Made by a program: the position numbers and the translations under genes
Shown: positions 1 to 64,000 of the stretch, one piece after another
How the letters are laid out: each line of letters begins with the position of its first letter
How positions within the stretch are numbered: the stretch's first letter is position 1
The notes under the pieces: model-generated
Database searches by the model: none
The model's input: only the letters and a program-made list of their open reading frames with translations
What the model was told of the DNA's origin: nothing
NCBI GenBank assembly: GCA_001798135.1
Contig: MGRJ01000031.1
Location: 57,589-121,588 of the forward strand
DNA from: Deltaproteobacteria bacterium RIFCSPHIGHO2_02_FULL_40_28
GTDB lineage: Bacteria; UBA10199; 2-12-FULL-40-28
DNA: 64,000 bases
Reading direction: 5' to 3'

Positions 1-62
1 AGACGGGGGGCGGGAATAACAGTTTAACACCCCCTTGGAACACACGTTTAAAAAATAAAAGA

Positions 63-341
63 TTGAAAAATTTATATGAATTTTATATAATAATTTATAT
101 GAATTCTATTATTACTACCATTACTCTGCTTCCTGTTTTGGATAAAAAAATTCGGGAGCTTGCCAAAAAAAAAGGGCAAACCAAAACTAGCCTCATTCAA
201 GAAGCCATCTCCAATTACCTAGAACGTATTGAAATTTTGGAGATTGAAAAAAAACTACAAGCCAAGGGACGCCAACTAGGGCTTACCAGTGAGGAAGATG
301 TGGTTCACATGGTAAAACAATTTCGCAAAGAACGCTGTTGA
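63..341 (+). CDS. Ribbon-helix-helix (CopG-like) antitoxin; true start probably the internal Met (MNSIITT...)
   Basis: Small ORF whose motif ITLLPVLDKKIRELAKKKGQTKTSLIQEAISNYL is typical of RHH antitoxins. It lies directly upstream of a PIN-domain ORF. Confidence 0.5.
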   Translation: MKNLYEFYIIIYMNSIITTITLLPVLDKKIRELAKKKGQTKTSLIQEAISNYLERIEILEIEKKLQAKGRQLGLTSEEDVVHMVKQFRKERC

Positions 342-365
342 AAAATGTAGTTTTCCATCAATTCT

Positions 366-505
366 GTCATTCCTGCGTCATTTGTCATCCCGGCGGAGGC
401 CGGGATCCATTTGTCTGTCATCCCTGCGCAGGCAGGGATCCATCTTTGAATTTAAGACTGGATCCCCGCCTTCGCGGGGATGACAATGGGTGCAGGGATG
501 ATAGA
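366..505. repeat. Tandem array of 3-4 REP-like palindromic units (family A: GTCATCCC-GCG-AGGC-GGGATCCATC) in alternating orientation
   Basis: Direct reading gives gtcatcccggcggaggccgggatccat, gtcatccctgcgcaggcagggatccatc and ggatccccgccttcgcggggatgac. The same unit recurs at 4384-4410, 4634-4660, 28280-28307, 28351-28379, 34888-34913, 35012-35040, 35354-35402, 36279-36306 and 51401-51428. Confidence 0.75.
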
Positions 506-533
506 GGGGAGACATTTTTCGACAGTCACTTAA

Positions 534-941
534 ATGAAAATCGTTTTTGACACAAACATTTACATCTCAGGCCTGCTTTTCAAGGGAGGTATACCTTCGA
601 GACTCCTTGAAATGGCTAGTCAAAAATTATTTGAACTCTTTTTTTCTCCTGCCATTTTGGAAGAATTGCGCCATGTGTTTCTTGATAAATTTGAACTCAC
701 ATTGAATGAAACAGAAAAATTAGTAAGTTTCATCACTAACCAAGGCACCATCATCTATCCCGAACAAAAAATAACCCTCATCAAACGATGCCCACCAGAC
801 AACCGCATTTTAGAGTGTGCCCTTGCGGCCCAAGCCTTCTACCTTGTTACGGGTGATAAAAAAGATATGCTCCCCTTAAAACATCCCTTTTCTTTTAAAA
901 TTATTTCTCCTGCTCATTTTTATCCGATTGTTTTAAAATAA
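534..941 (+). CDS. PIN-domain toxin (VapC-like) of a type II TA pair
   Basis: N-terminal MKIVFDTNIYISGLLFKGGIPSRLL matches the PIN-family toxin signature (D in strand 1, GG-P motif). It pairs with the upstream RHH ORF. Confidence 0.65.
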   Translation: MKIVFDTNIYISGLLFKGGIPSRLLEMASQKLFELFFSPAILEELRHVFLDKFELTLNETEKLVSFITNQGTIIYPEQKITLIKRCPPDNRILECALAAQAFYLVTGDKKDMLPLKHPFSFKIISPAHFYPIVLK

Positions 942-967
942 TACTACCTAAAGGTAAGCTAATACAC

Positions 968-1273
968 TTAGCGCTGGTACTTGAGAACTTCAAGAGCCTT
1001 TAAAATATGGGTCTGATCATAGAGTTTTCCCGCAGCGTAGCGAAAAAGAACGCTTGAAATCAGGGTTTGATAGGGAATACCGCTTTCTTTGGCGTCGTGA
1101 CGCAATCGATTCAGAACGCTGGCTGCCAGGCGAATGTTGATTCTTTTTTCCTTAACCTGCCGTCTAGCCATTTTGGCATAGCGCCGGGTGGTTTGCTTGC
1201 CCAGACTTTGCCATTCTCCCTTTTCAAAACTTCCTAAAATTTTTGTTTCCGATTTTGTCATTTTATCCTTCAT
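968..1273 (-). CDS. brnA: BrnA-like antitoxin (CopG/RHH type)
   Basis: C-terminal motif INIRLAASVLNRLRHDAKESGIPYQTLISSVL matches the BrnA family (IPYQTLI). It overlaps the stop of the upstream toxin ORF by 4 nt. Confidence 0.65.
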   Translation of the reverse strand: MKDKMTKSETKILGSFEKGEWQSLGKQTTRRYAKMARRQVKEKRINIRLAASVLNRLRHDAKESGIPYQTLISSVLFRYAAGKLYDQTHILKALEVLKYQR

Positions 1274-1545
1274 TGGACCTCCTTATATCTTTTGCGATAT
1301 TTGCGGCTAGGAATAATGGTTTTTAGAAAAATTTCATTCTCCGATTCCTTGAACGGTACGACGTAAATATATTCCCCGCATTCAACAACAAAAATCTTTT
1401 GACCACGGTATCGCAATTTATTGGGGTGTTCCAATGTATCCAAAAGGCCACCGCCGGCCATGGCATCGAGGATTTCTTCAAAACCAATATTTCTTGCTCG
1501 TCTGAGTTGTTCATCTTTTTTGTCACTCCAACGGATAAGCTTCAC
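1270..1545 (-). CDS. BrnT-like (DUF497) toxin
   Basis: N-terminal IRWSDKKDEQLRRARNIGFEEI resembles the BrnT W-D-x-K...N...KHG-F-EA signature. It is translationally coupled to the brnA-like gene. This copy is more divergent than the other two in the window. Confidence 0.45.
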   Translation of the reverse strand: MKLIRWSDKKDEQLRRARNIGFEEILDAMAGGGLLDTLEHPNKLRYRGQKIFVVECGEYIYVVPFKESENEIFLKTIIPSRKYRKRYKEVQ

Positions 1546-1594
1546 TTTTAAAGTTTATGCTATTAGGCACACATTGTCAATATTGTATAAGGAT

Positions 1595-2722
1595 TTAAAC
1601 CTTAAGAAAATCACAAAACTTCTGGAAAGGGATAATTCGAGTGCGGAACTTTTTGATTTCGACATCCTTGCTTCCTAAGTGGACTTGATAAAATTGAGAG
1701 ATTGGAAGACGTTCACTAAAATAAGAAATATGAGGAGAGAGAGCTTTTTCTCCTGTCTTACATTCAACGGCAAATTCAATCTTGCGATTTTTGATCACAA
1801 GAAAATCAATTTCCCTTTGATACACATCTCGAAGAAATCTGAGTTCCATTTTATCACCCTGTGTATCTTCTAAAAAATGGCAGTACTTCAAAAGCTGTGA
1901 GGCCACAAGATTTTCAAATCTTTTCCCAAAATCTTCACATTGGGACCAATCCCATAGGTAAAGTTTTTTTTCTTTTTTTGCCGTTCTTAGTCTTGCAACA
2001 CCATAAGGTTGAATCCGAAAACAAAAGTACAAGTTTTCTAAAATGCTCACCCATCTTTCTGCTGTTTCAAAAGCCACTGCTAAATCTTCTTTTAAATTAT
2101 GAATGGATAAAGGAGATCCCACACGTTCGGGAAGGGCATCCATTAAAAGCTGAATCTGACTCACCTCGCGCACCTGTTCCAAACTGATTAAATCTTCTTG
2201 GATCACGCGCGAAAGTCTTTCTTTTTGCCAGCGTTTCCAATGCCGGTGACTAGCCTTAAGGAAAGGTTCGGGAAACCCGCCATATTCAAGCAGATGTTTG
2301 AGATCTCCCTTTGATAAATTTGATTTAAGTTCAAAAAAAGAAAAGGGATGCAAACGGTAGTAATGATATCGCCCCTGAAGAGAATCCCCCCCTCGCCTAT
2401 AGTAATCAAGCCTGGCTGAACCAGTTACTAAAAATTGCCGCTCTGTCTTATGGGTATCATAGAAACCTTTAATGAGATTACGCCACCCCTTGTATTTATG
2501 AATTTCATCCAAAACAAGAAGGCCTGTGCCCGATGGAAGTTCTCCTTGAACAATTGTTTTACGCACTTTGGGATTATCCCAATTCAGATAGGAGGGATGC
2601 TTTTCATTCCCTTTTAAAAGGTGAAAAGAAAGAGAGGTCTTTCCCACTTGCCGCGGGCCACCTAAAAAGATCATTTTTTCGGAAAGATCTTCTCTGATAA
2701 AAGACTCTAAATAACGTTTCAT
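1595..2722 (-). CDS. AAA-family ATPase with C-terminal DUF4143 (COG1373-type)
   Basis: Walker A IFLGGPRQVGKTS, about 375 aa. It is a paralog (about 50-55% identity by eye) of ORF 26301-27443. Confidence 0.7.
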   Translation of the reverse strand: MKRYLESFIREDLSEKMIFLGGPRQVGKTSLSFHLLKGNEKHPSYLNWDNPKVRKTIVQGELPSGTGLLVLDEIHKYKGWRNLIKGFYDTHKTERQFLVTGSARLDYYRRGGDSLQGRYHYYRLHPFSFFELKSNLSKGDLKHLLEYGGFPEPFLKASHRHWKRWQKERLSRVIQEDLISLEQVREVSQIQLLMDALPERVGSPLSIHNLKEDLAVAFETAERWVSILENLYFCFRIQPYGVARLRTAKKEKKLYLWDWSQCEDFGKRFENLVASQLLKYCHFLEDTQGDKMELRFLRDVYQREIDFLVIKNRKIEFAVECKTGEKALSPHISYFSERLPISQFYQVHLGSKDVEIKKFRTRIIPFQKFCDFLKV

Positions 2723-2819
2723 AATCCTCTATTAAAATAGACTTAAGTCTAAAAAAGTATGTACTTTTTTAGAGTATAGTCTAAAAAAGTATAGAACTCA
2801 AGGGGGTTTTTATAATTTT

Positions 2820-3590
2820 TTATAATCCAAAAAATTGATTGGCATTTTGAGTTGTAATTTGGGCCACATTTTCAAGGGAAGTGTTCCAAATTTGTGAAAT
2901 ACACCTCGCTACTTCTACCACAAAGGCGGGTTGATTTTTTTTGCCACGATAAGGAACAGGAGCTAAAAAAGGAGAGTCAGTTTCAATCAAGATGCGATCT
3001 TTGGGAACCCAAGTTAAAATATCTCGAAGATCTTGTGCATTTTTAAAAGTAATAATTCCACTAAACGAAATAAAACATCCTAAATCGAGATATTTTTTGG
3101 CCAACTCTTTTGTTCCTGTAAAACAATGAATCAATACGGGCACAGCGCGCTGTGCCCCTACTTTTAAATGATTGTAGGTTACCAAATCTGCATCGCGATC
3201 GTGAATAACCAAGGGTTTTTTAACTTCAAGCGCTAAATCAATAAAATCATCAAAAACTTTTTCTTGAATTTCACGAGGAGAATGAAGGTAATGAAAATCT
3301 AAACCCACCTCTCCCACAGCCACAACCTTGGGATGAAGAAACCATTTACGCATTTGCTCTAAAACTTCTGGAGTTACTAATTTTGCATCATGAGGATGAA
3401 TACCCACAGCAGCCCATACATGCGAAAATTTTTCAGCAATTTTTAAGGCTTCACTGTTACCTTCAACACCCTCCCCCGCACCAATAGTTACCATGCGGGT
3501 TACAGCTGCCTTTTGGGCAGACAAAATCATTTCGTCCAGGGTGTAATCCTGGCCAGAAAAACTTAAGTGGCAGTGACTGTCGAAAAACAT
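2820..3590 (-). CDS. tatD: TatD-family metal-dependent hydrolase/DNase
   Basis: MFFDSHCHLSF N-terminus and an HxH...E...H...D pattern, 256 aa. Confidence 0.8.
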   Translation of the reverse strand: MFFDSHCHLSFSGQDYTLDEMILSAQKAAVTRMVTIGAGEGVEGNSEALKIAEKFSHVWAAVGIHPHDAKLVTPEVLEQMRKWFLHPKVVAVGEVGLDFHYLHSPREIQEKVFDDFIDLALEVKKPLVIHDRDADLVTYNHLKVGAQRAVPVLIHCFTGTKELAKKYLDLGCFISFSGIITFKNAQDLRDILTWVPKDRILIETDSPFLAPVPYRGKKNQPAFVVEVARCISQIWNTSLENVAQITTQNANQFFGL

Positions 3591-3629
3591 AATTTTATAT
3601 TGCGTAGGGGCTTACTTCTAAACCTGCCC

Positions 3630-4625
3630 CTACATTTCCCCTTCATTAAACAATTCATCTACAAATCTCTCTGCATTAAAAGGAATTAAATCTTCCGTCT
3701 TCTCCCCTACTCCCATATATAAAAGCGGTAATTTGGTCTTGGCAACAAGGGATAAAATAATTCCACCTTTGGCGGTGCTATCATATTTTGTCAAAACCAA
3801 ACCCGAAATGGGGGCTGCTTGTGAAAAAAGTTCCACCTGTGAGAGCGCATTTTGGCCCGTGGTGGCATCTAAAACAAGAAAAATTCCATCGGCATTTCTT
3901 CCTAAAACCTTGGCAGCTATGCGCGTCATTTTTGAGAGTTCTTGCATCAAATTTGTTTTGGTTTGAAGCCTGCCAGCTGTATCAATTAACACAACATCAA
4001 CTTGGCTAGTAAGAGCTTGTGTTATTCCCTCGTATACCACACTCGCAGGATCGGCCCCCATTTTTGAAGAAACCAATTCTGCCCCAATGCGTTTGGCCCA
4101 AATTTCTAATTGCTCACCACTGGCAGCCCTAAAAGTATCCGCAGCAATACAACATACTTTCTTTCCTTTTTGAACGAACTGCGCCCCCAGCTTACCAATG
4201 GTGGTGGTTTTGCCAACGCCGTTCACACCAATAAAAAAATAAACGAGGGGAGATCCTTGAATATTCCCCTCTCCCCTTGGGGGAGAGGGTGCAGGGTGAG
4301 GGGTGTTTAAATTTTCACCCTCCCCCTTCACCCCCTCCCCTCCAGGGAGGGGGGATTTTATTTTTGTCATTCCCCCGTCATTGTCATCCCCGCGTAGGCG
4401 GGGATCCATCTTAACAATCTTCAAACAAGCCTTCTTTAACGCAGCATACGCACTTTCGGCATCCACAACATTTTTATCATGCGTTAATTCATTCAAAAGT
4501 TTCTTCGTCGCATCAACTCCAACATCTGCAACTAACAAAAGTTCTTCTAACTCGTCTTTGATTTCAGAAAATGTTTTTTTGGATCTAAAAAGAAAACTTT
4601 TGATGGGGGTGAGAAAATTGTTCAC
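3630..4625 (-). CDS. ftsY: Signal recognition particle receptor FtsY (NG domains), carrying an in-frame insertion of about 50 aa derived from repeats
   Basis: G-domain motifs FFIGVNGVGKTTTIGKLG, DTAGR and TKYD. An N-domain helical bundle sits at the N-terminus. The segment MDPRLRGDDNDGG...LPGGEGVKGEGENLNTPHPAPSPPRGEGN is encoded by repeat families A and B at 4266-4410. Confidence 0.85.
   Translation of the reverse strand: MNNFLTPIKSFLFRSKKTFSEIKDELEELLLVADVGVDATKKLLNELTHDKNVVDAESAYAALKKACLKIVKMDPRLRGDDNDGGMTKIKSPLPGGEGVKGEGENLNTPHPAPSPPRGEGNIQGSPLVYFFIGVNGVGKTTTIGKLGAQFVQKGKKVCCIAADTFRAASGEQLEIWAKRIGAELVSSKMGADPASVVYEGITQALTSQVDVVLIDTAGRLQTKTNLMQELSKMTRIAAKVLGRNADGIFLVLDATTGQNALSQVELFSQAAPISGLVLTKYDSTAKGGIILSLVAKTKLPLLYMGVGEKTEDLIPFNAERFVDELFNEGEM
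4266..4356. repeat. Family B composite GC-rich palindrome (ccctctccccttgggggagagggtg[c]agggtgaggggtg...ttttcaccctc...cccctcccctc[a]agggagggg)
   Basis: Near-identical copies lie at 5611-5732, 12561-12645 and 60610-60765. Shorter cores occur at 28300-28350 and three times inside the megasynthase (44723-44760, 44947-44985, 45331-45370). Confidence 0.8.
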
Positions 4626-4668
4626 TTATAAAGATGGATCCCCGCCTTCGCGGGGATGACATTTATGT

Positions 4669-5547
4669 TTAATAAATTACCTTGTTAAGCGGATACTCTA
4701 CAATACCCGAAGCACCCGCCTCTTTTAATTGCGGTACAATATCGCGAACAATTTTTTCATCTACAATTACTTCAACACTTTGCCAACCCGCATCACTTAA
4801 AGAACCAAGGGTTGGAGTTTGAAGAGCGGGCAAAACATTTAAAAGCTTTTTCAAATTTTTACTTTCTACATTCATTTTCAATCCCACTTTTTCTTCGGCA
4901 GTAATGGCTCCTTGCAAAAGCATCACAATGTTTTCAATTTTTTTACGTTTAAAAGAATCTTCCCACGATTGTTTATTGGCAATAAATAAAGTGTTGGATT
5001 CAAGCAAAGTATCAACCACGCGTAAATTATTGGCATGGAGAGAAGAACCTGTTTCGGTAAGTTCCACAATGGCATCTGCTAAAAGAGGTGGTTTTACTTC
5101 TGTGGCACCCCAAGAAAATTCCACCGTGGCGTTTACCCCATTTTGTTTTAAATATTTTTTGGTATACCCCACCAGCTCGGTTGCAATGCGTTTTCCTTCT
5201 AAATCTTTTACCTTTTGAATTTTCGAATCATTGGGTACAGCTAAAACCCAACGCACAGGCTTTAGGCCCGCCTTGGCATAACGAAGTTCTGCAACTTCTA
5301 CAACCTTGGCTCCCTGCTCTAAAACCCAATCGCGTCCCGTTAAACCAGCATCAAGCACACCATCTTCCACATAACGCGCCATTTCTTGCGCCCGAATGAG
5401 CATGGGTGAAATTTGGGGATCATCCACCATTGGAAAATAAGAACGTGATGATGCAGTAATTTGAAAACCCGCCTTTTTAAACATGCGATAGGTGGATTCT
5501 TCCAAACTTCCTTTAGGTAAACCTAATTTGAGAATGTCTTTGCTCAT
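4669..5547 (-). CDS. hisG: ATP phosphoribosyltransferase, long form (the ORF extends to 5604; the likely start is the Met at 5547, [14 protein letters not shown])
   Basis: [10 protein letters not shown]...[12 protein letters not shown] and a C-terminal regulatory domain, about 293 aa. Confidence 0.8.
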
Positions 5548-5610
5548 GGGCCAAGGTATGTAGCATCTGTGGGCGCTTGAATCAATGATTTTCAAAGGTA
5601 TCACTATTAT

Positions 5611-5732
5611 CCCCTCCCCCTTGAGGGGGGAGGGTTAGGGAGAGGGTGTATCCCCGCAGGTATTGAAGGATAATTCAAAATTTTCACCCTCCCCCTCTAT
5701 CCCCCTCCCCTCAAGGGAGGGGGGAATAAAAA
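5611..5732. repeat. Family B palindromic element, intergenic copy
   Basis: cccctcccccttgaggggggagggttagggagagggtg...ttttcaccctccccctctatccccctcccctcaagggaggggg. It is followed by a family C element at 5829-5854 (gggcaggtttagaacctgcccctac). Confidence 0.8.
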
Positions 5733-5868
5733 TTATCCTCACCCACTGTAACTGTAATAAAATTAAATTCATTTGCATTCTTTGTCTAGATCGCTAAAAT
5801 TGATCGCTCTGATAATTGTATAAACACAGGGCAGGTTTAGAACCTGCCCCTACGGATGGGGGTTTTTA

Positions 5869-6936
5869 ATGAAAAAATATTTGTTGGGCTTTATTTTACT
5901 TTCTACCATTGTTGCCTGTGCACCTTCCGGCAAACTCAATATGAGTGGTGGTAAAGAAATTGCTAGAGTTAATGATACTGTGCTTGGTCAAAGTTACTTG
6001 GATACCTTGGTTAGACTTAATCCCAAGGTTGAAGTTCAACTTAAAAATCCTGCTACAAAAAATAAAATTGTCGAAAATTTAATAGAACAAGAACTACTTT
6101 ATCAAGAAAGTGTAAAACGTGGCATTAATAAAGATCCACAGGTGCTTGAAAAATCGGCCCTCTATCGTCGCGTGATTATTGCCCAAGCCCTTTTAGAAAA
6201 CGAACTCGAAAAAAGAATTAAAGACGAATACGAAAAGAAAAAAGATACCGACTACATGAAAGTGGCCGTTTCACAAATTCAATTTGATTTTCAACCCGAA
6301 GCAATCATGCCAAAAAAACATCCTCAAGTACCTGCAAAAACAGAAGAAAAACCTGTGACAGAACAACAAAAACAAGCAGCTTTGGCAAAAGCCAATCTTG
6401 TTCTTGCCAAACTAAAAGCAGGCGAAGATTTTGTTAAATTAGCCACTGAAATATCAGACGATAAAATGTCTAAACGCAAAGGCGGAGATATCGGAAAAAT
6501 TAGCCGTGGAGATAAGCGCTTAGAAAGAATGGGTTTAGAATCACTTGCTGAAAAAGCCTTTGCTTTGAAAAAAGACGAAATTTCCGAACCCATCGAAAGT
6601 AAAAAAGGATATCACATCATTAAAGTAACCTCAGAAGCTGCACCCATTCCTTATGAGGAAGCCGAAAAATTACTTCGCTTTGAACTCCAAAAAATAGTGA
6701 AAGACGATTTAATAGCCAAACTAAAAGGCACTGCAGAAATTAAGTTTGCTGAAAAACCAAAAGAAGCACCTGTGAACATGCAAACACCACAAGATGTCCA
6801 TGTTCCCCCTCCTCATGGAGCTGTGCATGCTGGCCAGCCACCAGCCCCAACAGCGGCAGCGCCGGTACCAGCTCCTACCCCAACCGAAACTCCTGCATAC
6901 AAGGGAAATTACAATAAACTTGAGGATAAAAAATAA
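5869..6936 (+). CDS. Parvulin (PpiC)-type peptidyl-prolyl cis-trans isomerase lipoprotein, SurA/PrsA-like
   Basis: Signal peptide plus lipobox (LSTIVAC). PpiC domain KRKGGDIGKISRGD...GYHIIKV. C-terminal Pro/Ala-rich tail. Confidence 0.6.
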   Translation: MKKYLLGFILLSTIVACAPSGKLNMSGGKEIARVNDTVLGQSYLDTLVRLNPKVEVQLKNPATKNKIVENLIEQELLYQESVKRGINKDPQVLEKSALYRRVIIAQALLENELEKRIKDEYEKKKDTDYMKVAVSQIQFDFQPEAIMPKKHPQVPAKTEEKPVTEQQKQAALAKANLVLAKLKAGEDFVKLATEISDDKMSKRKGGDIGKISRGDKRLERMGLESLAEKAFALKKDEISEPIESKKGYHIIKVTSEAAPIPYEEAEKLLRFELQKIVKDDLIAKLKGTAEIKFAEKPKEAPVNMQTPQDVHVPPPHGAVHAGQPPAPTAAAPVPAPTPTETPAYKGNYNKLEDKK

Positions 6937-6951
6937 ACAACAAGGCTTTCT

Positions 6952-7248
6952 CTAAACCTCAATTAAAATCTCACCTTTTTCCTCCTTGATTTGATAAACT
7001 TTTATTTTTTCATCTCCCTCACTTCCCATACCTGTATGAAGATTAAATTTATGAGCATGGTAGGGACAGATAACAATATTCTGGTCACAAACCCCTTCAG
7101 CAAGGGAGCCTTGGCGATGAGGGCACTTATTTTGAACGGCAAAAAGACCGCCGTCTCGTGGCCGAAAAATGGCGATTTCTTTTCCTTCAACAATAAAGCA
7201 GATCCCTTGACCAAGGGGAATTTTATCAATTGAACCTAGATTAACCAT
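6952..7248 (-). CDS. nirD: Nitrite reductase small subunit NirD (Rieske-type)
   Basis: CPHRQGSLAEG...CPYHAHKF Rieske-like motif, 98 aa, immediately downstream of nirB. Confidence 0.75.
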   Translation of the reverse strand: MVNLGSIDKIPLGQGICFIVEGKEIAIFRPRDGGLFAVQNKCPHRQGSLAEGVCDQNIVICPYHAHKFNLHTGMGSEGDEKIKVYQIKEEKGEILIEV

Positions 7249-9751
7249 TATTTACCACCTCCTTTAAAACTTTCACTAACTCAGATCCTTTGAATTGTTG
7301 TGGATACACTGGCAACTCTGCTTCCTGTTTCCAGGGATCTCTATAGACATCAGAAGCCTTTTGAATGTCAGCATCCAACCTGTTACAAATACCAAGTTCA
7401 TCTTGAACAAGAATTGATTGAAGTCGATTGATACCAATTCGTTCCACAAATCCATAAGTACGCTCCATATATTTGGCATGTTCTCTATAGTACTGGATAA
7501 ACCGCCCCACATACTTTAAAACTTCCTCGTGAGTATCAACAATAACAAGTAAATCTCCTTTACGTACGCATCCTCCTGCAGCTCCTCCAATATAAATTTC
7601 CCATTTTCCTCCTTCAACCGTAACAATTCCTACATCTTTCACATAAGCTTCAGAACAATTACGAGGGCAACCCGCTACAGCCATTTTGATTTTGTGGGGA
7701 GACTCTATCCCCTGAAACCTTCTTTCAATTTCTTGGGCCAACCGAATAGAATCTCCTAATCCATAACGACAAAAATCAGTCCCAACACAACTTTTTACTG
7801 TACGAACTGCTTTAGTGTAGGCATGGCCACTAGGGATGCCTAGATCTTTCCAGATGTGGGGAAGGTTTTCTTTCTTAACTCCCAAAAGATCAATTCGTTG
7901 CCCCCCTGTAATTTTTACCATTGGTACATTGTATTTTTGAGCCACTGTTCCAATACGAATCAGTTCATCTGCTGTTGTTACTCCACCATAAATGCGAGGA
8001 ACTACTGAAAAAGTACCATCTCTTTGAATATTGGCATGAACACGATCGTTAATAAAACGGGCATCCCGTTCATCCTCATATTCTTGGTTCCAAATAGAAT
8101 GAAGAAGAGAAGCCAAACCAACTTTGCTGGGAGCATGTTCTGGACCATCACCCAATATTTTAAAAGTATCACTTACTGACTTAATCTTTTTTTCTTTAAT
8201 CACCGCAATCAGCTGAGATTTTTCTAAAGGAATATCCGGCACATAGTAGTGTTCACTTGGATCATAACCAACTTCACCCGCATAACCTTCAATCAGTTGA
8301 GCAATCAGCCCCTTACAGGATCCACATCCCAAACCTGCTTTATTACAAGCCCCCACCTTGGACACACTGCTACATCCCTGATTTAAAATAGCATCGTGAA
8401 TTTGCCCCTTAGAAACCCCATTGCAGTTACAAATTTGGGCACTATCGGGCATGTCCATCACATTGCTGAGTGAAGAAACATCTTTAGAACCAAATAAAAG
8501 TTCGGTTCTCTTAACCGGCAGGAAACCACCTTCTTTAAACAGACGCATCAGATAATCCCCCGCCTCAACAGCACCTAAAAGAATAGCCCCAACAAGTTGA
8601 TCATCACGAATAATTAATTTTTGGTAAATACCTCTTTTGGGTTCCCGGTAAACAATAACTTCATCTCTCTCATCTCGAGGATTTTTTTCTCCCAAACTTA
8701 CCAACTCAACCCCCATCACCTTCAGTTTTGTTCCTAGTTTGGAACCAGTATAGGTTGCCCGAGGATTGGTTTTTGTAATGACATCAGCTAAAACGCCAGC
8801 TTGTTCCCAAATAGGAGCAACCAAACCATAGAGTTGACCCCTATGTTCCACACATTCCCCTACGGCAAAAATGTTTGAGTCATTGGTCTGCATTTGATCA
8901 TTACAAAGAATACCTCGTTTTATATCTAAGCCAGAGTTTTCGGCAATATCGGTAAGAGGCCTAATACCAGCACTTACCACCACCATATCGGTTTCTAATG
9001 TTGACCCATCTTTAAAAACAAGGTTTGTAATTTTTCCTTCAGTAGTTTTAATTTCTTCTGTTACCATGCTACACAACACTTTAATTCCCATCGCCTCGAT
9101 AGTTGACTTTAAAAGTCTCCCACTTTCTTCATCCAACTGCGCCCCCATCAGCTGGGATGCTGCCTCAATTACTGTAACCTGGACATCGTGTGTCATCAGG
9201 CCCCTGGCCGCCTCCAAACCCAACAATCCACCACCAATCACAACTGCTTTATGGCAACTTTTGGCATAGGCTTCAATATGGGCACATTCATCCAGGGTAC
9301 GAAAAGCAAAAGTACCTGGCACTCCATAATTAGCAATCAGGGGAATAAAAGGGGCAGAACCTGTGGCAATAATGATTTTATCATACGGAACAGAAACAAG
9401 ATTTTCATCAGGAAGTCCTGTTGCCGCTCTGTCATAGGGAACTCTCCCTTTTTTTACAGGCATACCAAGCACCATCTTTTTTTGACGATCTATCTTAATT
9501 GCTTTCAATCCAGTATGAAGAGTAATGGCATTTTCTTGATACCACACAAGGGGATTCATGATGGTGTCCACGGCCTTTTGAGTACCATTAAGAACGTTGG
9601 ATAAAAAAATCCGGTTATAGTTGCCATAAGGCTCTGCCCCAAATAAAGTAATAGAAAAAAAATCTCGGTTTCTTTTAAGAATTTCTTCTATCACCCTGGC
9701 CCCTGCCATACCGTTACCAATAACAACTAATTTTTGTTTTTGATGAGTCAT
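7241..9751 (-). CDS. nirB: NAD(P)H-dependent nitrite reductase large subunit NirB
   Basis: 836 aa. N-terminal FAD/NAD Rossmann VVIGNGMAG. Central BFD-like 2Fe-2S Cys cluster (CNCNGVSKG...CGSCKG). C-terminal sirohaem/4Fe-4S domain (CVGTDFCRYG...AGCPRNC). Confidence 0.85.
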   Translation of the reverse strand: MTHQKQKLVVIGNGMAGARVIEEILKRNRDFFSITLFGAEPYGNYNRIFLSNVLNGTQKAVDTIMNPLVWYQENAITLHTGLKAIKIDRQKKMVLGMPVKKGRVPYDRAATGLPDENLVSVPYDKIIIATGSAPFIPLIANYGVPGTFAFRTLDECAHIEAYAKSCHKAVVIGGGLLGLEAARGLMTHDVQVTVIEAASQLMGAQLDEESGRLLKSTIEAMGIKVLCSMVTEEIKTTEGKITNLVFKDGSTLETDMVVVSAGIRPLTDIAENSGLDIKRGILCNDQMQTNDSNIFAVGECVEHRGQLYGLVAPIWEQAGVLADVITKTNPRATYTGSKLGTKLKVMGVELVSLGEKNPRDERDEVIVYREPKRGIYQKLIIRDDQLVGAILLGAVEAGDYLMRLFKEGGFLPVKRTELLFGSKDVSSLSNVMDMPDSAQICNCNGVSKGQIHDAILNQGCSSVSKVGACNKAGLGCGSCKGLIAQLIEGYAGEVGYDPSEHYYVPDIPLEKSQLIAVIKEKKIKSVSDTFKILGDGPEHAPSKVGLASLLHSIWNQEYEDERDARFINDRVHANIQRDGTFSVVPRIYGGVTTADELIRIGTVAQKYNVPMVKITGGQRIDLLGVKKENLPHIWKDLGIPSGHAYTKAVRTVKSCVGTDFCRYGLGDSIRLAQEIERRFQGIESPHKIKMAVAGCPRNCSEAYVKDVGIVTVEGGKWEIYIGGAAGGCVRKGDLLVIVDTHEEVLKYVGRFIQYYREHAKYMERTYGFVERIGINRLQSILVQDELGICNRLDADIQKASDVYRDPWKQEAELPVYPQQFKGSELVKVLKEVVNNG

Positions 9752-10005
9752 AAAATCACTCCTGCCCTTTCAATCCTTACTGCTGCTTGTTTATAATTGG
9801 GTTCACGTGAAATCGGATCAAATGCCGCTACAGTTAAAATGTTGGCACAGGCTTCAACGTAGTGGAACGGGATAAACAAATGCCCTGGTTTAAGTTCCCT
9901 GGCATCCTGGGGATTTATTTCTACCCACATGGCTGCCGGTAACACAAGGTCTGCTAACTCTGCAGCATGGGAACAGAAAGCAAAGATTATGCCACTATGT
10001 ATCAA
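9748..10005 (-). pseudogene. C-terminal remnant of a molybdopterin oxidoreductase (assimilatory nitrate reductase NasA-like, MopB C-terminal barrel)
   Basis: The 85-aa ORF looks like only the C-terminal molybdopterin-dinucleotide-binding domain (ADLVLPAAMWVE...NPQDA..LKPGHLF...FDPISREPNYKQAAVRIE). No upstream catalytic domain is present. It overlaps the nirB start. Confidence 0.45.
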
Positions 10006-10150
10006 AAAAAAATTATTTCAAATCAAGGGAGTAAACAAAATGTGGTTTATTAGAAATGAAAATTCATGCTCAAGATAGAGGCAATTGCTTAAAAAAAAGA
10101 CACATACAAATTCCATTGATTTGCCTTGCATCCCTGGTTATATCATTTTT

Positions 10151-11194
10151 ATGTCCAACAAGCCGCTCTCCTACGCCGACTCGGGTGTAAATATTGACGA
10201 AGGAAACGCCCTCGTTGATCAAATTGAAAACTTAGTAAAACCTACCCTAAGGCCTGAAGTGATGGCCGCAGTTGGAGGTTATGCCGGCCTCTTTGCTCTT
10301 GATACCAAAAAATACAAAAACCCTGTGCTTGTTTCTTGCACCGATGGAGTTGGTACCAAGTTAAAACTGGCTTTTGAAATGAATCGTTTTGATACCATTG
10401 GTCAGGATTTAGCAGCCATGTGTGTTAATGATCTTGTTTGTTGCGCGGCCGAGCCCCTCTTTTTTCTGGATTATTATGCCACCGGAAAACTGGATTCTAA
10501 AATTGCAGCCCCCTTTTTAAAAGGCTTAAGCAAGGCTTTGTCTGAAATCAATTGCACTTTAATTGGTGGTGAAACCGCCGAAATGCCAGGCTTCTACAAA
10601 CCAGGTGAATTTGATGTGGCGGGTTTTTCAGTAGGAGTGGTCGAAAAAAATAAAATCATTGATGGAAAAAATATTAAAGAGGAAGATTTACTGATTGGAA
10701 TTGCTAGCTCGGGTTTTCATAGCAACGGATATTCCTTGGTGAGAAAAATTGTTGAAACTTCCAAATTAAAACTTACTGAAGATGCTCTTCGATTAGGAAA
10801 ACCCTTGGGTGAAATTTTGTTGGAACCAACACGTATCTATGTAAAACCAATTTTAAAACTCCTTTCAACCTTAGAGCTAAAAGGGATTGCCCACATTACA
10901 GGTGGCGGGCTTATTGAAAATTTACCTCGAATCTTTGGAGAAAAATTTTCAGCAAAGCTCACTGTTTCTCAAATTAACCCTCCCCGTCTTTTTCGTGAAT
11001 TCCAAAAATTAGGAAAGGTTGCAGAACATGAGATGTGGCGGGTGTTTAACATGGGTATTGGAATGGCCATTGTCCTTGCACCCTCTGATGCTCCTAAAAC
11101 CTTAGAAATTTTGACGCAACAAGGTTATCCTTCCTGCGTTATAGGAAAAATGGTAGCCAGGAAAAAAATAAATGAAGAGGTAATTTTAATCTAA
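10151..11194 (+). CDS. purM: Phosphoribosylformylglycinamidine cyclo-ligase (AIR synthetase)
   Basis: SYADSGVNIDEGNALV...DGVGTKLK...; the ORF begins at 10085 but the conserved start is the Met at 10151. Confidence 0.85.
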   Translation: MSNKPLSYADSGVNIDEGNALVDQIENLVKPTLRPEVMAAVGGYAGLFALDTKKYKNPVLVSCTDGVGTKLKLAFEMNRFDTIGQDLAAMCVNDLVCCAAEPLFFLDYYATGKLDSKIAAPFLKGLSKALSEINCTLIGGETAEMPGFYKPGEFDVAGFSVGVVEKNKIIDGKNIKEEDLLIGIASSGFHSNGYSLVRKIVETSKLKLTEDALRLGKPLGEILLEPTRIYVKPILKLLSTLELKGIAHITGGGLIENLPRIFGEKFSAKLTVSQINPPRLFREFQKLGKVAEHEMWRVFNMGIGMAIVLAPSDAPKTLEILTQQGYPSCVIGKMVARKKINEEVILI

Positions 11195-11204
11195 GAACGT
11201 GTAG

Positions 11205-11335
11205 GGGCCCGCCTGAGGTGGGCCCTGGAATTGATGGTTGATTTGTGGGCGGGTTTGGAACCCGCCCCTACGTAGGGGCGGCCCCCTGTGGCCGCCCATG
11301 AAAAGGGCAACCACGGGGGGTTGCCCCTACAAAAA
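11205..11335. repeat. Cluster of four or more family C palindromes (GGGGC-N-GCCCCTAC type)
   Basis: gtaggggcccgcctgaggtgggccc..., gggcgggtttggaacccgcccctacgtaggggcggccccctgtggccgccc..., ggggggttgcccctac. Family C also occurs at 3604-3633, 5829-5854, 18668-18745, 34386-34408, 34925-34996, 35286-35316, 35697-35752, 51487-51538, 51921-51990 and 52493-52570. Confidence 0.75.
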
Positions 11336-11348
11336 ATACCCAATATTT

Positions 11349-11966
11349 ATGCACAATATTCTCCCCATCGGTGTTTTAGTTTCTGGCAGCGGTACAAACC
11401 TGCAATCATTGATTGATGCCTGCCAAAAAAAACAAATCCAGGCTGAAATTAAGGTGGTTATTTCTAACAAGCCAGATGTTTTAGCTCTTCAAAGAGCCAA
11501 GAATGCAAATATTCCAGCCTTTGTGGTTGAATACCCCACGCAAACAGATCGTAACCTTATTGAAAAAAATATAACGCAAATTTTAAAAAATCATGGTGTT
11601 ACTTTAGTTGTATTAGCTGGTTTTATGAAAGTACTTGGAAAAACTTTTTTAGAAAAATTTCCAGGACGCGTCATTAATATTCATCCCTCATTACTTCCCG
11701 TCTTCCCTGGTATGAATGCCCAAAAACAAGCCTTTGAAGCAGGCGTTAAAGAAAGTGGAGCTACTGTCCATTTTGTAGATGAGGGATGTGATACAGGCCC
11801 CATTATTTTACAAGAAAAAGTGCCAATTTTAAAAACAGATACCTTGGAAGATTTACGTCTGCGTATTTTAGAAAAAGAACATATCATTTTACCAAAAGCG
11901 GTTGACCTTTTAGCAAAAAACAAAGTAAAACTCATCAATCACAAGGTCCATTGGGAGGAATCATGA
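11349..11966 (+). CDS. purN: Phosphoribosylglycinamide formyltransferase
   Basis: MHNILPIGVLVSGSGTNLQSLIDA...NIHPSLLP; the annotated ORF start at 11238 is an artefactual extension through the repeat cluster. Confidence 0.8.
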   Translation: MHNILPIGVLVSGSGTNLQSLIDACQKKQIQAEIKVVISNKPDVLALQRAKNANIPAFVVEYPTQTDRNLIEKNITQILKNHGVTLVVLAGFMKVLGKTFLEKFPGRVINIHPSLLPVFPGMNAQKQAFEAGVKESGATVHFVDEGCDTGPIILQEKVPILKTDTLEDLRLRILEKEHIILPKAVDLLAKNKVKLINHKVHWEES

Positions 11967-12541
11967 AAAAAACCCTTATTATTTTCCTTACTCTTTTAAT
12001 TCTTATGCCTTGGTATGCCGAGGCCAGAAGCGCCAAAAATAAAACCGTTGGAGTTTATGGCATGGGCAATATTCAATTACTGGGAACCGAACCAGAGTAT
12101 GCTCCAGGGCCAGGAGGTGGAGCTTACTTTGATTACCGCTTTAACCATCGTTTTTCTTTAACTGTTGATGCGTGGGTTACTACCCATAATGGAGATGATA
12201 GCTCTAATGGTGACGATGATATTGTATTATTAGGCATTCCCACTGCTACTTTAAAGCTTTACTTTATCGATGACGAATCTTCTAAATGGGATCCCTATGC
12301 GGGTATTGGCTTGGGTGTTTTTGCCCTTACAGAGGGAAGTACTGCCAATGGAACCAATGGGGTAGGCCTAGGAGCCCAAATTGATGTGGGTTTTGATTAT
12401 CATTTCACTGATATTATTGCTCTTGGATTTTCAGGTATTTTCCGCTCTGCAGGAATTATTCATAACCTGGATGGGGGCAATAATAGCGCTACTGCCATTA
12501 TCCCCTTTTCCCTGGTGGCCCGTTTAGGGTTTCATTTTTAA
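11951..12541 (+). CDS. Outer-membrane beta-barrel protein (OmpW/OmpA-like small barrel)
   Basis: Signal peptide MKKTLIIFLTLLILMPWYAEA, alternating amphipathic strands, C-terminal aromatic ...ARLGFHF. Confidence 0.45.
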   Translation: MGGIMKKTLIIFLTLLILMPWYAEARSAKNKTVGVYGMGNIQLLGTEPEYAPGPGGGAYFDYRFNHRFSLTVDAWVTTHNGDDSSNGDDDIVLLGIPTATLKLYFIDDESSKWDPYAGIGLGVFALTEGSTANGTNGVGLGAQIDVGFDYHFTDIIALGFSGIFRSAGIIHNLDGGNNSATAIIPFSLVARLGFHF

Positions 12542-12723
12542 TAAAAAACGGGTCAATAATCCCCTCTCCCCTTGGGAGAGAGGGTGAGGGGTGATTTAAA
12601 ATTTTCACCCTCTCCCTAACCCTCCCCCCTCAAGGGGGAGGGGATAGACCCCCGCGCCACCCATTTTTTCTTTTTTCATCATTATCTCTTTACTGACCCT
12701 GAGCTTTTCATGTTAGGATATCT

Positions 12724-14232
12724 TTGATGCTTGAGCGTTATTGTGATACCTTGGTTATAGGAACCGAGCTTCCAGGCTTAATTACAGCTGCCTTTCTTGC
12801 CAGACGTGGCCTTTCTGTTCATCTTCTCGATTTAGATCCCTTTGCAGGCGCTTCCCATACTCCCGATCCCTTTTGTGTAGCGCATCTTCATTCAAAATTA
12901 CTGCGCTCTATTTTAGGAAGGCTTAACGTACCCGAACCCAACATCAATCTGCTCAAAGAAACCGATTCACCCCTTCAGGTTATTTTTCCTAAAAAACGCA
13001 TCGATATTTCCCCTAATCCCATTATTTTTTACGAAGAACTGGAAAGAGAATTTCCCAAACACATTGATCAGTTGAAAATTTTTTATGAAAACCTGGCACA
13101 TATTAAACATCAGGTAGATACCCAGCAACTTTATTCACACCTCTTACCTAAAACCTTCATGGCAAAAAGAAAGCTTAAGAAATTTCTCCAGGTTCATGAT
13201 CTCAATAAAAAAGCGACAGATCTGGGTTTTAAGGATACGCCTCCCGACTTATCAGCTTTTTTAAAAGCTCAACTTAAACTTTTAACTTATACCCACAACG
13301 AAGATCCCTTTGTGTTTCAGGTTGCAGAACTTTTAAATCCTAATGAAGGAGAAATTCTTTCAGTGCAAGCAGGACATCAACATTTAAAACAAATCTTTTT
13401 AGATCGCATTGCACACCATGATGGTGTGTTGCGCTCCAATGTTAAAATTGATCATCTGCTTTTTCGAAATGGGCTTTTCCATGGGGCTAAACTTGCTGGA
13501 AACGATGGAAATATTCTTTCACGCTACATTATTTGGAATACCCAACTTAAACCACTTCTTCCCTACCTGCCTAAACTCATGCGATTTTGGTGGCTTAAAA
13601 AAGCAATACGTGAAGTTAAACCCAAGGCGCATTGGTTTACCACCCAGTTTGAAATTGATTACACATTAATCCCACTTCCTATGAAAGAAAATATTCTTTA
13701 TGTACACAATCCCAATAGTGAACTTTCTGGAACTAATTTTCTTTATATTCAACTTTATAAAAGAGCTGCGCAAGAGAGCCAAAAAACAGTCATCTCGGTA
13801 AGCTATCTTCTTGCTCCTGGTTATTTGGATGAAAAACTAAAAATCTTCGAAGGTTTTCATGCTAAAATTAAAGAAATACTGGAATTTTTAATTCCCTTTT
13901 CTCAAAAAAGTTTGGAACTTGTTTTTCCTCTTCCCCATAAAGCATCAGAAGAAGAAACTCTTTTTCCTCTTCGTGAAGATGATTTTGAAGTTTTTAAACA
14001 AAATGCTGCTACCCATCCTGTTTATGAAGTAAAAACAAAAACTTTTGCAGATCTTTTCCCTATTTCTTACAAAACTCCCTCCCCTAACTTTTTCCTCACT
14101 TCTCCCGAAATTCTAGGCGGTTTGGGTTATGAAGGAAAATACATGATGGGTCTTAAAGTAACTGATCTTATTTGGTCGGAAGTTGAACGCGAGAAAAAAC
14201 GCGCCATGAAAGTAGAACAACGAATTGCGTAG
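12724..14232 (+). CDS. Putative FAD/NAD(P)-binding oxidoreductase (phytoene-desaturase/amine-oxidase-like fold) with a degenerate dinucleotide motif
   Basis: N-terminal DTLVIGTELPGLITAAFLARRGLSVHLLD resembles a Rossmann beta-alpha-beta, 502 aa, with no specific motif recognised. Confidence 0.35.
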   Translation: MMLERYCDTLVIGTELPGLITAAFLARRGLSVHLLDLDPFAGASHTPDPFCVAHLHSKLLRSILGRLNVPEPNINLLKETDSPLQVIFPKKRIDISPNPIIFYEELEREFPKHIDQLKIFYENLAHIKHQVDTQQLYSHLLPKTFMAKRKLKKFLQVHDLNKKATDLGFKDTPPDLSAFLKAQLKLLTYTHNEDPFVFQVAELLNPNEGEILSVQAGHQHLKQIFLDRIAHHDGVLRSNVKIDHLLFRNGLFHGAKLAGNDGNILSRYIIWNTQLKPLLPYLPKLMRFWWLKKAIREVKPKAHWFTTQFEIDYTLIPLPMKENILYVHNPNSELSGTNFLYIQLYKRAAQESQKTVISVSYLLAPGYLDEKLKIFEGFHAKIKEILEFLIPFSQKSLELVFPLPHKASEEETLFPLREDDFEVFKQNAATHPVYEVKTKTFADLFPISYKTPSPNFFLTSPEILGGLGYEGKYMMGLKVTDLIWSEVEREKKRAMKVEQRIA

Positions 14233-14237
14233 GAGGG

Positions 14238-14327
14238 CCAAGGGGGAGTGTTTCTTGAGGAGCGAGGACTGTCTGACGAGCCTTTGTGGCTGCGAGTTCC
14301 GCAGGGACGAAAGAAATACTCCCCCTT
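14238..14327. terminator. Long inverted repeat (14-bp perfect stem GGCCAAGGGGGAGT...ACTCCCCCTTGGCC) between convergent genes
   Basis: ggccaagggggagtg...(about 60 nt)...tactcccccttggcc read directly. It sits between the stops of 12724-14232 (+) and 14432-16765 (-). Confidence 0.4.
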
Positions 14328-14431
14328 GGCCATTCTCAGATTTTCTTTAACAAAAAAGCCGGAAATGTTTCCACCTCCGACTTCTTGTTTGTCCATCCTC
14401 GGGAAGAGAGGAAGTTAAGTAATCAAAAAAA

Positions 14432-16765
14432 TTAAAGCTCCGCACCAAAGTTGATATAAACTCGGCCCTTATCAATGTTTGGGTTAGTACGAGAATATCC
14501 TTTTGCACTTACAACGACATCATCAAGCCCATCCCCATTCATATCCTGGCCGCCGCTCACAGATTTGCCTGCATAATCTCTTTCTAATTCACCAACCATG
14601 GTGGCATTAGCATCTGAGAGATTAATACTCGAACCAGAAATTGAGCTTCCTAAGAAAATATAGATTTTGCCTGCTTCGATGGCATTATCATCGTTTAAAT
14701 AAGATCCAAAAATAAGATCATCCAAACCATCACCGTCTAAATCGCCCGCAGAAGAAATTCCATAACCTGCATTATCATCAGCAGATTCACCTACAAAGGT
14801 GGTTGTTGCAGACATCAAGCCTGAATAACTAGCACCTTCAATCAAGTAAATAGCACCCGCATTGGAGCCACCATTATCGTTTGATGGAGCACCAATTAAC
14901 ATATCGGCCATGCCATCTCCATTTACATCACCAGCAGCTGCTACTCTTAAACCGGCACTATCGCTGGCAGATTGTCCTACAAAGTAGGGACGGGTGGAAA
15001 GGGTTAATGAACCACTTAAACTTGAGGATCCATAAATTAAGTAAACCCGGCCTGCATTGCTTGCAGTAGTGTCGTTTCCGGGAGCACCCACTAAGAAATC
15101 ATCGTAACCATCGGCATCTACATCACCAACACCAGCTACAGATTTACCAAGGTAATCTTGTTGATCGGCTCCAACCATCGTGGCATCAGCAGAAGAAAGA
15201 GAAACCGAACCAGACATCGAGGCATCTCCATTACATGCGCTTCCCTTGCCTAAAAACAAGTAAGCTTTTCCGGCGCTGGAATCGCTTCCATTATCATAAC
15301 CATAAGAGGCAATAACAAAATCATCACAACCATCGGCATTAACGTCCCCCGCACCAGCAATAGAATCTTCTTCGCCTAAATAATCGCTTTTATTTTCACC
15401 TGTAAAGGTAGCTGAAGCAGAAGAGAGTACAAGTAAACCATCACCAGAACTCGCTTCTGCAGTGAGACTAGAACCATACACCAAGTAAACCCGGCCTGCG
15501 TCTGTATTGGAACCATCATCATAACCAGGAGCACCAACTAAAATATCATCCTTGCCATCACCGTTTACGTCACCCGCACCAGCAATAGTTGTTCCGGCCT
15601 GACCATAAACACTTCCGGAAGAATAAGATCCAGCTCCGGCCAATTCTACATTGGGGCCATTAGAATCATCACGATCAGCTGTTAAGGTGGCAGAAGGACT
15701 GGACGAACCAAAGTAAATATAAACCGCACCCGCACTGGTTCCGCGGTCATCGTTATAGGGAGCGCTTGCTGCCATATCGGCATAACCATCACCATTTACA
15801 TCCCCAATAAAGGCCACTTTAAATCCAAGGCTGTCGTACATGTTTTTACCAGTACCAACAGAGGTAGAATCACCTAAATCCATTCCTAAATCAGCAACTC
15901 CATCGCAATCGTTATCGGCTAGATCAAAAATTTCTGCTGCATCAGGATTTACAGCGGCATTGGTATCATCACAATCAGAACCACCATCAGCTACCGCGTC
16001 AAAGCCATCATCGTCATCATCAGTATCTTCATTATCACCCAAGCCATCCCCATCACTATCTGCAGATTCATCGGGATCGGTTGGGAAAGCATCTGAGTTA
16101 TCGCCTACACCATCTCCATCGGTATCTACAGTTTCATCAGGATCTTCAGGAAAGGCATCCGAATTATCACCAATTCCATCCCCATCGGTATCAGTTGTTT
16201 CGGTTGCATCATCGGGAAAGGCATCGGTATTATCGCCTACACCATCTCCATCGGTATCGGTTGTTTCGGTAGCATCATCGGGAAAGGCATCACACACATC
16301 GCCTGCGCCATCACTATCGGTATCGGTTTGAGCTTCATTGCCAAGATCAGCACAGTTATCGCAGGTATCACCCAGGCCATCGGCATCGGTATCGGTTTGA
16401 TCGGCATTTAAATCACTGACGCAATTATCGGAATTATCACCAACACCATCACCATCGGTATCATTGGTTTCGGCTGGATCTGTTGGAAATTCGTCTACAT
16501 CATCTGTAACACCATCTCCATCGGTATCTTGACTACCACTTCCACCTTCATCACCACCACCCGTATCACCACCGTTTTCATCTCCAGTGCCGTCTCCAGT
16601 ACCATCGTCACCGCTTCCATCATCAGCTGGTGGCACTTCATCAACAGAACCATCGGCGCTGCCATTATGTTCGTCTCGGGCTTGACTTGTACAGGCGTTA
16701 ACACCCAACACAAGAAAACCTAAAAACAACCAGGTAAAAATTTTAAAGCGAGTTTGGGACATCAT
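14432..16765 (-). CDS. Secreted protein with thrombospondin type-3 (calcium-binding D-x-D-x-D-G) repeats followed by FG-GAP/integrin-alpha-like repeats
   Basis: Signal peptide. About 12 DTDGDGVGDNSD/DAFPDD repeats. Then GDVNGDGxxD...G repeats (FG-GAP). 777 aa. Confidence 0.6.
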   Translation of the reverse strand: MMSQTRFKIFTWLFLGFLVLGVNACTSQARDEHNGSADGSVDEVPPADDGSGDDGTGDGTGDENGGDTGGGDEGGSGSQDTDGDGVTDDVDEFPTDPAETNDTDGDGVGDNSDNCVSDLNADQTDTDADGLGDTCDNCADLGNEAQTDTDSDGAGDVCDAFPDDATETTDTDGDGVGDNTDAFPDDATETTDTDGDGIGDNSDAFPEDPDETVDTDGDGVGDNSDAFPTDPDESADSDGDGLGDNEDTDDDDDGFDAVADGGSDCDDTNAAVNPDAAEIFDLADNDCDGVADLGMDLGDSTSVGTGKNMYDSLGFKVAFIGDVNGDGYADMAASAPYNDDRGTSAGAVYIYFGSSSPSATLTADRDDSNGPNVELAGAGSYSSGSVYGQAGTTIAGAGDVNGDGKDDILVGAPGYDDGSNTDAGRVYLVYGSSLTAEASSGDGLLVLSSASATFTGENKSDYLGEEDSIAGAGDVNADGCDDFVIASYGYDNGSDSSAGKAYLFLGKGSACNGDASMSGSVSLSSADATMVGADQQDYLGKSVAGVGDVDADGYDDFLVGAPGNDTTASNAGRVYLIYGSSSLSGSLTLSTRPYFVGQSASDSAGLRVAAAGDVNGDGMADMLIGAPSNDNGGSNAGAIYLIEGASYSGLMSATTTFVGESADDNAGYGISSAGDLDGDGLDDLIFGSYLNDDNAIEAGKIYIFLGSSISGSSINLSDANATMVGELERDYAGKSVSGGQDMNGDGLDDVVVSAKGYSRTNPNIDKGRVYINFGAEL

Positions 16766-16790
16766 AAATTCTCCTACCCCCTTACCCTTT

Positions 16791-18590
16791 TTAGTAACGG
16801 CCAGAATTCCTGCGATCAGTTAAGGCATAGTTCATCTCATCAGTTGCCAAGAGATCGTCATAGTGTTCGCCACCACGACCACTGATAGGTGATACATCGG
16901 TTCCTTCACCACCATTGTCATATTCTGTAGAGGCCGAACTATCTCCTGCATAAAGAAGAGGGCTACTAGCATCGGGAGTAAAGGCATCGGGTGTTGCTTC
17001 TAATGCACCATCATCGGCAATGCTCAAAGTTACTCCATCGTTTTGCCAAACAGGAGCCTCAGTGAAAAGATTACCCGTTGAAGATTCTGGAACTTGATCA
17101 TCTGTCATTCCAAAGGTGTAGAAGTTAGAAAAATCAATTGTGGCACGATTTTGTGGATCAGAATCCGACAAACCAGAAATGATATCTCCTTCAACCAACA
17201 TGTGGCTGATCTGCCAGTTATGAAGTGAAATCACTCCCTCATCAACACCATTATCTAAAGTAACAGCATTTGTAAAAGGGGTGATACTGTCGGCCGCTGT
17301 GATTTCTTCGCTTATAGGAAGTGAAGCTTCAAAATAATCTGTAATGCTGCGATTTTGAGCCAATTCTACATTGGAAGAATCGAAAGTATTACCTTCAACA
17401 GAAGTAACGCGCACAGGGGCTACACTTCCAGCAAAGTTATCTACAAATTCTGCAGAAACAAGGCTTGAAGTATCCAAGTAATCACTATCTAAATTATTAA
17501 GCAATTCAAGATCAAGAAGACCATACTCAGCATAGCTGGCATTGTTGGCTACCTTAATCCCCCAACCTTCGTAGTAGTGGGCGCTAATATCTAAAAGGCT
17601 GCCTGAGGTTACGTTGCCATCTATGTTAACAGAATGGAGCACCACAGCATTGGCACCATTTGCTGCAACAACACTGGGAGCAAAATCATAGGAATCTACA
17701 AGATTCACATTTTCCAACCAGAGAGTGGAACCTTCACCTGCAAAAGCTGCTTCACCACGAGAAAGTTCGATATAGCTGGGATCCTCTGGGTTTGTGCTTA
17801 CTACTTTAAGGCTGGCACCTGTTCCATGAACAGAAACAGCTCCACGTTCTTCATCATCAGAAAGATCTGCATGCCCTTCTGGTCTGGCAAAATCATGGAT
17901 GGAAACATCTTCTAAAGTGAGATCGTACTCCATGTCTCCAGGAACTAAAACATCCTCTAACACGTCATCATCGGTGCCATCACGACGCACCACAACGGCT
18001 GCATGATGCACATAGCCATCATCACCACTTGTACGACCATCAAAATTTAAACCTTGAACGGAAATTCTTTCGGAATTGTAAACATCTAAAACAACTCCAT
18101 CCTCAGTGCCACTTTCTAAAACAATGGAGGCACTTGAATAGGGAGCTAAAGTCACATCAGCTTTATCATCAACGCTGATATTGACATGATAACTACCAGT
18201 TGTGCCGATGGCATAAGTAGTTTCATCTTCAGTCTCTGTTGCAATGGGATCGGGTAAAAAGTAAACATGATCTCCACTGGTTAAAACGCCATTTAATTCG
18301 GAGGGGGAAACAACAGGACCAGTTAATTCATACAACCCGGCTGCTGCATCGGGATTATTGGTAACAAAAATATCTTGGGGGGTTGCATCATCATCTCCAG
18401 TACCACCAGTACCTGCGGTATCATCAGCAGAATCCTCTGCAAATTCACCACAACCTGAAATTGCTACAATCGCAGCACCCGCAGCAACATAACCAAGCCA
18501 TAGTAAAGGTAAAACCATATATCCTCCCCAACGAAAAAGCTTTTTAAAAAGCTTGTATTTCTTCTTGGTCGTCCAACGGTAGATAACCAA
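16791..18590 (-). CDS. Secreted/anchored hypothetical protein, possibly a beta-helix fold
   Basis: N-terminal TM/signal (LPLLWLGYVAAGAAIVAISGC), Asp/Thr/Gly-rich, 599 aa, lying upstream of the TSP3 protein on the same strand. Confidence 0.35.
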   Translation of the reverse strand: MVIYRWTTKKKYKLFKKLFRWGGYMVLPLLWLGYVAAGAAIVAISGCGEFAEDSADDTAGTGGTGDDDATPQDIFVTNNPDAAAGLYELTGPVVSPSELNGVLTSGDHVYFLPDPIATETEDETTYAIGTTGSYHVNISVDDKADVTLAPYSSASIVLESGTEDGVVLDVYNSERISVQGLNFDGRTSGDDGYVHHAAVVVRRDGTDDDVLEDVLVPGDMEYDLTLEDVSIHDFARPEGHADLSDDEERGAVSVHGTGASLKVVSTNPEDPSYIELSRGEAAFAGEGSTLWLENVNLVDSYDFAPSVVAANGANAVVLHSVNIDGNVTSGSLLDISAHYYEGWGIKVANNASYAEYGLLDLELLNNLDSDYLDTSSLVSAEFVDNFAGSVAPVRVTSVEGNTFDSSNVELAQNRSITDYFEASLPISEEITAADSITPFTNAVTLDNGVDEGVISLHNWQISHMLVEGDIISGLSDSDPQNRATIDFSNFYTFGMTDDQVPESSTGNLFTEAPVWQNDGVTLSIADDGALEATPDAFTPDASSPLLYAGDSSASTEYDNGGEGTDVSPISGRGGEHYDDLLATDEMNYALTDRRNSGRY

Positions 18591-18786
18591 GATTTTTTAT
18601 ATACTCAACGTTCAATGATAATTATCGGGTGAAAAAAAGAATGGTTGCTAAAATTTTGACACTGGCAATTTTTGAGGATAGGTAGGGGCAATTCTATGTA
18701 ATCGCCCCAATAATAAACAGGGCGAAAACATAGTTTCGCCCCTACGTAAATAACATAAATACTTAATATTATTCAATAATTTATGC

Positions 18787-19242
18787 TTATTGTTCTTCAG
18801 TTTTAATAAGGCCTGAGGTTGCTTCTGTTTTCCAATCTTCCCAGGTATCTGAAGCAACTTCTACCCCTGTACTGGCAATTTCACGGGCTTCTTGAATAAC
18901 ATCATCAGCCATGTCTGACAGTTCATCAAATAAGGGCTCGATGCCTTTTTCTTGAACGCGGCTAGCCGTTTCACCAATACCCACAACGGCTCCCTGGACT
19001 TGACTTTTCATTTCATGCAAGCCCTCTTTAATTTCGTTGGTTGCCACCTTAAGTTTGGATTTGATACTGGCTTTTCTGGCTTTGATTTTAGTTTTTACCT
19101 TGGAGACTCTAGCTTTGAGCTTGCCAGTCACTTTCTTTTTCCCCTTGGTTTTACGAGTTGATTTTTTAGCCTTTTTACGAACTATTTTCTTTTTAGCTGT
19201 TTTGCGAGCTGATTTTACTTTTTTCTTTTTCTTCTTAGCCAT
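18787..19242 (-). CDS. Histone H1-like lysine-rich DNA-binding protein
   Basis: About 75 N-terminal residues are K/A/R-rich (MAKKKKKKVKSARKTAKKKIVRKKAKK...). An acidic/helical C-terminal half follows. A terminator-like hairpin ggggcgaaactatgttttcgccc lies downstream at about 18700-18750. Confidence 0.5.
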   Translation of the reverse strand: MAKKKKKKVKSARKTAKKKIVRKKAKKSTRKTKGKKKVTGKLKARVSKVKTKIKARKASIKSKLKVATNEIKEGLHEMKSQVQGAVVGIGETASRVQEKGIEPLFDELSDMADDVIQEAREIASTGVEVASDTWEDWKTEATSGLIKTEEQ

Positions 19243-19303
19243 AATTCACCTCCCTGAGGGTTTAAGGGATTCTTCAAAATTTTAAGATTTAAGGCAAGAG
19301 AAA

Positions 19304-22191
<2,888 letters not shown>

Positions 22192-22216
22192 AATTTTTTA
22201 TACCCACCGCTTTTTG

Positions 22217-23347
22217 CTACATCAAAATTTCCATCATTTTGGCAACACCTTTACCTTTTTCGAACTTGTATCCTAGTTTCGTAAGGGCCATTTCGATGGC
22301 CGACCAAACAGTAATCATATCCATGGCATCATAGTAGCCCAAGTGTCCGATACGGAAAATTTTACCCTTGGCATCATCCTGCCCATTGGCAATAGTCATG
22401 TTGAAATCAATTCGCAAGGTTTTTACAATTTGCCCTGTATCTATTCCAGAGGGGCCATAAATGGCAGTAACGGCTGCTGAAGGAGATTCGGGTGCATACA
22501 GCTTAAGCCCAATGGCAACTGCTGCACTACGCACAGCTTGGGCCATTTTTTCATGACGTTTAAAAATGTTTTCTAAACCTTCTTTTTTAAGATTTTGCAA
22601 AACAAGACGAAGCCCTGCTACAAGTGAAATAGCCGGGGTGTAGGCTGTTGTATTGAGAAGAATATTTTTCTTTTCGCTTTTAAAGTTAAAATAAAATTTT
22701 GGGAGATCACTTTTTTCAACCATGCCCCAAGCCTTTTGACTAAGAGCCGCAAAAGCCAAGCCCGGAGGGAGTTGAAAAGCTTTTTGAGAACCCGAAACTA
22801 AAATATCAATACCCCAACTATCCATGGGCAGGTTAACCACACCCACAGCAGTAATGCCGTCGACTACCAGTGCCGTATTGGGATAGCCCTTCACGATATC
22901 AGCAATTTGTTTTACTGGATGAGCAACTCCTGTAGAAGTTTCTGAGGCCTGCATATAAACAGCACGATAATCTTGACTCTGCAATTTTTGAGCAACAAGA
23001 TCGGCATTAACAGCCTTGCCCCATTCTACTTTGATCACATCATGTTCAATTCCATGGGCTTTTAAAATTTTCCACCAACGCTCACCAAATTTTCCACCAT
23101 CAATTACAAGAGCGTGATCTTTTTTAGAAAGAAGATTGGTAACACTCCCTTCCATAGCTCCTGTACCACTGGCGGCCAGGATTAAAACTTCTTCCTTGGT
23201 TTGAAAAATCCATTTCAATCCTTCACGAACTTCTTCGATAATTTTTTCGGCAGCGGGGGTTCTGTGATGCAAGATGGGCTTGGCCATCTCGGTTAAAACA
23301 TCCTCAGGAACGGGAGTAGGACCGGGAGCATACAATCGGTATTTCAT
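22217..23347 (-). CDS. Class V aminotransferase (AGXT/SerC-like; probably a phosphoserine or serine-pyruvate aminotransferase)
   Basis: PLP-fold motifs (GPTPVP, SGSQKAF..PPGL). It lies downstream of serA. The ORF extends to 23422 through a copy of repeat D, and the conserved start is MKYRLYAPGPT at 23347. Confidence 0.7.
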   Translation of the reverse strand: MKYRLYAPGPTPVPEDVLTEMAKPILHHRTPAAEKIIEEVREGLKWIFQTKEEVLILAASGTGAMEGSVTNLLSKKDHALVIDGGKFGERWWKILKAHGIEHDVIKVEWGKAVNADLVAQKLQSQDYRAVYMQASETSTGVAHPVKQIADIVKGYPNTALVVDGITAVGVVNLPMDSWGIDILVSGSQKAFQLPPGLAFAALSQKAWGMVEKSDLPKFYFNFKSEKKNILLNTTAYTPAISLVAGLRLVLQNLKKEGLENIFKRHEKMAQAVRSAAVAIGLKLYAPESPSAAVTAIYGPSGIDTGQIVKTLRIDFNMTIANGQDDAKGKIFRIGHLGYYDAMDMITVWSAIEMALTKLGYKFEKGKGVAKMMEILM

Positions 23348-23450
23348 AGCGAATAAAACTCCTTCTGAGTCCGCCAAAGGCGGACGAAGAACCTCAATTT
23401 GATCAATTAGATCCTTCGTCACCCTTATCAGGGTTCCTCAGGATGACATT
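23345..23450. repeat. Family D repeat (about 90 nt): TCCGCCAAAGGCGGA-GAAGAA-CTCAAT...ATCCTTCGTC-CCCTT-TCAGGG-TCCTCAGGATGACATTT
   Basis: A second copy at about 34206-34296 is roughly 85% identical by direct comparison. It contains an internal palindrome (tccgccaaaggcgga). Confidence 0.7.
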
Positions 23451-23572
23451 TCAATTAAAAACAAATTGACTATACCAAGCAAAATGCCCGCTTTATCCAG
23501 ATTCTTCAAGGATAAAGCGGGATTGCCTTATGTAGCGGGGCCAGGATTTGAACCTGGGACCTTCGGGTTATG

Positions 23573-24233
23573 CATACCATCTACAGCTTTCGCTGCTCTC
23601 GCTTAAAAAGCGAGATTTGTGGTCTGGACTTTCTCTTCACCATACTTTTTTTCAAAAGCTTAGGTGCCTGCCATTAAGTCTCTACACCTTTCCCAACCAA
23701 TCATTGAGTTGGAACTTGGCTCGGGATTACCCTTCCAACGGCTTCCCCGAGTTTGACAGGAGTTCGTACAAAAGTTTCCTTCTGTACAGCCCATTGCGAA
23801 ATTAATTCCCAAGCATCCCGAAAAGAGGAAGAATTTGGTTTTCGTTGACGCTTGTCAGTTTCGACAAAGTGAATTTCACTGCCGTAACTGATAAACACTT
23901 TAACTGGCATTACATAAAAAACATTAAGTTCTTTAATGTAGGCCAGCGCAAAGTCAAAGTCGCACTCATTGTAAACCTCACGAACCATCTGACGACGATT
24001 CGTTTTGGTTCGGCGGTTATCAACAACATAATTGCCTGATCCCTCATGGAACCAAGCCGATTTGACTTGAACCTTTATAAGAGTTCCCTGGATATCAAAA
24101 ACCAGATCATAGGACATTCTATCCCCAACTGGTTTAAGAACACCCCAGCCTCTCTTTAAGGCCTCAAGCACGGCCGCCTGCTCAGCAATATCGCCTTTGA
24201 GCTTTGTGTTCATTCGTTAACTTCGCGGTATCG
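23573..24233 (-). mobile_element. Group I-like intron (about 661 nt) in the anticodon loop of tRNA-fMet, between U33 and C34
   Basis: The 5' exon ends in U. The intron ends in G (…ATGGTATG|CAT). P/Q/S-like elements lie 3' of the ORF (UUGGGAAAGGUG, AAUGGCAGGCACC, GAAGAGAAAGUCCAGACC). The position matches the known cyanobacterial tRNA-fMet intron site. Confidence 0.55.
23701..24213 (-). CDS. Intron-encoded PD-(D/E)XK-type homing endonuclease (I-Ssp6803I-like)
   Basis: 170-aa ORF lying entirely within the intron. Candidate nuclease motif ...YDLVFD...IKVQVKS (D...D-x-n-(E/Q)VK). The only homing endonuclease known from tRNA-fMet introns belongs to the PD-(D/E)XK class. Confidence 0.45.
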   Translation of the reverse strand: MNTKLKGDIAEQAAVLEALKRGWGVLKPVGDRMSYDLVFDIQGTLIKVQVKSAWFHEGSGNYVVDNRRTKTNRRQMVREVYNECDFDFALAYIKELNVFYVMPVKVFISYGSEIHFVETDKRQRKPNSSSFRDAWELISQWAVQKETFVRTPVKLGEAVGRVIPSQVPTQ

Positions 24234-24325
24234 AGCCCGACGAGCTACCTGGCTGCTCTACCCCGCAGTCGTGGGTGGTGTATAAGGTTTTGAACTCGGT
24301 GTGTCAAGAAGGGAGTCGGGGCTTT

Positions 24326-24583
24326 TTACAAGAGCCCTTTGGCAATGTATTGCTTCATCAAGGTTTGATAAGGAATATGGAGTTCGTTGGCTTGTTCTTT
24401 AAGCCTTAAAAGCAAGTAACTAGGCAAACGAATAGAAATAGCATGAGAAGTTGGTTTCAAGTTTGGAAAAGAAACCGAGCTAAAATCGGATGAACTAAAA
24501 TATTCTGTTAAATCAATTTGAGACCAATGCTTGAGTTCTTGTTTTTTACTTTTAAATTGGGGTAATTTAATTTTCTTCTTCAT
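24326..24583 (-). CDS. brnA: BrnA antitoxin
   Basis: ISIRLPSYLLLRLKEQANELHIPYQTLMKQYI. Confidence 0.7.
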   Translation of the reverse strand: MKKKIKLPQFKSKKQELKHWSQIDLTEYFSSSDFSSVSFPNLKPTSHAISIRLPSYLLLRLKEQANELHIPYQTLMKQYIAKGLL

Positions 24584-24863
24584 AAAGACAAACCTCCTTT
24601 TTATTCAAATCACGTGCTGAAATCACACGTATTTTTGGGCCACTGATCGTAAAAACAATGAAAAGCCTTCTTTCCTTTTTTGTTTTACCAAGAAGCAAAC
24701 ATCGCTCTTCTTGGCCAGAATGGATGACATCATTTAAAATCTTTTTTTTGTGATCAAAAAAAACTTCCTCACATTCCTCATTGGTTACCTTATGCTTCAG
24801 GGTATTTTTTTCTTTATTCCCTTGATCCCATTCAAAAATGAGTGGTTCTTTAAGAACAATCAT
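24567..24863 (-). CDS. brnT: BrnT toxin (DUF497 ribonuclease)
   Basis: FEWDQGNKEKNTLKH...IRVISARDLNKKE closely matches the BrnT consensus; it overlaps brnA. Confidence 0.75.
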   Translation of the reverse strand: MIVLKEPLIFEWDQGNKEKNTLKHKVTNEECEEVFFDHKKKILNDVIHSGQEERCLLLGKTKKERRLFIVFTISGPKIRVISARDLNKKEVCLYEEEN

Positions 24864-24913
24864 GTATATACTGTATTATACATATTTTTTAAGAATGGTC
24901 AATATTAATAATT

Positions 24914-25204
24914 CTAGTTTTCTTTTTTAACCAAATAAAAAGTTTCACGATAGATATTCATTCGGGGACCAATAGCAATAATATCAAGAGTTTTATTACC
25001 CGATACCCGGTAGATAATTCTGAATTTTCCAACACGAAAACTCCATAAGCCTTCCAATTCTTCCTTCAACGCCTTACCAATTGTGGGGTTTTCAAGAATC
25101 ATTTCCAATGCAGCTCTTATTTTTCTTTTAATATCAGGATGGAGTTTTTGGATTAAATTCCTTACTGCATGAGGAAGATTGAGTTTGTATTTGTTTAAAA
25201 CCAC
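24914..25204 (-). CDS. RelE/ParE-family type II toxin
   Basis: 96 aa, ...LWSFRVGKFRIIYRV..NKTLDIIAIGPR, typical of RelE/ParE. Confidence 0.65.
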   Translation of the reverse strand: MVLNKYKLNLPHAVRNLIQKLHPDIKRKIRAALEMILENPTIGKALKEELEGLWSFRVGKFRIIYRVSGNKTLDIIAIGPRMNIYRETFYLVKKEN

Positions 25205-25211
25205 TGAGGGA

Positions 25212-25475
25212 TTATTTTAAGAAAATTTCATCAAGAGTATACAGTTTTGATTTTTTCTTTTTAAGAGCTGCCAAACCCGCCTTGATTTCCTTCATCATGG
25301 AGACATCTGAACGAATTTCCAGGGTTTCTTGCCAACTTTCGTATTCATCTGGATTAACAAGAACTGCAGCTGGCCTTCCATTTTTTGTGATAACAACAAC
25401 ATTATCGGTTTTTTTAACTGAATCAACTAAACCACTTAATTTCATTTTGGCTTCCGATAAAGATAATGTTTTCAT
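25212..25475 (-). CDS. Phd/YefM-family antitoxin
   Basis: MKTLSLSEAKMKLSGLVDSV...VVITKNGRPAAVLV, upstream of the RelE-like gene. Confidence 0.65.
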   Translation of the reverse strand: MKTLSLSEAKMKLSGLVDSVKKTDNVVVITKNGRPAAVLVNPDEYESWQETLEIRSDVSMMKEIKAGLAALKKKKSKLYTLDEIFLK

Positions 25476-25559
25476 AAAAAGACCTTAATTATGGTTGACT
25501 AGAATTATAGTCTACCTTTTCAACTGTGTCAATCTATGAAAGGAATCGGAATAATTAAG

Positions 25560-26210
25560 TTAGTGATTGTAGAAATACTCCCACAGAACAAGAATTTTTT
25601 TGACGCCACGCGTTATGGCCTTAGAGGAATAAGTAGCTCCTGTGACATTGGTGATATCTCCGTCAAGTTTTAAGGGATCGTAGGTGGACTTTTTCTCAAA
25701 CTGTTTCAGAAAGGGTTTTTCTTTAACTTCACTCCCATAAGATTCGCGATAGGCTAAAATTTCAACCATCAACACTTCCCCCTTGGGATTTAAAGTCACT
25801 AAGTACGTAATGGGTTCGGTTTTACCAAGCTCGTTATCAACCAAGGCATAACCTATAATTTTTTTACCCTGCTTAATAACCTGAAAGGGCCAATCTAGTT
25901 TTAAAATTTTAATGCCTGCTTCTTTTGCTAGCCTTGCCTTGTCTTCGGGTTTGATGGATTTTTTTTCTGGGATTATTTCACCAACAGGAAATACCTGGCG
26001 AATGGCTTCGAGAGGTTTGAGGTAGATTTCTTCGGCATGCAAATTGAAAGATGAAAAAAAGAGGACCAAAACGATCAAAATAAAGCCCGAAGGAGATTTC
26101 TTTCGGGCTCTGCGGAACTTGCAGCCCCAAAGGCTCGTCAAACAGTCCTCAATCCCTCCAGAAACCTCCTTCGGGCTTTTACATGTTTGTCTCATTTTTT
26201 TCATCATCAA
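25560..26210 (-). CDS. FMN-binding domain protein (membrane-anchored)
   Basis: C-terminal GDITNVTGATYSSKAITRGV is the FMN_bind covalent-flavin motif. A hydrophobic N-terminal anchor is present. The true start is probably downstream of the annotated Met. Confidence 0.5.
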   Translation of the reverse strand: MMMKKMRQTCKSPKEVSGGIEDCLTSLWGCKFRRARKKSPSGFILIVLVLFFSSFNLHAEEIYLKPLEAIRQVFPVGEIIPEKKSIKPEDKARLAKEAGIKILKLDWPFQVIKQGKKIIGYALVDNELGKTEPITYLVTLNPKGEVLMVEILAYRESYGSEVKEKPFLKQFEKKSTYDPLKLDGDITNVTGATYSSKAITRGVKKILVLWEYFYNH

Positions 26211-26300
26211 CTTTTATGCTGGGATAGGGACTTATTCAATAAAAAACGAATATTAGTATTTTCCTCTTGAATATATTTTACTCATGAGTAAAATATACAT

Positions 26301-27443
26301 ATGGGTAAAATAATCAGATATCTTTCTAAGCCGGTTACCAGGGATTTACGCAAAAAAATGGTTTTCATTTCAGGGCCCAGGCAAGTGGGTAAAACCACAT
26401 TTGCCCTTTCCTTTCTTAAGGGGACACAAGCCGGGCATCTGGCTTATCTTAGTTGGGATAATGTCCATGATCGGGACAAAATTAAAACAGCTGAACTTCC
26501 TAGCAAACAACCTGTTGTTATTTTTGATGAGGTTCATAAATTTGCCCGCTGGCGTAGCCTTGTTAAGGGACTTTATGATAAATACCATAACTCAACTCGA
26601 TTTATTGTTACTGGCTCGGCCAGACTTGATTACTTTAGTAAAGGGGGTGATTCCCTTTTTGGACGATATTATCATTATCGACTCCACCCCTTTTCCCTTG
26701 CAGAAATTTCAAAAAATCCAACTCTTGATCATGCCTTTCATTTACTCCAGTTTGGAGGCTTCCCTGAGCCCTATCTTTCTGCTTCTGAAATTACTCTCAA
26801 AAGGTGGCAAAAGGAGAGAAAACAAAAAATCATCTATGATGACTTGCGAGATCTTACGTTGGTTAAAGAAACCTCTCTTCTCGATCTTTTGGTTGATGCC
26901 TTGCCTGCAAGAATTGGATCGCCATTATCGATCAAAAATTTAGCTGAAGATCTTCAAGTAAATCATAAAACCATGGAGCGATGGCTATCGATTTTAGAGC
27001 GTCTTTATATCAGTTTTCGTATTGCCCCTTTTGGATCTCCAAAAATCAGGGCTGTTAAAAAAGAACAAAAGCTTTATCTTTGGGACTGGTCAGCTTGTGA
27101 AAATGAAGGAGCACGGTTTGAAAATATGGTTGCCTGCCAGCTTCTAAAATATTGCCATTTTCAAGAAGATGTTTTTGGTGATTCCATGGAACTGCGCTAT
27201 TTACGAGATACCGATAAACGAGAAGTTGATTTTGTTGTTCTAAAAAATAAAAAAGCAGTTTTTGCTGTTGAATGCCGATTAAGCGATACAAACCTTAGCC
27301 CTCATATCCACTATTTTTCTGCCCGAACAGATATTCCAAAATTTTATCAGGTTCATTTGAAAGAAAAAGATTTTGGAAATGAAACTACAATTGGACGCAG
27401 CCTTCCTTTAACTCATTTTGTCAAAGAACTAGGATTACCATAG
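26301..27443 (+). CDS. AAA-family ATPase with DUF4143 (paralog of 1595-2722)
   Basis: Walker A VFISGPRQVGKTT and conserved blocks (GSARLDY, YRLHPFS, QFGGFPEPYL, ERLYISFRIAPFGS) shared with the other copy. Confidence 0.7.
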   Translation: MGKIIRYLSKPVTRDLRKKMVFISGPRQVGKTTFALSFLKGTQAGHLAYLSWDNVHDRDKIKTAELPSKQPVVIFDEVHKFARWRSLVKGLYDKYHNSTRFIVTGSARLDYFSKGGDSLFGRYYHYRLHPFSLAEISKNPTLDHAFHLLQFGGFPEPYLSASEITLKRWQKERKQKIIYDDLRDLTLVKETSLLDLLVDALPARIGSPLSIKNLAEDLQVNHKTMERWLSILERLYISFRIAPFGSPKIRAVKKEQKLYLWDWSACENEGARFENMVACQLLKYCHFQEDVFGDSMELRYLRDTDKREVDFVVLKNKKAVFAVECRLSDTNLSPHIHYFSARTDIPKFYQVHLKEKDFGNETTIGRSLPLTHFVKELGLP

Positions 27444-27464
27444 ACCCACCCGCTTAGGTAAGAA

Positions 27465-28250
27465 CTAAAAGTAAACTCCAGCGAGTAATCTCACTTCAAT
27501 AGCTTCATGTTCAACCAGATTTCTTCCACCATTTTTGATATCAACAATTTGTGGAAGTACCGTTAAAGTACCCCAACCTTTTCCTTTTTCGTAATGAAGA
27601 TTAGGCCCAATAAAAAGCACAGAATGTTCATAATCTTCATACTCTACAAATTCGCTATGAACACGACCTTCAATTCCAACAGACCAGTTGGGACTAAGCT
27701 TGTAAGCCAAACCCAGGGTTTGTTCCAATGCAAGTTCGGTAATCGTACCGCTTGTTTCAAACTCCCATTCGTGTTCAGCAATGAGGTTTAAAGCCAAAAT
27801 CCATTTATCTCCAAAATTATGTTGGAGAATAATTTTTTCTTCAGCTTCAAATTCTTCACCCTGATAACCAAGTTCCCCATAAAGAAGAAGCCCAATGGGA
27901 TGTAAATTAGGGCTAGAAACCATGTACTTCCATTCGGAAGAAAGTCCCCTAAACTTAAAACTCTGAGCACCCGCGTTACGGGTTTCCCGAAAGTTAAGGT
28001 AAACGGCCGTTGTAAGCCTATCAGTAAGACCGGTTTCAATTTCCTCACGAAGGTCAAAGGCATAAAAATTACCCCCGGCTCGATGTCCTCTAAAGGTTAG
28101 CCACTGTTCAAATTCCCATTTTCCTTTTTCTAAAACTCCATCGGCCTCGTAGCTATAACCAAAATGCCTGGAATCGGCTAAAACCGTTTGTGGTAAAACA
28201 ACCAAGGCCAATAAGACAATCCATATAAACTTCATTATTTTAATCCTCAT
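27465..28250 (-). CDS. Outer-membrane beta-barrel protein (MetA-pathway/transporter-like)
   Basis: Signal peptide MKFIWIVLLALVVLPQTVLA, C-terminal ...LLAGVYF, amphipathic beta-strand pattern. Confidence 0.4.
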   Translation of the reverse strand: MRIKIMKFIWIVLLALVVLPQTVLADSRHFGYSYEADGVLEKGKWEFEQWLTFRGHRAGGNFYAFDLREEIETGLTDRLTTAVYLNFRETRNAGAQSFKFRGLSSEWKYMVSSPNLHPIGLLLYGELGYQGEEFEAEEKIILQHNFGDKWILALNLIAEHEWEFETSGTITELALEQTLGLAYKLSPNWSVGIEGRVHSEFVEYEDYEHSVLFIGPNLHYEKGKGWGTLTVLPQIVDIKNGGRNLVEHEAIEVRLLAGVYF

Positions 28251-28279
28251 TTCTAGTTAAATTATTATCCATCTACTCC

Positions 28280-28379
28280 GTCATCCCTGCGAAAGCAGGG
28301 ATCCATCTTAACTCCCCCTCCCCCCTCTTAACATTAAGAGGGGGTGTAGGATGGTTTCCCGCCTACGCGGGAATGACAT
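28280..28379. repeat. Composite of REP-A, a family B core and an inverted REP-A
   Basis: gtcatccctgcgaaagcagggatccatc ... ccccctcccccctcttaacattaagagggggtg ... tttcccgcctacgcgggaatgacat. Confidence 0.7.
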
Positions 28380-28576
28380 AAAATTATTGAAATTGAAAAT
28401 CATTTTCAAAATCATTTATGAAGTACGTTTTAGGGGATGGGGTAAAAATAGTCAAGGATAAATTAACCCCCGGGAAAAATAAAAAGGGCCGCCATTTCTG
28501 GCGACCCTTTACTCTACCACCCCAATGGTAGAGAGTTCGGCTTACTACCCTCCGAGCCGACTTAGTTTTGGAAAAC

Positions 28577-29749
28577 TTATGCCTCGGGTTCTACTGTCCC
28601 TTCTCCTACAATCTCATCATAATTCCACGCTAAATAACCCACGGAACCAATTAAAAAAACAGCCCCTACAATATCACCAAAGGGCAAAACTGGACTATCA
28701 GCCATGGCCATTCCACCTGATACAAGAGCTCTTCCTGCTAACCATCTCAGTGCCACTGCTGTACCAGTTACAGCTACTATTGGTACTGCATTGTCTGCAA
28801 CTACTTCGGACGTTGTTGTTAAAACTTGTCTGGCTGTTTCGACGGCCGTTGTAATTGGCACAACAAGATTAACTGGTTCAAACTTAACTACATTGGGAGC
28901 GGATGGGCCACCACTAGGACCATTACCCACACGATTACCACCAGGCGCAACTGGAGGAGCACCAGGAGGAGGTCTTGGTCCACCACGAAATAAATGTTTT
29001 ATTCTTTCTGAAATGGCTGGATAAATATCAACAAAAACTGCTGCAGCAGCAAAGATTGCAAGAGTTGCTAATGCATACTCTTTTGCTGTATCACTAAACA
29101 CTTTGGATTCAACCACCCCTAAAGCCTCATCAATTTTTTCGATATCTCCCTTGGGAATGGCATTCACTCTTCCTTTTAAATTAACATCATCACTTCCTTC
29201 ATTTCCAAAATCTTTATGAATGCGTTTAATTTCATCAATGATGGCACGAAATTCTTCTACATCTTCGGGTTTGGTAAAATCAAAGGGGGTTTGAAGATCC
29301 ATCACGCCTGTAGGATTTACTGTTACTCCATTTTCGAGAGGGAGACTCCACTGATTATCATAGGCATAACGTTCCCCTGGTTCTACACTCACAGCAGCCC
29401 TTGCTACTCTTTCACTCATGGGCCAAACTTGATTGGGGCGAACAGATGTTGCAGCGGGATCTTGTTCAGAACTTGTTAAATCTGTAAAAATAGAACGACG
29501 AATCACAGCAGGACCGGTTTCACTTAAACGACAAGCCTGATCTGTGGGTTGAATATATCCACCTATTCTTAATTGACCGTCGGAAGGCGCATTAACGTTA
29601 AAAACTTCGGGTAAAAATTCGGGATTAATGTCTGTTCTAGAAGCAAGGCCTCGTTCAGTTAAAAAATAAAGAGTGTCGTCTTTTCCCCAGGTTTTATCGA
29701 GAGATTCGGGTGTGATTCCGATAGTTGCACAAAGTGATAATTCAGCCAT
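28577..29749 (-). CDS. Hypothetical protein with a Pro/Gly-rich linker and two C-terminal transmembrane helices
   Basis: 390 aa. GPRPPPGAPPVAPGGNRVGNGPSGGPS linker. Hydrophobic C-terminal segments. GC-richer than surrounding housekeeping DNA, on the same strand as the 1228-aa gene. Confidence 0.4.
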   Translation of the reverse strand: MAELSLCATIGITPESLDKTWGKDDTLYFLTERGLASRTDINPEFLPEVFNVNAPSDGQLRIGGYIQPTDQACRLSETGPAVIRRSIFTDLTSSEQDPAATSVRPNQVWPMSERVARAAVSVEPGERYAYDNQWSLPLENGVTVNPTGVMDLQTPFDFTKPEDVEEFRAIIDEIKRIHKDFGNEGSDDVNLKGRVNAIPKGDIEKIDEALGVVESKVFSDTAKEYALATLAIFAAAAVFVDIYPAISERIKHLFRGGPRPPPGAPPVAPGGNRVGNGPSGGPSAPNVVKFEPVNLVVPITTAVETARQVLTTTSEVVADNAVPIVAVTGTAVALRWLAGRALVSGGMAMADSPVLPFGDIVGAVFLIGSVGYLAWNYDEIVGEGTVEPEA

Positions 29750-29848
29750 TGTTACCTTCCTCGGGTTTTTTTCTGTACTTTCGCCCCTCTTAGGAAGTTA
29801 TCGGCAGAAAAAAAGAAAAGTTGTGGGAAAATAAAAAGAGATGAACTT

Positions 29849-30124
29849 TTAACGATCTAAAAACCGACCCAGAGCCAGCTTAATTAAGGCCTGATAGGGC
29901 ACATCTTGTTGGCTCGCCTTGGCTTTAATTTGATTTAAAAGCCTTGTTGGCAAACGAATAGAAACCACTTGAGTAGGAGGAATTGGGGGAAGCATAAAAC
30001 CAAGATCATCTAGTTTCTTTTTTTGAGAAAGGTTGATCCATGCCGTTGTATCATGGCTGTCATAATCGGTAATTTCTTTTTTTCTAGCTCTTTTCATAAA
30101 CTCTTCTTTCTTTTTTTGACGCAT
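29849..30124 (-). CDS. brnA: BrnA antitoxin
   Basis: VVSIRLPTRLLNQIKAKASQQDVPYQALIKLAL. Confidence 0.7.
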   Translation of the reverse strand: MRQKKKEEFMKRARKKEITDYDSHDTTAWINLSQKKKLDDLGFMLPPIPPTQVVSIRLPTRLLNQIKAKASQQDVPYQALIKLALGRFLDR

Positions 30125-30368
30125 TGCGTGCTGTAATCACTCTTATTTTTCCAGAACGTACCGTAAAACCAACCATCAAAATCCTTCCTTCCATACTCTT
30201 AGCGTACATAATAAACCTTTTTTCGGAAGGAGTAGAATGCATTTGATCATCAAAAATCATTAAATGGGAATCATAAAAACAACTTTCTGCCTCCAAAATT
30301 GAAACCCCATGCTTGGCTTCATTTTTTTGGATATTCCACTGATCCCAATCAAACTTAATTATACGCAT
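30084..30368 (-). CDS. brnT: BrnT toxin
   Basis: IKFDWDQWNIQKNEAKHGVS..EAESCF...IRVITARNASKKERRVYE. Confidence 0.75.
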   Translation of the reverse strand: MRIIKFDWDQWNIQKNEAKHGVSILEAESCFYDSHLMIFDDQMHSTPSEKRFIMYAKSMEGRILMVGFTVRSGKIRVITARNASKKERRVYEKS

Positions 30369-30454
30369 AGATTAAAAAAATACAAGGCCTTTCTTGTAAT
30401 GTCAAGCACTACAAAGTTAGGAGGCAGAAAAAAATAAAAGTTGTGGGAAAATAT

Positions 30455-33400
30455 TTAAAGACGAGCATGACGTGCTGCATCACGCATGGCTTCAGATCCA
30501 CTGCGGCGACGTCTGGCTTCTTCTTCAACACGGCGGGCATGCTCTGCAGTCACTGTAGCTCTTTCAATTACAGCTACCCGTGAGGCTCTAACCCCTCTTT
30601 CGAAACCATCAACTAAACGCGCATAATCGGCAGGTTGAACAGTAACAGCTTCTTCGGCTTGGGCTTGGCCGCAAATCATATCAAATAAAGCTTGTTCGGA
30701 AGTTAAGTTGTAACTAGACATGCGGGCTTCTACTTCTCTGGCAACACCTTCATCCATTCTTTCGAGGAGCTGTGCAATACTACTTGTGGCTCTTCCTTCA
30801 CTTAAATCATCACGGAAATAATTGGCTAATACTGGATCTACAGTATTTAAGGCTTGATACACTTCAGCAGTACGCACCGTATCAAATATCATGGCCTCCA
30901 TCGGAGTGGGTACAAAAGTTGAGACTGGAGCTGGAGGAGGAACTGCTGTTGCTGCAGGCACACTTGAACGCAAACCACCGCCCAATGTTTTCCCTAAACC
31001 AGAACCTAAAGTAGACCTTCCCCCTAAGGTAGGGGCGGAGCGAACCACGCCCGCTGGGCGTGGGGCCTCTGGGGCAGCCATGCCAGAGGCAGGCGCAGCT
31101 GGTCTACCCGCTGCATCGGCTGCTGGAGGCCTGGGAAGCTCACGTCCCATGCGATCGTAAGTTTGACGAACCACTTCGGCTTGAGTGATTACTTGATCCC
31201 ATCTTCCTTCTTCTACAGGCATGCCTAGGGCATTGGCAGAAGTTGAACCCACGCTTCTCGCTCTTTGAACAAGAGCTTGAAGACTTCCACGAATACGACG
31301 CAAGCGCGCTACACGCTCGGCTCTAGTTTCTCCGGGCTGAAGATCGTAGGCCCTGTAATTTCTGCGTAAATCTTCCTCAATAAATCCTTCATTGTGAAGC
31401 ACAGTATGGTGGGCTTCAATTTCACCAATCAAGTCGTAGGCAATGGCATCACTTTGTAAATTATTTAAAATAGTGCGGGCAATACCGTCAGTTACAACAA
31501 CCGTAATCCTTCCATCTGCAGCCTCTGTATACCAATCACGAGGGAGTTCTTGCATCTCATAGAGATAATGAATGTAAGACACAACAGATTTAGCTACTGT
31601 AGTTACACGATCAATGGGTGAACCAGGTAAGGCACTTGAAGAACGCACAATACCTTCCAATACAGCATTGGAGGGAGAGACAACAGTTAGGTTTCTAATA
31701 GCACTTGTTGGCACCCAGCTAGGAGCACCCAAATTACTCACAGGAGCTGGTGGGTTTCCTAACCAACGTGGACGGGCTCTCCAAATAGTGCGACCTGCAG
31801 TATAAAATGTAGTACCCGTATCTATCGTCCACCTATAAGTTCCCACTGTCCAATCGATGGGATGGCGTAAGGGATATAAAGTTCCACTCCTTACATTCCA
31901 ATCTACTTTTCGTACCCACCATGGCCTTGCATCAGGAAAAACAGGTTGCACTCTGGCAGTTCTAACAGCTGAATCGCTGGTCCCATCAATGGCCCGTCTA
32001 GCTGCATTAATCAATTGCGGCATGCCTAAGCGCCCTAAACGGATGGGCTCTAAACGACGAGAAAGCTGACCCGCATCGGCTTCGTCAGTAGCAATTTTAT
32101 TGTAATCGGCATTGGTCATGGTGCAAGAACCTGTTACACGACCATCACCAATATAGGGTTTTAATTGATCCACCACCTTGCGCTGGGGAGATTTATCTCT
32201 CATGCTACTTACAGAGGCTGCATCTCCAATTTCTTCAAAGTTAACTCGAACAATATTGCTTCTCGTCCGTTCGGCTTCCAGCAAGTCAACCAAACGCATA
32301 GCTCTCTCTTCGGGCTCACCCACGTATTTGGCATCACGAATCAAAGTGGCAATTTGAACGCTGATGTAACTATTGTAAGCCAAAGATTCGGGGCATAAAC
32401 TCCAAATGTATCCTCTGGCTTCTACCTGGGTCTGGGTTAATCTTTGGTTTAGCCCCAAGCTTCCTTGCTCTCGCAAATCGCGCTCTAATTCCATGATACG
32501 ACGCCTAAGCCACATGTGACGTGCAATTTCTTTTACCATGACTGTTTTACCCGAACCACCCTCACCAACAAAAGCAGCAAAGGATTTACCATCGGTACGT
32601 TCCCAAATCATGAAGGTTTGGCGCACTTCATTTTCGCGCCCTTCCAACGGAATCCGTGTTTCTACATCCTTAAAGGGATCTTCACCCCATTGTTTCACAA
32701 AATCATCCAAAGACATTTTTGCCAGTTGAGCCCTTCTGGCCTTTTTAACAGCCTCTTCTTTGGCCGCCTCAAGTCCCGCGCCAATGGCTGTTCTTAAAAT
32801 CATTGTTAACACAATAGCACCCACAACATGTGAAAGGGATAGGGCCCCAATAAGCTGCATTACCTCGCTCGCTCCCATGGATAAACCATGCGCCTGTAAT
32901 TCAGTTGGAGTTAATGAATCCACCCCTTGTTCTTCAGCATATTTTTGAAACTTAAAATAAAGTTCTCGCCTACGGCTAGGATCCATATCGTTTAAAACTT
33001 CATAGGCGGCTGCTAGCATAGGGTCTGCATTAGCGGGCAAAGCTTGTGGTGGATCACTACGAAGCATAAAAATTGCATCTCTAATTCCCTTCAACATGGC
33101 AGGTAAAGTGTTGGGATCAATTTTAAAACGCAGCGTTTTAGCCCCTGTTGTATCCATCTCTTGCACACAACCATCATAGGCCATAGGGTTAATATTGTAG
33201 ATGGCAAAAAGATCATTTACCTCATTAATTTCATGAGGATTAAAAGCAAAATCAAGGGTGTAGTAACCCTTTGCAGAATCAGCTAGGGAGCTACAAGCAT
33301 CTTCAATTTTAGGGATGGCTAAAATAGTGGCATTAAAAGGAACGGCTTCCTCTACAGGCTGTCCATTAGCACCCATGACAGATGTTTTAATATCAATAAA

Positions 33401-34141
33401 TCTTCTCTTAAAATCCTCTAATTGATAAGATCCATAAGCCCCTGTTTGAGAGGTAATAAAAGCTTTTACTGCAGCTTCTTCTGCAGGCGTTCCGGGAATA
33501 TGCTGACCAGCTGGTACTGTATACAAACCTAAATTATCAAGAGTAACCGCCTGAGCCGTTATATTTCCTGTAGCATCATTAATAAGTAAAATTGAAAGTT
33601 TGTAGGTTTCGGCCATTCGAGGAATATTAACACTCGCAAAAATTTGGCCGGCAGCCCCTTCGGCATCAGCCTTGCTAAAATAAAAAGAATCTTGGATAGT
33701 ATCTAAATTTCCATCTCTATCAGCATAATAAACCTGATGGGTTTGAATGGCGTCAGGATTGGAAGGATCTTTTAAAAAACCATTCCTATCAAGCATTCCT
33801 ACCCCACTTAAAAAAGCTCTTTGGCCAGGAGATAAAATCTGGGCAACCGCTTTATTTTGTCTTGATAGCTGCCTGACGGCAGCTAATCGGGTTTGAGGAA
33901 TAAAAACTTGATTTTCGTAATTGGAAGGATTGTTATCGGCATCAATCACAACACCCGGGATTATTTTTTCGTTCTCTAATTGCTCACTCATAAAACGAGT
34001 GGCATGATCGTTTAAAAGATCAACTTTAAATTCTTGGAAAGCAGTAGGAGTGATGGTAAAATCTGTTCCTTCTGTTAAACCATCCAAAAGGCCACAGTTA
34101 CGAAAACGTGCAAGATCGCCATGAATTATGGAAGTTACCAT
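30455..34141 (-). CDS. Large (1228 aa) P-loop NTPase-domain protein of unknown function with Pro/Ala-rich low-complexity regions
   Basis: Walker A FVGEGGSGKTVMV near the middle. About 480 N-terminal residues are unrecognised. A hydrophobic stretch (LIGALSLSHVVGAIVLTMILRTAIGAGL) is present. Local GC is noticeably higher than the flanks. Confidence 0.45.
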   Translation of the reverse strand: MVTSIIHGDLARFRNCGLLDGLTEGTDFTITPTAFQEFKVDLLNDHATRFMSEQLENEKIIPGVVIDADNNPSNYENQVFIPQTRLAAVRQLSRQNKAVAQILSPGQRAFLSGVGMLDRNGFLKDPSNPDAIQTHQVYYADRDGNLDTIQDSFYFSKADAEGAAGQIFASVNIPRMAETYKLSILLINDATGNITAQAVTLDNLGLYTVPAGQHIPGTPAEEAAVKAFITSQTGAYGSYQLEDFKRRFIDIKTSVMGANGQPVEEAVPFNATILAIPKIEDACSSLADSAKGYYTLDFAFNPHEINEVNDLFAIYNINPMAYDGCVQEMDTTGAKTLRFKIDPNTLPAMLKGIRDAIFMLRSDPPQALPANADPMLAAAYEVLNDMDPSRRRELYFKFQKYAEEQGVDSLTPTELQAHGLSMGASEVMQLIGALSLSHVVGAIVLTMILRTAIGAGLEAAKEEAVKKARRAQLAKMSLDDFVKQWGEDPFKDVETRIPLEGRENEVRQTFMIWERTDGKSFAAFVGEGGSGKTVMVKEIARHMWLRRRIMELERDLREQGSLGLNQRLTQTQVEARGYIWSLCPESLAYNSYISVQIATLIRDAKYVGEPEERAMRLVDLLEAERTRSNIVRVNFEEIGDAASVSSMRDKSPQRKVVDQLKPYIGDGRVTGSCTMTNADYNKIATDEADAGQLSRRLEPIRLGRLGMPQLINAARRAIDGTSDSAVRTARVQPVFPDARPWWVRKVDWNVRSGTLYPLRHPIDWTVGTYRWTIDTGTTFYTAGRTIWRARPRWLGNPPAPVSNLGAPSWVPTSAIRNLTVVSPSNAVLEGIVRSSSALPGSPIDRVTTVAKSVVSYIHYLYEMQELPRDWYTEAADGRITVVVTDGIARTILNNLQSDAIAYDLIGEIEAHHTVLHNEGFIEEDLRRNYRAYDLQPGETRAERVARLRRIRGSLQALVQRARSVGSTSANALGMPVEEGRWDQVITQAEVVRQTYDRMGRELPRPPAADAAGRPAAPASGMAAPEAPRPAGVVRSAPTLGGRSTLGSGLGKTLGGGLRSSVPAATAVPPPAPVSTFVPTPMEAMIFDTVRTAEVYQALNTVDPVLANYFRDDLSEGRATSSIAQLLERMDEGVAREVEARMSSYNLTSEQALFDMICGQAQAEEAVTVQPADYARLVDGFERGVRASRVAVIERATVTAEHARRVEEEARRRRSGSEAMRDAARHARL

Positions 34142-34408
34142 CCCAAAACCCTCTCATGCCCCCTAAAAAATTCTCTAAAAAATTTAAAAGTTCTGTCATT
34201 CTGAATCCGCCAAAGGCGGATGAAGAATCTCAATGCAATCAATGAGATCCTTCGTCGCCCTTTTCAGGGCTCCTCAGGATGACATTTTAAAAAATTACGC
34301 CTAAAAAACTTCTGCATTGAAGTTATCGGCAGAAAAAAAGGAAAGTTGTGGGAATTAAAAAAACATGATGCGGTGTGTTAAATGTGTGGGGGCGGGGTCA
34401 TCCCGCCC

Positions 34409-35275
34409 CTACATTATTAATTTCATTAAACTTAACACCTGCAAATCAACCTCGTATTTTCCTTGATGATGCAAAGCCAAACCCAAAAGATGATCTTGGC
34501 TTGGACGTAAAATTTGAAATTGAAATTCATCTGATTTGTAAGGAGGGGTTTTGGGGGATTTTTCCCAAATTTCTGGATTTAAGCGAACAGTAATATCACC
34601 ATTTGGTTTCAACGAAAAAACAGCATGAGCAAAAGTATAAAGCACAGGAATACCTGAAGCTTTGGTAAGAGATTCTTTGAGAACAGCGTACTGATAAAAA
34701 CGAAACATGCGATCTTCCCCTTTGCGGGATTCTACATCTTTTACTTCCTCCTCGGGCCCACCCACCATGGCCAAGCGACCCTCATCAACACGGGGTTCTT
34801 TGAGATATTCTACGTCAATGCCATGGGACACATCACCTAGGGAACAAACAACCATTTTTTTGGTGTGACTCAGGCTAACAATAGAAGATGGATCCCCGCC
34901 TTCGCGGGAATGACGAATATGTTTTTCATCCCCATCCGTAGGGGCAAACCCATGTGTTTGCCCGTTTAATGGGGTGACACATGGGTCACCCCCTACATTT
35001 AAGAGAGAAGTGTCATCCCCGCGAAGGCGGGGATCCATCTTCATTCTTGGACGCTTTCCTTCTTCCATTTCCAAATCCGGTGAAATTTTGACGCGCGCTA
35101 GGGCATGAGAGGCAAGGTATTGAGCACGAAATCCAGGATGAGTTGCTTCGTCAAAACGTTTTTGTTCAGAGGGAATTAAAGCTTCGTACAAAAACTTTTT
35201 TTCTTTTTCAGAAAAATGGTCAATGGATTCAGGAATGGGAAGCGACCAGATGGTAATTTTTTTGGTTTCATTCAT
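34409..35275 (-). CDS. Sfp/AcpT-type 4'-phosphopantetheinyl transferase with an in-frame repeat-derived insertion
   Basis: PPTase motifs HGIDVEY (G-x-D) and VLKESLTKASG (W/F-x-x-KE-S/A-x-x-K). The segment MKMDPRLRGDDTSLLNVGGDPCVTPLNGQTHGFAPTDGDEKHIRHSREGGDPSS is encoded by REP-A and family C elements at 34888-35040. Confidence 0.7.
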   Translation of the reverse strand: MNETKKITIWSLPIPESIDHFSEKEKKFLYEALIPSEQKRFDEATHPGFRAQYLASHALARVKISPDLEMEEGKRPRMKMDPRLRGDDTSLLNVGGDPCVTPLNGQTHGFAPTDGDEKHIRHSREGGDPSSIVSLSHTKKMVVCSLGDVSHGIDVEYLKEPRVDEGRLAMVGGPEEEVKDVESRKGEDRMFRFYQYAVLKESLTKASGIPVLYTFAHAVFSLKPNGDITVRLNPEIWEKSPKTPPYKSDEFQFQILRPSQDHLLGLALHHQGKYEVDLQVLSLMKLIM

Positions 35276-35407
35276 GTTGAATATTTTTTTGGACGGGTTT
35301 GGAACCCGCCCCTACACCAACAACATCTGCTAAGCCGACTAATTGTCCTGCAGATGGATCCCCGCCGGAGTTTACCCTCACGAAGGTGGGGGCGGGGATG
35401 ACAAAAA

Positions 35408-38400
35408 TTATCCCGCGGCCTTTAAGGCTGCTGCAACCACTGGAGATGCACTTCCTCGTCTCATGGCACCTGCTCGTGTTGCCATTGCTTCCATACGAGC
35501 ACTAGGACCGGCATGTTCTATCACACCTACATCTTCTAGCACTTGATCGACAGCACTTGCAGGGTCTTCGGCATCCAAGGCCATAGCTAATTGCTGCCAA
35601 TGAATATTTTCTAAACCAAGCCCTTCCATTTCATCACGGCCATAACCATGTTCTTCCAAACGAGCAAGAAGGGTTGCGCGATCCATCTCTCCAGTAGGGG
35701 CGTGATTTATCACGCCCTGTTCAGAGGGCGCAATAAATTGCGCCCCTACATGAGAGACACCTTGAACCAAGCCACTACGCAAACCAGCAACATCTGCTAA
35801 GCTAACAAGTTCTCCAGTTGCTCTAGCCGCTACTTCTCCAGGTGCAGATGGAGAACCTGGATCGCCACGTCGCTCTTCGGGCTCCTCGCGATGACCAGGG
35901 CTCGGGCCATCTCCACCATCAGGGCCACTATCTCTTCCGGGCTCTGGAGGAGGTGGAGCTTCGCGTCCATGGATTAAACGTTCAAACGTACTCTCTAATT
36001 CTTCACCCACACGTACTGTCCCCACATTTTGTGAAGCCAAGAAAATACCACCTTGCCTTCGCGTAGCATCATTAGCAGACTGGGCATTGGCAAAGGCATT
36101 AGTGACAGCTGTTCTCATCAAAGGCTTTGCAATGGCCTCTGTTAAAGTTTTATCTTTAATTTTCTCACGATAGAATTTTAATTGAGTGTCTAATTTTAAA
36201 GCTCCTGGAGTATCCATTAAACGAAGTTTGCGGCCTTCGGCATCTTCAATCACACGAACAGCTACGGAACTACCTAAAGATGGATCCCCGCCTTCGCGGG
36301 GATGACTGAGGGTAAGGGGATCACTCAGAATAGTTTTTCCACCATACTGACTTTCTTTTGAATAAAGAATGGCATCATCCAAGGCTACACCGCTAGCGCC
36401 CCAATGAAATGCGCCTTTTACATCTTCGTGGGTGGTATAGGCACCCGAAGCAATGACTGGAATTTTTGCATCATACAAAGCTTCACGAGCTTTTCGAACA
36501 ATCAGTTCGGGATCGGCATTCATGTCGCGATTTTGTTCAACGGCTTGAAGAATTTTATTAAAATTATGCCCCAAAGCTTTTTTAACAAAAGCAAAGGTGG
36601 CTCTAATTTCTGGATCCTCGGGATGGGCACGCAAGTTTTCGATAGCTCGCGCCAATACGTTTTGAGCTGCCTTCATTTGAGGAACATAACGAGCCGTTAA
36701 AACACCAATGGCCTGTCCGTCTTCACCAAAGAAGGTAACTTTCATGCGCATATCACTCGTTAAGCCATCCCACTCTGGAACCTCAGCCACTAAGGTAATT
36801 GCTTCATTGGCTTCCGGTGCACGCAAAGGAGTGTACAAATTATCTGCAGTGAATCCCCAAATTTTAAAAGCCATCATGCCTGTCCAGCCTGTTAATTCAT
36901 CAGCAGCCAGCATCATGGAATGATAACGGCTTTGACCTTCAATGGGTGTTACCCTTCCCCAAAGAGCTTTTTTTCCATCATCATAATTAAATCTAAAATG
37001 TAAGCCCGTGCCATGCTCATGCCCGGCTGCTACACAATTAGGTAAACATCCAAATTGAGCATTACTTGCAAGTTCGGCTGGATTAATTGTGCTGGCTTTA
37101 TCTTTGCTTTTAACTTTGGAAGCATCTTGGAAAGTAGCATTGGAAAGAGTTTTTTCTTCACGAGTGGCAGGCTTACCTCCTTCGGCTGGCTTATCAACAA
37201 GCTCCATCATTCTCATTTCAATGCGACCATCTGGTTTTTTCTCTACATAAATTCGAACATTGGCATTGGAAGGCGCATTCGCAATATAGCCCACGTTTCG
37301 ATGCAATTTATTAATATCAACTCTTTCGCCACCCTTCACCATGGCTTCTAAAACAGATTCAAAAATGGAATCAAGCATGCCTCCATGGGTGATACCCGTG
37401 TATCCCGCATAAGTTTCTGGAAGTTTAAAATCGACTTCGGATTTATTGGAGTAAAGTCTAAAAGAAGGAAAATCCGTTGTTTTGAATTGTAAATTAATGG
37501 GGCGAAGGGGCACAGTAGGCATCACATCCCACCTAGGATCTCTTAAGTCAGATAAATCACCAAATTTATTTTCTCCGGCCTGGTTTATATTTCCAGAAGA
37601 AATACTTCTCTCAACCACCACAGCATCAAACTTAGCCTTGGTAGTTTTTTGATTAGGTTTACCTTCGTGTTCAACCACCTTCATTTCAGTGAGTTTAATA
37701 ACCTCGGCTGCTGTATCCACCGTTTGAAAAACAGCAATGCCTACTTTATTTAAAGCAATGACTTGTTCTGTCTTAGGCAATCCCCCTCTAAACATCACGC
37801 CGCGCACTTGCTTTTCTGCAACCACTTTAAGTTGGGCTTCAAAGTTAGAGGCAGAAACATCTAAACTCACCACAAGAGGCGCTGTATTACCTACAGCGGC
37901 ATACACAGCATCAATTCTGGCCTCTAGGGTATCAGGGACCCCATTAACACCATTACCACCTTCAGTTGCTGCTTTTCTTGCAGCTCTTTCTCGTAAAACT
38001 TTTTCTGCTGCTGTTTCAGTGGCTTTTAAATTTCCTGCATCCAGGGTTCCAATGCCACCGGCATCAATAACAGCAATGGCCAAACTAGGTGTATTGACCT
38101 CTGGTGAAAAGCCACGTTGAAGCACAGGATAAGAAACACCCTTAAAGGCCTCGGGCATGGGCAACTGGGCTATCCCCTCTGCGTCATGTTTAATGCCTCT
38201 CTCTAAGGTTCTTTTTTCTTTGATGTCACCAATATGCTCAAAAGTATATTTGAGATAATCACCAGGTAAAATATCCGTCAGTAAAAGGGCCGTGTCTTCA
38301 CGAGACATTTTGCCTTCAAACTCCCTGATATCTTTACCGTTGGCCACCCAGGCTGCTTTTTCAGCTCCTAGTCTTGCTTCTAAACGAGCTTGAACTTCTT

Positions 38401-41400
38401 GAATTCTTCTGGCCACCTCGGGATAAACAGACACTTCGTGCTTATCTACAAAAACATAAATATTTTGATCATAGAGACCCCTTTCAAACTCACCTTTTAG
38501 AGCTCCCAAGAGAGCACGCACAGAAAGTTCATTCATAGATACAAATTTTGTTACCGCAGGATCAACTCCTGGTAAGACAAGAGCTCCACTTTGAATATCT
38601 TCAAAAATGCGTTTTTCAATCAAGCCCGCCAAGGTTCCACCAGGAATTGCATGTAATGCAAAAGATAAAAAAGCAGGAAAACTTAAAACACGACGTAAAC
38701 CTGTTTTAGGATCAGAAAGCCTGGGGCTTGCCAATTCTTTTTTGGTGGTCATCTTGGCGCGACCCAGAGAACCCTTGGTTTCCCAGGTAGCCCCGCCGTA
38801 CACTCCACCCAACATTCCATCCGATTCAGAACCACGCCAATCAAACCAAAAAGTTTCTGAAGCTCCAAAATGTTTGCCCCTGGCTCCTTTTAACCAACCT
38901 TGTTCATTGAATAAATCAAGCAAACGGGGATGGCTTCTGCCCATGGGAATAATGGTTGCTATTTCTTCTTCTTTTTCAGAGGCAAAATTAGGAATTTTTT
39001 TCATTTCTAATTCGCCATAGGAATTCATGCTAGGAACAGAAAGTTCGGGCTGGTAATGCGCCCTAGCAGGCAAGCCAAAGGCTACAGAGTCAAAGAAGTT
39101 TACCCCCGGGAGTAGATTTTGTTTAATCAAAGCATCAACAGTTAAACCTTTAATGTTATCCCATTGAAGCTCGGTGTCAAATTCTGTATTAACAGCGGCA
39201 AGCCAGCCCCTAGGGTCTGTAAATCCCAGTTCTTCTAACTTGGTTGTACCTTTCACCAGCACAGGGCGATTTAAAATACGAGAAGCTTTTCTAGTTAACC
39301 ATCCACGAATTTCAGCAACGGTAGGCTCAAAAGCTTTTCCAACAGCTTCAACCACTTCTTTGGGAAGAGGAGTTGGAGTACCGGTTGCTGCCGGGTGGCC
39401 CACATCAAAGGGTACGGCATTTACATTAAGCAATTGTAAGTTAACTCCATGAGTCTCCGCCAAGGCCTTCAAAACAGCAGGATTAAAGGCAGAAGCTTTT
39501 TCAACAAGTTCTTCGGGTTTAGCGGGATCAACGGGATTTGGATCACGATGCACACCCACTACTTCTTTAACCGCTCCTGATTTAATCAGCGCGATTAAGG
39601 TGCGCATACCCATGCCATCAGACATGCCGTAAAACACCATGGGACGACGATGCCAGTTTTTTTGACGAGCCAGGTGGCCCATTTCGTTTACTTCTCTTTG
39701 TCCAATGGAGTCATAAATTTCTTTTACACGGGCTTGGGCCTCGGCATATTTAATGGCATTGTGCTGAGAGCGAATAATTTCTGCATTGGCGCGTTTGTTA
39801 GTGGCGCTAGCTTGATCTGCTGTAACTTCCAAGCGTTTTACCTTCTTGTTTTCGAAATCAACCGTATACACTCTGGGGTTTACAAAATTATTCTGGGCTA
39901 AATCGGTATCCACTTCCAGCTCTACACCCTCATTTAAGGGGAATTGGTAAACCCAACTTTCGATATTGTTCCAATCCAGTTTTCTGCCTTCCAAAACAAG
40001 TGCACGAGCAATGGCATGGGAACGCAAGGTTACTTCATATTGATCACGATAGAGAGAAACGGGGGTTTCTTGATAAGTAGCCCGATTAAAAAACATTTTA
40101 CGCAAGCCCTGACGTTCGGCTCTTTTTTGAACTCTTTCTTTCGCTACTCCCTCAATGAGTTTAGCCACATAATCCACTGCAGATTCTTCGGTCTCAAAAC
40201 CCAGTTTTCCCATCACTTCAATGATGGCTGTATTTTTAGCATTAAAACCAGCAGCCTCACGAAGCACCACCCATGTTACATCGTCATCGTAGAGATCCCT
40301 TAAATTCTCGGCATGCTTATGGTGGTAAACAGTCACATTTTCTCCACCCTGTGCATGAATATTATCCAAACCAGGATCACCCGGAATACCCAAGAAACGC
40401 ATCACAAGTGGAGATAAAGCTGAATCGGAACCGGAAGAACCACCCAAGAGATGTCCCATATGGGCCTTGGTTTTAACAATGTGGGCAAACTGGGTGGGAT
40501 CTAAAATGGAAGAAAGGAAAAGACGTATGGATTCTTCCTCGTATAAATCTCCCATGGGCGTAGAAGTCTTGTGCGCCATTACAACCAGGCGTACATTTTC
40601 TTTAAGCTTACGGGTATTATCCACAAGAAAATCCACCAAATTTTTTCCCGTACGACCTTCTCCAACAGCTTTATTCCATTCTTCTTCAGTCAGTTTGGGG
40701 CCAAAACGTTCGACTAACTTATTGTAGAGAGCTTTTTGTTCGGTAAGTTTTAAACCCCACGTACTGATGGCTGTATCGGCATTAAATTCTGCTTTTGCAC
40801 GCCCTGCAGCACGCTTCCCCCTTTGAACTGCAACCATTAATTCTTGTACAATACCCGTCATTTCCTCTGGGGTATGCAACACTTCAGTTAATTTTTCTTT
40901 GGCTTGATCCCAGGCATCAAAAAGAGCCGAGCGTTGACCAATACCGTAACCTTCTCTGGCTCCCTTGTAGGCTTGTTTATCTCCATCGGTGCGGCTTTCT
41001 GCCCCTGCAATCATGGAGTAAACAGGATCTCCTGTTTTGATGGCATTAGAAAGTGGGGTAATCCCCTGACCACCACCACCCGCACCCAACACAAAACCAA
41101 AGCGTTCCATATCATCGGGACGGGAAGCCATTTTAATGGCAATATCGCGACCACGACGAACAGAATCTCTTATTGTGGCTCCAATGGCATCAAAACCAAA
41201 AATGGCGTTGAAGGTAATGGCGTAATCAACTCCACCGGCAATCCAAATTTTTGCAAAAACTTCATCCCAGTTAACATCCATTCCACTTTCTTCTCTGCGT
41301 GTTGCAGCCCAATACTCACTAAACAAATGTTTCACAGCCATCACAATGTTCATGTTTCCTGTAGAACAAGCAGCTACAACGGCTAGCGCCATCCCTTCAG

Positions 41401-44400
41401 CACCTAATTGTTCGGTAGCTACCTGACCTGTTGTTGAATCGGGAAGAAGAGCTGCCATTAAGTAGTTGGCCACGCTATCTTCTATTTGCATGGGTTTTAA
41501 GGTCATTTCATTGAAAGGCTCTAAGTCACCCAAGCCTGTACCAATGCCGACAAAAACATTTTTAGGACCAAAAACTTCATCCAACTCTTTAGGAGAGCGC
41601 CCTGCAGCCGACATCAAAATTTGGGATGTAAACATCTTGGCCATAAAGGAAGCTTTGGCCCCAGTACGAAGCTCGCTAGCGGGCACACCCATGCCTTCCC
41701 AGTCAAAACTGGTTTGACCCGGAAGATCGCCCGCAATGGTTTTAGGCAATTGAATTGTAAATTTCATGAAGTAGGTTTGGCCACCCTTGGCTAAAGCATA
41801 CAGAGAGCCATCAGGACGCCTATGAATAGCCAAACCAGCATTTTCTAGTTTTGTACGAGTAGCTGCAGGTAAATTAATTCCCTTAGCAGTATTTTCAATT
41901 TCGATTTCCTTGTCATTATCTCCAAAAGCAACTTGGCGAAGCACTTCAAATTCTTTGAAGCGACCAACTTCCTGAATACCACTATTGGCCAAAAGATGCG
42001 CTTCAACAGCATTTTGCCATGTTTTAAATTTTTCCAAAACAGCATCATCTAAACCAATGGAAGCGGCTAGTTTTTTATAATCTCCCCACTGGGAAACATC
42101 CACACCCATGGCCTTGGCCAAATTGTAAAAATCATAATTACCAAGCCAGCTATAACCCTCGTGCCCTTTAAATAAACCAGCCGCCAACATATTACGATAG
42201 TTGGCTAGGGCATCTGTTCCCAAGGGACCAACCATGCCATACCCACGCACCACAGGAGTTTCATCTTCAAAAAGGATATCGGTTTTAGGCTTGTAAGCAT
42301 AGCGACTGCTTGTTTCTCCCTTAATGGCAATGTTGATGTTATTGAGATCAACAATGGTTCCATCTAAGGGAATAAGGCTGGGATCTACTGCTGCTTTCTT
42401 TTCTTCTGCTTTTCTAGCTTTAGCTTCGGTATGTTTTATATCTTCTGTTTCTTTAACGCGCGCTTCTATCTCACCAAATTTTCCTGTTCTTAAGGCAGAC
42501 GTAAAACCATAGGTATCATCATATTCCCAAAGACCTTGAACCCGCTTGCGGGTATCTCCCTCTGGGGGTCTCAATTTACGTTTCCCAAATTTAGCAGCCA
42601 GCGCCCCCGATAAACCAACTGTTGACAGCTCATCACCTGTAAGGGTTTTAATTTTAATTCCTTCTGCTAGTGATTCAGTTTCTAGAGGTTGCGAATAATA
42701 ATCTTTGCCCGACATTAAAGTTTCTGATCTGCCATCTGATTTTCCCCAACCCGTTGTTCTAGCTACTTCCACTAAAATGGGCTTTTCTTCTTCGTCTCTA
42801 ATCCCATTGGCATAGGCCTCTGCTGCGGTTTGACCTGGAGGCAGAGCATTTTTAGTTAAGTGATAACTTTTGGAACCTGGTAGGGCCGCAGGATTTAATT
42901 CTCCCTCAAGCTCACCCAAGTTTGCTGCATTATTGGGAGTGTAGAGATTAACAAAAACAACTTTCTCCCCTGTTTTGTATTTTTGATGGAGTTTAGCCAG
43001 ACTAATGGCCATCCAACGCGTAGAAAGAGCCATCACCAAAAGAGAATCGAGTGGAGTACCACGATCGGCTAGAGAGCCATAGTCTTCACGTCCAGCTCCA
43101 TTGATGTAGAGAGTAGGGAGATGAGGCATTTGAGGTTCTACTTCTAATTCACCCTTTCTGTATTTTTCTTTATCTTCCTTGTATTGTTTTAAGTCTGCAA
43201 CATACTTCATTTCGATGTAATAAAGCAGGGCATCTTCATCAAAGCGGTTTCCGGGTTGCATATTGGGCACCACATCCATACTGGCTCCATCCGCTGCCTC
43301 GCTGTAAATATCGTAGTAAAGATCGCTGGCTACTCTGCCTTTGCGCTCGGCACTTCGGCCAGCATAATCTGTCATCATCACGTTACCACCCAATTGCATC
43401 CACTTGGAGGCATAGCCGGCTGTGATGGTTGAAGCTTGATGAATTAAGGCCACATGCCCACGCAAATCGTAACCATCCTCAAGTAAAAACTGGAGATCTT
43501 TCCCTGTTTTTTTATCGGCCATGGTGGGATCGGCTAATCTTTTCGCAGCTTCGATAGTGCCATCAGTATCTGGAACAAATTGTGATTTTTTAGCACCTCC
43601 ATAGGTGGGAACATGATTACCCGAAACGATATCGATCACCTTCCCGGTATAAATAATTCCCTCATCCAAACGATGTGCAGCTAATGTGTAGAGATGTTCC
43701 AAGGTATCAATACGTCCTTGGCGACGGGCCTTTTCTGCTGTATCCGCAGTTGCATCCCGTTTTTTGGTTTCGGCATTGATGAAACCACGCAACCAACCCA
43801 AGCGAATACTATCGATTCCATTTGCAATTTGACGCATTTCTCTTTCTTCTTGGTCCAAAAGACTTGCACGTAATGCGTCAGAAGCATCTTCGGGCATACG
43901 GGTTTCAAAAGCAGCGCTTCGCACATAACCCACAAAACGCATGAGGCGGGCTATGCCTCCATTTTGGGTTACATGATTAAAACCATACACACCCATGCCA
44001 GCACGCACGGAAGTTAAAACACCTGTCACATCTTCGGCCGTCATATCCCCGCGTAAAATTTTACGAGGATCAATGGTTTCTGTTCCCCCCTCGGTACCTC
44101 GGTAGTAAATACTATCGGCATAATGGGGTTGCATGAGGCTATCCATAAAGAAGTCGGAGGTGGAAACACGAACAGCCCCTAAACGACGTTCTGCTTCGGC
44201 TAAACGAGAAGCTTGTTCTGAATCATAAGTTGTGGGTGCGCCTTTAGCATCAAGACCCACACGGGTATCTGTGGCTTCTACTCCTCTAGCTGAAGGGGTT
44301 GCTAAAACAGCAACAGCTGCACCTCGAGCCCCTGTTGCACCTGGCGAAGCTGGTGGTGGAGAATCTCCAGCAGCCGCAGGGGCGCTGCTCGCTGCGCCCA

Positions 44401-47400
44401 CAGAAGCCAATGCTGTTTGAATGGCTTGTTGAATAAGCTTGTCTTCGTTAGAGAGAGTTGTAGTTGTTGCAACCGCTGCTGCTCCAAGCTTCACTCCTTT
44501 TTTATCTAAAAGTTTTGCAAAATCGTTAACGCTTTTTACTTTTTCCAGGTCTCCATCCGAAATGGTAATAGAATACTTGGCTTGATAGGCACTTCTAACT
44601 TCATTGATTTTATTTGTATCAAAACCAAGATCATCCGCAAAACGAGTACTGGCTTCAATAGTTTCTGATACGCTCACTAAGCTTAATTGCTTCATGGTGA
44701 GGCCAATATCATCTACTAAAGACCCTCCCCCTGCACCCCCTCCCTGAGGGAGGGGGGAAGTTTGTGCACTTCCGGTTTGAGCAGTAATTGCTGCTAATCT
44801 AGCCTCTAAACCCGACCTGGCCGAAGCTCCTAAACCTTGAAGTTGTGTTGCTAGTTGTGTTGCTAAAGCATCTAAATGAGTCCCGGCATCAATGGCTGCT
44901 CGATTAGCGGCTACAAAGGTAGAAAGGGTGGAATCAACAGATGAGACCCCTCCCCCTGCACCCTCTCCCTGAGGGAGGGGGGAAGTATTGGTCATAACAG
45001 AATTGGTAAGGGCTTGGGTAATGGCTTTTTGTTCTACCTCTTCAGCAGGAGGAAGGGTAGCAGTAGCAGCAGAAGCTACAGCAACAGTTGCAGCAAGTTT
45101 GACTCCCTTTTTTTCTAAAAGAGCAGCAAACTGATTAACTGTGGATATTTTTTCAATCTCAGAATCGGCAATGGCAATGCCATGTCTACTTTGATAGGCA
45201 TTTCTTAACTCGTTTATTTTGTTGGTATCATAACCCAAATCATCTTTAAAACGCGTACCCCCTTCTACAGCTTCTGACGCACCAATCTGACCTAATTGTT
45301 TCATGGTTACAATAACATCATCTACTAAAGACCCTCCCCCTGCACCCCCTCCCTGAGGGAGGGGGGAAGTTTGTGCATTTCCAGCTTTACCAAGCAATTC
45401 ACTTTGACGCGCTTTTAACGCATCTGCTGCACCCGCACCTAATGCAACTAATTGTCCAGATAATTGAGTAGCCAACGCATCTAAATTTTGACGCGCTTCA
45501 ATAGCAGGTTTATTGGCCCCCACAAAGGCATCAACAATGGCTTTTACTTCAGCAGGAGTTACTTGCTTGAGAGCAGAGGTACTCGAAGGTGCTACTGTAG
45601 CAATAGCTTGAGGCTGGGCTGCCACTTCATCTGCTGCTCCTCTTCGAAGATCTTCTAATGTTTCTACCTTGATTTCACCAACCGTAATATCGGGGCGGTT
45701 GACTTCAACAACGGCTGTTTCGGCACTGGCAGTTAATGCCCCAATTTCCTTGGTATTAAAAGCCTTTAAAGAGTTGGCATAAATAATTTCAATGCGTTCA
45801 TCAGGTTTAATAATTCCTTTTGCTTTCAAATATTTTACTTCTTCTTCAATAAAGGGTTTTAAGGTGCCCGCTGATTGATGATGAGAAGGCCCAATTTCAA
45901 TAAAGCGTCTTACCCCTTCTTCTAACATTTTTCGAACATTAGCCCGCCAACGCACACTACGAGCCAATTGGCCGGCCATAATTTCACCCAAAAGTTGTTT
46001 TCTTCTCTCGTTAGTTGGAGGAGAAAAATCATCCTCGGCAATCCCTTTTTCTCTTCCTATTTCACGTAAAGATTTTCCTTCAACATCCAAGTAAACATCC
46101 ACAGCTTGATCTAATTTAGCAGGATCAAAAGGAATACCATGCTGACGCATGTAAACCAAGAAATCCGCCGAAGCCATTTCCATCAAGGAGGTATGAAAAG
46201 CATTGGCAATGGGACGAATATTGAGTGTGTATCCAAATTGATCAAACAATCCCCACACACTTTCGGCTAAACGATAATACTGGGGATTTGTTGTGGGATT
46301 TTTATCAAACAAAGCCTTGTGTCCACCAATCATCCACTGTTTAGGAGAGTTATCATTGGAAAATTCAACAACAAAGGGTGGCTCAATCTCCATCTCTACA
46401 CATTGCCCCCTCACATACTCTTGCATTGCTGTCATTTGCGCTTCACTTAAAGGCTCAACCTCATCTCCCTTGGGAAACACAGCAACAAGAGCTTGCGGTC
46501 TTTCTGTATCAATGTATCGCACCTGGGAAGAACCACGCTCGTAAACAGCTTTCATGGCATCATCAGGACTTAACATTCCAGAAGCAACTAGGGTAATCCA
46601 CATGCCCAAACTATGACCTGCATAAGCGGCATCACGAGGAATCAAACCCTTTGCCTGTAGCTCTTCAAACAAAATCAAAGAGTAGGCCATGATCATGGGT
46701 TGAACTTTGGAGGTATCATCTTCAGTTTTATCAGTCTTCCCCGCTTTGCTGTTCATGGATTTAACCAGATCAACAATGGGCTCTTTTCCATCAGGAGATA
46801 ATCCAATGGAATTCACTGCAGCTTTCAACGCCTCTCTTTTGTCTGCATCAATGTAGATTCCTAAAGAATCAATGGCATCTAAAAGGGGTTGATGTCTTTG
46901 GGCTGCATCGGCCTCTAAAAGGGCTTTATACAAAACAGGCATAACCCTGGCCTGACCAGCAATTTTAGCTTCTGCCCTGGTTGGCGCTGTATACTTGTAA
47001 TGTTTTAATTCCCGTACAAGGGCGGCTTGAATCTTTCTGGCCGAAGCTGAAATTTTGGGCATGTACTCTTGAAACTGAGCCAGCCTGGCTCTTCTTGCCG
47101 GATCAGAAATGAGATGATTGCCCATATCCAGGTATTGAGAGCCCTGGCCTGTAAAAACAACGGCTGTTTTAACTCCCTTGCCTACCAAATCGTAACTCAT
47201 CACAGCTGTGCCTTGTGCATTTTTTACTACCACATGGTAGGAATCTACACCTTCGGCGGTTGCTGTACGGGTTACCTCTGGAAAAAGTTTATCCCCCATC
47301 CCCACAAAGCCCGTGTATTTAAGGTTGGCTACTCCTAGGGCATCACGCATGAGTCCCGCTCTTTGCATTTCGTTTAAAACAAATTCGTTCACATGAGCAA

Positions 47401-50400
47401 AGGTAGCCATGCCCTGCATGATGCGCCCTTGCGCAATTCCACCCGCAACAGCTGCTAAATCAGAAACATGGATGGGATTTAAATCGACAACATATTTTTC
47501 AGCTAAATCTACTGGAATGGTTAACGAACCTTTAAACACCAAACGACTTTGAGGAAGATAGGCCAAACGTTCTGAAAGATACTTGGAAGCCACCACTCCC
47601 AATTTTTTGTACTCGGCCTTTAATAAATCTCCCAAACGTTTTTGTTCAGCTTCTACTTTAGCTTTGGCATCAGCATCACCTTCTTCTGCTTTTTTAATTA
47701 ATTTTGCTAAAGTCTCAATAGCTGTAGCATGCTTACCCATAAAGGCAGCATAGGCAGCTTGTGCCTTGGCTCCATCAAAATAAGGAATGCGTTTGGGGCT
47801 TGGCCTTTCTTTTAAGTCTTCATTCCATTCATCAATGTCAGTTTTTAAATCTTTTTGATACCCTTCAATAGCTAGGCGTTCAATAGTTTGAGCCGGGCTT
47901 GCCACATTGTTATAAACTGTTCTTCCTTCTAAAAGATTAATGGCGGCATCGGGAGCTTTAAATATAACGCGCTCTGGCCCTGTACGCATGCGGGATACCA
48001 AGGAAGAATCGATCACACGTACTAATTCTTCAGTTGCACCTTTTATACGATACACTTCAGCACGCACCACTATACGCCGACCTGCCAAGCGGCCATCATT
48101 AAAATCTTCGGCTTTTAAAAGACGAGAACGAGTTACAAGAGTATCCCCCACACGAATAGGGGCTACAAAATTAAAAGTTTTCCCCTCGTCAATTACACGA
48201 GTTGGATCCATATCGAATTCTTCCATAAACATGGCGCCATCCAAGGATTGCCACATGTCGTGCGAAAGATAATGCGGATGCACTTCAAAATTTCTGGCAT
48301 GGGCATCAAGATACTTGGCTTCTGTAGACCCAATGGAGGCTGCATAATCTGTTGCCTGACGGGGCGTTAAAGGAGATGACCGCCTCTCAAAAACTGCCCC
48401 TCCTGCACCTGCTTGTTCTTTAGAAACGCTAGCCCACTCGGTTGGAATATCCCAAATTTGTCTGTAAAAAACTCTAGCTTCCTTTCGAAATTGATCCATG
48501 TTTTCTTGTTCCCAAGTAGCACCCACTTTTTTGTAATTGCGGTTTAATTCATAGTGCGTGGTGAGATCGGATGGACTAGGATAATAATACTGAACCATGT
48601 GAATTCCACCGTCTCCCCTATTAGTAACAGCAAAAGAAAGCCGACCATTTTCGTAAAAATTAATGGTTTTTACTTTTCCATTTTCAAATTGAAATTCAAT
48701 TTCATGACGCGTTTTATCTTTTTCGGGAACATTCCGAATAAAACCAAGATAGGGATTATTTTCTGGTTTTCCCTCTACCGTTATTTTTTTAGCTTTTAAA
48801 AAATCGGTGAGAACACTGTCGGGATCAATACCTAAAATACCGTTTTTATATTTTTCAAATACACTGGGATTAGTTCCATCAGATTTTTCATCCATGCGCT
48901 TGGTTGGAACAACACGAACATTTAAATAATCATCACTTCCATCTACTGTTTTAACTTGTACTTGTACTCCATCAATGGCTTTTAGTTTTCCTACAGCAGA
49001 ATCATCTGTATCTTTTTTTGTTTTAGGTATTGTTTGCAAATGAGCTTTAAGGGGATCGTTGCTTGTAGTACGAAGCCAACTTTTCATTCCATCGGCATCT
49101 TCATCAACCACTCCTAAAATATCCATGCGCTTATTAGAAAACACAGCAGGAAGGGCAGTTTTAGCATGATGGGAAGAAGGTCCTACAGTTACAGCTGAAG
49201 TAGCACCGTGGCTTGCCGCCCAACGGTATTGATGGGGCATATTGACTGGCCAATGCCATTGCTGACGACGCAAGTTTAAAGCAATATCACTCTCTGGGGT
49301 AATGGGAGTGATATTATAATTATGAATTACAGTTGAAAGATAGGGAGCTCGCAAAGGAAGGGGTGTTCCTGGTTCATAATGATTGGCTGTGGCTAGAAGC
49401 CTTTCGTGCTCTGCGGGAGCATCTGCATAAACCCTGGGATTATGGGGAGGCATGGTAAGGCCCGTTTGAGTGAGAGGATCACGCACATTGTTATTCCACG
49501 AAAAAGAAGTAACAATGGGTTTTAAGCGGGTAACTGTTGCATCATCATAACCTGTCCAATCAAAATCACGCTTAAAAATAATCATCTTGGCCAATTCTGC
49601 CAAGGCTTTTCCATGACCAATCATCAAAATAAAATGAGAACGAGTCCCATCTTTGGTTTCATCTGTATTTACATTGTTCACAGCTACATAATCATCTGTT
49701 CCTGCATAACGAGTATTAATGGCTTCAACGAGTTGCCCCAACTCACTCTCACCTGGATTAAACCAATCATAGGGGATACCCGAAACCGTCATGGTAACCA
49801 AATTATATCTTTGAAAATAAGTGTCGATGTCTTGAGGTTTGGGTGGAATTTTTTTACCTTCACCGTCCATTTTAACTAAGGGATCAAATTCTGTGGCTCC
49901 CTCTGCATTGGCATTAAAGGGTCCTTCAAAAACAGCCCCTTCCGTAACAGACCATTCGATAAAATTTTGATACGCCTGCACCGTATGGTATCCACGGAAA
50001 TCCCCATCGTTTCTAGGAATCAAGGGGCGCTCATACCCTTCTACATCAAAGGAACCACCTGCAAAGTAAGCTGCAGGCAAGCCTCCCGATTGACCTAAGA
50101 GGGCCACAAATTGACCAAAATCATACCCATGAAGTTCCATCACCCTTACCCGAAGGGCCTGAACTAAGTTAATCATGGGAAAGGCATGGCTTACACGACT
50201 GATTTCAATGTAGTTGGCATAGATTTTTTGATCGGCATCGGCCATACGACGCAATTTTTCGATATCAATGCCATGGCGTATGAAAATATCGCGCAATTCA
50301 CCATAAAGTTTTTGAGCTTCAGGATAATTTTCGATTAAAAAGTTGAGTTCATTGATGTAACCTGCCCCCTGACCTGCAAACACAGCAAAGGGCTTATCGC

Positions 50401-51139
50401 GACCATCTCGAATATCTAAGGCTCTTTGAGCCATGGGCTCTAAGCCCTGTTTTCTAATTTCATCACGAAGCCTGGTATAAACTTCCCAATCGGTTGCATT
50501 GATGGAGGCTTTTTTAAGTGCATCATCTTTTGTAGGATCAGGATCAGCCTTACCATTCATTCCAAATTCATAATCGGCACGTGCTAAAAGTTCCCAAAGG
50601 AAAAGTGTTCTTTGTCCTTCAGTTATTTCTAAAAGCTCAGCATCATGATCTAAAACTACTTCTGCTAATCCTAAAGTTTTTCCTAAATTTTTAAAACGTC
50701 CCGAAAAATAAGTGGCATAATCTCCTTCTCCTTCGGCCTGAGCTAAAATGCTATGAGCAACAGCTTCAAATTGATCACTTACATAAACCACATCCCCACC
50801 TACAGAAATTCCTTTGAAATGAAATTCGCTGGGATAAATGGGATTACCATCTTGATCAAGCCCAATAGAGCCTGTAAAGCGCTGTAAACCACGTTCGGAA
50901 ACTGGGCCCACAAACATTTCAAGCCGGCTACGCAAGGCCTCCATTTGAGATCCCTCAACAAGACCCGATCGTTCTAACTTGCTCAACATGTTACGACGCA
51001 GTAGAGAAGTTTTAGCTGCTGAAACCTCAACTAAAACTTGCCCTACTTCAGAATCTTTTAAAGGTGTTGTTCGATCACCTGATATGATCTGTGAGTAAAT
51101 AGAGGCACCGATTGCATTCGCCATACTTTCTCCGTTCAT
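35408..51139 (-). CDS. Giant (5243 aa) type I fatty-acid-synthase-like megasynthase. N to C: AT-like domain, unknown region, malonyl/acyl transferase, two ACP-like domains, reductase-like region, fungal-type ketoacyl synthase, unknown/DH-like region, NMO-type TIM-barrel enoyl-reductase-like domain
   Basis: Single uninterrupted 15.7-kb ORF. Motifs: VFAGQGAGY (AT-like, about aa 250); VVFTGQGSQ + AYAGHSLG (MPT, about aa 1400-1510); two ACP-like units FKDDLGYDTNKINEL / FADDLGFDTNKINEV (about aa 1940-2200); KS Cys VVAACSTG plus SRPDD..GFVLGAGGG and KAHMGHLLGGSSG (about aa 3050-3500); PVIASGAYTTHEDVKGAFHWGASGVALDDAIL (ER-like, about aa 4700-4940). Likely start at the Met at 51124, preceded by GGAGAA. 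Confidence 0.8.
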   Translation of the reverse strand: MNGESMANAIGASIYSQIISGDRTTPLKDSEVGQVLVEVSAAKTSLLRRNMLSKLERSGLVEGSQMEALRSRLEMFVGPVSERGLQRFTGSIGLDQDGNPIYPSEFHFKGISVGGDVVYVSDQFEAVAHSILAQAEGEGDYATYFSGRFKNLGKTLGLAEVVLDHDAELLEITEGQRTLFLWELLARADYEFGMNGKADPDPTKDDALKKASINATDWEVYTRLRDEIRKQGLEPMAQRALDIRDGRDKPFAVFAGQGAGYINELNFLIENYPEAQKLYGELRDIFIRHGIDIEKLRRMADADQKIYANYIEISRVSHAFPMINLVQALRVRVMELHGYDFGQFVALLGQSGGLPAAYFAGGSFDVEGYERPLIPRNDGDFRGYHTVQAYQNFIEWSVTEGAVFEGPFNANAEGATEFDPLVKMDGEGKKIPPKPQDIDTYFQRYNLVTMTVSGIPYDWFNPGESELGQLVEAINTRYAGTDDYVAVNNVNTDETKDGTRSHFILMIGHGKALAELAKMIIFKRDFDWTGYDDATVTRLKPIVTSFSWNNNVRDPLTQTGLTMPPHNPRVYADAPAEHERLLATANHYEPGTPLPLRAPYLSTVIHNYNITPITPESDIALNLRRQQWHWPVNMPHQYRWAASHGATSAVTVGPSSHHAKTALPAVFSNKRMDILGVVDEDADGMKSWLRTTSNDPLKAHLQTIPKTKKDTDDSAVGKLKAIDGVQVQVKTVDGSDDYLNVRVVPTKRMDEKSDGTNPSVFEKYKNGILGIDPDSVLTDFLKAKKITVEGKPENNPYLGFIRNVPEKDKTRHEIEFQFENGKVKTINFYENGRLSFAVTNRGDGGIHMVQYYYPSPSDLTTHYELNRNYKKVGATWEQENMDQFRKEARVFYRQIWDIPTEWASVSKEQAGAGGAVFERRSSPLTPRQATDYAASIGSTEAKYLDAHARNFEVHPHYLSHDMWQSLDGAMFMEEFDMDPTRVIDEGKTFNFVAPIRVGDTLVTRSRLLKAEDFNDGRLAGRRIVVRAEVYRIKGATEELVRVIDSSLVSRMRTGPERVIFKAPDAAINLLEGRTVYNNVASPAQTIERLAIEGYQKDLKTDIDEWNEDLKERPSPKRIPYFDGAKAQAAYAAFMGKHATAIETLAKLIKKAEEGDADAKAKVEAEQKRLGDLLKAEYKKLGVVASKYLSERLAYLPQSRLVFKGSLTIPVDLAEKYVVDLNPIHVSDLAAVAGGIAQGRIMQGMATFAHVNEFVLNEMQRAGLMRDALGVANLKYTGFVGMGDKLFPEVTRTATAEGVDSYHVVVKNAQGTAVMSYDLVGKGVKTAVVFTGQGSQYLDMGNHLISDPARRARLAQFQEYMPKISASARKIQAALVRELKHYKYTAPTRAEAKIAGQARVMPVLYKALLEADAAQRHQPLLDAIDSLGIYIDADKREALKAAVNSIGLSPDGKEPIVDLVKSMNSKAGKTDKTEDDTSKVQPMIMAYSLILFEELQAKGLIPRDAAYAGHSLGMWITLVASGMLSPDDAMKAVYERGSSQVRYIDTERPQALVAVFPKGDEVEPLSEAQMTAMQEYVRGQCVEMEIEPPFVVEFSNDNSPKQWMIGGHKALFDKNPTTNPQYYRLAESVWGLFDQFGYTLNIRPIANAFHTSLMEMASADFLVYMRQHGIPFDPAKLDQAVDVYLDVEGKSLREIGREKGIAEDDFSPPTNERRKQLLGEIMAGQLARSVRWRANVRKMLEEGVRRFIEIGPSHHQSAGTLKPFIEEEVKYLKAKGIIKPDERIEIIYANSLKAFNTKEIGALTASAETAVVEVNRPDITVGEIKVETLEDLRRGAADEVAAQPQAIATVAPSSTSALKQVTPAEVKAIVDAFVGANKPAIEARQNLDALATQLSGQLVALGAGAADALKARQSELLGKAGNAQTSPLPQGGGAGGGSLVDDVIVTMKQLGQIGASEAVEGGTRFKDDLGYDTNKINELRNAYQSRHGIAIADSEIEKISTVNQFAALLEKKGVKLAATVAVASAATATLPPAEEVEQKAITQALTNSVMTNTSPLPQGEGAGGGVSSVDSTLSTFVAANRAAIDAGTHLDALATQLATQLQGLGASARSGLEARLAAITAQTGSAQTSPLPQGGGAGGGSLVDDIGLTMKQLSLVSVSETIEASTRFADDLGFDTNKINEVRSAYQAKYSITISDGDLEKVKSVNDFAKLLDKKGVKLGAAAVATTTTLSNEDKLIQQAIQTALASVGAASSAPAAAGDSPPPASPGATGARGAAVAVLATPSARGVEATDTRVGLDAKGAPTTYDSEQASRLAEAERRLGAVRVSTSDFFMDSLMQPHYADSIYYRGTEGGTETIDPRKILRGDMTAEDVTGVLTSVRAGMGVYGFNHVTQNGGIARLMRFVGYVRSAAFETRMPEDASDALRASLLDQEEREMRQIANGIDSIRLGWLRGFINAETKKRDATADTAEKARRQGRIDTLEHLYTLAAHRLDEGIIYTGKVIDIVSGNHVPTYGGAKKSQFVPDTDGTIEAAKRLADPTMADKKTGKDLQFLLEDGYDLRGHVALIHQASTITAGYASKWMQLGGNVMMTDYAGRSAERKGRVASDLYYDIYSEAADGASMDVVPNMQPGNRFDEDALLYYIEMKYVADLKQYKEDKEKYRKGELEVEPQMPHLPTLYINGAGREDYGSLADRGTPLDSLLVMALSTRWMAISLAKLHQKYKTGEKVVFVNLYTPNNAANLGELEGELNPAALPGSKSYHLTKNALPPGQTAAEAYANGIRDEEEKPILVEVARTTGWGKSDGRSETLMSGKDYYSQPLETESLAEGIKIKTLTGDELSTVGLSGALAAKFGKRKLRPPEGDTRKRVQGLWEYDDTYGFTSALRTGKFGEIEARVKETEDIKHTEAKARKAEEKKAAVDPSLIPLDGTIVDLNNINIAIKGETSSRYAYKPKTDILFEDETPVVRGYGMVGPLGTDALANYRNMLAAGLFKGHEGYSWLGNYDFYNLAKAMGVDVSQWGDYKKLAASIGLDDAVLEKFKTWQNAVEAHLLANSGIQEVGRFKEFEVLRQVAFGDNDKEIEIENTAKGINLPAATRTKLENAGLAIHRRPDGSLYALAKGGQTYFMKFTIQLPKTIAGDLPGQTSFDWEGMGVPASELRTGAKASFMAKMFTSQILMSAAGRSPKELDEVFGPKNVFVGIGTGLGDLEPFNEMTLKPMQIEDSVANYLMAALLPDSTTGQVATEQLGAEGMALAVVAACSTGNMNIVMAVKHLFSEYWAATRREESGMDVNWDEVFAKIWIAGGVDYAITFNAIFGFDAIGATIRDSVRRGRDIAIKMASRPDDMERFGFVLGAGGGGQGITPLSNAIKTGDPVYSMIAGAESRTDGDKQAYKGAREGYGIGQRSALFDAWDQAKEKLTEVLHTPEEMTGIVQELMVAVQRGKRAAGRAKAEFNADTAISTWGLKLTEQKALYNKLVERFGPKLTEEEWNKAVGEGRTGKNLVDFLVDNTRKLKENVRLVVMAHKTSTPMGDLYEEESIRLFLSSILDPTQFAHIVKTKAHMGHLLGGSSGSDSALSPLVMRFLGIPGDPGLDNIHAQGGENVTVYHHKHAENLRDLYDDDVTWVVLREAAGFNAKNTAIIEVMGKLGFETEESAVDYVAKLIEGVAKERVQKRAERQGLRKMFFNRATYQETPVSLYRDQYEVTLRSHAIARALVLEGRKLDWNNIESWVYQFPLNEGVELEVDTDLAQNNFVNPRVYTVDFENKKVKRLEVTADQASATNKRANAEIIRSQHNAIKYAEAQARVKEIYDSIGQREVNEMGHLARQKNWHRRPMVFYGMSDGMGMRTLIALIKSGAVKEVVGVHRDPNPVDPAKPEELVEKASAFNPAVLKALAETHGVNLQLLNVNAVPFDVGHPAATGTPTPLPKEVVEAVGKAFEPTVAEIRGWLTRKASRILNRPVLVKGTTKLEELGFTDPRGWLAAVNTEFDTELQWDNIKGLTVDALIKQNLLPGVNFFDSVAFGLPARAHYQPELSVPSMNSYGELEMKKIPNFASEKEEEIATIIPMGRSHPRLLDLFNEQGWLKGARGKHFGASETFWFDWRGSESDGMLGGVYGGATWETKGSLGRAKMTTKKELASPRLSDPKTGLRRVLSFPAFLSFALHAIPGGTLAGLIEKRIFEDIQSGALVLPGVDPAVTKFVSMNELSVRALLGALKGEFERGLYDQNIYVFVDKHEVSVYPEVARRIQEVQARLEARLGAEKAAWVANGKDIREFEGKMSREDTALLLTDILPGDYLKYTFEHIGDIKEKRTLERGIKHDAEGIAQLPMPEAFKGVSYPVLQRGFSPEVNTPSLAIAVIDAGGIGTLDAGNLKATETAAEKVLRERAARKAATEGGNGVNGVPDTLEARIDAVYAAVGNTAPLVVSLDVSASNFEAQLKVVAEKQVRGVMFRGGLPKTEQVIALNKVGIAVFQTVDTAAEVIKLTEMKVVEHEGKPNQKTTKAKFDAVVVERSISSGNINQAGENKFGDLSDLRDPRWDVMPTVPLRPINLQFKTTDFPSFRLYSNKSEVDFKLPETYAGYTGITHGGMLDSIFESVLEAMVKGGERVDINKLHRNVGYIANAPSNANVRIYVEKKPDGRIEMRMMELVDKPAEGGKPATREEKTLSNATFQDASKVKSKDKASTINPAELASNAQFGCLPNCVAAGHEHGTGLHFRFNYDDGKKALWGRVTPIEGQSRYHSMMLAADELTGWTGMMAFKIWGFTADNLYTPLRAPEANEAITLVAEVPEWDGLTSDMRMKVTFFGEDGQAIGVLTARYVPQMKAAQNVLARAIENLRAHPEDPEIRATFAFVKKALGHNFNKILQAVEQNRDMNADPELIVRKAREALYDAKIPVIASGAYTTHEDVKGAFHWGASGVALDDAILYSKESQYGGKTILSDPLTLSHPREGGDPSLGSSVAVRVIEDAEGRKLRLMDTPGALKLDTQLKFYREKIKDKTLTEAIAKPLMRTAVTNAFANAQSANDATRRQGGIFLASQNVGTVRVGEELESTFERLIHGREAPPPPEPGRDSGPDGGDGPSPGHREEPEERRGDPGSPSAPGEVAARATGELVSLADVAGLRSGLVQGVSHVGAQFIAPSEQGVINHAPTGEMDRATLLARLEEHGYGRDEMEGLGLENIHWQQLAMALDAEDPASAVDQVLEDVGVIEHAGPSARMEAMATRAGAMRRGSASPVVAAALKAAG
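36310..37100 (-). other. Enoyl-reductase-like FMN TIM-barrel (nitronate monooxygenase fold) domain (approximate bounds)
   Basis: ...IPVIASGAYTTHEDVKGAFHWGASGVALDDAIL resembles the NMO/FAS-ER G-rich FMN-binding segment. Confidence 0.5.
40640..41990 (-). other. Ketoacyl-synthase domain, fungal/CMN FAS-I type (approximate bounds)
   Basis: Active-site Cys codon at about 41362 in AACSTG. Downstream His/Lys-His motifs. Confidence 0.6.
44500..45372 (-). other. Tandem ACP-like domains with Thr at the canonical phosphopantetheine Ser position, separated by and flanked with three in-frame family B repeat cores
   Basis: Codons gat-acc (about 45221-45235) and gat-aca (about 44601-44609) encode D-T in the DLGxD(S/T) motif. 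The flanking helices align with E. coli ACP ([25 protein letters not shown] against SRHGIAIADSEIEKISTVNQFAALL). Confidence 0.6.
46000..46970 (-). other. Malonyl/acyl transferase (MPT-like) domain of the megasynthase (approximate bounds)
   Basis: GQGSQ and GHSLG (Ser codon at about 46610) read from the translation. Confidence 0.6.
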
Positions 51140-51427
51140 GGACCCAATTTAAAGCAATACCCCCTCGCTGCTTCACAGCAAGGCCTTCCAGACAAAACTC
51201 GAAAGATGAATAGTGATTCCTCTGCCCCAGGTGGACGGGAATGATGATTACTGACTTAAGACCCCAACACTCTAAAAACTGAATGGACGTTCAGCGTCCT
51301 TAGCGTAGCTGAAAATTCATTTCAAGAAAAAAATCAAATCTTTATCTGCCTCTTACAACCAAAGGTTGCTTCCTTTTTTTCCGTCATCCCTGCCTCTTTT
51401 GTCATCCCTGCGAAGGCAGGGATCCAT

Positions 51428-54400
51428 CTATATCTTCGCCTTAACCCAAGTCATTTCACCACGGCGTCGGGCTAATTGATACACATTAGCACCCCTTGCC
51501 CCATTTGTAGGGGCAGGTTCTAAACCTGCCCGGGCGGGTTCAAGCTCTTCTGCAATCACTGCTAAAGCTTCCATATTTTCGGCTTGGACAGCTGCTCTTA
51601 AAGCAAGTTCCATCTCTGCTGGGATAATATCCATTTCTGCGAATTCAGCTCCTAAATCAGCATCTACAGCAGCTATTACCTCTGCCAAGGGGGTTTGATC
51701 CATCTCAGTAGGAATGGCTAAATCGTGGAAACCAAGGGTGTCTAAAAGCTCGCGAGCGGTTTGAACAACCCACTCAGTATAAATCCCTCGGGTTGCCGCT
51801 CGGGATGCCCTTTCCTCAGGAGTTTCCAAGAATACTAATCTGGGAGCTAAACTAAGAGCGTTCGCTCCACTTACAGCGGATAAACCACCTAAAACTTCTC
51901 CACCTATTGCCAATCCTAATGGAGAATCCGTAGGGGCAGGTTCTAAACCTGCCCCCGAATCATGGACGGGTTGGGAACCCGCCCCTACACGATCTGTGGG
52001 TTCAACCCCTCGGCTCCCCCCTTGCTCTCTGGTAGGGACTTGCCCTTCTGCTGGCAGGCCACCACCAGAACCAGGAGAAGGTCTCTCTGGAGGTGTTACT
52101 CCATTGGCAAGCCCCGCCTTGACATAAATAGGTCCACGCTGGGATTTAGCTACTTCACCAAATCCACTACTTCCATTACGATACAGAACCGTATTACCTT
52201 CAAAAATTTCTGGCGTCTTTTCATAAGCAACTACAATGTGGGTTACTTGGGGAAATGCTGCTCTCACCCTCTCAAAAATATTCTGTTGAGTAAAAAATGG
52301 AATTCCGATGGGTTTGTTAATTCCCTTACTTTGACTCGGGGTTTTTACTTGTGAAAAACGAATAATTTTTCCGTCATCATGAACGCTAATACGAACATGT
52401 CTGGTTGAAGAAAAAACATAGGCACCGTTAACCTGTTCTTTTTCAACCCAACCTAACGCTTGTGCTACTGTTACAGGGGTTACAAGAGTAACTGGGGCGA
52501 CGCGTGGGTCGCCCCCTACATCAGGAGCAAGGGTAGTTACGGTAGGGGCAAACCCCTGTGTTTGCCCTTCTGTTGGTGGATCTCCTGGAGGAGGATCACC
52601 TGCTGGAGCACTCGAAGCAGGGCCGCCAGAAGGTGGGGTTCTCACCAAGGCCAATAAACCTTCTGCTAAACTTTCAGCTCCCATAACTGCTGATAAACGC
52701 CCACGCATTGGTTTTGGCAACATTTCTAAAAGCCCACGAGCACGTTCCATCAAAGTTACTGCTTGTCCAAACTTGGCCTCGTTAATTTTTTCTGCTAAGA
52801 AAGCTGTATTTTTTTGAATCCAATTTTCTACAAAGGCATTATCGGCCCATAATTCATCGTTGGTTCGACCTGGATTGCCACGCGTCGCCATGTCTTCATT
52901 AAACCAACCACGAATTTTTTCTCTCGCTTCTACAGGAGTGAGATTAAATTCTCCCGTATCTCCATCACGCCCAGAGGCCTGCAGAAGAGCTTTTCTTAAT
53001 TGATCAAAGGCCACACTTCTGGCCAACCATTGATGTCCTTCAGATCTAAAATCTTTCCAATCTACAATGCGGTTGATCACTCCTTTTGTAAGCATGCGTT
53101 CGGGCACATCATGGGCATCAGCAAATTGAGTGGCAATAGATCGATAAACAGGAAGAAGTATTTTTTCCCTGGCGGCAATTTGTTCTTTAAATCCTGTAGT
53201 TTGTCCACTATCAGCAGGCACCCTGGCAAGTTGAGATTCTAGCTCAATGATGGCATCATCACATTCTCTCATCTTGGCTTTTAAAAACTCATCATCTTTT
53301 CCCCAAATTTTAAGTCTGGCAGTAGCTCCTGCTTCCAAAACATTTCCACGAGAAGTAGATTCTGCCCAAAAGGTTGCTTGATCTTGATGATTAATGGTTG
53401 GATCAACCACCACCCAGGCTCCACCCCGCAGCTCTCCAAAGGGAGGCAGCATAATCATTACAGGAGCATCGTACTGACGCAATTCATCCACAATAAAAGA
53501 ACCATACTTCAAAATATGGTCGAACATGTTATCGACACCGCCCGAAAATCCTCTCCAGTTGGGAAGCACCACTAAAGGTAAACCTTCGCGCCTGGCATCC
53601 CCCATAAATTCAGCTGTTTTCCAAGCCGAATCAGACCACCACACCTTGCCTGCTTGATCCACACGCCTTTCAGAAGAAGCTCTCATGGCTGCATCAGCAG
53701 GAATAACTTTTTGTGTCGACCGTAATTCGGGTGTCAGCACAGCAACAGGAATACCTCCCCATCGAGCCCGACCCGTCACCACACTTTTAGCCCATTCCCC
53801 CATGTCTTCCTTAAAAGATCCCTCATCTAAAAAGCCCGGGGCATACTCTCCTTCAAAAGCAATGGTACCCTCTTTGGCAACAGGAGTTGGACCACCACGA
53901 ATTAAAAAGCGGGGATCATAAACCATTGCGGGGTCAAGAGGTTTCCAAAGGTTGGTGCGGTTTACTGGATCTGTGTTCTTTACAATGAGAAGTTCGCCGC
54001 CTTTTACTTTTGGAATAAAAGAAATCCAATCCAAAAAGGTTTTCATTCCAGCAATATCATCTTCTACCACAGTGCGAGTATTTCCATTGGCCGCATGAAT
54101 ATTCACTCCACCAAATTCCTGGTTATCGGTGTAATACTCATCTCCCATCAACTCATTCATCATGTCTTTACCAGTAAGCATCATGGCCGTGCCCCGTTTT
54201 TGAATGACACGACGATTTAAACGGCTAATATACGCCCCAATACCCACGTTTAGCCCCATTACGTAAGTGAAGGTAAGGCCTTCATCATAGGCCTTAGAGG
54301 CTTCTCCCGCAATGGTTCCAGAGCCTCTTAGATTTTCAACTCCAATACCATCGGGGCCATCTTTAATACCGGTAATTTTCCAACGAGTTTCACCTTCTAC

Positions 54401-57400
54401 AGTAATTTGTTCTGCTAAAATTTCTTCTGCAAATTTTGGATATTGTTCTTCAGTAAGATAAACATACCCTCCCTGAGCGGGATTGCTAGAATCATTCAAA
54501 GCATATTTTTTTGCTTTCTTTAATTCTTCAAAAACTCCAATGCGGGCTCCTGAATTAGCAGCAACATAAAGGAAAGGAAGTCCTGATTTTCTGGCATACT
54601 CGGAAGCCTTTTGATATACTTCATCTTCGGCCTCAGAAAAAGAACCATAATCGATATTAAAATCGTTGGTGGCAATAATGATGTCACGCCCCTCAGGAAA
54701 TTCAGGAGTACAAAGCGTTACCTTAAAGGCCACCATGCCTACAGTGTTTTGTCCTGCAGGTCGGCTTGTAGAAACCAAATTGCCATGTCTATCAACCACC
54801 ATTTCGACAGCAGAGACTACAGTAGAAGGATCGGCTGTTTCTATGAGTTTGGGAATATCATAAGCATAGGTTTGTCCCCTGCTTTGAGCAAACAAACGGC
54901 GTTTATCAATTTTATCCAAGGGAGTGTAGGGAGTATCCCGATCTTTTCCACCCAGATCATGGGCACCAAAAGTTAGAGCCCTGTAAGTAATTTGACCAGT
55001 GGTCCCATTGGTTACTTCCTCATAGCCATGAACTTCTAATTTATGCCCCGAAGGATTACTGGCTACAAAAAGATATGGCTTGGGCGCAGGATTACCATCT
55101 TTTAATAAAAGTTTTACCTCTACCATCCCCACCCGCAATTCTTTTAAACGTCCCAGATTGCGTTCGTAGATGGTTTGAATAACATGGGCTACATTGGTGG
55201 TTTCTAAATCGATGGGGTCTGATACATTCAAAAAAACTTGGTTAAAAGTTGTTTTGTCATAGGGAGAGCCTTTTCTTAAAGTCATCTCCATGGCATCCAA
55301 ACTTTCTGAAAAAGCCTCTTCAACTCGAGGAATAAAAATTACTTGTTCCGCCCCAATCCCATTGCGCCGGACCTTAGCTCCCCGAACAACATGTCTCACA
55401 AAAAAGCGGGAATCACGGTCTTTATCTTTGATGGGTTTTTGATCAACAGCGCGACCCCAAATGGGATCTCCTTCTCCACTCCTTATATTCACCACCTTCT
55501 CACGACCATAGTAGAGATGAATTTGGTGGTTAGGCACGGGCAGGGCCTGCACATCAAACCAACTCATCCGATTGGGAGTTAAAGTATAGGCCAGGGCTGG
55601 CTCCATGTGACGTACGATAACATCTTCCTTCCAACTCAAATCTTTGCGGAAAGTATAAAAAGCAGGATAGACCCCTGGTTTATTAATAATAAAACTCATC
55701 CGATTGATATTATAAGATTCAAATTTATTTTTCTGAGCATCAACTATCTTTTGCAAAGCAGCAAGAATAGCCTTTTCATCTCCTTGAGGAGCCTCTTTTA
55801 AAACCAAGTTGAGGGTTCTCTCTGTTCCTGAAGGAACCCCTACAAAACTTTCCAAAACCATATTCCAGTTTCTCTCAAGCTGTTCTTGATTTTGAAAAAC
55901 CATCATGGATCCAGAGCGAGCATCTCTACCTCTCACAGCACGTGCAGAACGATAATTCCATACCACCGCTTGGGTTTCACCACCCCCCACTAGAGGATAT
56001 CCATGGGTTTCAATTCTTGAAAATTCATGACCCCGATAAGCTCTTTTTACATAAACTTGCAAAGCAGTATCAATAACAGCCGGATCGGTATCAAACAAAT
56101 GGGGAACAACCAGCTGAAATAAAGATCGATGTTCTCCAACAAGAGCTGCTATGAGTCCATCTCGAAGTTCAGGGCGAGATCTATTGATTTCTAAAATACG
56201 GCTTCTCACTTGTCTAATTCCTTCCTCTATACCCACCTGACGATTTCTTAAAATGGCTTGGGCTGCCTTGTGAGCCAAGGGATCAAAGGCTTTGCCTCGA
56301 AGTGATTTAACCCCTACCAAACTCCCTGTTAAATCGCCTACCAGCCCTTTTTGAGACACTTGCTCCATTAAAGCTGCAATAAAAATATTTCTTTTTAAAA
56401 CAGGCTTGTCTTTTTTACTCTTGGCCTCGGCATCCTCCCACATGTAAATTTCATTGTGAGCTTGGGAATAAGCATGCACATCAATAGTTTTTTCTCGTTT
56501 TAATTCAACGGTGGCGCGATAATAAGTTTTCCCTTGGAAAGCTTGTTCTACTTTTGTAAATTCAGCAAATAAACCTCTAATCACTCGATTTCGGTTTCCA
56601 GCAATGCCCTCTTTGTAATTTTCAGCTAATTCTTGGAAAGGTTTTGCTGCCATTTTAAAAGCTTCTTGTTTGGCCTTTAAAATTTCAGCTTGTTTTTCCT
56701 CACGCTCAGCTTCTTTTAAGTCTCCCCTTTCAATTAAGGATTGCACTTCTCTAGCAGAGTCCCTTGCCAATTGATCTCCTGCTTCATATCGTGCAATTAT
56801 TTGAAGAATGTCTGCAGAAGGGAAAGCTGGTGGAGGAGAAGCAGCTAAACCAGCAGCATAGGCATCTACCAAGCTTCTTAATTGTTCACGAACAGTTCTG
56901 GGAAGGCTGCCCTGATAAACTGAATAAAAATAATTAAATTGCTCGATGGGAAGCCTTGGATTTTCAAGGGCAGTAAAAAGTTGGTTTATAACCAAACTTG
57001 CAAGATTTTCCATACCACTGTCTGGTCCAAAACCTCCAAGGATTTGCCTGGCCTGATTATAAGCCCATTCGTACTGGCTTCTTAAACTCTCTCCCACTTT
57101 TAAGGGGGATGCCATTGCACGCAATTGATCAGCAAAAAGCACCGCCTTTTTCACTTTATCGGGTTCCTTTAAATCTATGTTGGCTAAAAGGTCTCCGGCT
57201 ACAACTCCTGTGTTGGGAGCTATGGTGTACGAAAGTATTCCATCTTCCAAGGCCACCATTTGACTTACTGCTTTCATGGCCTCATATTCAATAATGGGCA
57301 TTCCTTTTTTAACTTCCGATCCATTAGGAACCAAGTAACGAATAAATTTTCCGGGAGCTTCTGCTAAAATTTTGGAAGGATCATATTCGTTGGGGAAAAA

Positions 57401-59803
57401 TACTGTTTTCCAACCCACATCCAGTTGCAATCCACTGGGAAGCGCACGACCAGAAACCAATTGGTATTTTCCATCAACACCAATCATATAATCTCTGCCC
57501 GCCTCCGGTCCTACTTGCAACACATGGGCTTCTACTGCTCTTCCATTGAGATTCAAAGAATAGCGACCATCACCTAAGTAATTTACCTTAAAGCTATACT
57601 TGGTATCTTCTGTCTCCCTATTAATCACATCAACAGCAAAGCTGGTATCTAAAAGCCTGGCAAAGGGGACATGGCCCCTGTTAGATTCGGCCTGATATTC
57701 CTTTTGTCGGCCCAATAAAGTTTCGTGAGCTTTAAAGGCTGCAGCTAAAACAATGCTCAAATCTTTTTCGGGCTGGTTTACCAAACCACCACTCTCTACC
57801 AATTCATCTAGTTTGGTAGTCGTAGCTTCTGTTGATGAATTTTTTCGAAAAGTATCAGACTCTAAGTATTGCAAAATGGCTGCTGCAGGAGTTCTAAATT
57901 GGGGAACTCGAAGCATTTGAAGAGCCACGGCCATTTTATTAATGGCGTCATCTCTATTTTCACCATGGGCAAAAATATGCATGAATTGCGAATCGGCAAA
58001 TTCGTGAATTCCTCCTGGAGCTGCAAAAGAAGTATAGCCCCAAACACCGGGCATATTTCTAAAAGTGATCTCATGGGCACTTCCAGGAGAGGCCCTCCAA
58101 CCACGGTCGGGATCTCGTGCAGTAATACGAACAGCAATCACATGCCCACGCGGTGGAAGAGGTTCTTTGGTATCAAAATCAATGAGGGTATGTCCCCAGG
58201 GATCTTCTCCATACAGTCTTCGAATATCAGGAATACGATGAAGACTGGCCCCCATCTCAACATGCAATTGCGCCACAGGAAGATTTACTCCTGTAATCAT
58301 TTCACTTACAGGATGCTCTACTTGTAAACGAGGATTTACTTCTAAAAAGAAAGCTTCGTTGTCTACGGTGCTATATAAATTTTCAATGGTGCCTGCATTT
58401 TGGTAGCCCACCATTTTCATGGCAGCCACAGCAGATCGACGCATTTTTAAACGTTCATCTTCATGCAATCCAATAGGTGGACCTTCTTCAATTACTTTTT
58501 GAAAGTCTTTTTGAGTAGAACAATCTCGTTCGTACAAAACAATGGCCTGCCCATGCTTATCGGCCAAGCCTTGCAGCTCGATGTGCCGGGCATTGGGAAT
58601 AAAAGCCATGATTAACACAGGGCCCGCTACTTCGGCTTGAGTTTGCGTAAAAAGTTTTCGGATTTCCTCGTCGAGTGTTGCTGGATCTTCAATTAATTTT
58701 TCAAGCTTACGAATTCCCTTTCCTCCTCCTCCAAACACAGCTTTAAACATAAAGGGAACTTGAATATTTTTTTCACGAATAACGCGCACGGCATCATCAG
58801 CAGTAGTAACCGTTGAGAGGGCATAAATTTCAGGGGGAATATTGGTTACATCCTCAATGCGACCTTCTAAACCAAATCCACTCCAAGGAGCAATACGCAT
58901 GCCGGCCTTGCCGCCAACCAATAAGGCAGAAGCCTTGTCTCCAAAGGCATTCATGGCGCATGCTCGGGGACCAATAAAGCCAATTCCAAGTTCATCTAAA
59001 CGCGTAGGTAATGCTGGATTTTCAGAAGCAAAGCCCCAACCAGGCCACACAGCATCAACTCCATGGGTATGGGCTAAATCTACAATCAAATCGACATTAG
59101 AAAAATTATTAGCGGGACCTCCATCGGGTACTAAAGCAATTTCACAGCCCAGGGTTGCTGCTAAACGAATAAACTCGGCATTGGCTTTTAAATCCTGGGC
59201 TGTCACCATGATGACAAACTTGATTTCATCAGGGTGCCCAAAGGTTTCGTAAGACCATTGCCAGATAGAACGAATAAACTTGGCAGCAGCCATGCCTGAG
59301 TTTGCAATTAAAATTTTGCTTATGGGTTTTTCTGCACCAATAAAACTTGAATATTCATCAATGGAATTAAAACGACGGGAAGGGCTAATACTAACCACTC
59401 TTGGAATCGGAAACAAATTTGCAGGTACTACAAATATCCCTTCTTGGCTAAGTGCAGCTTGAGGCATAGACCACTTGGGAAATGCTAGATCCAAGGAAGA
59501 TAAATCACTGGGAATGGCAAGAGGAAAAACAACAACATCAGTATCAACAACAGTAATGCCATGTAAGTAAGCCTCTAAGGCTTGTTTCGCTGCTGCTCTT
59601 GGACCTTCTTCACCAGAAGTTCCGGCAAGAATAGTACCTAATTTTCTGATAATATCGGCAGGGGCAACCCAGTCTGTTGGATTACCTAATCCAAGGCTCT
59701 CACTTGCAGGGGCAAGAGCCACTTCAAGAGAGATTACTTCTCCTGAAACTTCTCCTGCAATGATTCTTCTCCAAGTTGCACTATCCGCCATAACATCCCT
59801 CAA
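51428..59803 (-). CDS. Single-chain multidomain acetyl-CoA carboxylase, eukaryote-type: biotin carboxylase, BCCP, central domain, carboxyltransferase, with extra N- and C-terminal extensions
   Basis: BC motifs (KILIANSGMAAAKFIRS, EVNPRLQVEHPVSE). Biotinyl-lysine motif IEYEAMKAV (Lys codon at about 57272). CT beta/alpha motifs (DIIIATNDFNIDYGSFSEAEDE; GG..VVVDP). 2791 aa. SD GAGGGA precedes the ATG at 59803. Confidence 0.85.
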   Translation of the reverse strand: MRDVMADSATWRRIIAGEVSGEVISLEVALAPASESLGLGNPTDWVAPADIIRKLGTILAGTSGEEGPRAAAKQALEAYLHGITVVDTDVVVFPLAIPSDLSSLDLAFPKWSMPQAALSQEGIFVVPANLFPIPRVVSISPSRRFNSIDEYSSFIGAEKPISKILIANSGMAAAKFIRSIWQWSYETFGHPDEIKFVIMVTAQDLKANAEFIRLAATLGCEIALVPDGGPANNFSNVDLIVDLAHTHGVDAVWPGWGFASENPALPTRLDELGIGFIGPRACAMNAFGDKASALLVGGKAGMRIAPWSGFGLEGRIEDVTNIPPEIYALSTVTTADDAVRVIREKNIQVPFMFKAVFGGGGKGIRKLEKLIEDPATLDEEIRKLFTQTQAEVAGPVLIMAFIPNARHIELQGLADKHGQAIVLYERDCSTQKDFQKVIEEGPPIGLHEDERLKMRRSAVAAMKMVGYQNAGTIENLYSTVDNEAFFLEVNPRLQVEHPVSEMITGVNLPVAQLHVEMGASLHRIPDIRRLYGEDPWGHTLIDFDTKEPLPPRGHVIAVRITARDPDRGWRASPGSAHEITFRNMPGVWGYTSFAAPGGIHEFADSQFMHIFAHGENRDDAINKMAVALQMLRVPQFRTPAAAILQYLESDTFRKNSSTEATTTKLDELVESGGLVNQPEKDLSIVLAAAFKAHETLLGRQKEYQAESNRGHVPFARLLDTSFAVDVINRETEDTKYSFKVNYLGDGRYSLNLNGRAVEAHVLQVGPEAGRDYMIGVDGKYQLVSGRALPSGLQLDVGWKTVFFPNEYDPSKILAEAPGKFIRYLVPNGSEVKKGMPIIEYEAMKAVSQMVALEDGILSYTIAPNTGVVAGDLLANIDLKEPDKVKKAVLFADQLRAMASPLKVGESLRSQYEWAYNQARQILGGFGPDSGMENLASLVINQLFTALENPRLPIEQFNYFYSVYQGSLPRTVREQLRSLVDAYAAGLAASPPPAFPSADILQIIARYEAGDQLARDSAREVQSLIERGDLKEAEREEKQAEILKAKQEAFKMAAKPFQELAENYKEGIAGNRNRVIRGLFAEFTKVEQAFQGKTYYRATVELKREKTIDVHAYSQAHNEIYMWEDAEAKSKKDKPVLKRNIFIAALMEQVSQKGLVGDLTGSLVGVKSLRGKAFDPLAHKAAQAILRNRQVGIEEGIRQVRSRILEINRSRPELRDGLIAALVGEHRSLFQLVVPHLFDTDPAVIDTALQVYVKRAYRGHEFSRIETHGYPLVGGGETQAVVWNYRSARAVRGRDARSGSMMVFQNQEQLERNWNMVLESFVGVPSGTERTLNLVLKEAPQGDEKAILAALQKIVDAQKNKFESYNINRMSFIINKPGVYPAFYTFRKDLSWKEDVIVRHMEPALAYTLTPNRMSWFDVQALPVPNHQIHLYYGREKVVNIRSGEGDPIWGRAVDQKPIKDKDRDSRFFVRHVVRGAKVRRNGIGAEQVIFIPRVEEAFSESLDAMEMTLRKGSPYDKTTFNQVFLNVSDPIDLETTNVAHVIQTIYERNLGRLKELRVGMVEVKLLLKDGNPAPKPYLFVASNPSGHKLEVHGYEEVTNGTTGQITYRALTFGAHDLGGKDRDTPYTPLDKIDKRRLFAQSRGQTYAYDIPKLIETADPSTVVSAVEMVVDRHGNLVSTSRPAGQNTVGMVAFKVTLCTPEFPEGRDIIIATNDFNIDYGSFSEAEDEVYQKASEYARKSGLPFLYVAANSGARIGVFEELKKAKKYALNDSSNPAQGGYVYLTEEQYPKFAEEILAEQITVEGETRWKITGIKDGPDGIGVENLRGSGTIAGEASKAYDEGLTFTYVMGLNVGIGAYISRLNRRVIQKRGTAMMLTGKDMMNELMGDEYYTDNQEFGGVNIHAANGNTRTVVEDDIAGMKTFLDWISFIPKVKGGELLIVKNTDPVNRTNLWKPLDPAMVYDPRFLIRGGPTPVAKEGTIAFEGEYAPGFLDEGSFKEDMGEWAKSVVTGRARWGGIPVAVLTPELRSTQKVIPADAAMRASSERRVDQAGKVWWSDSAWKTAEFMGDARREGLPLVVLPNWRGFSGGVDNMFDHILKYGSFIVDELRQYDAPVMIMLPPFGELRGGAWVVVDPTINHQDQATFWAESTSRGNVLEAGATARLKIWGKDDEFLKAKMRECDDAIIELESQLARVPADSGQTTGFKEQIAAREKILLPVYRSIATQFADAHDVPERMLTKGVINRIVDWKDFRSEGHQWLARSVAFDQLRKALLQASGRDGDTGEFNLTPVEAREKIRGWFNEDMATRGNPGRTNDELWADNAFVENWIQKNTAFLAEKINEAKFGQAVTLMERARGLLEMLPKPMRGRLSAVMGAESLAEGLLALVRTPPSGGPASSAPAGDPPPGDPPTEGQTQGFAPTVTTLAPDVGGDPRVAPVTLVTPVTVAQALGWVEKEQVNGAYVFSSTRHVRISVHDDGKIIRFSQVKTPSQSKGINKPIGIPFFTQQNIFERVRAAFPQVTHIVVAYEKTPEIFEGNTVLYRNGSSGFGEVAKSQRGPIYVKAGLANGVTPPERPSPGSGGGLPAEGQVPTREQGGSRGVEPTDRVGAGSQPVHDSGAGLEPAPTDSPLGLAIGGEVLGGLSAVSGANALSLAPRLVFLETPEERASRAATRGIYTEWVVQTARELLDTLGFHDLAIPTEMDQTPLAEVIAAVDADLGAEFAEMDIIPAEMELALRAAVQAENMEALAVIAEELEPARAGLEPAPTNGARGANVYQLARRRGEMTWVKAKI

Positions 59804-59949
59804 ACAAAAAAAAGGGAGGTTACAACCTCCCCTTTGATCTTAAGGCCGTTAACAAAAATAATACTTTCTTGTCAACAAAATCCTCCATAATCGTTGATTT
59901 TTTTGACGTTTTATTCTTCTGAAGGCATTCTTGACTTTAGACCGAGGGC

Positions 59950-60216
59950 TTGCTATCTGGCTCCATGGCCATTGAAATCTCGGTTTTAACCCATTTGATT
60001 GAAAAAGCCCTTCCAGGAGCCAAAATTATGGTAAAAGATCTTGTAGGAGATGGAGATCATCTTCAAGCCACGGTTATTGCTACTCAATTTGAGGGCAAAA
60101 CTCTTTTAGAGCAGCATAAAATGGTCCTAAATCCCTTAAAGGAAAACTTGAAGGAACGTTTGCATGCTTTGAGTGTAAAAACATATACTCTCGATCAATG
60201 GAACAAAAATAAATAA
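59950..60216 (+). CDS. bolA: BolA-family protein
   Basis: 88 aa, ...VKDLVGDGDHLQATVIATQFEGKTLLEQHKMV...LHALSVKTYT, next to grxD. Confidence 0.65.
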   Translation: MLSGSMAIEISVLTHLIEKALPGAKIMVKDLVGDGDHLQATVIATQFEGKTLLEQHKMVLNPLKENLKERLHALSVKTYTLDQWNKNK

Positions 60217-60225
60217 GGAGGAAAC

Positions 60226-60546
60226 ATGAGTGATGTTCAATCCACTATTCAAAAAATAATTAAAGAAAATCCTGTTGTTGTTTTTATGAAGGGAACTCCC
60301 GAGTCTCCCCAATGTGGTTTTTCAGCCCAAACCATTCATTGTTTCCAAGCTGTTGGAGCCCCTGTAAAAGGAGTTAATGTTTTGGCAGATCCTGCCATCA
60401 GACAAGGCATTAAAGATTTAACCCAGTGGCCAACCATTCCCCAAATTTTCATCAAAGGTGAATTTATTGGTGGCTGCGATATCGTTACCGAAATGTATGA
60501 ACGCGGGGAATTAAAAACAAAAGTAGGAGAGGCATTGGCGAAGTAA
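60226..60546 (+). CDS. grxD: Monothiol glutaredoxin (Grx4/GrxD, CGFS type)
   Basis: VVVFMKGTPESPQCGFS ... WPTIPQIFIKGEFIGGCD. Confidence 0.85.
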   Translation: MSDVQSTIQKIIKENPVVVFMKGTPESPQCGFSAQTIHCFQAVGAPVKGVNVLADPAIRQGIKDLTQWPTIPQIFIKGEFIGGCDIVTEMYERGELKTKVGEALAK

Positions 60547-60609
60547 TAAAGCGGGGCACAGGTTCAATGTCATCCTGAACCCTTCACCTGTCATCCTGAC
60601 AATTAAAAT

Positions 60610-60765
60610 TCCCCTCTCCCCTTGGGGGAGAGGGTGCAGGGTGAGGGGTAATTCAAAATTTTCACCCTCTCCCTAACCCTCCCCCCTCTTAACATTAAGA
60701 GGGGGTAACGGTTTTCCTTTTCTTACCCCCTCTTAGAATAAGAGGGGGGAGGGGGAGTTATCCCC
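60610..60765. repeat. Family B composite palindrome plus cttaacattaagaggggg sub-repeat
   Basis: cccctctccccttgggggagagggtgcagggtgaggggta...ttttcaccctctccctaaccctcccccctcttaacattaagagggggtaacgg...ccccctcttagaataagaggggggagggggag. Confidence 0.8.
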
Positions 60766-61339
60766 GTATTTCTTTTTCAAGACTCCCACAAAACGTTTCA
60801 AAAAGTTTAGCTTCGAGTGTAAGGCAAGGTTCTAAACTTTTTATTTTTCCTTCAGATAAAATTTTCTTAACTTTTGCTTCAATGGTAATACGGTGATTAG
60901 TTTCTTCGTTGATAATCCCCTCTAATTCTTCTCGCACAAGGGTTTCCTTGGTAATTTTTTGATACAAGGGGTACAGGGCCATAGCTCGCCTCTCAATCAA
61001 ACAAGTTACAAAAGCATAATTGGTGAAAGTGTTATTACATCCTAAATGCTCTTCAATAAGCTGGCATACCGAATGATCGAGCATTTGAAAATAACTTACA
61101 GCTTCATCAGCACACAGATACCCTGGGTTTTCTCCACCTAAAGCCTCACTCATTTTTTTCAAAACATAGGCATGGCGGGTTTCATCATGAAAATGTTCCA
61201 TGATAGCCAAACTTGGATGATCCTGACAAACAGTTTTACTAATTTTACGCGCCCCAATGTGTTCTAAAAGTGAAAGTGTATTAAGCCATCTGGCTTCCAA
61301 AGCTCGATGGCTTGTGATTTTTGCTAGAAGGGTTTGCAT
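60758..61339 (-). CDS. Ferritin-like di-iron carboxylate protein (MiaE-like?)
   Basis: Two ExxH motifs (EHFHDETRHA; EETNHRI) spaced as in di-iron four-helix bundles; 193 aa. Confidence 0.3.
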   Translation of the reverse strand: MQTLLAKITSHRALEARWLNTLSLLEHIGARKISKTVCQDHPSLAIMEHFHDETRHAYVLKKMSEALGGENPGYLCADEAVSYFQMLDHSVCQLIEEHLGCNNTFTNYAFVTCLIERRAMALYPLYQKITKETLVREELEGIINEETNHRITIEAKVKKILSEGKIKSLEPCLTLEAKLFETFCGSLEKEIRG

Positions 61340-61373
61340 CGAAGGATGCTTTAAACTCTTTAGTTTGTAAATG

Positions 61374-61628
61374 TCAAGACAGGGAATTAACGAAACGAGT
61401 TACCAAGGAAACACGACGAGCAGCTGTGTTTTTATGCAAAACATGCTTGGCAGCTGCTTTGTGATAAACACTCATCATTTCTGGAAGTAACTTTAAGGCT
61501 TCTGCCTTAGTAGAAATGGCTTTAAGCTTCTTGTGTAAAACCTTAATACCCGATTTCACAGTGTTATTACGAGCACGTCTCTTGCGAGATTGACGATGTC
61601 TTTTTAATGCGGATGCATGTTCGGCCAT
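61374..61628 (-). CDS. rpsT: 30S ribosomal protein S20
   Basis: MAEHASALKRHRQSRKRRARN..., a conserved S20 N-terminus; the ORF extends to 61661 but the conserved start is at 61628. Confidence 0.8.
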   Translation of the reverse strand: MAEHASALKRHRQSRKRRARNNTVKSGIKVLHKKLKAISTKAEALKLLPEMMSVYHKAAAKHVLHKNTAARRVSLVTRFVNSLS

Positions 61629-61930
61629 AAGGGGGTGTTCGTAACGCATTTCAGAAAACATGTCAAGACGTGTGTGGCGGGTCCTGCTATTTAAGTCGGG
61701 TTACTCGGCTGAAAAAAGCTGGGATATTTTCTGCAAAAGCCGCAGTCTTTCAAGACATCGAGTCTTGAAAGCTGCTTGCTCTCGCCGATTTGTTTTATTT
61801 CTCCGCAAGGACAAATCGGCTCCGAGACACTTTTGACAGAAAATACCCCAGCTTTTTTCACATCATTGATTTTTCACCTCTACACGTCTCCACTTGTTGC
61901 TTCATGGATATCCGTGTTAAAATGTGAGGT

Positions 61931-62953
61931 ATGAATTTTAGAGTAGGTGGACATTTGCTGGGCTTACATCGGGTACAAAAACCAAGTGGTTTTTTGCCAC
62001 AGGCTGCGAAGTGCCTTGATGCCTCCCTTCCCCCTTACGAAAACGAAATTACCGTTAAAGTAAGTATGCTTCAAATTGATTCTGCAAGTTTTAAAAACCT
62101 GCAAAATAAAGGCACAAGTATAGCCACACAAATTTGTGACATCGTTTCCAAGAGTGGAAAAATGCACAATCCCGAAACAAATTCGGGCGGAGTTTTTTTA
62201 GGAAATGTAAGTTACGTGGGATCTAAACATTCCCTTCATCAAAAAATTCATGAGGGAGATTCTGTAATTTCTCTTGTTTCTTTAAGCCTCACTCCCCTTC
62301 ACATCGAAAAAGTGATCGAAGTTGATTTTGATCGTGAACGAGTTTTGATTGATGGGCATGCCATTATTTTTGAAAGTGGAATGATCTCGCTGATTCCCAA
62401 AAATTTTAAAGAAGGCGTAGCCCTTGCAGCCCTTGATATTTGCGGAGCACCCGCTCAAACAAAACGTCTGGTTAAAAAAGGAGATACACTTCTTGTTTTG
62501 GGTTTAGGAAAAGCAGGTAAAACCATTGCCCTTCAAGGAGAATTAAATGGTGCACATGTTTTAGGAATTGATCCTGATCCAGAAGCTGTTTTGTGGTGCC
62601 AAAAAAATTTAAAAGGTACGTTTGAAAAGTTAGACGCCACCAATCCTGTTTCCGTTTTGGAATGGGTGGAATCTAAAAACAGGCGAAGCCTGTTGCCAGA
62701 CATAGTTATCTCCGCAGTTAATGCTCCTGGTTGTGAGATAAGTGCTATTCTTCCGGTTAAACAAGGGGGGCAGGTTCTTTTTTTTGGAATGAATACTTCT
62801 TTTGGGCGTGCTGTGCTAGGCGCTGAAGGGATTGGGAAAGATGTAACCCTGTTGATGGGAAATGGTTATGTACCCGGGCATGCAGATTTGATGTTTAATT
62901 TATTGCAGGACCACAAAGTTTTACGAGAATGGTTTGAAGAAAAATTTGGATAA
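61931..62953 (+). CDS. kdd: Putative L-erythro-3,5-diaminohexanoate dehydrogenase (Kdd-like)
   Basis: YENEITVKVSMLQIDSASF and Rossmann LVLGLGKAGKTIA. It lies immediately upstream of kamA, as in lysine-fermentation and beta-lysine clusters. Confidence 0.4.
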   Translation: MNFRVGGHLLGLHRVQKPSGFLPQAAKCLDASLPPYENEITVKVSMLQIDSASFKNLQNKGTSIATQICDIVSKSGKMHNPETNSGGVFLGNVSYVGSKHSLHQKIHEGDSVISLVSLSLTPLHIEKVIEVDFDRERVLIDGHAIIFESGMISLIPKNFKEGVALAALDICGAPAQTKRLVKKGDTLLVLGLGKAGKTIALQGELNGAHVLGIDPDPEAVLWCQKNLKGTFEKLDATNPVSVLEWVESKNRRSLLPDIVISAVNAPGCEISAILPVKQGGQVLFFGMNTSFGRAVLGAEGIGKDVTLLMGNGYVPGHADLMFNLLQDHKVLREWFEEKFG

Positions 62954-62993
62954 CCATGTATTGTCATTGCGATGACGTTTATGGAGAAATATC

Positions 62994-64000
62994 ATGGATC
63001 AAGTACAAAATATTCAAACAAGCGTTCTAAAAAATCAGGAAAACCTGTACTGGCAACGTTTTAAACGCTGGGCCAAGGTGACAGAAAAAGAATGGAACGA
63101 TTGGCATTGGCAGTATCAAAACTTGATTACCACTCCCGAAGAATTTATCGAACTTTTTCCAGAATTTGAAAATGAGGTAGCTGATATTCGTTCTACTTTG
63201 GGAAAATATAAATTTACTTCAACACCCTACTACATGGCCCTCATTGACAAAAATAATCCCGAATGTCCCATTAAGCTTCAAGCTGTACCCAGCAAACTTG
63301 AAATGCACATTACACCAGGAGTGGATCAACGTGATCCTTTAAATGAAGATAAAGATATGCCTGTACCTGGCCTGGTGCATCGTTATCCCGATCGTGTGCT
63401 TTTTTTAATCACTGAAATTTGTTCTCTCTATTGTCGCTTTTGTACGCGAAGACGTGTTATTTTAGAAAAACAAAGCCATATCGACAGACAAATTGATATG
63501 GGAATTGATTATATTAGAACTCATCCTGAAATTAGGGATGTGATTATTTCAGGGGGCGATGCCCTGGTTGTGGGTGAAAAATTATTAGAATCGGTTATTT
63601 CTCGTTTAAGAGCTATCCCGCATGTCATTACTATTCGTTTAGGTTCACGCATTCCTGTAGTTTGCCCCATGCGTATTACCCCTTCACTTGTTTCCATGCT
63701 TAAAAAATATCAACCCATCTTTTTTATGACGCACTTTAATCATCCAGCCGAGATTACCCCTGAGGCAAAAAAGGCTTGTGCCCTTTTGGTTGATAATGGT
63801 ATTCCTATTATGAACCAAACGGTTTTATTGAGGAAAATCAATAGTTGTCCCGATATTATGAAAGCTTTAAATTATGAATTAATCGGGATGAGGGTAAAAC
63901 CGTATTATCTTTATCAATGTGATTTGTCCGAAGGAATTGGACACTTCCGAACCCCACTTTCAGTGGGGCTAGAAATTATGAAGGCTCTTCGGGGCCACAT
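62994..64000 (+). CDS. kamA: L-lysine 2,3-aminomutase (radical SAM), 3'-truncated by the window end
   Basis: Radical-SAM CSLYCRFCTRR motif and KamA-specific blocks (HRYPDRVLFL, GGDAL). SD GGAG lies 8 nt upstream. Confidence 0.8.
   Translation, partial: MDQVQNIQTSVLKNQENLYWQRFKRWAKVTEKEWNDWHWQYQNLITTPEEFIELFPEFENEVADIRSTLGKYKFTSTPYYMALIDKNNPECPIKLQAVPSKLEMHITPGVDQRDPLNEDKDMPVPGLVHRYPDRVLFLITEICSLYCRFCTRRRVILEKQSHIDRQIDMGIDYIRTHPEIRDVIISGGDALVVGEKLLESVISRLRAIPHVITIRLGSRIPVVCPMRITPSLVSMLKKYQPIFFMTHFNHPAEITPEAKKACALLVDNGIPIMNQTVLLRKINSCPDIMKALNYELIGMRVKPYYLYQCDLSEGIGHFRTPLSVGLEIMKALRGH

Follow-up and report, generated by a model that had tools for sequence, protein, structure and literature searches.

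The 64-kb stretch of DNA analysed here (the window) contains a gene for a FAS-I-like megasynthase in which one short palindromic sequence is translated three times. This raises the question of whether a dispersed repeat has entered the coding sequence or whether Gly/Pro-rich linkers have come to resemble one, and, if it is a repeat, how it reached three sites and why it has persisted. The gene (35408..51139, minus strand) encodes 5243 amino acids, with the domain order FAS1-DH, MaoC dehydratase, acyltransferase, two ACP-like domains, ketosynthase and NMO-type enoyl reductase.

The 38-mer CCCTCCCCCTGCACCCCCTCCCTGAGGGAGGGGGGAAG occurs three times within the window, with 0, 1 (C->T) and 0 mismatches, and the number of matches expected from 100 dinucleotide shuffles is 0.00. 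The two outer copies (44723..44760 and 45332..45369, both minus strand) are the same and encode the peptide TSPLPQGGGAGGGS, and the middle copy (44948..44985, minus strand) encodes TSPLPQGEGAGGGV. All three lie within the megasynthase reading frame, which is unbroken across every block. The first-pass annotation had described three in-frame 38-nt copies, and this was borne out, its second and third intervals being one base off. On the coding strand the outer copies read CCCCCTCCC-TCA-GGGAGGGGG-TGCA-GGGGGAGGG. The C->T difference of the middle copy gives GGGAGAGGG as its first G-stem, and this copy has one additional G at its 3' edge.

The element is strongly atypical of the gene in composition. 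Its GC content is 71%, compared with 44% for the gene, which places it at the 99.9th percentile among the gene's 42-nt windows, and three of its six Gly codons are GGG, compared with 13% elsewhere. The coding strand is the G-rich strand in 3/3 copies and, judged from the sequence, fits a canonical G-quadruplex motif. A T-rich dinucleotide precedes every coding copy, as it does intergenic units, and the flanks of the three sites have just ACT and TCT in common. Neither a target-site duplication nor any other mark of insertion can be seen at the three sites, and the boundaries of the insertions are blurred, with the element overlapping ancestral Gly codons. The GC-rich stretch after the second ACP-like domain (near aa 2244) was checked for a further repeat and none was found.

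The three copies are positioned between domains. ACP-like domain 1 (aa 1938-2015; 45095..45328, minus strand) reads DLGYDT at the active-site position, with Thr in place of the Ser seen in homologues, and is preceded by a helical segment, X1 (45371..45562, minus strand). ACP-like domain 2 (aa 2141-2218; 44486..44719, minus strand) reads DLGFDT and has a weak match to Pfam PP-binding (PF00550, E 7.5e-4) that falls under the cut-off; the segment ahead of it, X2 (44762..44944, minus strand), is kept in homologues (LDALATQL...LGA...L..RL). The outer copies occupy the linkers between X1 and ACP-like domain 1 and between X2 and ACP-like domain 2. The linker of the middle copy is the one upstream of X2, with no ACP adjoining. 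Thus the earlier description of Gly/Pro linkers directly N-terminal to each ACP is correct for the outer two copies and fails for the middle one. All three element peptides fall between conserved segments, in inter-domain linkers. A single-sequence AlphaFold2 model of the region, which is of low confidence (mean pLDDT 48.5) and can lend weak support at most, has a pLDDT of about 65-77 over the stretch of ACP-like domain 1, and its three coil, low-pLDDT stretches coincide with the three element peptides.

Judged by their sequence, the three blocks are single units of the BoxC/PIT/TMECO family, variants rather than canonical TMECO. In the unit, a 9-nt C-stem and the 9-nt G-stem complementary to it are separated by a short loop, and the 4-nt loop TGCA leads on to a mirror-image G-stem. 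Copies 1 and 3 can pair into a hairpin without a mismatch, copy 2 into one with a single mismatch, and the G-stems are exact mirror images of each other. The published strict TMECO pattern is CCCTCNCCC N3-6 GGGNGAGGG N3 GGGNGAGGG (PMC4666352). A relaxed version is matched by all three coding copies, and the strict version is missed by three substitutions and by the second loop, the coding variant having CCCCCTCCC, GGGAGGGGG and GGGGGAGGG as its stems and the 4-nt TGCA where TMECO has 3 nt. Two intergenic units of the window, 5612-5646 and 12608-12642, fit the strict pattern exactly.

The family extends beyond this genome, being the known BoxC/PIT/TMECO repeat, or intrastrand triplex motif. The intergenic unit at 5612-5646, searched as window 5606-5652, finds matches of 88-90% identity over about 41 nt in 5400 of 5426 E. 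coli genomes, in a median of 14 places per genome; this similarity is that of the intergenic unit and not of the coding variant. The same motif is multi-copy across many phyla, among the matches listed in genome-collection and metagenome scans, and the exact coding variant appears at 19 loci in other organisms among the metagenome scan matches, none of which is this gene. No Rfam family matches the element, the sole Rfam match in the window being a group I intron elsewhere. Single units fold as RNA with energies of -25.6 to -28.1 kcal/mol and z of -0.9 to -1.5 against composition-matched shuffles, so that no structure beyond composition is seen for them; the double-unit element in FtsY folds with a z of -4.6. 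The BoxC/PIT work is reportedly that of Bachellier and colleagues in the 1990s and of Hoyne and Maher in 2000, and we know of no transposase for BoxC. Repeats of this family have been on record since the 1990s and are highly conserved across distant bacteria (Holder et al. 2015, PMC4666352).

The first-pass annotation had tied the coding blocks to a palindromic family, family B, dispersed beyond the synthase gene, and within the 64-kb window this link stands. The window holds 11 units at seven loci, made up of four inverted pairs and three single units, and five of the 11, flanked at either end by verified homology, lie in translated coding sequence. The same blocks recur in the four double-unit elements. 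One of these (4260..4356), two inverted units round an AT spacer, had been counted as intergenic and is actually within the FtsY coding sequence; its 4318-4356 portion reads CCCTCCCCCTTCACCCCCTCCCCTCCAGGGAGGGGGGAT, and 4268-4304 is complementary to 44946-44982 at 81%. The other three are intergenic: 5605..5727, whose unit 5612-5646 is a strict TMECO of type A with a TTA loop; 12555..12646, whose strict unit 12608-12642 is on the minus strand; and 60605..60760, in which another small palindrome interrupts the right-hand unit. The TGCA loop of the coding copies is also present in copies 4267-4302 and 60612-60647. The BoxC/PIT/TMECO family has multiplied in this genome alongside several other REP-like palindromes.

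Comparison with homologous synthases helps to judge whether these linkers had their present sequence before any repeat arrived. Of 1.84 billion representative proteins searched exhaustively, only two were informative homologues, P0001 and P0002, which are just 34-39% identical to the synthase and align poorly in the linker regions. The element is absent at both the protein and the DNA level from 7/7 of their equivalent linkers, and TSPLPQ is not found in any of the seven. In its place are SGGGAS or SGTGES, conforming to the motif S-G-x-G-x-S and written in ordinary, mixed codons (GGC/GGA/GGT/TCC) with no C-stem/G-stem architecture. Because both informative homologues lack the element and have ordinary linker codons, we infer that it is a lineage-specific acquisition rather than convergent low complexity. 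It would not have been a clean insertion, because the AGGGS of the element peptide aligns with the conserved G-x-G of the homologues, two of its Gly residues standing in invariant Gly columns. The S-G-x-G-x-S motif appears to be partly overlaid or replaced by the element, and the linkers are only ~5-9 residues longer than those of the homologues. No relative of the synthase above 50% identity with an empty site was found among the 1.84 billion representative proteins, and word-indexed protein searches, one from the ACP region and one from the dehydratase/acyltransferase region, drew 8000 candidates each, none of them scoring.

These comparisons bear directly on the possibility that the Gly/Pro linkers are ancestral and that their likeness to a repeat arises from G- and C-rich codons. 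Gly-rich linkers do occur at the same position in the homologues, and sequences made of C-runs and G-runs fold well in any order. However, three copies with 0-1 mismatch over 38 nt, where none is expected, the full layout of C-stem, G-stem and mirror image with a TGCA loop shared with distant copies, and a composition foreign to the gene are hard to reconcile with convergence, and the linkers of the homologues differ from the element in peptide, codons and layout. We regard the convergent reading as largely refuted and very improbable. An assembly artefact, in which short-read metagenome assembly collapsed or mis-joined repeats into the gene, is more improbable still. The source is a repeat-rich metagenome-assembled genome, and a related contig (L112) does break at a repeat-rich spacer just past the neighbouring ACC gene. 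Against this, the ACC gene is found on 12 contigs from different samples and assemblers, 10 of the 12 are grouped as similar places with neighbours that are mostly the same proteins as at the locus with the 5243-aa product, the frame is kept through three blocks, and on either side of the blocks the sequence remains homologous to P0001 and P0002. All ACC-bearing contigs have the same gene content, with no polymorphism in presence or absence seen among them.

How one repeat came to occupy three linkers is a separate matter. The outer copies are embedded in a longer tract of 61 nt, 44708..44768 (minus strand), which is 100% identical to 45317..45377 (minus strand). The tract comprises the element, 15 nt on one side (the codons for SLVDD, with which the ACP begins) and 7 nt on the other (the AQ codons). 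The two outer units are identical at 42/42 element nucleotides and at 62.6% of positions outside the element; over the 20 codons that flank the element to either side, with both extensions among them, 72 of 120 positions are identical. By simple arithmetic, the chance of 22 identical flanking nucleotides at 63% identity is about 0.63^22 = 4e-5. Because this tract is identical inside paralogous units that otherwise share about 63% identity, the outer copies are probably not independent insertions, and one would have been copied from the other by gene conversion.

The statement of the first-pass annotation that the element was inserted three times is therefore too strong. A mobile element with a site preference that had inserted three times independently would account for the middle copy, which lies in a non-homologous linker with unrelated flanks, and for the T-rich dinucleotide before all copies, and the family has reached other coding sequences of this genome. 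The 22 additional nucleotides shared by the outer copies fit copying together with the flanks instead, and we consider three separate insertions unlikely.

The explanation that best fits the locus, and that we hold to be likely, is that a unit of the BoxC type entered a linker of the synthase, was copied by gene conversion and has been tolerated in frame. Tandem units of a helical segment and an ACP would have duplicated and diverged before a Gly-rich inter-domain linker of the coding sequence received a repeat unit. A short conversion event, to which the 61-nt tract points, would then have carried the unit to the equivalent linker of the other tandem unit, and the third copy, in the non-homologous linker, may be a separate insertion or the product of ectopic conversion. 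Spread of the family that is passive, selfish or driven by recombination is favoured over a selected role, with selection presumably removing all but harmless in-frame copies. In the frame used here the unit would encode a Pro/Gly-rich, structure-poor peptide. Such insertions should be tolerable and able to persist because 5/6 frames of the 38-nt unit are free of stop codons, the peptide is poor in structure, the sites are flexible linkers and only ~5-9 residues are gained.

Tolerance is the best reading of this persistence. The idea of the first-pass annotation that the element was co-opted as a linker implies a selected function, of which there is no sign, and the homologues are already Gly-rich at these positions. 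A functional account would hold that the copies are retained as an mRNA or DNA hairpin, a G-quadruplex or a triplex that delays translation between one domain and the next or stimulates recombination among the ACP units, or that the Pro/Gly peptide is an optimised linker. The consistent G-rich coding strand with its quadruplex motif, the conservation of the copies above that of their surroundings and the recurrence of the PLP...G.G register in other proteins are all compatible with this, and triplex motifs in E. coli are associated with local genome instability (PMC4666352). Recent conversion accounts for the identity of the copies, however, the homologues work with plain linkers, and in earlier in vivo work these elements showed no activity as promoters or terminators and did not block polymerase (PMC4666352). 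We give the functional account little credence, and tolerated insertion remains our preferred reading.

The megasynthase is not the only protein to carry such a segment. In the window, FtsY has 45 extra residues, compared with 2 in E. coli FtsY, encoded by a family A element and the double-unit family B element, and on sequence grounds this reads as an unambiguous in-frame insertion. In-frame insertions here come from at least four repeat families, in the FtsY, PPTase, ACC and FAS-like genes. Related units lie in frame in NadB of another organism (about 38 extra residues) and in HypF of an Acetothermia genome (about 31 extra residues), and units are also found inside verified IleRS, P-type ATPase, NiFe hydrogenase, E1 dehydrogenase and FtsX genes. 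The in-frame examples range over Pseudomonadota-like bacteria, Acetothermia, Nitrospirales, Bacteroidetes and Anaerolineae, and the peptide register PLP...G.G recurs in several of these settings outside the synthase. It is tempting to speculate that BoxC/triplex units are pan-bacterial selfish elements, compatible with coding, that time and again enter housekeeping and enzyme genes in frame, at loops and linkers, and add a stereotyped (S/V)PLP-x-x-G/E-...-G-E/G-G peptide, and that they spread between the ACP units here by gene conversion triggered by the repeat itself. We put this forward as a real possibility that falls somewhat short of an even chance. If it is true, an element of instability at the DNA level shapes the linker architecture of a carrier-protein array.

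Descriptions of BoxC/triplex-motif repeats have until now placed them strictly between genes, with a function unknown, and here they are in frame inside genes. Repeats can be the origin of Gly/Pro-rich linkers in megasynthases and of unusual insertions in conserved enzymes of metagenome-assembled genomes, which is relevant to both annotation and engineering. The tract of 61 identical nucleotides suggests that gene conversion between tandem domains can start from repeats of this kind, a process relevant to the evolution of carrier-domain arrays. The picture of how the synthase works is unchanged by the finding.

Several known systems offer comparisons. In PUFA synthases and other megasynthases, tandem ACP domains are separated by flexible, low-complexity spacers rich in Ala, Pro and Gly. 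The linkers of P0001 and P0002 are plain ones of this type, whereas the linker here is partly encoded by a dispersed DNA repeat. MITEs are marked by terminal inverted repeats and target-site duplications. REP and REPIN sequences are marked by a 5' GTAG tetranucleotide and an associated RAYT gene; the 38-nt unit has no GTAG head, and no Y1-transposase domain was present among the window ORFs scanned. A GTAG head is present in other repeat families of the window, for example GTAGGGGCAAACCC. ERIC/RU, RUP and NEMIS/Correia are short repeats of intergenic DNA whose frames are open and which are sometimes found fused into genes; they are other sequence families, mostly with terminal inverted repeats, and BoxC-type units are not mentioned as intragenic in the same account (Delihas 2007, PMC2759123).

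The closest parallel in behaviour is with the Rickettsia palindromic elements, which are given in a secondary account as about 100-150 bp long and specific to Rickettsia (Ogata et al. 2000, via PMC10969869). As that account has it for those elements, dispersed palindromic repeats lie here in frame within unrelated genes and are translated without destroying the protein: a member of a dispersed palindromic family is in the coding sequence, the frame is intact and the segment is missing in homologues. Unlike the Rickettsia elements as so described, the unit here is 38-42 nt and rich in G and C, and its family reaches across many phyla. By this analogy the resemblance is one of behaviour and not of family membership, and sequence homology would not be expected. 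The synthase gene is a clear instance, though one with precedents, of a protein that tolerates selfish repeat DNA. By family, it belongs with BoxC/PIT/TMECO, whose three-block layout it shares and which is likewise present both as single units and as inverted pairs. All 23 copies in E. coli K-12 are intergenic (PMC4666352), whereas in this window five of 11 units lie within coding sequences.

The 38-nt G/C-rich element occurs exactly at 44723-44760 and 45332-45369 and, with a single C->T difference, at 44948-44985; no matches to it are expected by chance, judging from 100 dinucleotide-preserving shuffles. A single open reading frame of 5243 aa (35408..51139, minus strand) holds all three copies, as the first-pass annotation had stated for its megasynthase, and its frame reads the outer copies as TSPLPQGGGAGGGS and the middle copy as TSPLPQGEGAGGGV. 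Pfam domain content and order (FAS1-type dehydratase, MaoC dehydratase, acyltransferase, weak PP-binding match, ketosynthase, NMO-type enoyl reductase) identify the product as a FAS-I-like protein. The gene is flanked by those for a 2787-aa multidomain acetyl-CoA carboxylase (ACC) and a phosphopantetheinyl transferase (PPTase). The cluster is unusual (34409-59791), with a single-chain ACC carrying an ACC_central domain and a synthase ordered DH-AT-ACP-ACP-KS-ER. The synthase region has only about four relatives among 1.84 billion representative proteins, and one of these (locus L133) has a 1407-aa gene without Pfam annotation directly upstream. Both ACP-like domains (45095-45328 and 44486-44719) carry Thr where homologues carry the phosphopantetheine-attachment Ser (DLGYDT and DLGFDT versus DLGIDS).

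The three coding blocks belong to a dispersed repeat, family B. In a repeat search of the window (families D5, D8, D10 and D17) they cluster with 4260-4356, 5605-5727, 12555-12646 and 60605-60760, which are inverted pairs of the basic unit around an AT-rich spacer, while the synthase blocks are single units. On the coding strand the unit reads CCCCCTCCC-TCA-GGGAGGGGG-TGCA-GGGGGAGGG, that is, a C-stem, a complementary G-stem, and a second G-stem mirroring the first. This is exactly the published layout of the intrastrand triplex motif known as BoxC, PIT or TMECO (Holder et al. 2015, PMC4666352), which we reached through a full-text search for G-blocks. Its pattern, CCCTCNCCC N3-6 GGGNGAGGG N3 GGGNGAGGG, has 3610 copies in 262 proteobacterial genomes, and the 23 copies of E. 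coli K-12 are all intergenic and without known function (PMC4666352). Two intergenic units of the window follow the strict pattern without deviation; to match it, the three coding copies need three substitutions and a second loop of 4 nt. Of 5426 complete E. coli genomes, 5400 contain matches to unit 5606-5652 at 88-90% identity, the median being 14 sites per genome. In a scan of one genome per species the core motif was found at at least 106 loci, often in many copies per genome, with Acetothermia, Nitrospirales, Burkholderiales, Omnitrophota and candidate-phyla-radiation bacteria among the matches listed; 19 metagenome loci, all from other organisms, have precisely the stems of the coding copies. 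Because of these pattern fits and occurrences, family B is one local offshoot of a repeat family that is very widely distributed; it is dispersed, as first annotated, but it was already described. Rfam holds no family matching the element. The right-hand unit (60680-60760) of the pair at 60605-60760 is interrupted by a different small palindrome (CTCTTAACATTAAGAGGGGG...CCCCCTCTTAGAATAAGAG), and such nesting of repeats within repeats suggests ongoing mobility.

Were the blocks simply an old Gly/Pro linker, relatives should inform on it, and an exhaustive search of the 1.84 billion proteins left only two homologues that inform on the ACP region. P0001 has 4533 aa and 34% identity; P0002, at 39% identity, is a fragment of 1998 aa. 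Both share the architecture of repeated helical segment, linker and ACP. In an alignment of seven units, their linkers are Gly-rich too, and two invariant Gly columns lie within the element peptide. However, they read SGGGAS or SGTGES in place of TSPLPQGGGAGGGS, the window's linkers are longer by about 5-9 residues, and the middle copy stands opposite an 8-column gap in all other units. The homologues' linker DNA uses ordinary mixed codons (e.g. TCC GGC GGA GGC GCT TCC), and the C-stem/G-stem layout is absent from it; an unrelated ancestral linker with the same peptide was thus not what the comparison returned. The element is compositionally foreign within the gene, at 71% GC versus 44%, with GGG making up half of its Gly codons versus 13% elsewhere. 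Since the homologues lack the layout, the linkers align differently and the composition is foreign, we conclude from sequence comparison that the blocks were probably acquired in this lineage, after unit duplication, and that, instead of forming a clean addition, they would lie over or take the place of some of the Gly-rich linker that was there ancestrally.

Acquisition need not mean three insertions, as had been proposed. The two synthase units are 62.6% identical in DNA outside the element, but the element is identical at 42 of 42 positions, and the match extends past it by 15 nt into the ACP (codons for SLVDD) and by 7 nt in the opposite direction. By our own arithmetic, at a 63% background the probability that all 22 of these flanking nucleotides match is about 4e-5. 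This 61-nt perfect tract (44708-44768 = 45317-45377) in otherwise divergent units is most simply read as a short gene conversion between paralogous linkers, which would have produced the two outer copies, and which fits the published association of triplex motifs with local instability (PMC4666352). The middle copy, with unrelated flanks in a non-homologous linker, may be a separate insertion or an ectopic copy; it also does not abut an ACP as the outer two do, contrary to the initial description of all three.

The family enters genes in frame elsewhere, and FtsY and cases in other organisms are independent evidence of this. The copy at 4260-4356, first called intergenic as the other pairs indeed are, falls within FtsY (3630..4625, minus strand). 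FtsY residues 12-75 and 121-327 align to solved FtsY structures and flank a segment of 45 residues in place of the two found in E. coli. This in-frame insertion (4260-4412), at the junction of the N and G domains, consists exactly of one palindrome of another family, A (MDPRLRGDD), and a full double unit of family B, read ...SPLPGGEGVKGEGENLNTPHPAPSPPRGEG.... The genic share of family B is 5 of 11 units and 4 of 7 loci in a window about 85% coding, and five of the unit's six reading frames are stop-free, which accounts for how in-frame copies can persist. Other repeat families are translated as well. The PPTase-like ORF (Pfam ACPS, 34409..35275, minus strand) contains two family A palindromes and one GTAG-type REP in frame at 34885-35060 (MDPRLRGDD...GGDPCVTPLNGQTHGFAPT...HSREGGDPS), the C-terminal part of the FAS-like gene has family A at 36277-36306 (SHPREGGDPS), and that of the ACC gene has GTAG-type REPs at 51507-51531, 51930-51988 and 52542-52567 (GAGLEPAPT twice, GQTQGFAPT).

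In other phyla (loci L016, L130, L045, L089, L031, L023, L001/L049/L082 and L039), such units build about 38 extra residues in a NadB gene and about 31 in an Acetothermia HypF. They also lie inside Pfam-verified genes for IleRS, P-type ATPase, NiFe-hydrogenase large subunit, E1-dehydrogenase and FtsX permease, with the FtsX case conserved across three Nitrospirales genomes, and a putative Anaerolineaceae ORF reads PLPLGGGAG in the window's register.

On a contig from another sample (L109, 15127-16714) NirB is identical, but FtsY breaks off after residue 174 and a HicB-like gene comes next. This reflects a rearrangement or else a mis-join, and the breakpoint does not coincide with the repeat insertion. 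The long PurN call (11238..11966) begins inside GTAG-type REP copies (11238-11350). Since the public record has a shorter gene of 205 aa, the extra N-terminal stretch of the call is probably artefactual, arising from a repeat-derived open frame. Overlapping or next to a PD-(D/E)XK endonuclease ORF (Pfam PDDEXK_5, E 7e-51) lies a group I intron (23609-24213, minus strand; Rfam RF00028, 57 bits), for which no host gene was found; ARAGORN predicts no tRNA anywhere in the window.

There is no indication that the element has a selected role. A single unit folds as RNA no better than shuffles of the same composition, and earlier in vivo work detected neither promoter nor terminator activity, nor any blocking of polymerase (PMC4666352). 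In a low-confidence structure model the three element peptides coincide exactly with the three low-pLDDT, non-helical stretches that separate the helical and ACP-like segments, compatible with flexible linkers. The first-pass interpretation of a dispersed palindromic repeat translated as linker was largely right at its core; its further step, that the repeat was co-opted, is not supported. What the evidence does support is tolerance of an element that has become linker sequence.

We found no description of BoxC-type repeats entering genes in frame in the searchable literature. The case is a combination of two known phenomena. BoxC-type repeats are intergenic in all 23 E. coli K-12 copies, whereas 5 of 11 family B units here are genic and translated; in entering genes in frame, the element resembles palindromic insertions of the Rickettsia kind.

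What the first reader, a model, noticed from the sequence alone, without database searches (positions are those of the whole stretch)
51428..52700. ACC C-terminal extension of about 500 aa built from in-frame family C/A repeats plus an unassigned domain of about 100 aa
Beyond the carboxyltransferase domain the ORF continues through at least five palindromic-element copies translated as GDPPTEGQTQGFAPTVTTLAPDVGGDPRVAPV, SGAGLEPAPTD and ARAGLEPAPTNGARG. It ends at a stop codon lying inside a REP-A unit (51401-51428). Between the repeat-derived linkers is a compact segment (GAYVFSSTRHVRISVHDDGKIIRFSQVKTPSQSKGINKPIGIPFFTQQNIFERVRAAFPQVTHIVVAYEKTPEIFEGNTVLYRNG) and an acidic helical tail. This extension could be a regulatory or docking domain fused to ACC, or an artefactual read-through created by repeat insertion.
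Basis: seen in the sequence. Interest (0 to 1): 0.55.

Follow-up and report, generated by a model that had tools for sequence, protein, structure and literature searches.

The report
Repeat-stitched orphan tail on ACC
A giant eukaryote-type acetyl-CoA carboxylase in an uncultured groundwater bacterium carries about 400 extra C-terminal residues: two protein segments with no relatives anywhere, joined by linkers that are in-frame translations of short selfish palindromic repeats. It is a real but modest new example of a known phenomenon.

Summary
ORF 51428-59803 (-) is a single-chain ACC with domain order BC-BT-BCCP-central-CT. Homology to other ACCs ends near aa 2390. About 400 further codons follow, not 500.

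The extra region has five parts:
- a Pro/Gly spacer plus a REP dimer
- a basic alpha/beta segment of about 140 aa
- a REP cluster
- an acidic helical segment of about 130 aa
- one more REP plus 20 aa

The stop codon shares 2 of its 3 bases with a REP-A unit. The palindromes carry the GTAG tag of the known REP superfamily and also occur in intergenic DNA in this window and across many phyla.

This is not an assembly artefact, because the gene is base-identical in three independent assemblies. It is not chance read-through either: P(no stop) is about 4e-11, and the two non-repeat segments show the same codon periodicity and codon usage as the ACC core. Neither segment has any homolog, Pfam family or fold match, and no ortholog exists to locate the ancestral stop by comparison.

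Best reading: a genuinely coding, lineage-specific appendage whose linkers are REP-encoded. Function is unknown. In-frame REPs are already documented, and FtsY and the neighbouring FAS in this window carry them too.

Verdict: new member of a known kind, moderate-to-low interest.

The parts
52643..59791 (-). ACC core (aa 5-2387 of the 2791-codon ORF): N-terminal 155 aa with no family match, then BC, BT, BCCP, central domain, CT and the conserved C-terminal helices
   Evidence: Pfam domains. PDB alignment to human ACC CT up to aa 2332. C-terminal alignment with complete ACCs.
52586..52642 (-). Pro/Gly/Ser-rich spacer (RTPPSGGPASSAPAGDPPP) at the expected ancestral C-terminus
   Evidence: Homologs end 115-165 residues after the FADxHD motif, which corresponds to about aa 2340-2395 here. 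Predicted disordered.
52490..52585 (-). REP dimer 1 read in frame (GDPPTEGQTQGFAPTVTTLAPDVGGDPRVAPV). GTAG-tagged hairpins at 52542-52567 and 52494-52519.
   Evidence: Hairpins. RNA hairpin energies -13.1 and -18.0 kcal/mol. Peptide matches the translation of the intergenic copy at 34937-34990.
52061..52489 (-). Orphan module 1 (about aa 2439-2581): basic (pI 9.85), predicted helix plus three strands, twice over
   Evidence: AF2 single-sequence model, pLDDT 52, pTM 0.55, same topology in both runs. GC1/2/3 = 0.56/0.43/0.25 and codon log-odds 0.36. No homolog or fold match.
51926..52060 (-). REP cluster 2 read in frame (GLPAEGQVPTREQGGSRGVEPTDRVGAGSQPVHDSGAGLEPAPTD). Degenerate copy at 52032-52060; REPIN-like inverted pair at 51964-51988 and 51930-51955.
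   Evidence: (D1, D4, I1, I2). Hairpins -16.8 and -21.4 kcal/mol. Peptides match intergenic copies at 5816-5860 and 11194-11272.
51536..51925 (-). Orphan module 2 (aa 2627-2756): acidic (pI 4.05), predicted helical
   Evidence: AF2 helices, pLDDT 50-71. GC1/2/3 = 0.65/0.45/0.31 and codon log-odds 0.54. No homolog. No similarity to the FAS tail or ACP.
51507..51541 (-). GTAG-REP 3 plus an adjacent half copy, read in frame (LEPARAGLEPAPTNG)
   Evidence: 100% identical over 25 nt to the copy at 51930-51954 (D1). Hairpin -17.6 kcal/mol.
51428..51506 (-). Last 25 codons (basic; the final 20 are ANVYQLARRRGEMTWVKAKI) and the stop TAG (51428-51430)
   Evidence: Translation. pI 11.45 for aa 2757-2791.
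51401..51429 (.). REP-A unit GTCATCCCTGCGAAGGCAGGGATCCATCT. Its last two bases are the first two bases (on the + strand) of the ACC stop codon.
   Evidence: Hairpin -13.9 kcal/mol.

Best explanation
The last ~400 codons of this ACC gene are real coding sequence and are translated as part of the ACC polypeptide. They form a lineage-specific appendage hanging off the carboxyltransferase C-terminus.

The layout is: disordered Pro/Gly linker, then a basic alpha/beta orphan module, then a disordered acidic linker, then an acidic helical orphan module, then a short basic end.

The linkers are in-frame translations of GTAG-tagged REP palindromes. These are selfish, normally intergenic hairpin repeats. 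In the frame used they encode stop-free G/A/P/T-rich peptides, so they are tolerated at flexible inter-module positions. The same pattern is seen in FtsY and in the FAS of this genome.

The most likely history, which is inferred, is 3' accretion. REPs normally sit just after stop codons. The ACC stop was lost and the frame ran on across REP-filled spacers into pre-existing coding segments. The present stop was supplied at the edge of a REP-A unit.

The REP peptides probably act only as passive tethers. The two oppositely charged orphan modules are most plausibly a flexibly tethered interaction or regulatory appendage. That last step is conjecture.
For: Shown:
- The homology boundary lies at about aa 2390.
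- The gene is identical in independent assemblies and present on 12 contigs.
- P(no stop in 404 codons) = 4.4e-11.
- Codon log-odds stay positive through the whole extension and drop below zero after the stop.
- The orphan modules have core-like GC1>GC2>GC3 and purine-1 bias. They exceed 83 of 84 open wrong-frame stretches and all 19 of 100 codons or longer.
- The antisense ORF 51962-52354 scores negative.
- There is no in-frame start codon in aa 2388-2512 and no SD-associated start at the head of either module.
- The REP-derived peptides match translations of intergenic copies.
- The elements carry the GTAG tag and form stable hairpins.
- In-frame REP clusters also sit between the N and G domains of FtsY, in the FAS, and in a Type ISP enzyme of a Chloroflexota MAG.

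From the literature:
- Most REPs lie within 20 bp of the 3' end of the upstream ORF.
- Intragenic REP dimers or clusters encoding 20-82 aa are documented (PMC3733652; PMC10969869).
Against: - There is no ortholog, so neither the ancestral stop nor the order of events is observed.
- There is no sequence variation among assemblies, so purifying selection on the tail cannot be measured.
- There is no expression or proteomic evidence.
- The structure models are low confidence (pLDDT 43-52) and match no known fold.
- Neither module has any homolog among 1.84 billion representatives. That is unusual if they were once free-standing genes.
- REP clusters are often stop-free in some frame. Mechanical ORFs of purN and the PPTase also run through them. 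Open REP segments alone therefore prove little.
Confidence: 0.55

Rival explanations
1. An older functional C-terminal domain pair into which REPs inserted later. On this view the ACC of this lineage already had a two-module C-terminal extension, for example for assembly with the FAS or for regulation. GTAG-REPs then invaded its flexible linkers secondarily, as they did in FtsY.
For: REP clusters demonstrably sit inside ancient single genes in this window: FtsY between the N and G domains and the FAS ER region and ACP-flanking linkers. Two REP copies in the tail are 100% identical over 25 nt, which suggests recent arrival. The modules have mature codon usage and no start codons of their own.
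Against: REP dimer 1 lies only about 20 codons after the expected ancestral end, which is the typical position of a 3'-flanking REP (PMC3733652). No other ACC among 113 homologs has a tail longer than 248 residues after the FADxHD motif. The modules have no homolog anywhere.
Confidence: 0.25
2. A tolerated but functionless tail. A stop-codon loss fused ACC to downstream sequence. The appended polypeptide is disordered baggage that is neutral, or is clipped or degraded, and will eventually decay.
For: There is no homolog, family or fold for any part. About a third of the tail is predicted disordered linker. The literature argues that intragenic REPs in unrelated proteins speak against functional constraint (PMC3733652).
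Against: Roughly 285 non-REP codons at 41-47% GC remain open, and both modules have core-like codon periodicity. That is not expected of recently read-through non-coding DNA. It does not exclude former genes that are now idle.
Confidence: 0.15
3. An assembly or sequencing artefact or a pseudogene. The true gene would stop near aa 2390, with a missed stop or frameshift in GC-rich palindromes creating the long ORF.
For: GC-rich hairpins are error-prone in some sequencing chemistries. All data are metagenomic.
Against: The 8364-nt gene is identical in the NCBI MAG, an ENA assembly and a Logan assembly. The identical protein is recorded on 12 contigs and under four NCBI protein accessions. The coding signal continues in the same frame on both sides of every REP cluster.
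Confidence: 0.03

Closest known systems
Intragenic GTAG-/CGTC-tagged REPs (Di Nocera, De Gregorio and Rocco 2013, PMC3733652), e.g. in Opitutus terrae, Thauera and Xanthomonas genes
   Same: Short palindromes of 20-40 bp with a terminal GTAG tag. They often occur as dimers or clusters, are mostly intergenic just 3' of ORFs, and are sometimes read in frame inside known proteins, adding 20-82 aa. The elements here carry GTAGGGGC...GCCCCTAC, form dimers, and encode 32, 45 and 15 aa.
   Different: Here three REP clusters bracket two orphan segments and together build a ~400-aa C-terminal extension, rather than decorating the interior of a conserved protein. The host is an uncultured groundwater 'Deltaproteobacteria' MAG. 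No RAYT gene is seen in the window.
Rickettsia palindromic elements (RPE; Ogata et al. 2000, as summarised in PMC10969869)
   Same: Selfish palindromic DNA inserted in frame into unrelated protein-coding genes, translated with the host protein, and compatible with its fold.
   Different: RPEs are about 100-150 bp, encode a conserved peptide, and are Rickettsia-specific families. The units here are 25-30 bp GTAG-REPs that also occur across many phyla.
Eukaryotic multidomain acetyl-CoA carboxylase (yeast Acc1, human ACC1/ACC2)
   Same: Same domain order and 42-46% identity in the CT region. The C-terminal helices align up to about aa 2390.
   Different: Eukaryotic and metagenomic homologs end 50-248 residues after the FADxHD motif. 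This protein ends 565 residues after it. It is encoded in a bacterial operon with a type I FAS and a PPTase.
Docking domains and flexible ACP tethers of megasynthases (PKS/NRPS docking domains, fungal FAS ACP linkers)
   Same: Short helical terminal modules on flexible Pro/Ala/Gly-rich linkers at the ends of giant lipid or polyketide enzymes. The neighbouring FAS also ends in a REP-linked acidic helical tail.
   Different: There is no sequence or profile similarity to any docking-domain family, and none between the ACC and FAS tails or the FAS ACP. The analogy is architectural only.

Membership tests
Eukaryote-type single-chain acetyl-CoA carboxylase | Domain order BC - BT - BCCP - central domain - CT on one polypeptide | tested here: met
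   Pfam: Biotin_carb_N 161-284, CPSase_L_D2 332-522, Biotin_carb_C 558-657, ACCA_BT 681-783, Biotin_lipoyl 816-876, ACC_central 878-1610, Carboxyl_trans 1701-2253.
Eukaryote-type single-chain acetyl-CoA carboxylase | Biotin-accepting lysine in an (A/V)MK motif of the BCCP domain | tested here: met
   'IIEYEAMKAVSQM' lies within the Biotin_lipoyl match. The residue after K is A rather than the usual M.
Eukaryote-type single-chain acetyl-CoA carboxylase | Polypeptide ends about 110-190 residues after the FADxHD motif of the CT domain | tested here: not met
   565 residues follow the motif, against a median of 159 and a maximum of 248 in 113 homologs. This is the extension under study.
GTAG-tagged REP superfamily | GTAG tetranucleotide at one end of the unit | tested here: met
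   GTAGGGGC... at 52542, 51930 and 51507. ...GCCCCTAC (the reverse complement) at 52494-52519 and 51964-51988. The definition is from PMC3733652.
GTAG-tagged REP superfamily | Short (20-40 bp) self-complementary stem-loop | tested here: met
   8-10 bp GC-rich stems with loops of 3-6 nt. RNA folding energies -13 to -21 kcal/mol.
GTAG-tagged REP superfamily | Repeated in the genome, often as closely spaced units in opposite orientation | tested here: met
   9 matches to GTAGGGGC-N14-GCCC against 0.2 expected. Dimers at 34938-34996, 11272-11330, 35694-35749, 51930-51988 and 52494-52567. Only 64 kb of the genome could be examined.
GTAG-tagged REP superfamily | Predominantly extragenic location | tested here: not met
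   The copies in question lie inside the ACC ORF. Other copies in the window are intergenic. In other phyla only 9 of 216 strand-specific hits lie in frames open for 100 codons or more on both sides. Intragenic exceptions are documented.
GTAG-tagged REP superfamily | Cognate RAYT (REP-associated tyrosine transposase) gene in the genome | not testable with these tools
   No Y1 transposase hit among the window ORFs scanned.
Rickettsia palindromic elements (RPE) | In-frame insertion into protein-coding genes | tested here: met
   ACC tail, FtsY and FAS.
Rickettsia palindromic elements (RPE) | Unit of about 100-150 bp belonging to one of the Rickettsia RPE sequence families | tested here: not met
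   Units here are 25-30 bp. RPE size is taken from PMC10969869. The elements work like RPEs but are not members.
Known docking, regulatory or carrier domain families | Significant profile or fold match of the orphan modules | tested here: not met
   No meaningful hit in Pfam, NCBIfam, PHROGs or PADLOC. PDB sequence search has no hit beyond aa 2332. Foldseek best E-values are 0.4 to 1.

The most novel reading that the evidence does not exclude
REP clusters here may act as a bacterial counterpart of exon shuffling. Because they are stop-free in the frame used and encode flexible G/A/P/T peptides, they would have welded formerly separate coding segments onto a eukaryote-type ACC. They would likewise have supplied the flexible tethers in the adjacent giant FAS. 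On this reading the resulting oppositely charged tail modules are functional docking or regulatory elements that couple ACC to the FAS in a bacterial lipogenic megacomplex.
Probability: 0.12. Interest if true: 0.65.

Novelty: new member of a known kind. Interest (0 to 1): 0.35.

Why it matters
If the tail is translated and retained, it shows selfish REP palindromes doing more than decorating proteins. They would be providing ready-made flexible linkers and possibly mediating the fusion of new modules onto a very large essential enzyme in a free-living, uncultured bacterium.

For annotation, the result warns in two directions. Long C-terminal 'extensions' in REP-rich genomes can be genuine coding sequence. 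Equally, REP-derived peptides such as AGLEPAPT or GDPRVAP in protein databases are repeat translations, not domains.

The practical value is limited until expression or comparative data exist. The surrounding ACC-FAS-PPTase operon is the more remarkable feature.

Tried and rejected
**Homology searches**
- Word-indexed search of the extension found no hit.
- Exhaustive phmmer against 1.84 billion representatives found 0 hits.
- Pfam, NCBIfam, PHROGs and PADLOC gave only noise, such as UBA_RAD5A at E=0.12 and RegB at E=0.017.
- PDB sequence search found nothing beyond the CT domain.

**Related loci**
- Genome contigs held no relative.
- Metagenome contigs held no relative.
- The source region appears to be masked in those collections.

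**Selection test**
- The 90% cluster of the protein contains only N-terminal or internal fragments.
- The three fetched assemblies have zero nucleotide differences. dN/dS was therefore impossible.

**Structure**
- The AF2 single-sequence model of the whole tail has pLDDT 43.
- The model of module 1 alone has pLDDT 52.
- Foldseek against PDB found nothing below E=0.4. The recurring helix plus three-strand topology is noted but not trusted.

**Ideas tested and dropped**
- The ACC and FAS tails share a docking motif, or the ACC tail is a degenerate ACP. Local alignment scores do not exceed shuffles (z = -1.45, -0.76 and 0.33).
- The tail is encoded by the antisense ORF 51962-52354. Its codon score is negative in the non-repeat part.
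- The modules are still separate genes. There is no usable start codon.
- An internal terminator truncates the mRNA. Terminator-like hits do not exceed shuffles.
- Cyanobacterial origin, suggested by the tRNA intron. There are no HIP1 sites, and the NCBI records name the organism as Deltaproteobacteria.

**Context of the nearest ACC homolog**
- The contig of P0066 looks eukaryotic, with the gene split into several calls. It is useless as a bacterial comparator.
Full report
**What is there**

The minus strand carries an uninterrupted ORF at 51428..59803. It is 2791 codons from TTG. Public gene calls start at the ATG at 59791, giving 2787 aa. Pfam shows the full architecture of a eukaryote-type single-chain acetyl-CoA carboxylase: BC, BT, BCCP, ACC_central and Carboxyl_trans, the last at aa 1701-2253.

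The window is bacterial, with nirB, purA and serA present. It matches exactly contig MGSL01000028.1 of NCBI assembly GCA_001799145.1, a JGI metagenome contig (sample 3300002223) and several other public assemblies. NCBI names the protein as hypothetical, from 'Deltaproteobacteria bacterium' MAGs.

A 5243-aa fungal/CMN-like type I FAS (35408..51139) and a PPTase follow on the same strand.

**Where the ACC homology ends**

The Pfam CT match stops at aa 2253, but the conserved C-terminal helices continue beyond it.
- phmmer against PDB aligns the protein to human ACC2 CT up to aa 2332. That is chain residue 697 of 760.
- A MAFFT alignment with C-terminally complete homologs places their ends opposite about aa 2385-2400.
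- In 113 of the 120 best homologs the distance from the FADxHD motif to the C-terminus has median 159, 90th percentile 170 and maximum 248. Here it is 565.

The extension is therefore about aa 2388-2791, roughly 400 aa at window 51431-52642.

**Anatomy of the extension**

1. A Pro/Gly/Ser spacer.
2. A dimer of palindromes at 52542-52567 and 52494-52519, read as TEGQTQGFAPT...GGDPRVAPV.
3. A non-repeat segment of about 140 aa. It is basic (pI 9.85) and predicted as helix plus three strands, twice over.
4. A cluster with a degenerate copy (52032-52060) and an inverted pair at 51964-51988 and 51930-51955, read as VGAGSQPV...AGLEPAPT.
5. A non-repeat segment of about 130 aa. It is acidic (pI 4.05) and predicted helical.
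6. One more copy plus a half copy (51507-51541), read as AGLEPAPT.
7. Twenty basic residues and the stop TAG at 51428-51430.

The stop shares two of its three bases with the conserved flank of a REP-A unit at 51401-51429.

**What the palindromes are**

They are far above chance. The counts are 4 against 0, 9 against 0.2 and 9 against 0 expected. They fold into hairpins of -13 to -21 kcal/mol.

The copies in the tail have the form GTAGGGGC-(palindrome)-GCCCCTAC. They therefore carry the terminal GTAG tag that defines one of the two REP superfamilies described by Di Nocera et al. (PMC3733652).

Copies of the same families lie in intergenic DNA elsewhere in the window. A tblastn of the tail against the rest of the window matched only the repeat-derived peptides, at 34937-34990, 5816-5860 and 11194-11272.

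The exact 26-nt family-C unit occurs in more than 119 loci from Chloroflexota, Brocadiaceae, Planctomycetota, Nitrospirae, cyanobacteria and other groups. There it is mostly outside long open frames: only 9 of 216 strand-specific hits lie in frames open for 100 codons or more on both sides.

**Is the tail real coding sequence?**

- Reproducibility. The 8364-nt gene is base-identical in the NCBI MAG, an ENA assembly and a Logan assembly. The identical protein is on 12 contigs. An assembly artefact is very unlikely.
- Openness. With the stop frequency of non-coding frames (0.057), 404 open codons have P = 4.4e-11. By the same rate, about 285 non-REP codons alone would give roughly 5e-8; this second figure is my own arithmetic.
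- Codon log-odds. A model trained on confident genes of the window stays positive in the ACC frame through the whole tail (0.22-0.76 bits per codon). It falls below zero right after the stop. All other frames are negative outside the palindromes.
- Per-segment values. The scores are 0.36 (module 1), 0.54 (module 2) and 0.27 and 0.37 (linkers). True-frame windows give 0.49 ± 0.14. Open wrong-frame stretches give -0.29 ± 0.25. Only 1 of 84 such stretches, and 0 of 19 that are 100 codons or longer, reaches the modules' values.
- Periodicity. GC1/GC2/GC3 is 0.56/0.43/0.25 for module 1 and 0.65/0.45/0.31 for module 2, against 0.56/0.41/0.33 for the ACC core. The purine bias at codon position 1 is the same.
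- No independent translation. There is no in-frame start codon in aa 2388-2512, and none with an SD-like motif at the head of module 2.

This is not what read-through into non-coding DNA looks like. The modules can only be made as part of ACC.

**What the modules are**

This remains unknown.
- No hit in the 5.8-billion word-indexed search.
- No hit in the exhaustive phmmer over 1.84 billion representatives.
- No meaningful hit in Pfam, NCBIfam, PHROGs or PADLOC.
- No hit in PDB by sequence.
- The AF2 models are low confidence, and Foldseek finds nothing below E = 0.4.

One caveat applies. The 90% cluster of this protein is represented by a 989-aa N-terminal fragment. That is why the protein did not hit itself in those searches.

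The FAS also ends in REP-derived peptides followed by an acidic helical tail. The two tails, and the FAS ACP, show no similarity beyond shuffles.

**In-frame REPs are a property of this genome and a known phenomenon**

- FtsY (3630..4625) has the SRP54_N domain at aa 16-65 and the GTPase domain at aa 127-326. The roughly 60 residues between them are translations of one REP-A and two CCCCCTCCCC-type palindromes.
- The FAS carries three in-frame copies of a 39-nt element, spaced 225 and 384 nt apart, upstream of its ACP.
- The FAS also has a REP-A unit right after the part of its enoyl-reductase domain that aligns to nitropropane dioxygenase.
- A GTAG-REP dimer lies near the FAS C-terminus.
- In a Chloroflexota MAG the family-C unit is read as VGAGLKPAPT within a Type ISP restriction enzyme ORF, about 155 residues past the best Type_ISP_C stretch and 115 codons before the stop.

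The literature already documents several relevant points (PMC3733652; PMC10969869):
- GTAG/CGTC REPs occur inside genes.
- Dimers or clusters encode 20-82 aa.
- About 10% lie at the end of coding regions.
- Rickettsia RPEs are the extreme case.

**How it most likely works**

Shown: the tail is coding-like, is reproducible, is translatable only with ACC, and has linkers that are REP translations.

Inferred: REPs normally lie within about 20 bp of the 3' end of an ORF, and REP dimer 1 begins only about 20 codons after the expected ancestral end. The simplest history is loss of the ACC stop and accretion of downstream coding segments across REP-filled spacers. The present stop would then have been supplied at the edge of a REP-A unit.

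The alternative order of events is equally compatible with the FtsY precedent. In that version an older two-module tail was later invaded by REPs. The two orders cannot be separated without a sister genome.

The REP peptides (G/A/P/T-rich, predicted disordered) most likely serve only as flexible tethers. A docking or regulatory role for the basic and acidic modules is conjecture.

**Comparative test not possible**

The best ACC homologs are only 42-46% identical over the CT region, and most named ones are eukaryotic. One metagenomic top hit sits on a contig where the gene is split into several calls, as expected of a eukaryote. Scans of the genome and metagenome collections returned no relative.

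**Verdict**

Its 'fused domain' is supported only in the sense of genuine coding sequence, and function is open.

This is a new member of a known kind, namely REP/RPE-decorated proteins. It is unusual in that REP clusters bracket two orphan modules to give a ~400-aa C-terminal appendage on a giant enzyme. Interest is moderate to low at 0.35. The ACC-FAS-PPTase operon and the intron-split initiator tRNA nearby are arguably more remarkable.

Noticed in passing
window 23533-24267 (-): An initiator-type tRNA(CAU) gene is split in its anticodon loop by a group I intron of about 661 nt (about 23573-24233). The 5' exon GCGGGGTAGAGCAGCCAGGTAGCTCGTCGGGCT ends near 24234. The 3' exon CATAACCCGAAGGTCCCAGGTTCAAATCCTGGCCCCGC starts near 23572. 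Rfam RF00028 matches 23609-23808 at 57.4 bits. The 5' part of the intron holds a PD-(D/E)XK endonuclease ORF (PF11645, from the ATG at 24213). ARAGORN misses the gene.
   Followed up: partly
window 3630-4625 (-), elements at 4267-4289, 4331-4353, 4386-4405: FtsY carries an in-frame insert of about 60 aa between its SRP54_N (aa 16-65) and GTPase (aa 127-326) domains. The insert is made of one REP-A and two CCCCCTCCCC-type palindromes (KMDPRLRGDD, SPLPGGEG, SPPRGEG). Selfish repeats are therefore translated inside an essential gene.
   Followed up: partly
window 35408-51139 (-): A 5243-aa type I FAS with Pfam hits in the order FAS1_DH/MaoC, acyltransferase, ACP, KS, NMO-type enoyl reductase. The ER is thus at the C-terminal end, unlike the CMN/fungal order as I recall it. 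It carries in-frame repeats: three copies of a 39-nt element at 44723, 44948 and 45332; REP-A at 36284 within the ER region; and a GTAG-REP dimer at 35694-35749. It ends in an acidic helical tail.
   Followed up: partly
window 34409-59803 (-): The operon-like arrangement of eukaryote-type ACC, giant FAS and PPTase sits in a bacterial MAG. The nearest ACC homologs are only 42-46% identical and most named ones are eukaryotic. No close ortholog was found in 5.8 billion proteins, which suggests an isolated lineage or an old transfer.
   Followed up: partly
L001-L119 (genome-contig hits): The exact GTAG-REP unit GTAGGGGCAGGTTnnnAACCTGCCCC occurs in more than 119 loci from very distant phyla, including Chloroflexota, anammox Planctomycetota, Nitrospirae, cyanobacteria, Bacteroidales and Omnitrophota. 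The loop is mostly TCA/TGA. Such cross-phylum identity is odd for REPs, many of which are species-specific.
   Followed up: partly
L103:3559-6822 (+), Chloroflexota MAG CBDAOU010000002.1: A Type ISP restriction-modification ORF of 1088 aa has the same REP read in frame as VGAGLKPAPT at about aa 973. That is about 155 residues past the best Type_ISP_C stretch (aa 590-818) and 115 codons before the stop.
   Followed up: partly
window 59326-59791 (-): The ACC has an N-terminal region of about 155 aa before the biotin carboxylase domain with no Pfam match. It was not searched separately.
   Followed up: no
window 3134-3161, inside ORF 2820-3590 (-): A GTAG-type palindrome (GGGCACAGCGCGCTGTGCCCCTAC) lies inside a TatD ORF whose Pfam match is full length with no obvious insertion (aa 3-255 against profile 1-253). 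It may be a REP that replaced native sequence rather than adding to it, or a chance look-alike.
   Followed up: no
protein cluster of P0121: Methodological point. The 90% cluster holding this 2787-aa protein is represented by a 989-aa N-terminal fragment (P0122). The C-terminal two thirds of the protein are therefore invisible to the representative-based searches, and the absence of a self-hit there does not mean the protein is missing from the collection.
   Followed up: yes
window 51285-51299 (-): A terminator-like hairpin GGACGCTGAACGTCC followed by ATTCAGTTTT lies in the 288-nt ACC-FAS spacer. The number of such hits in the region does not exceed shuffles.
   Followed up: no
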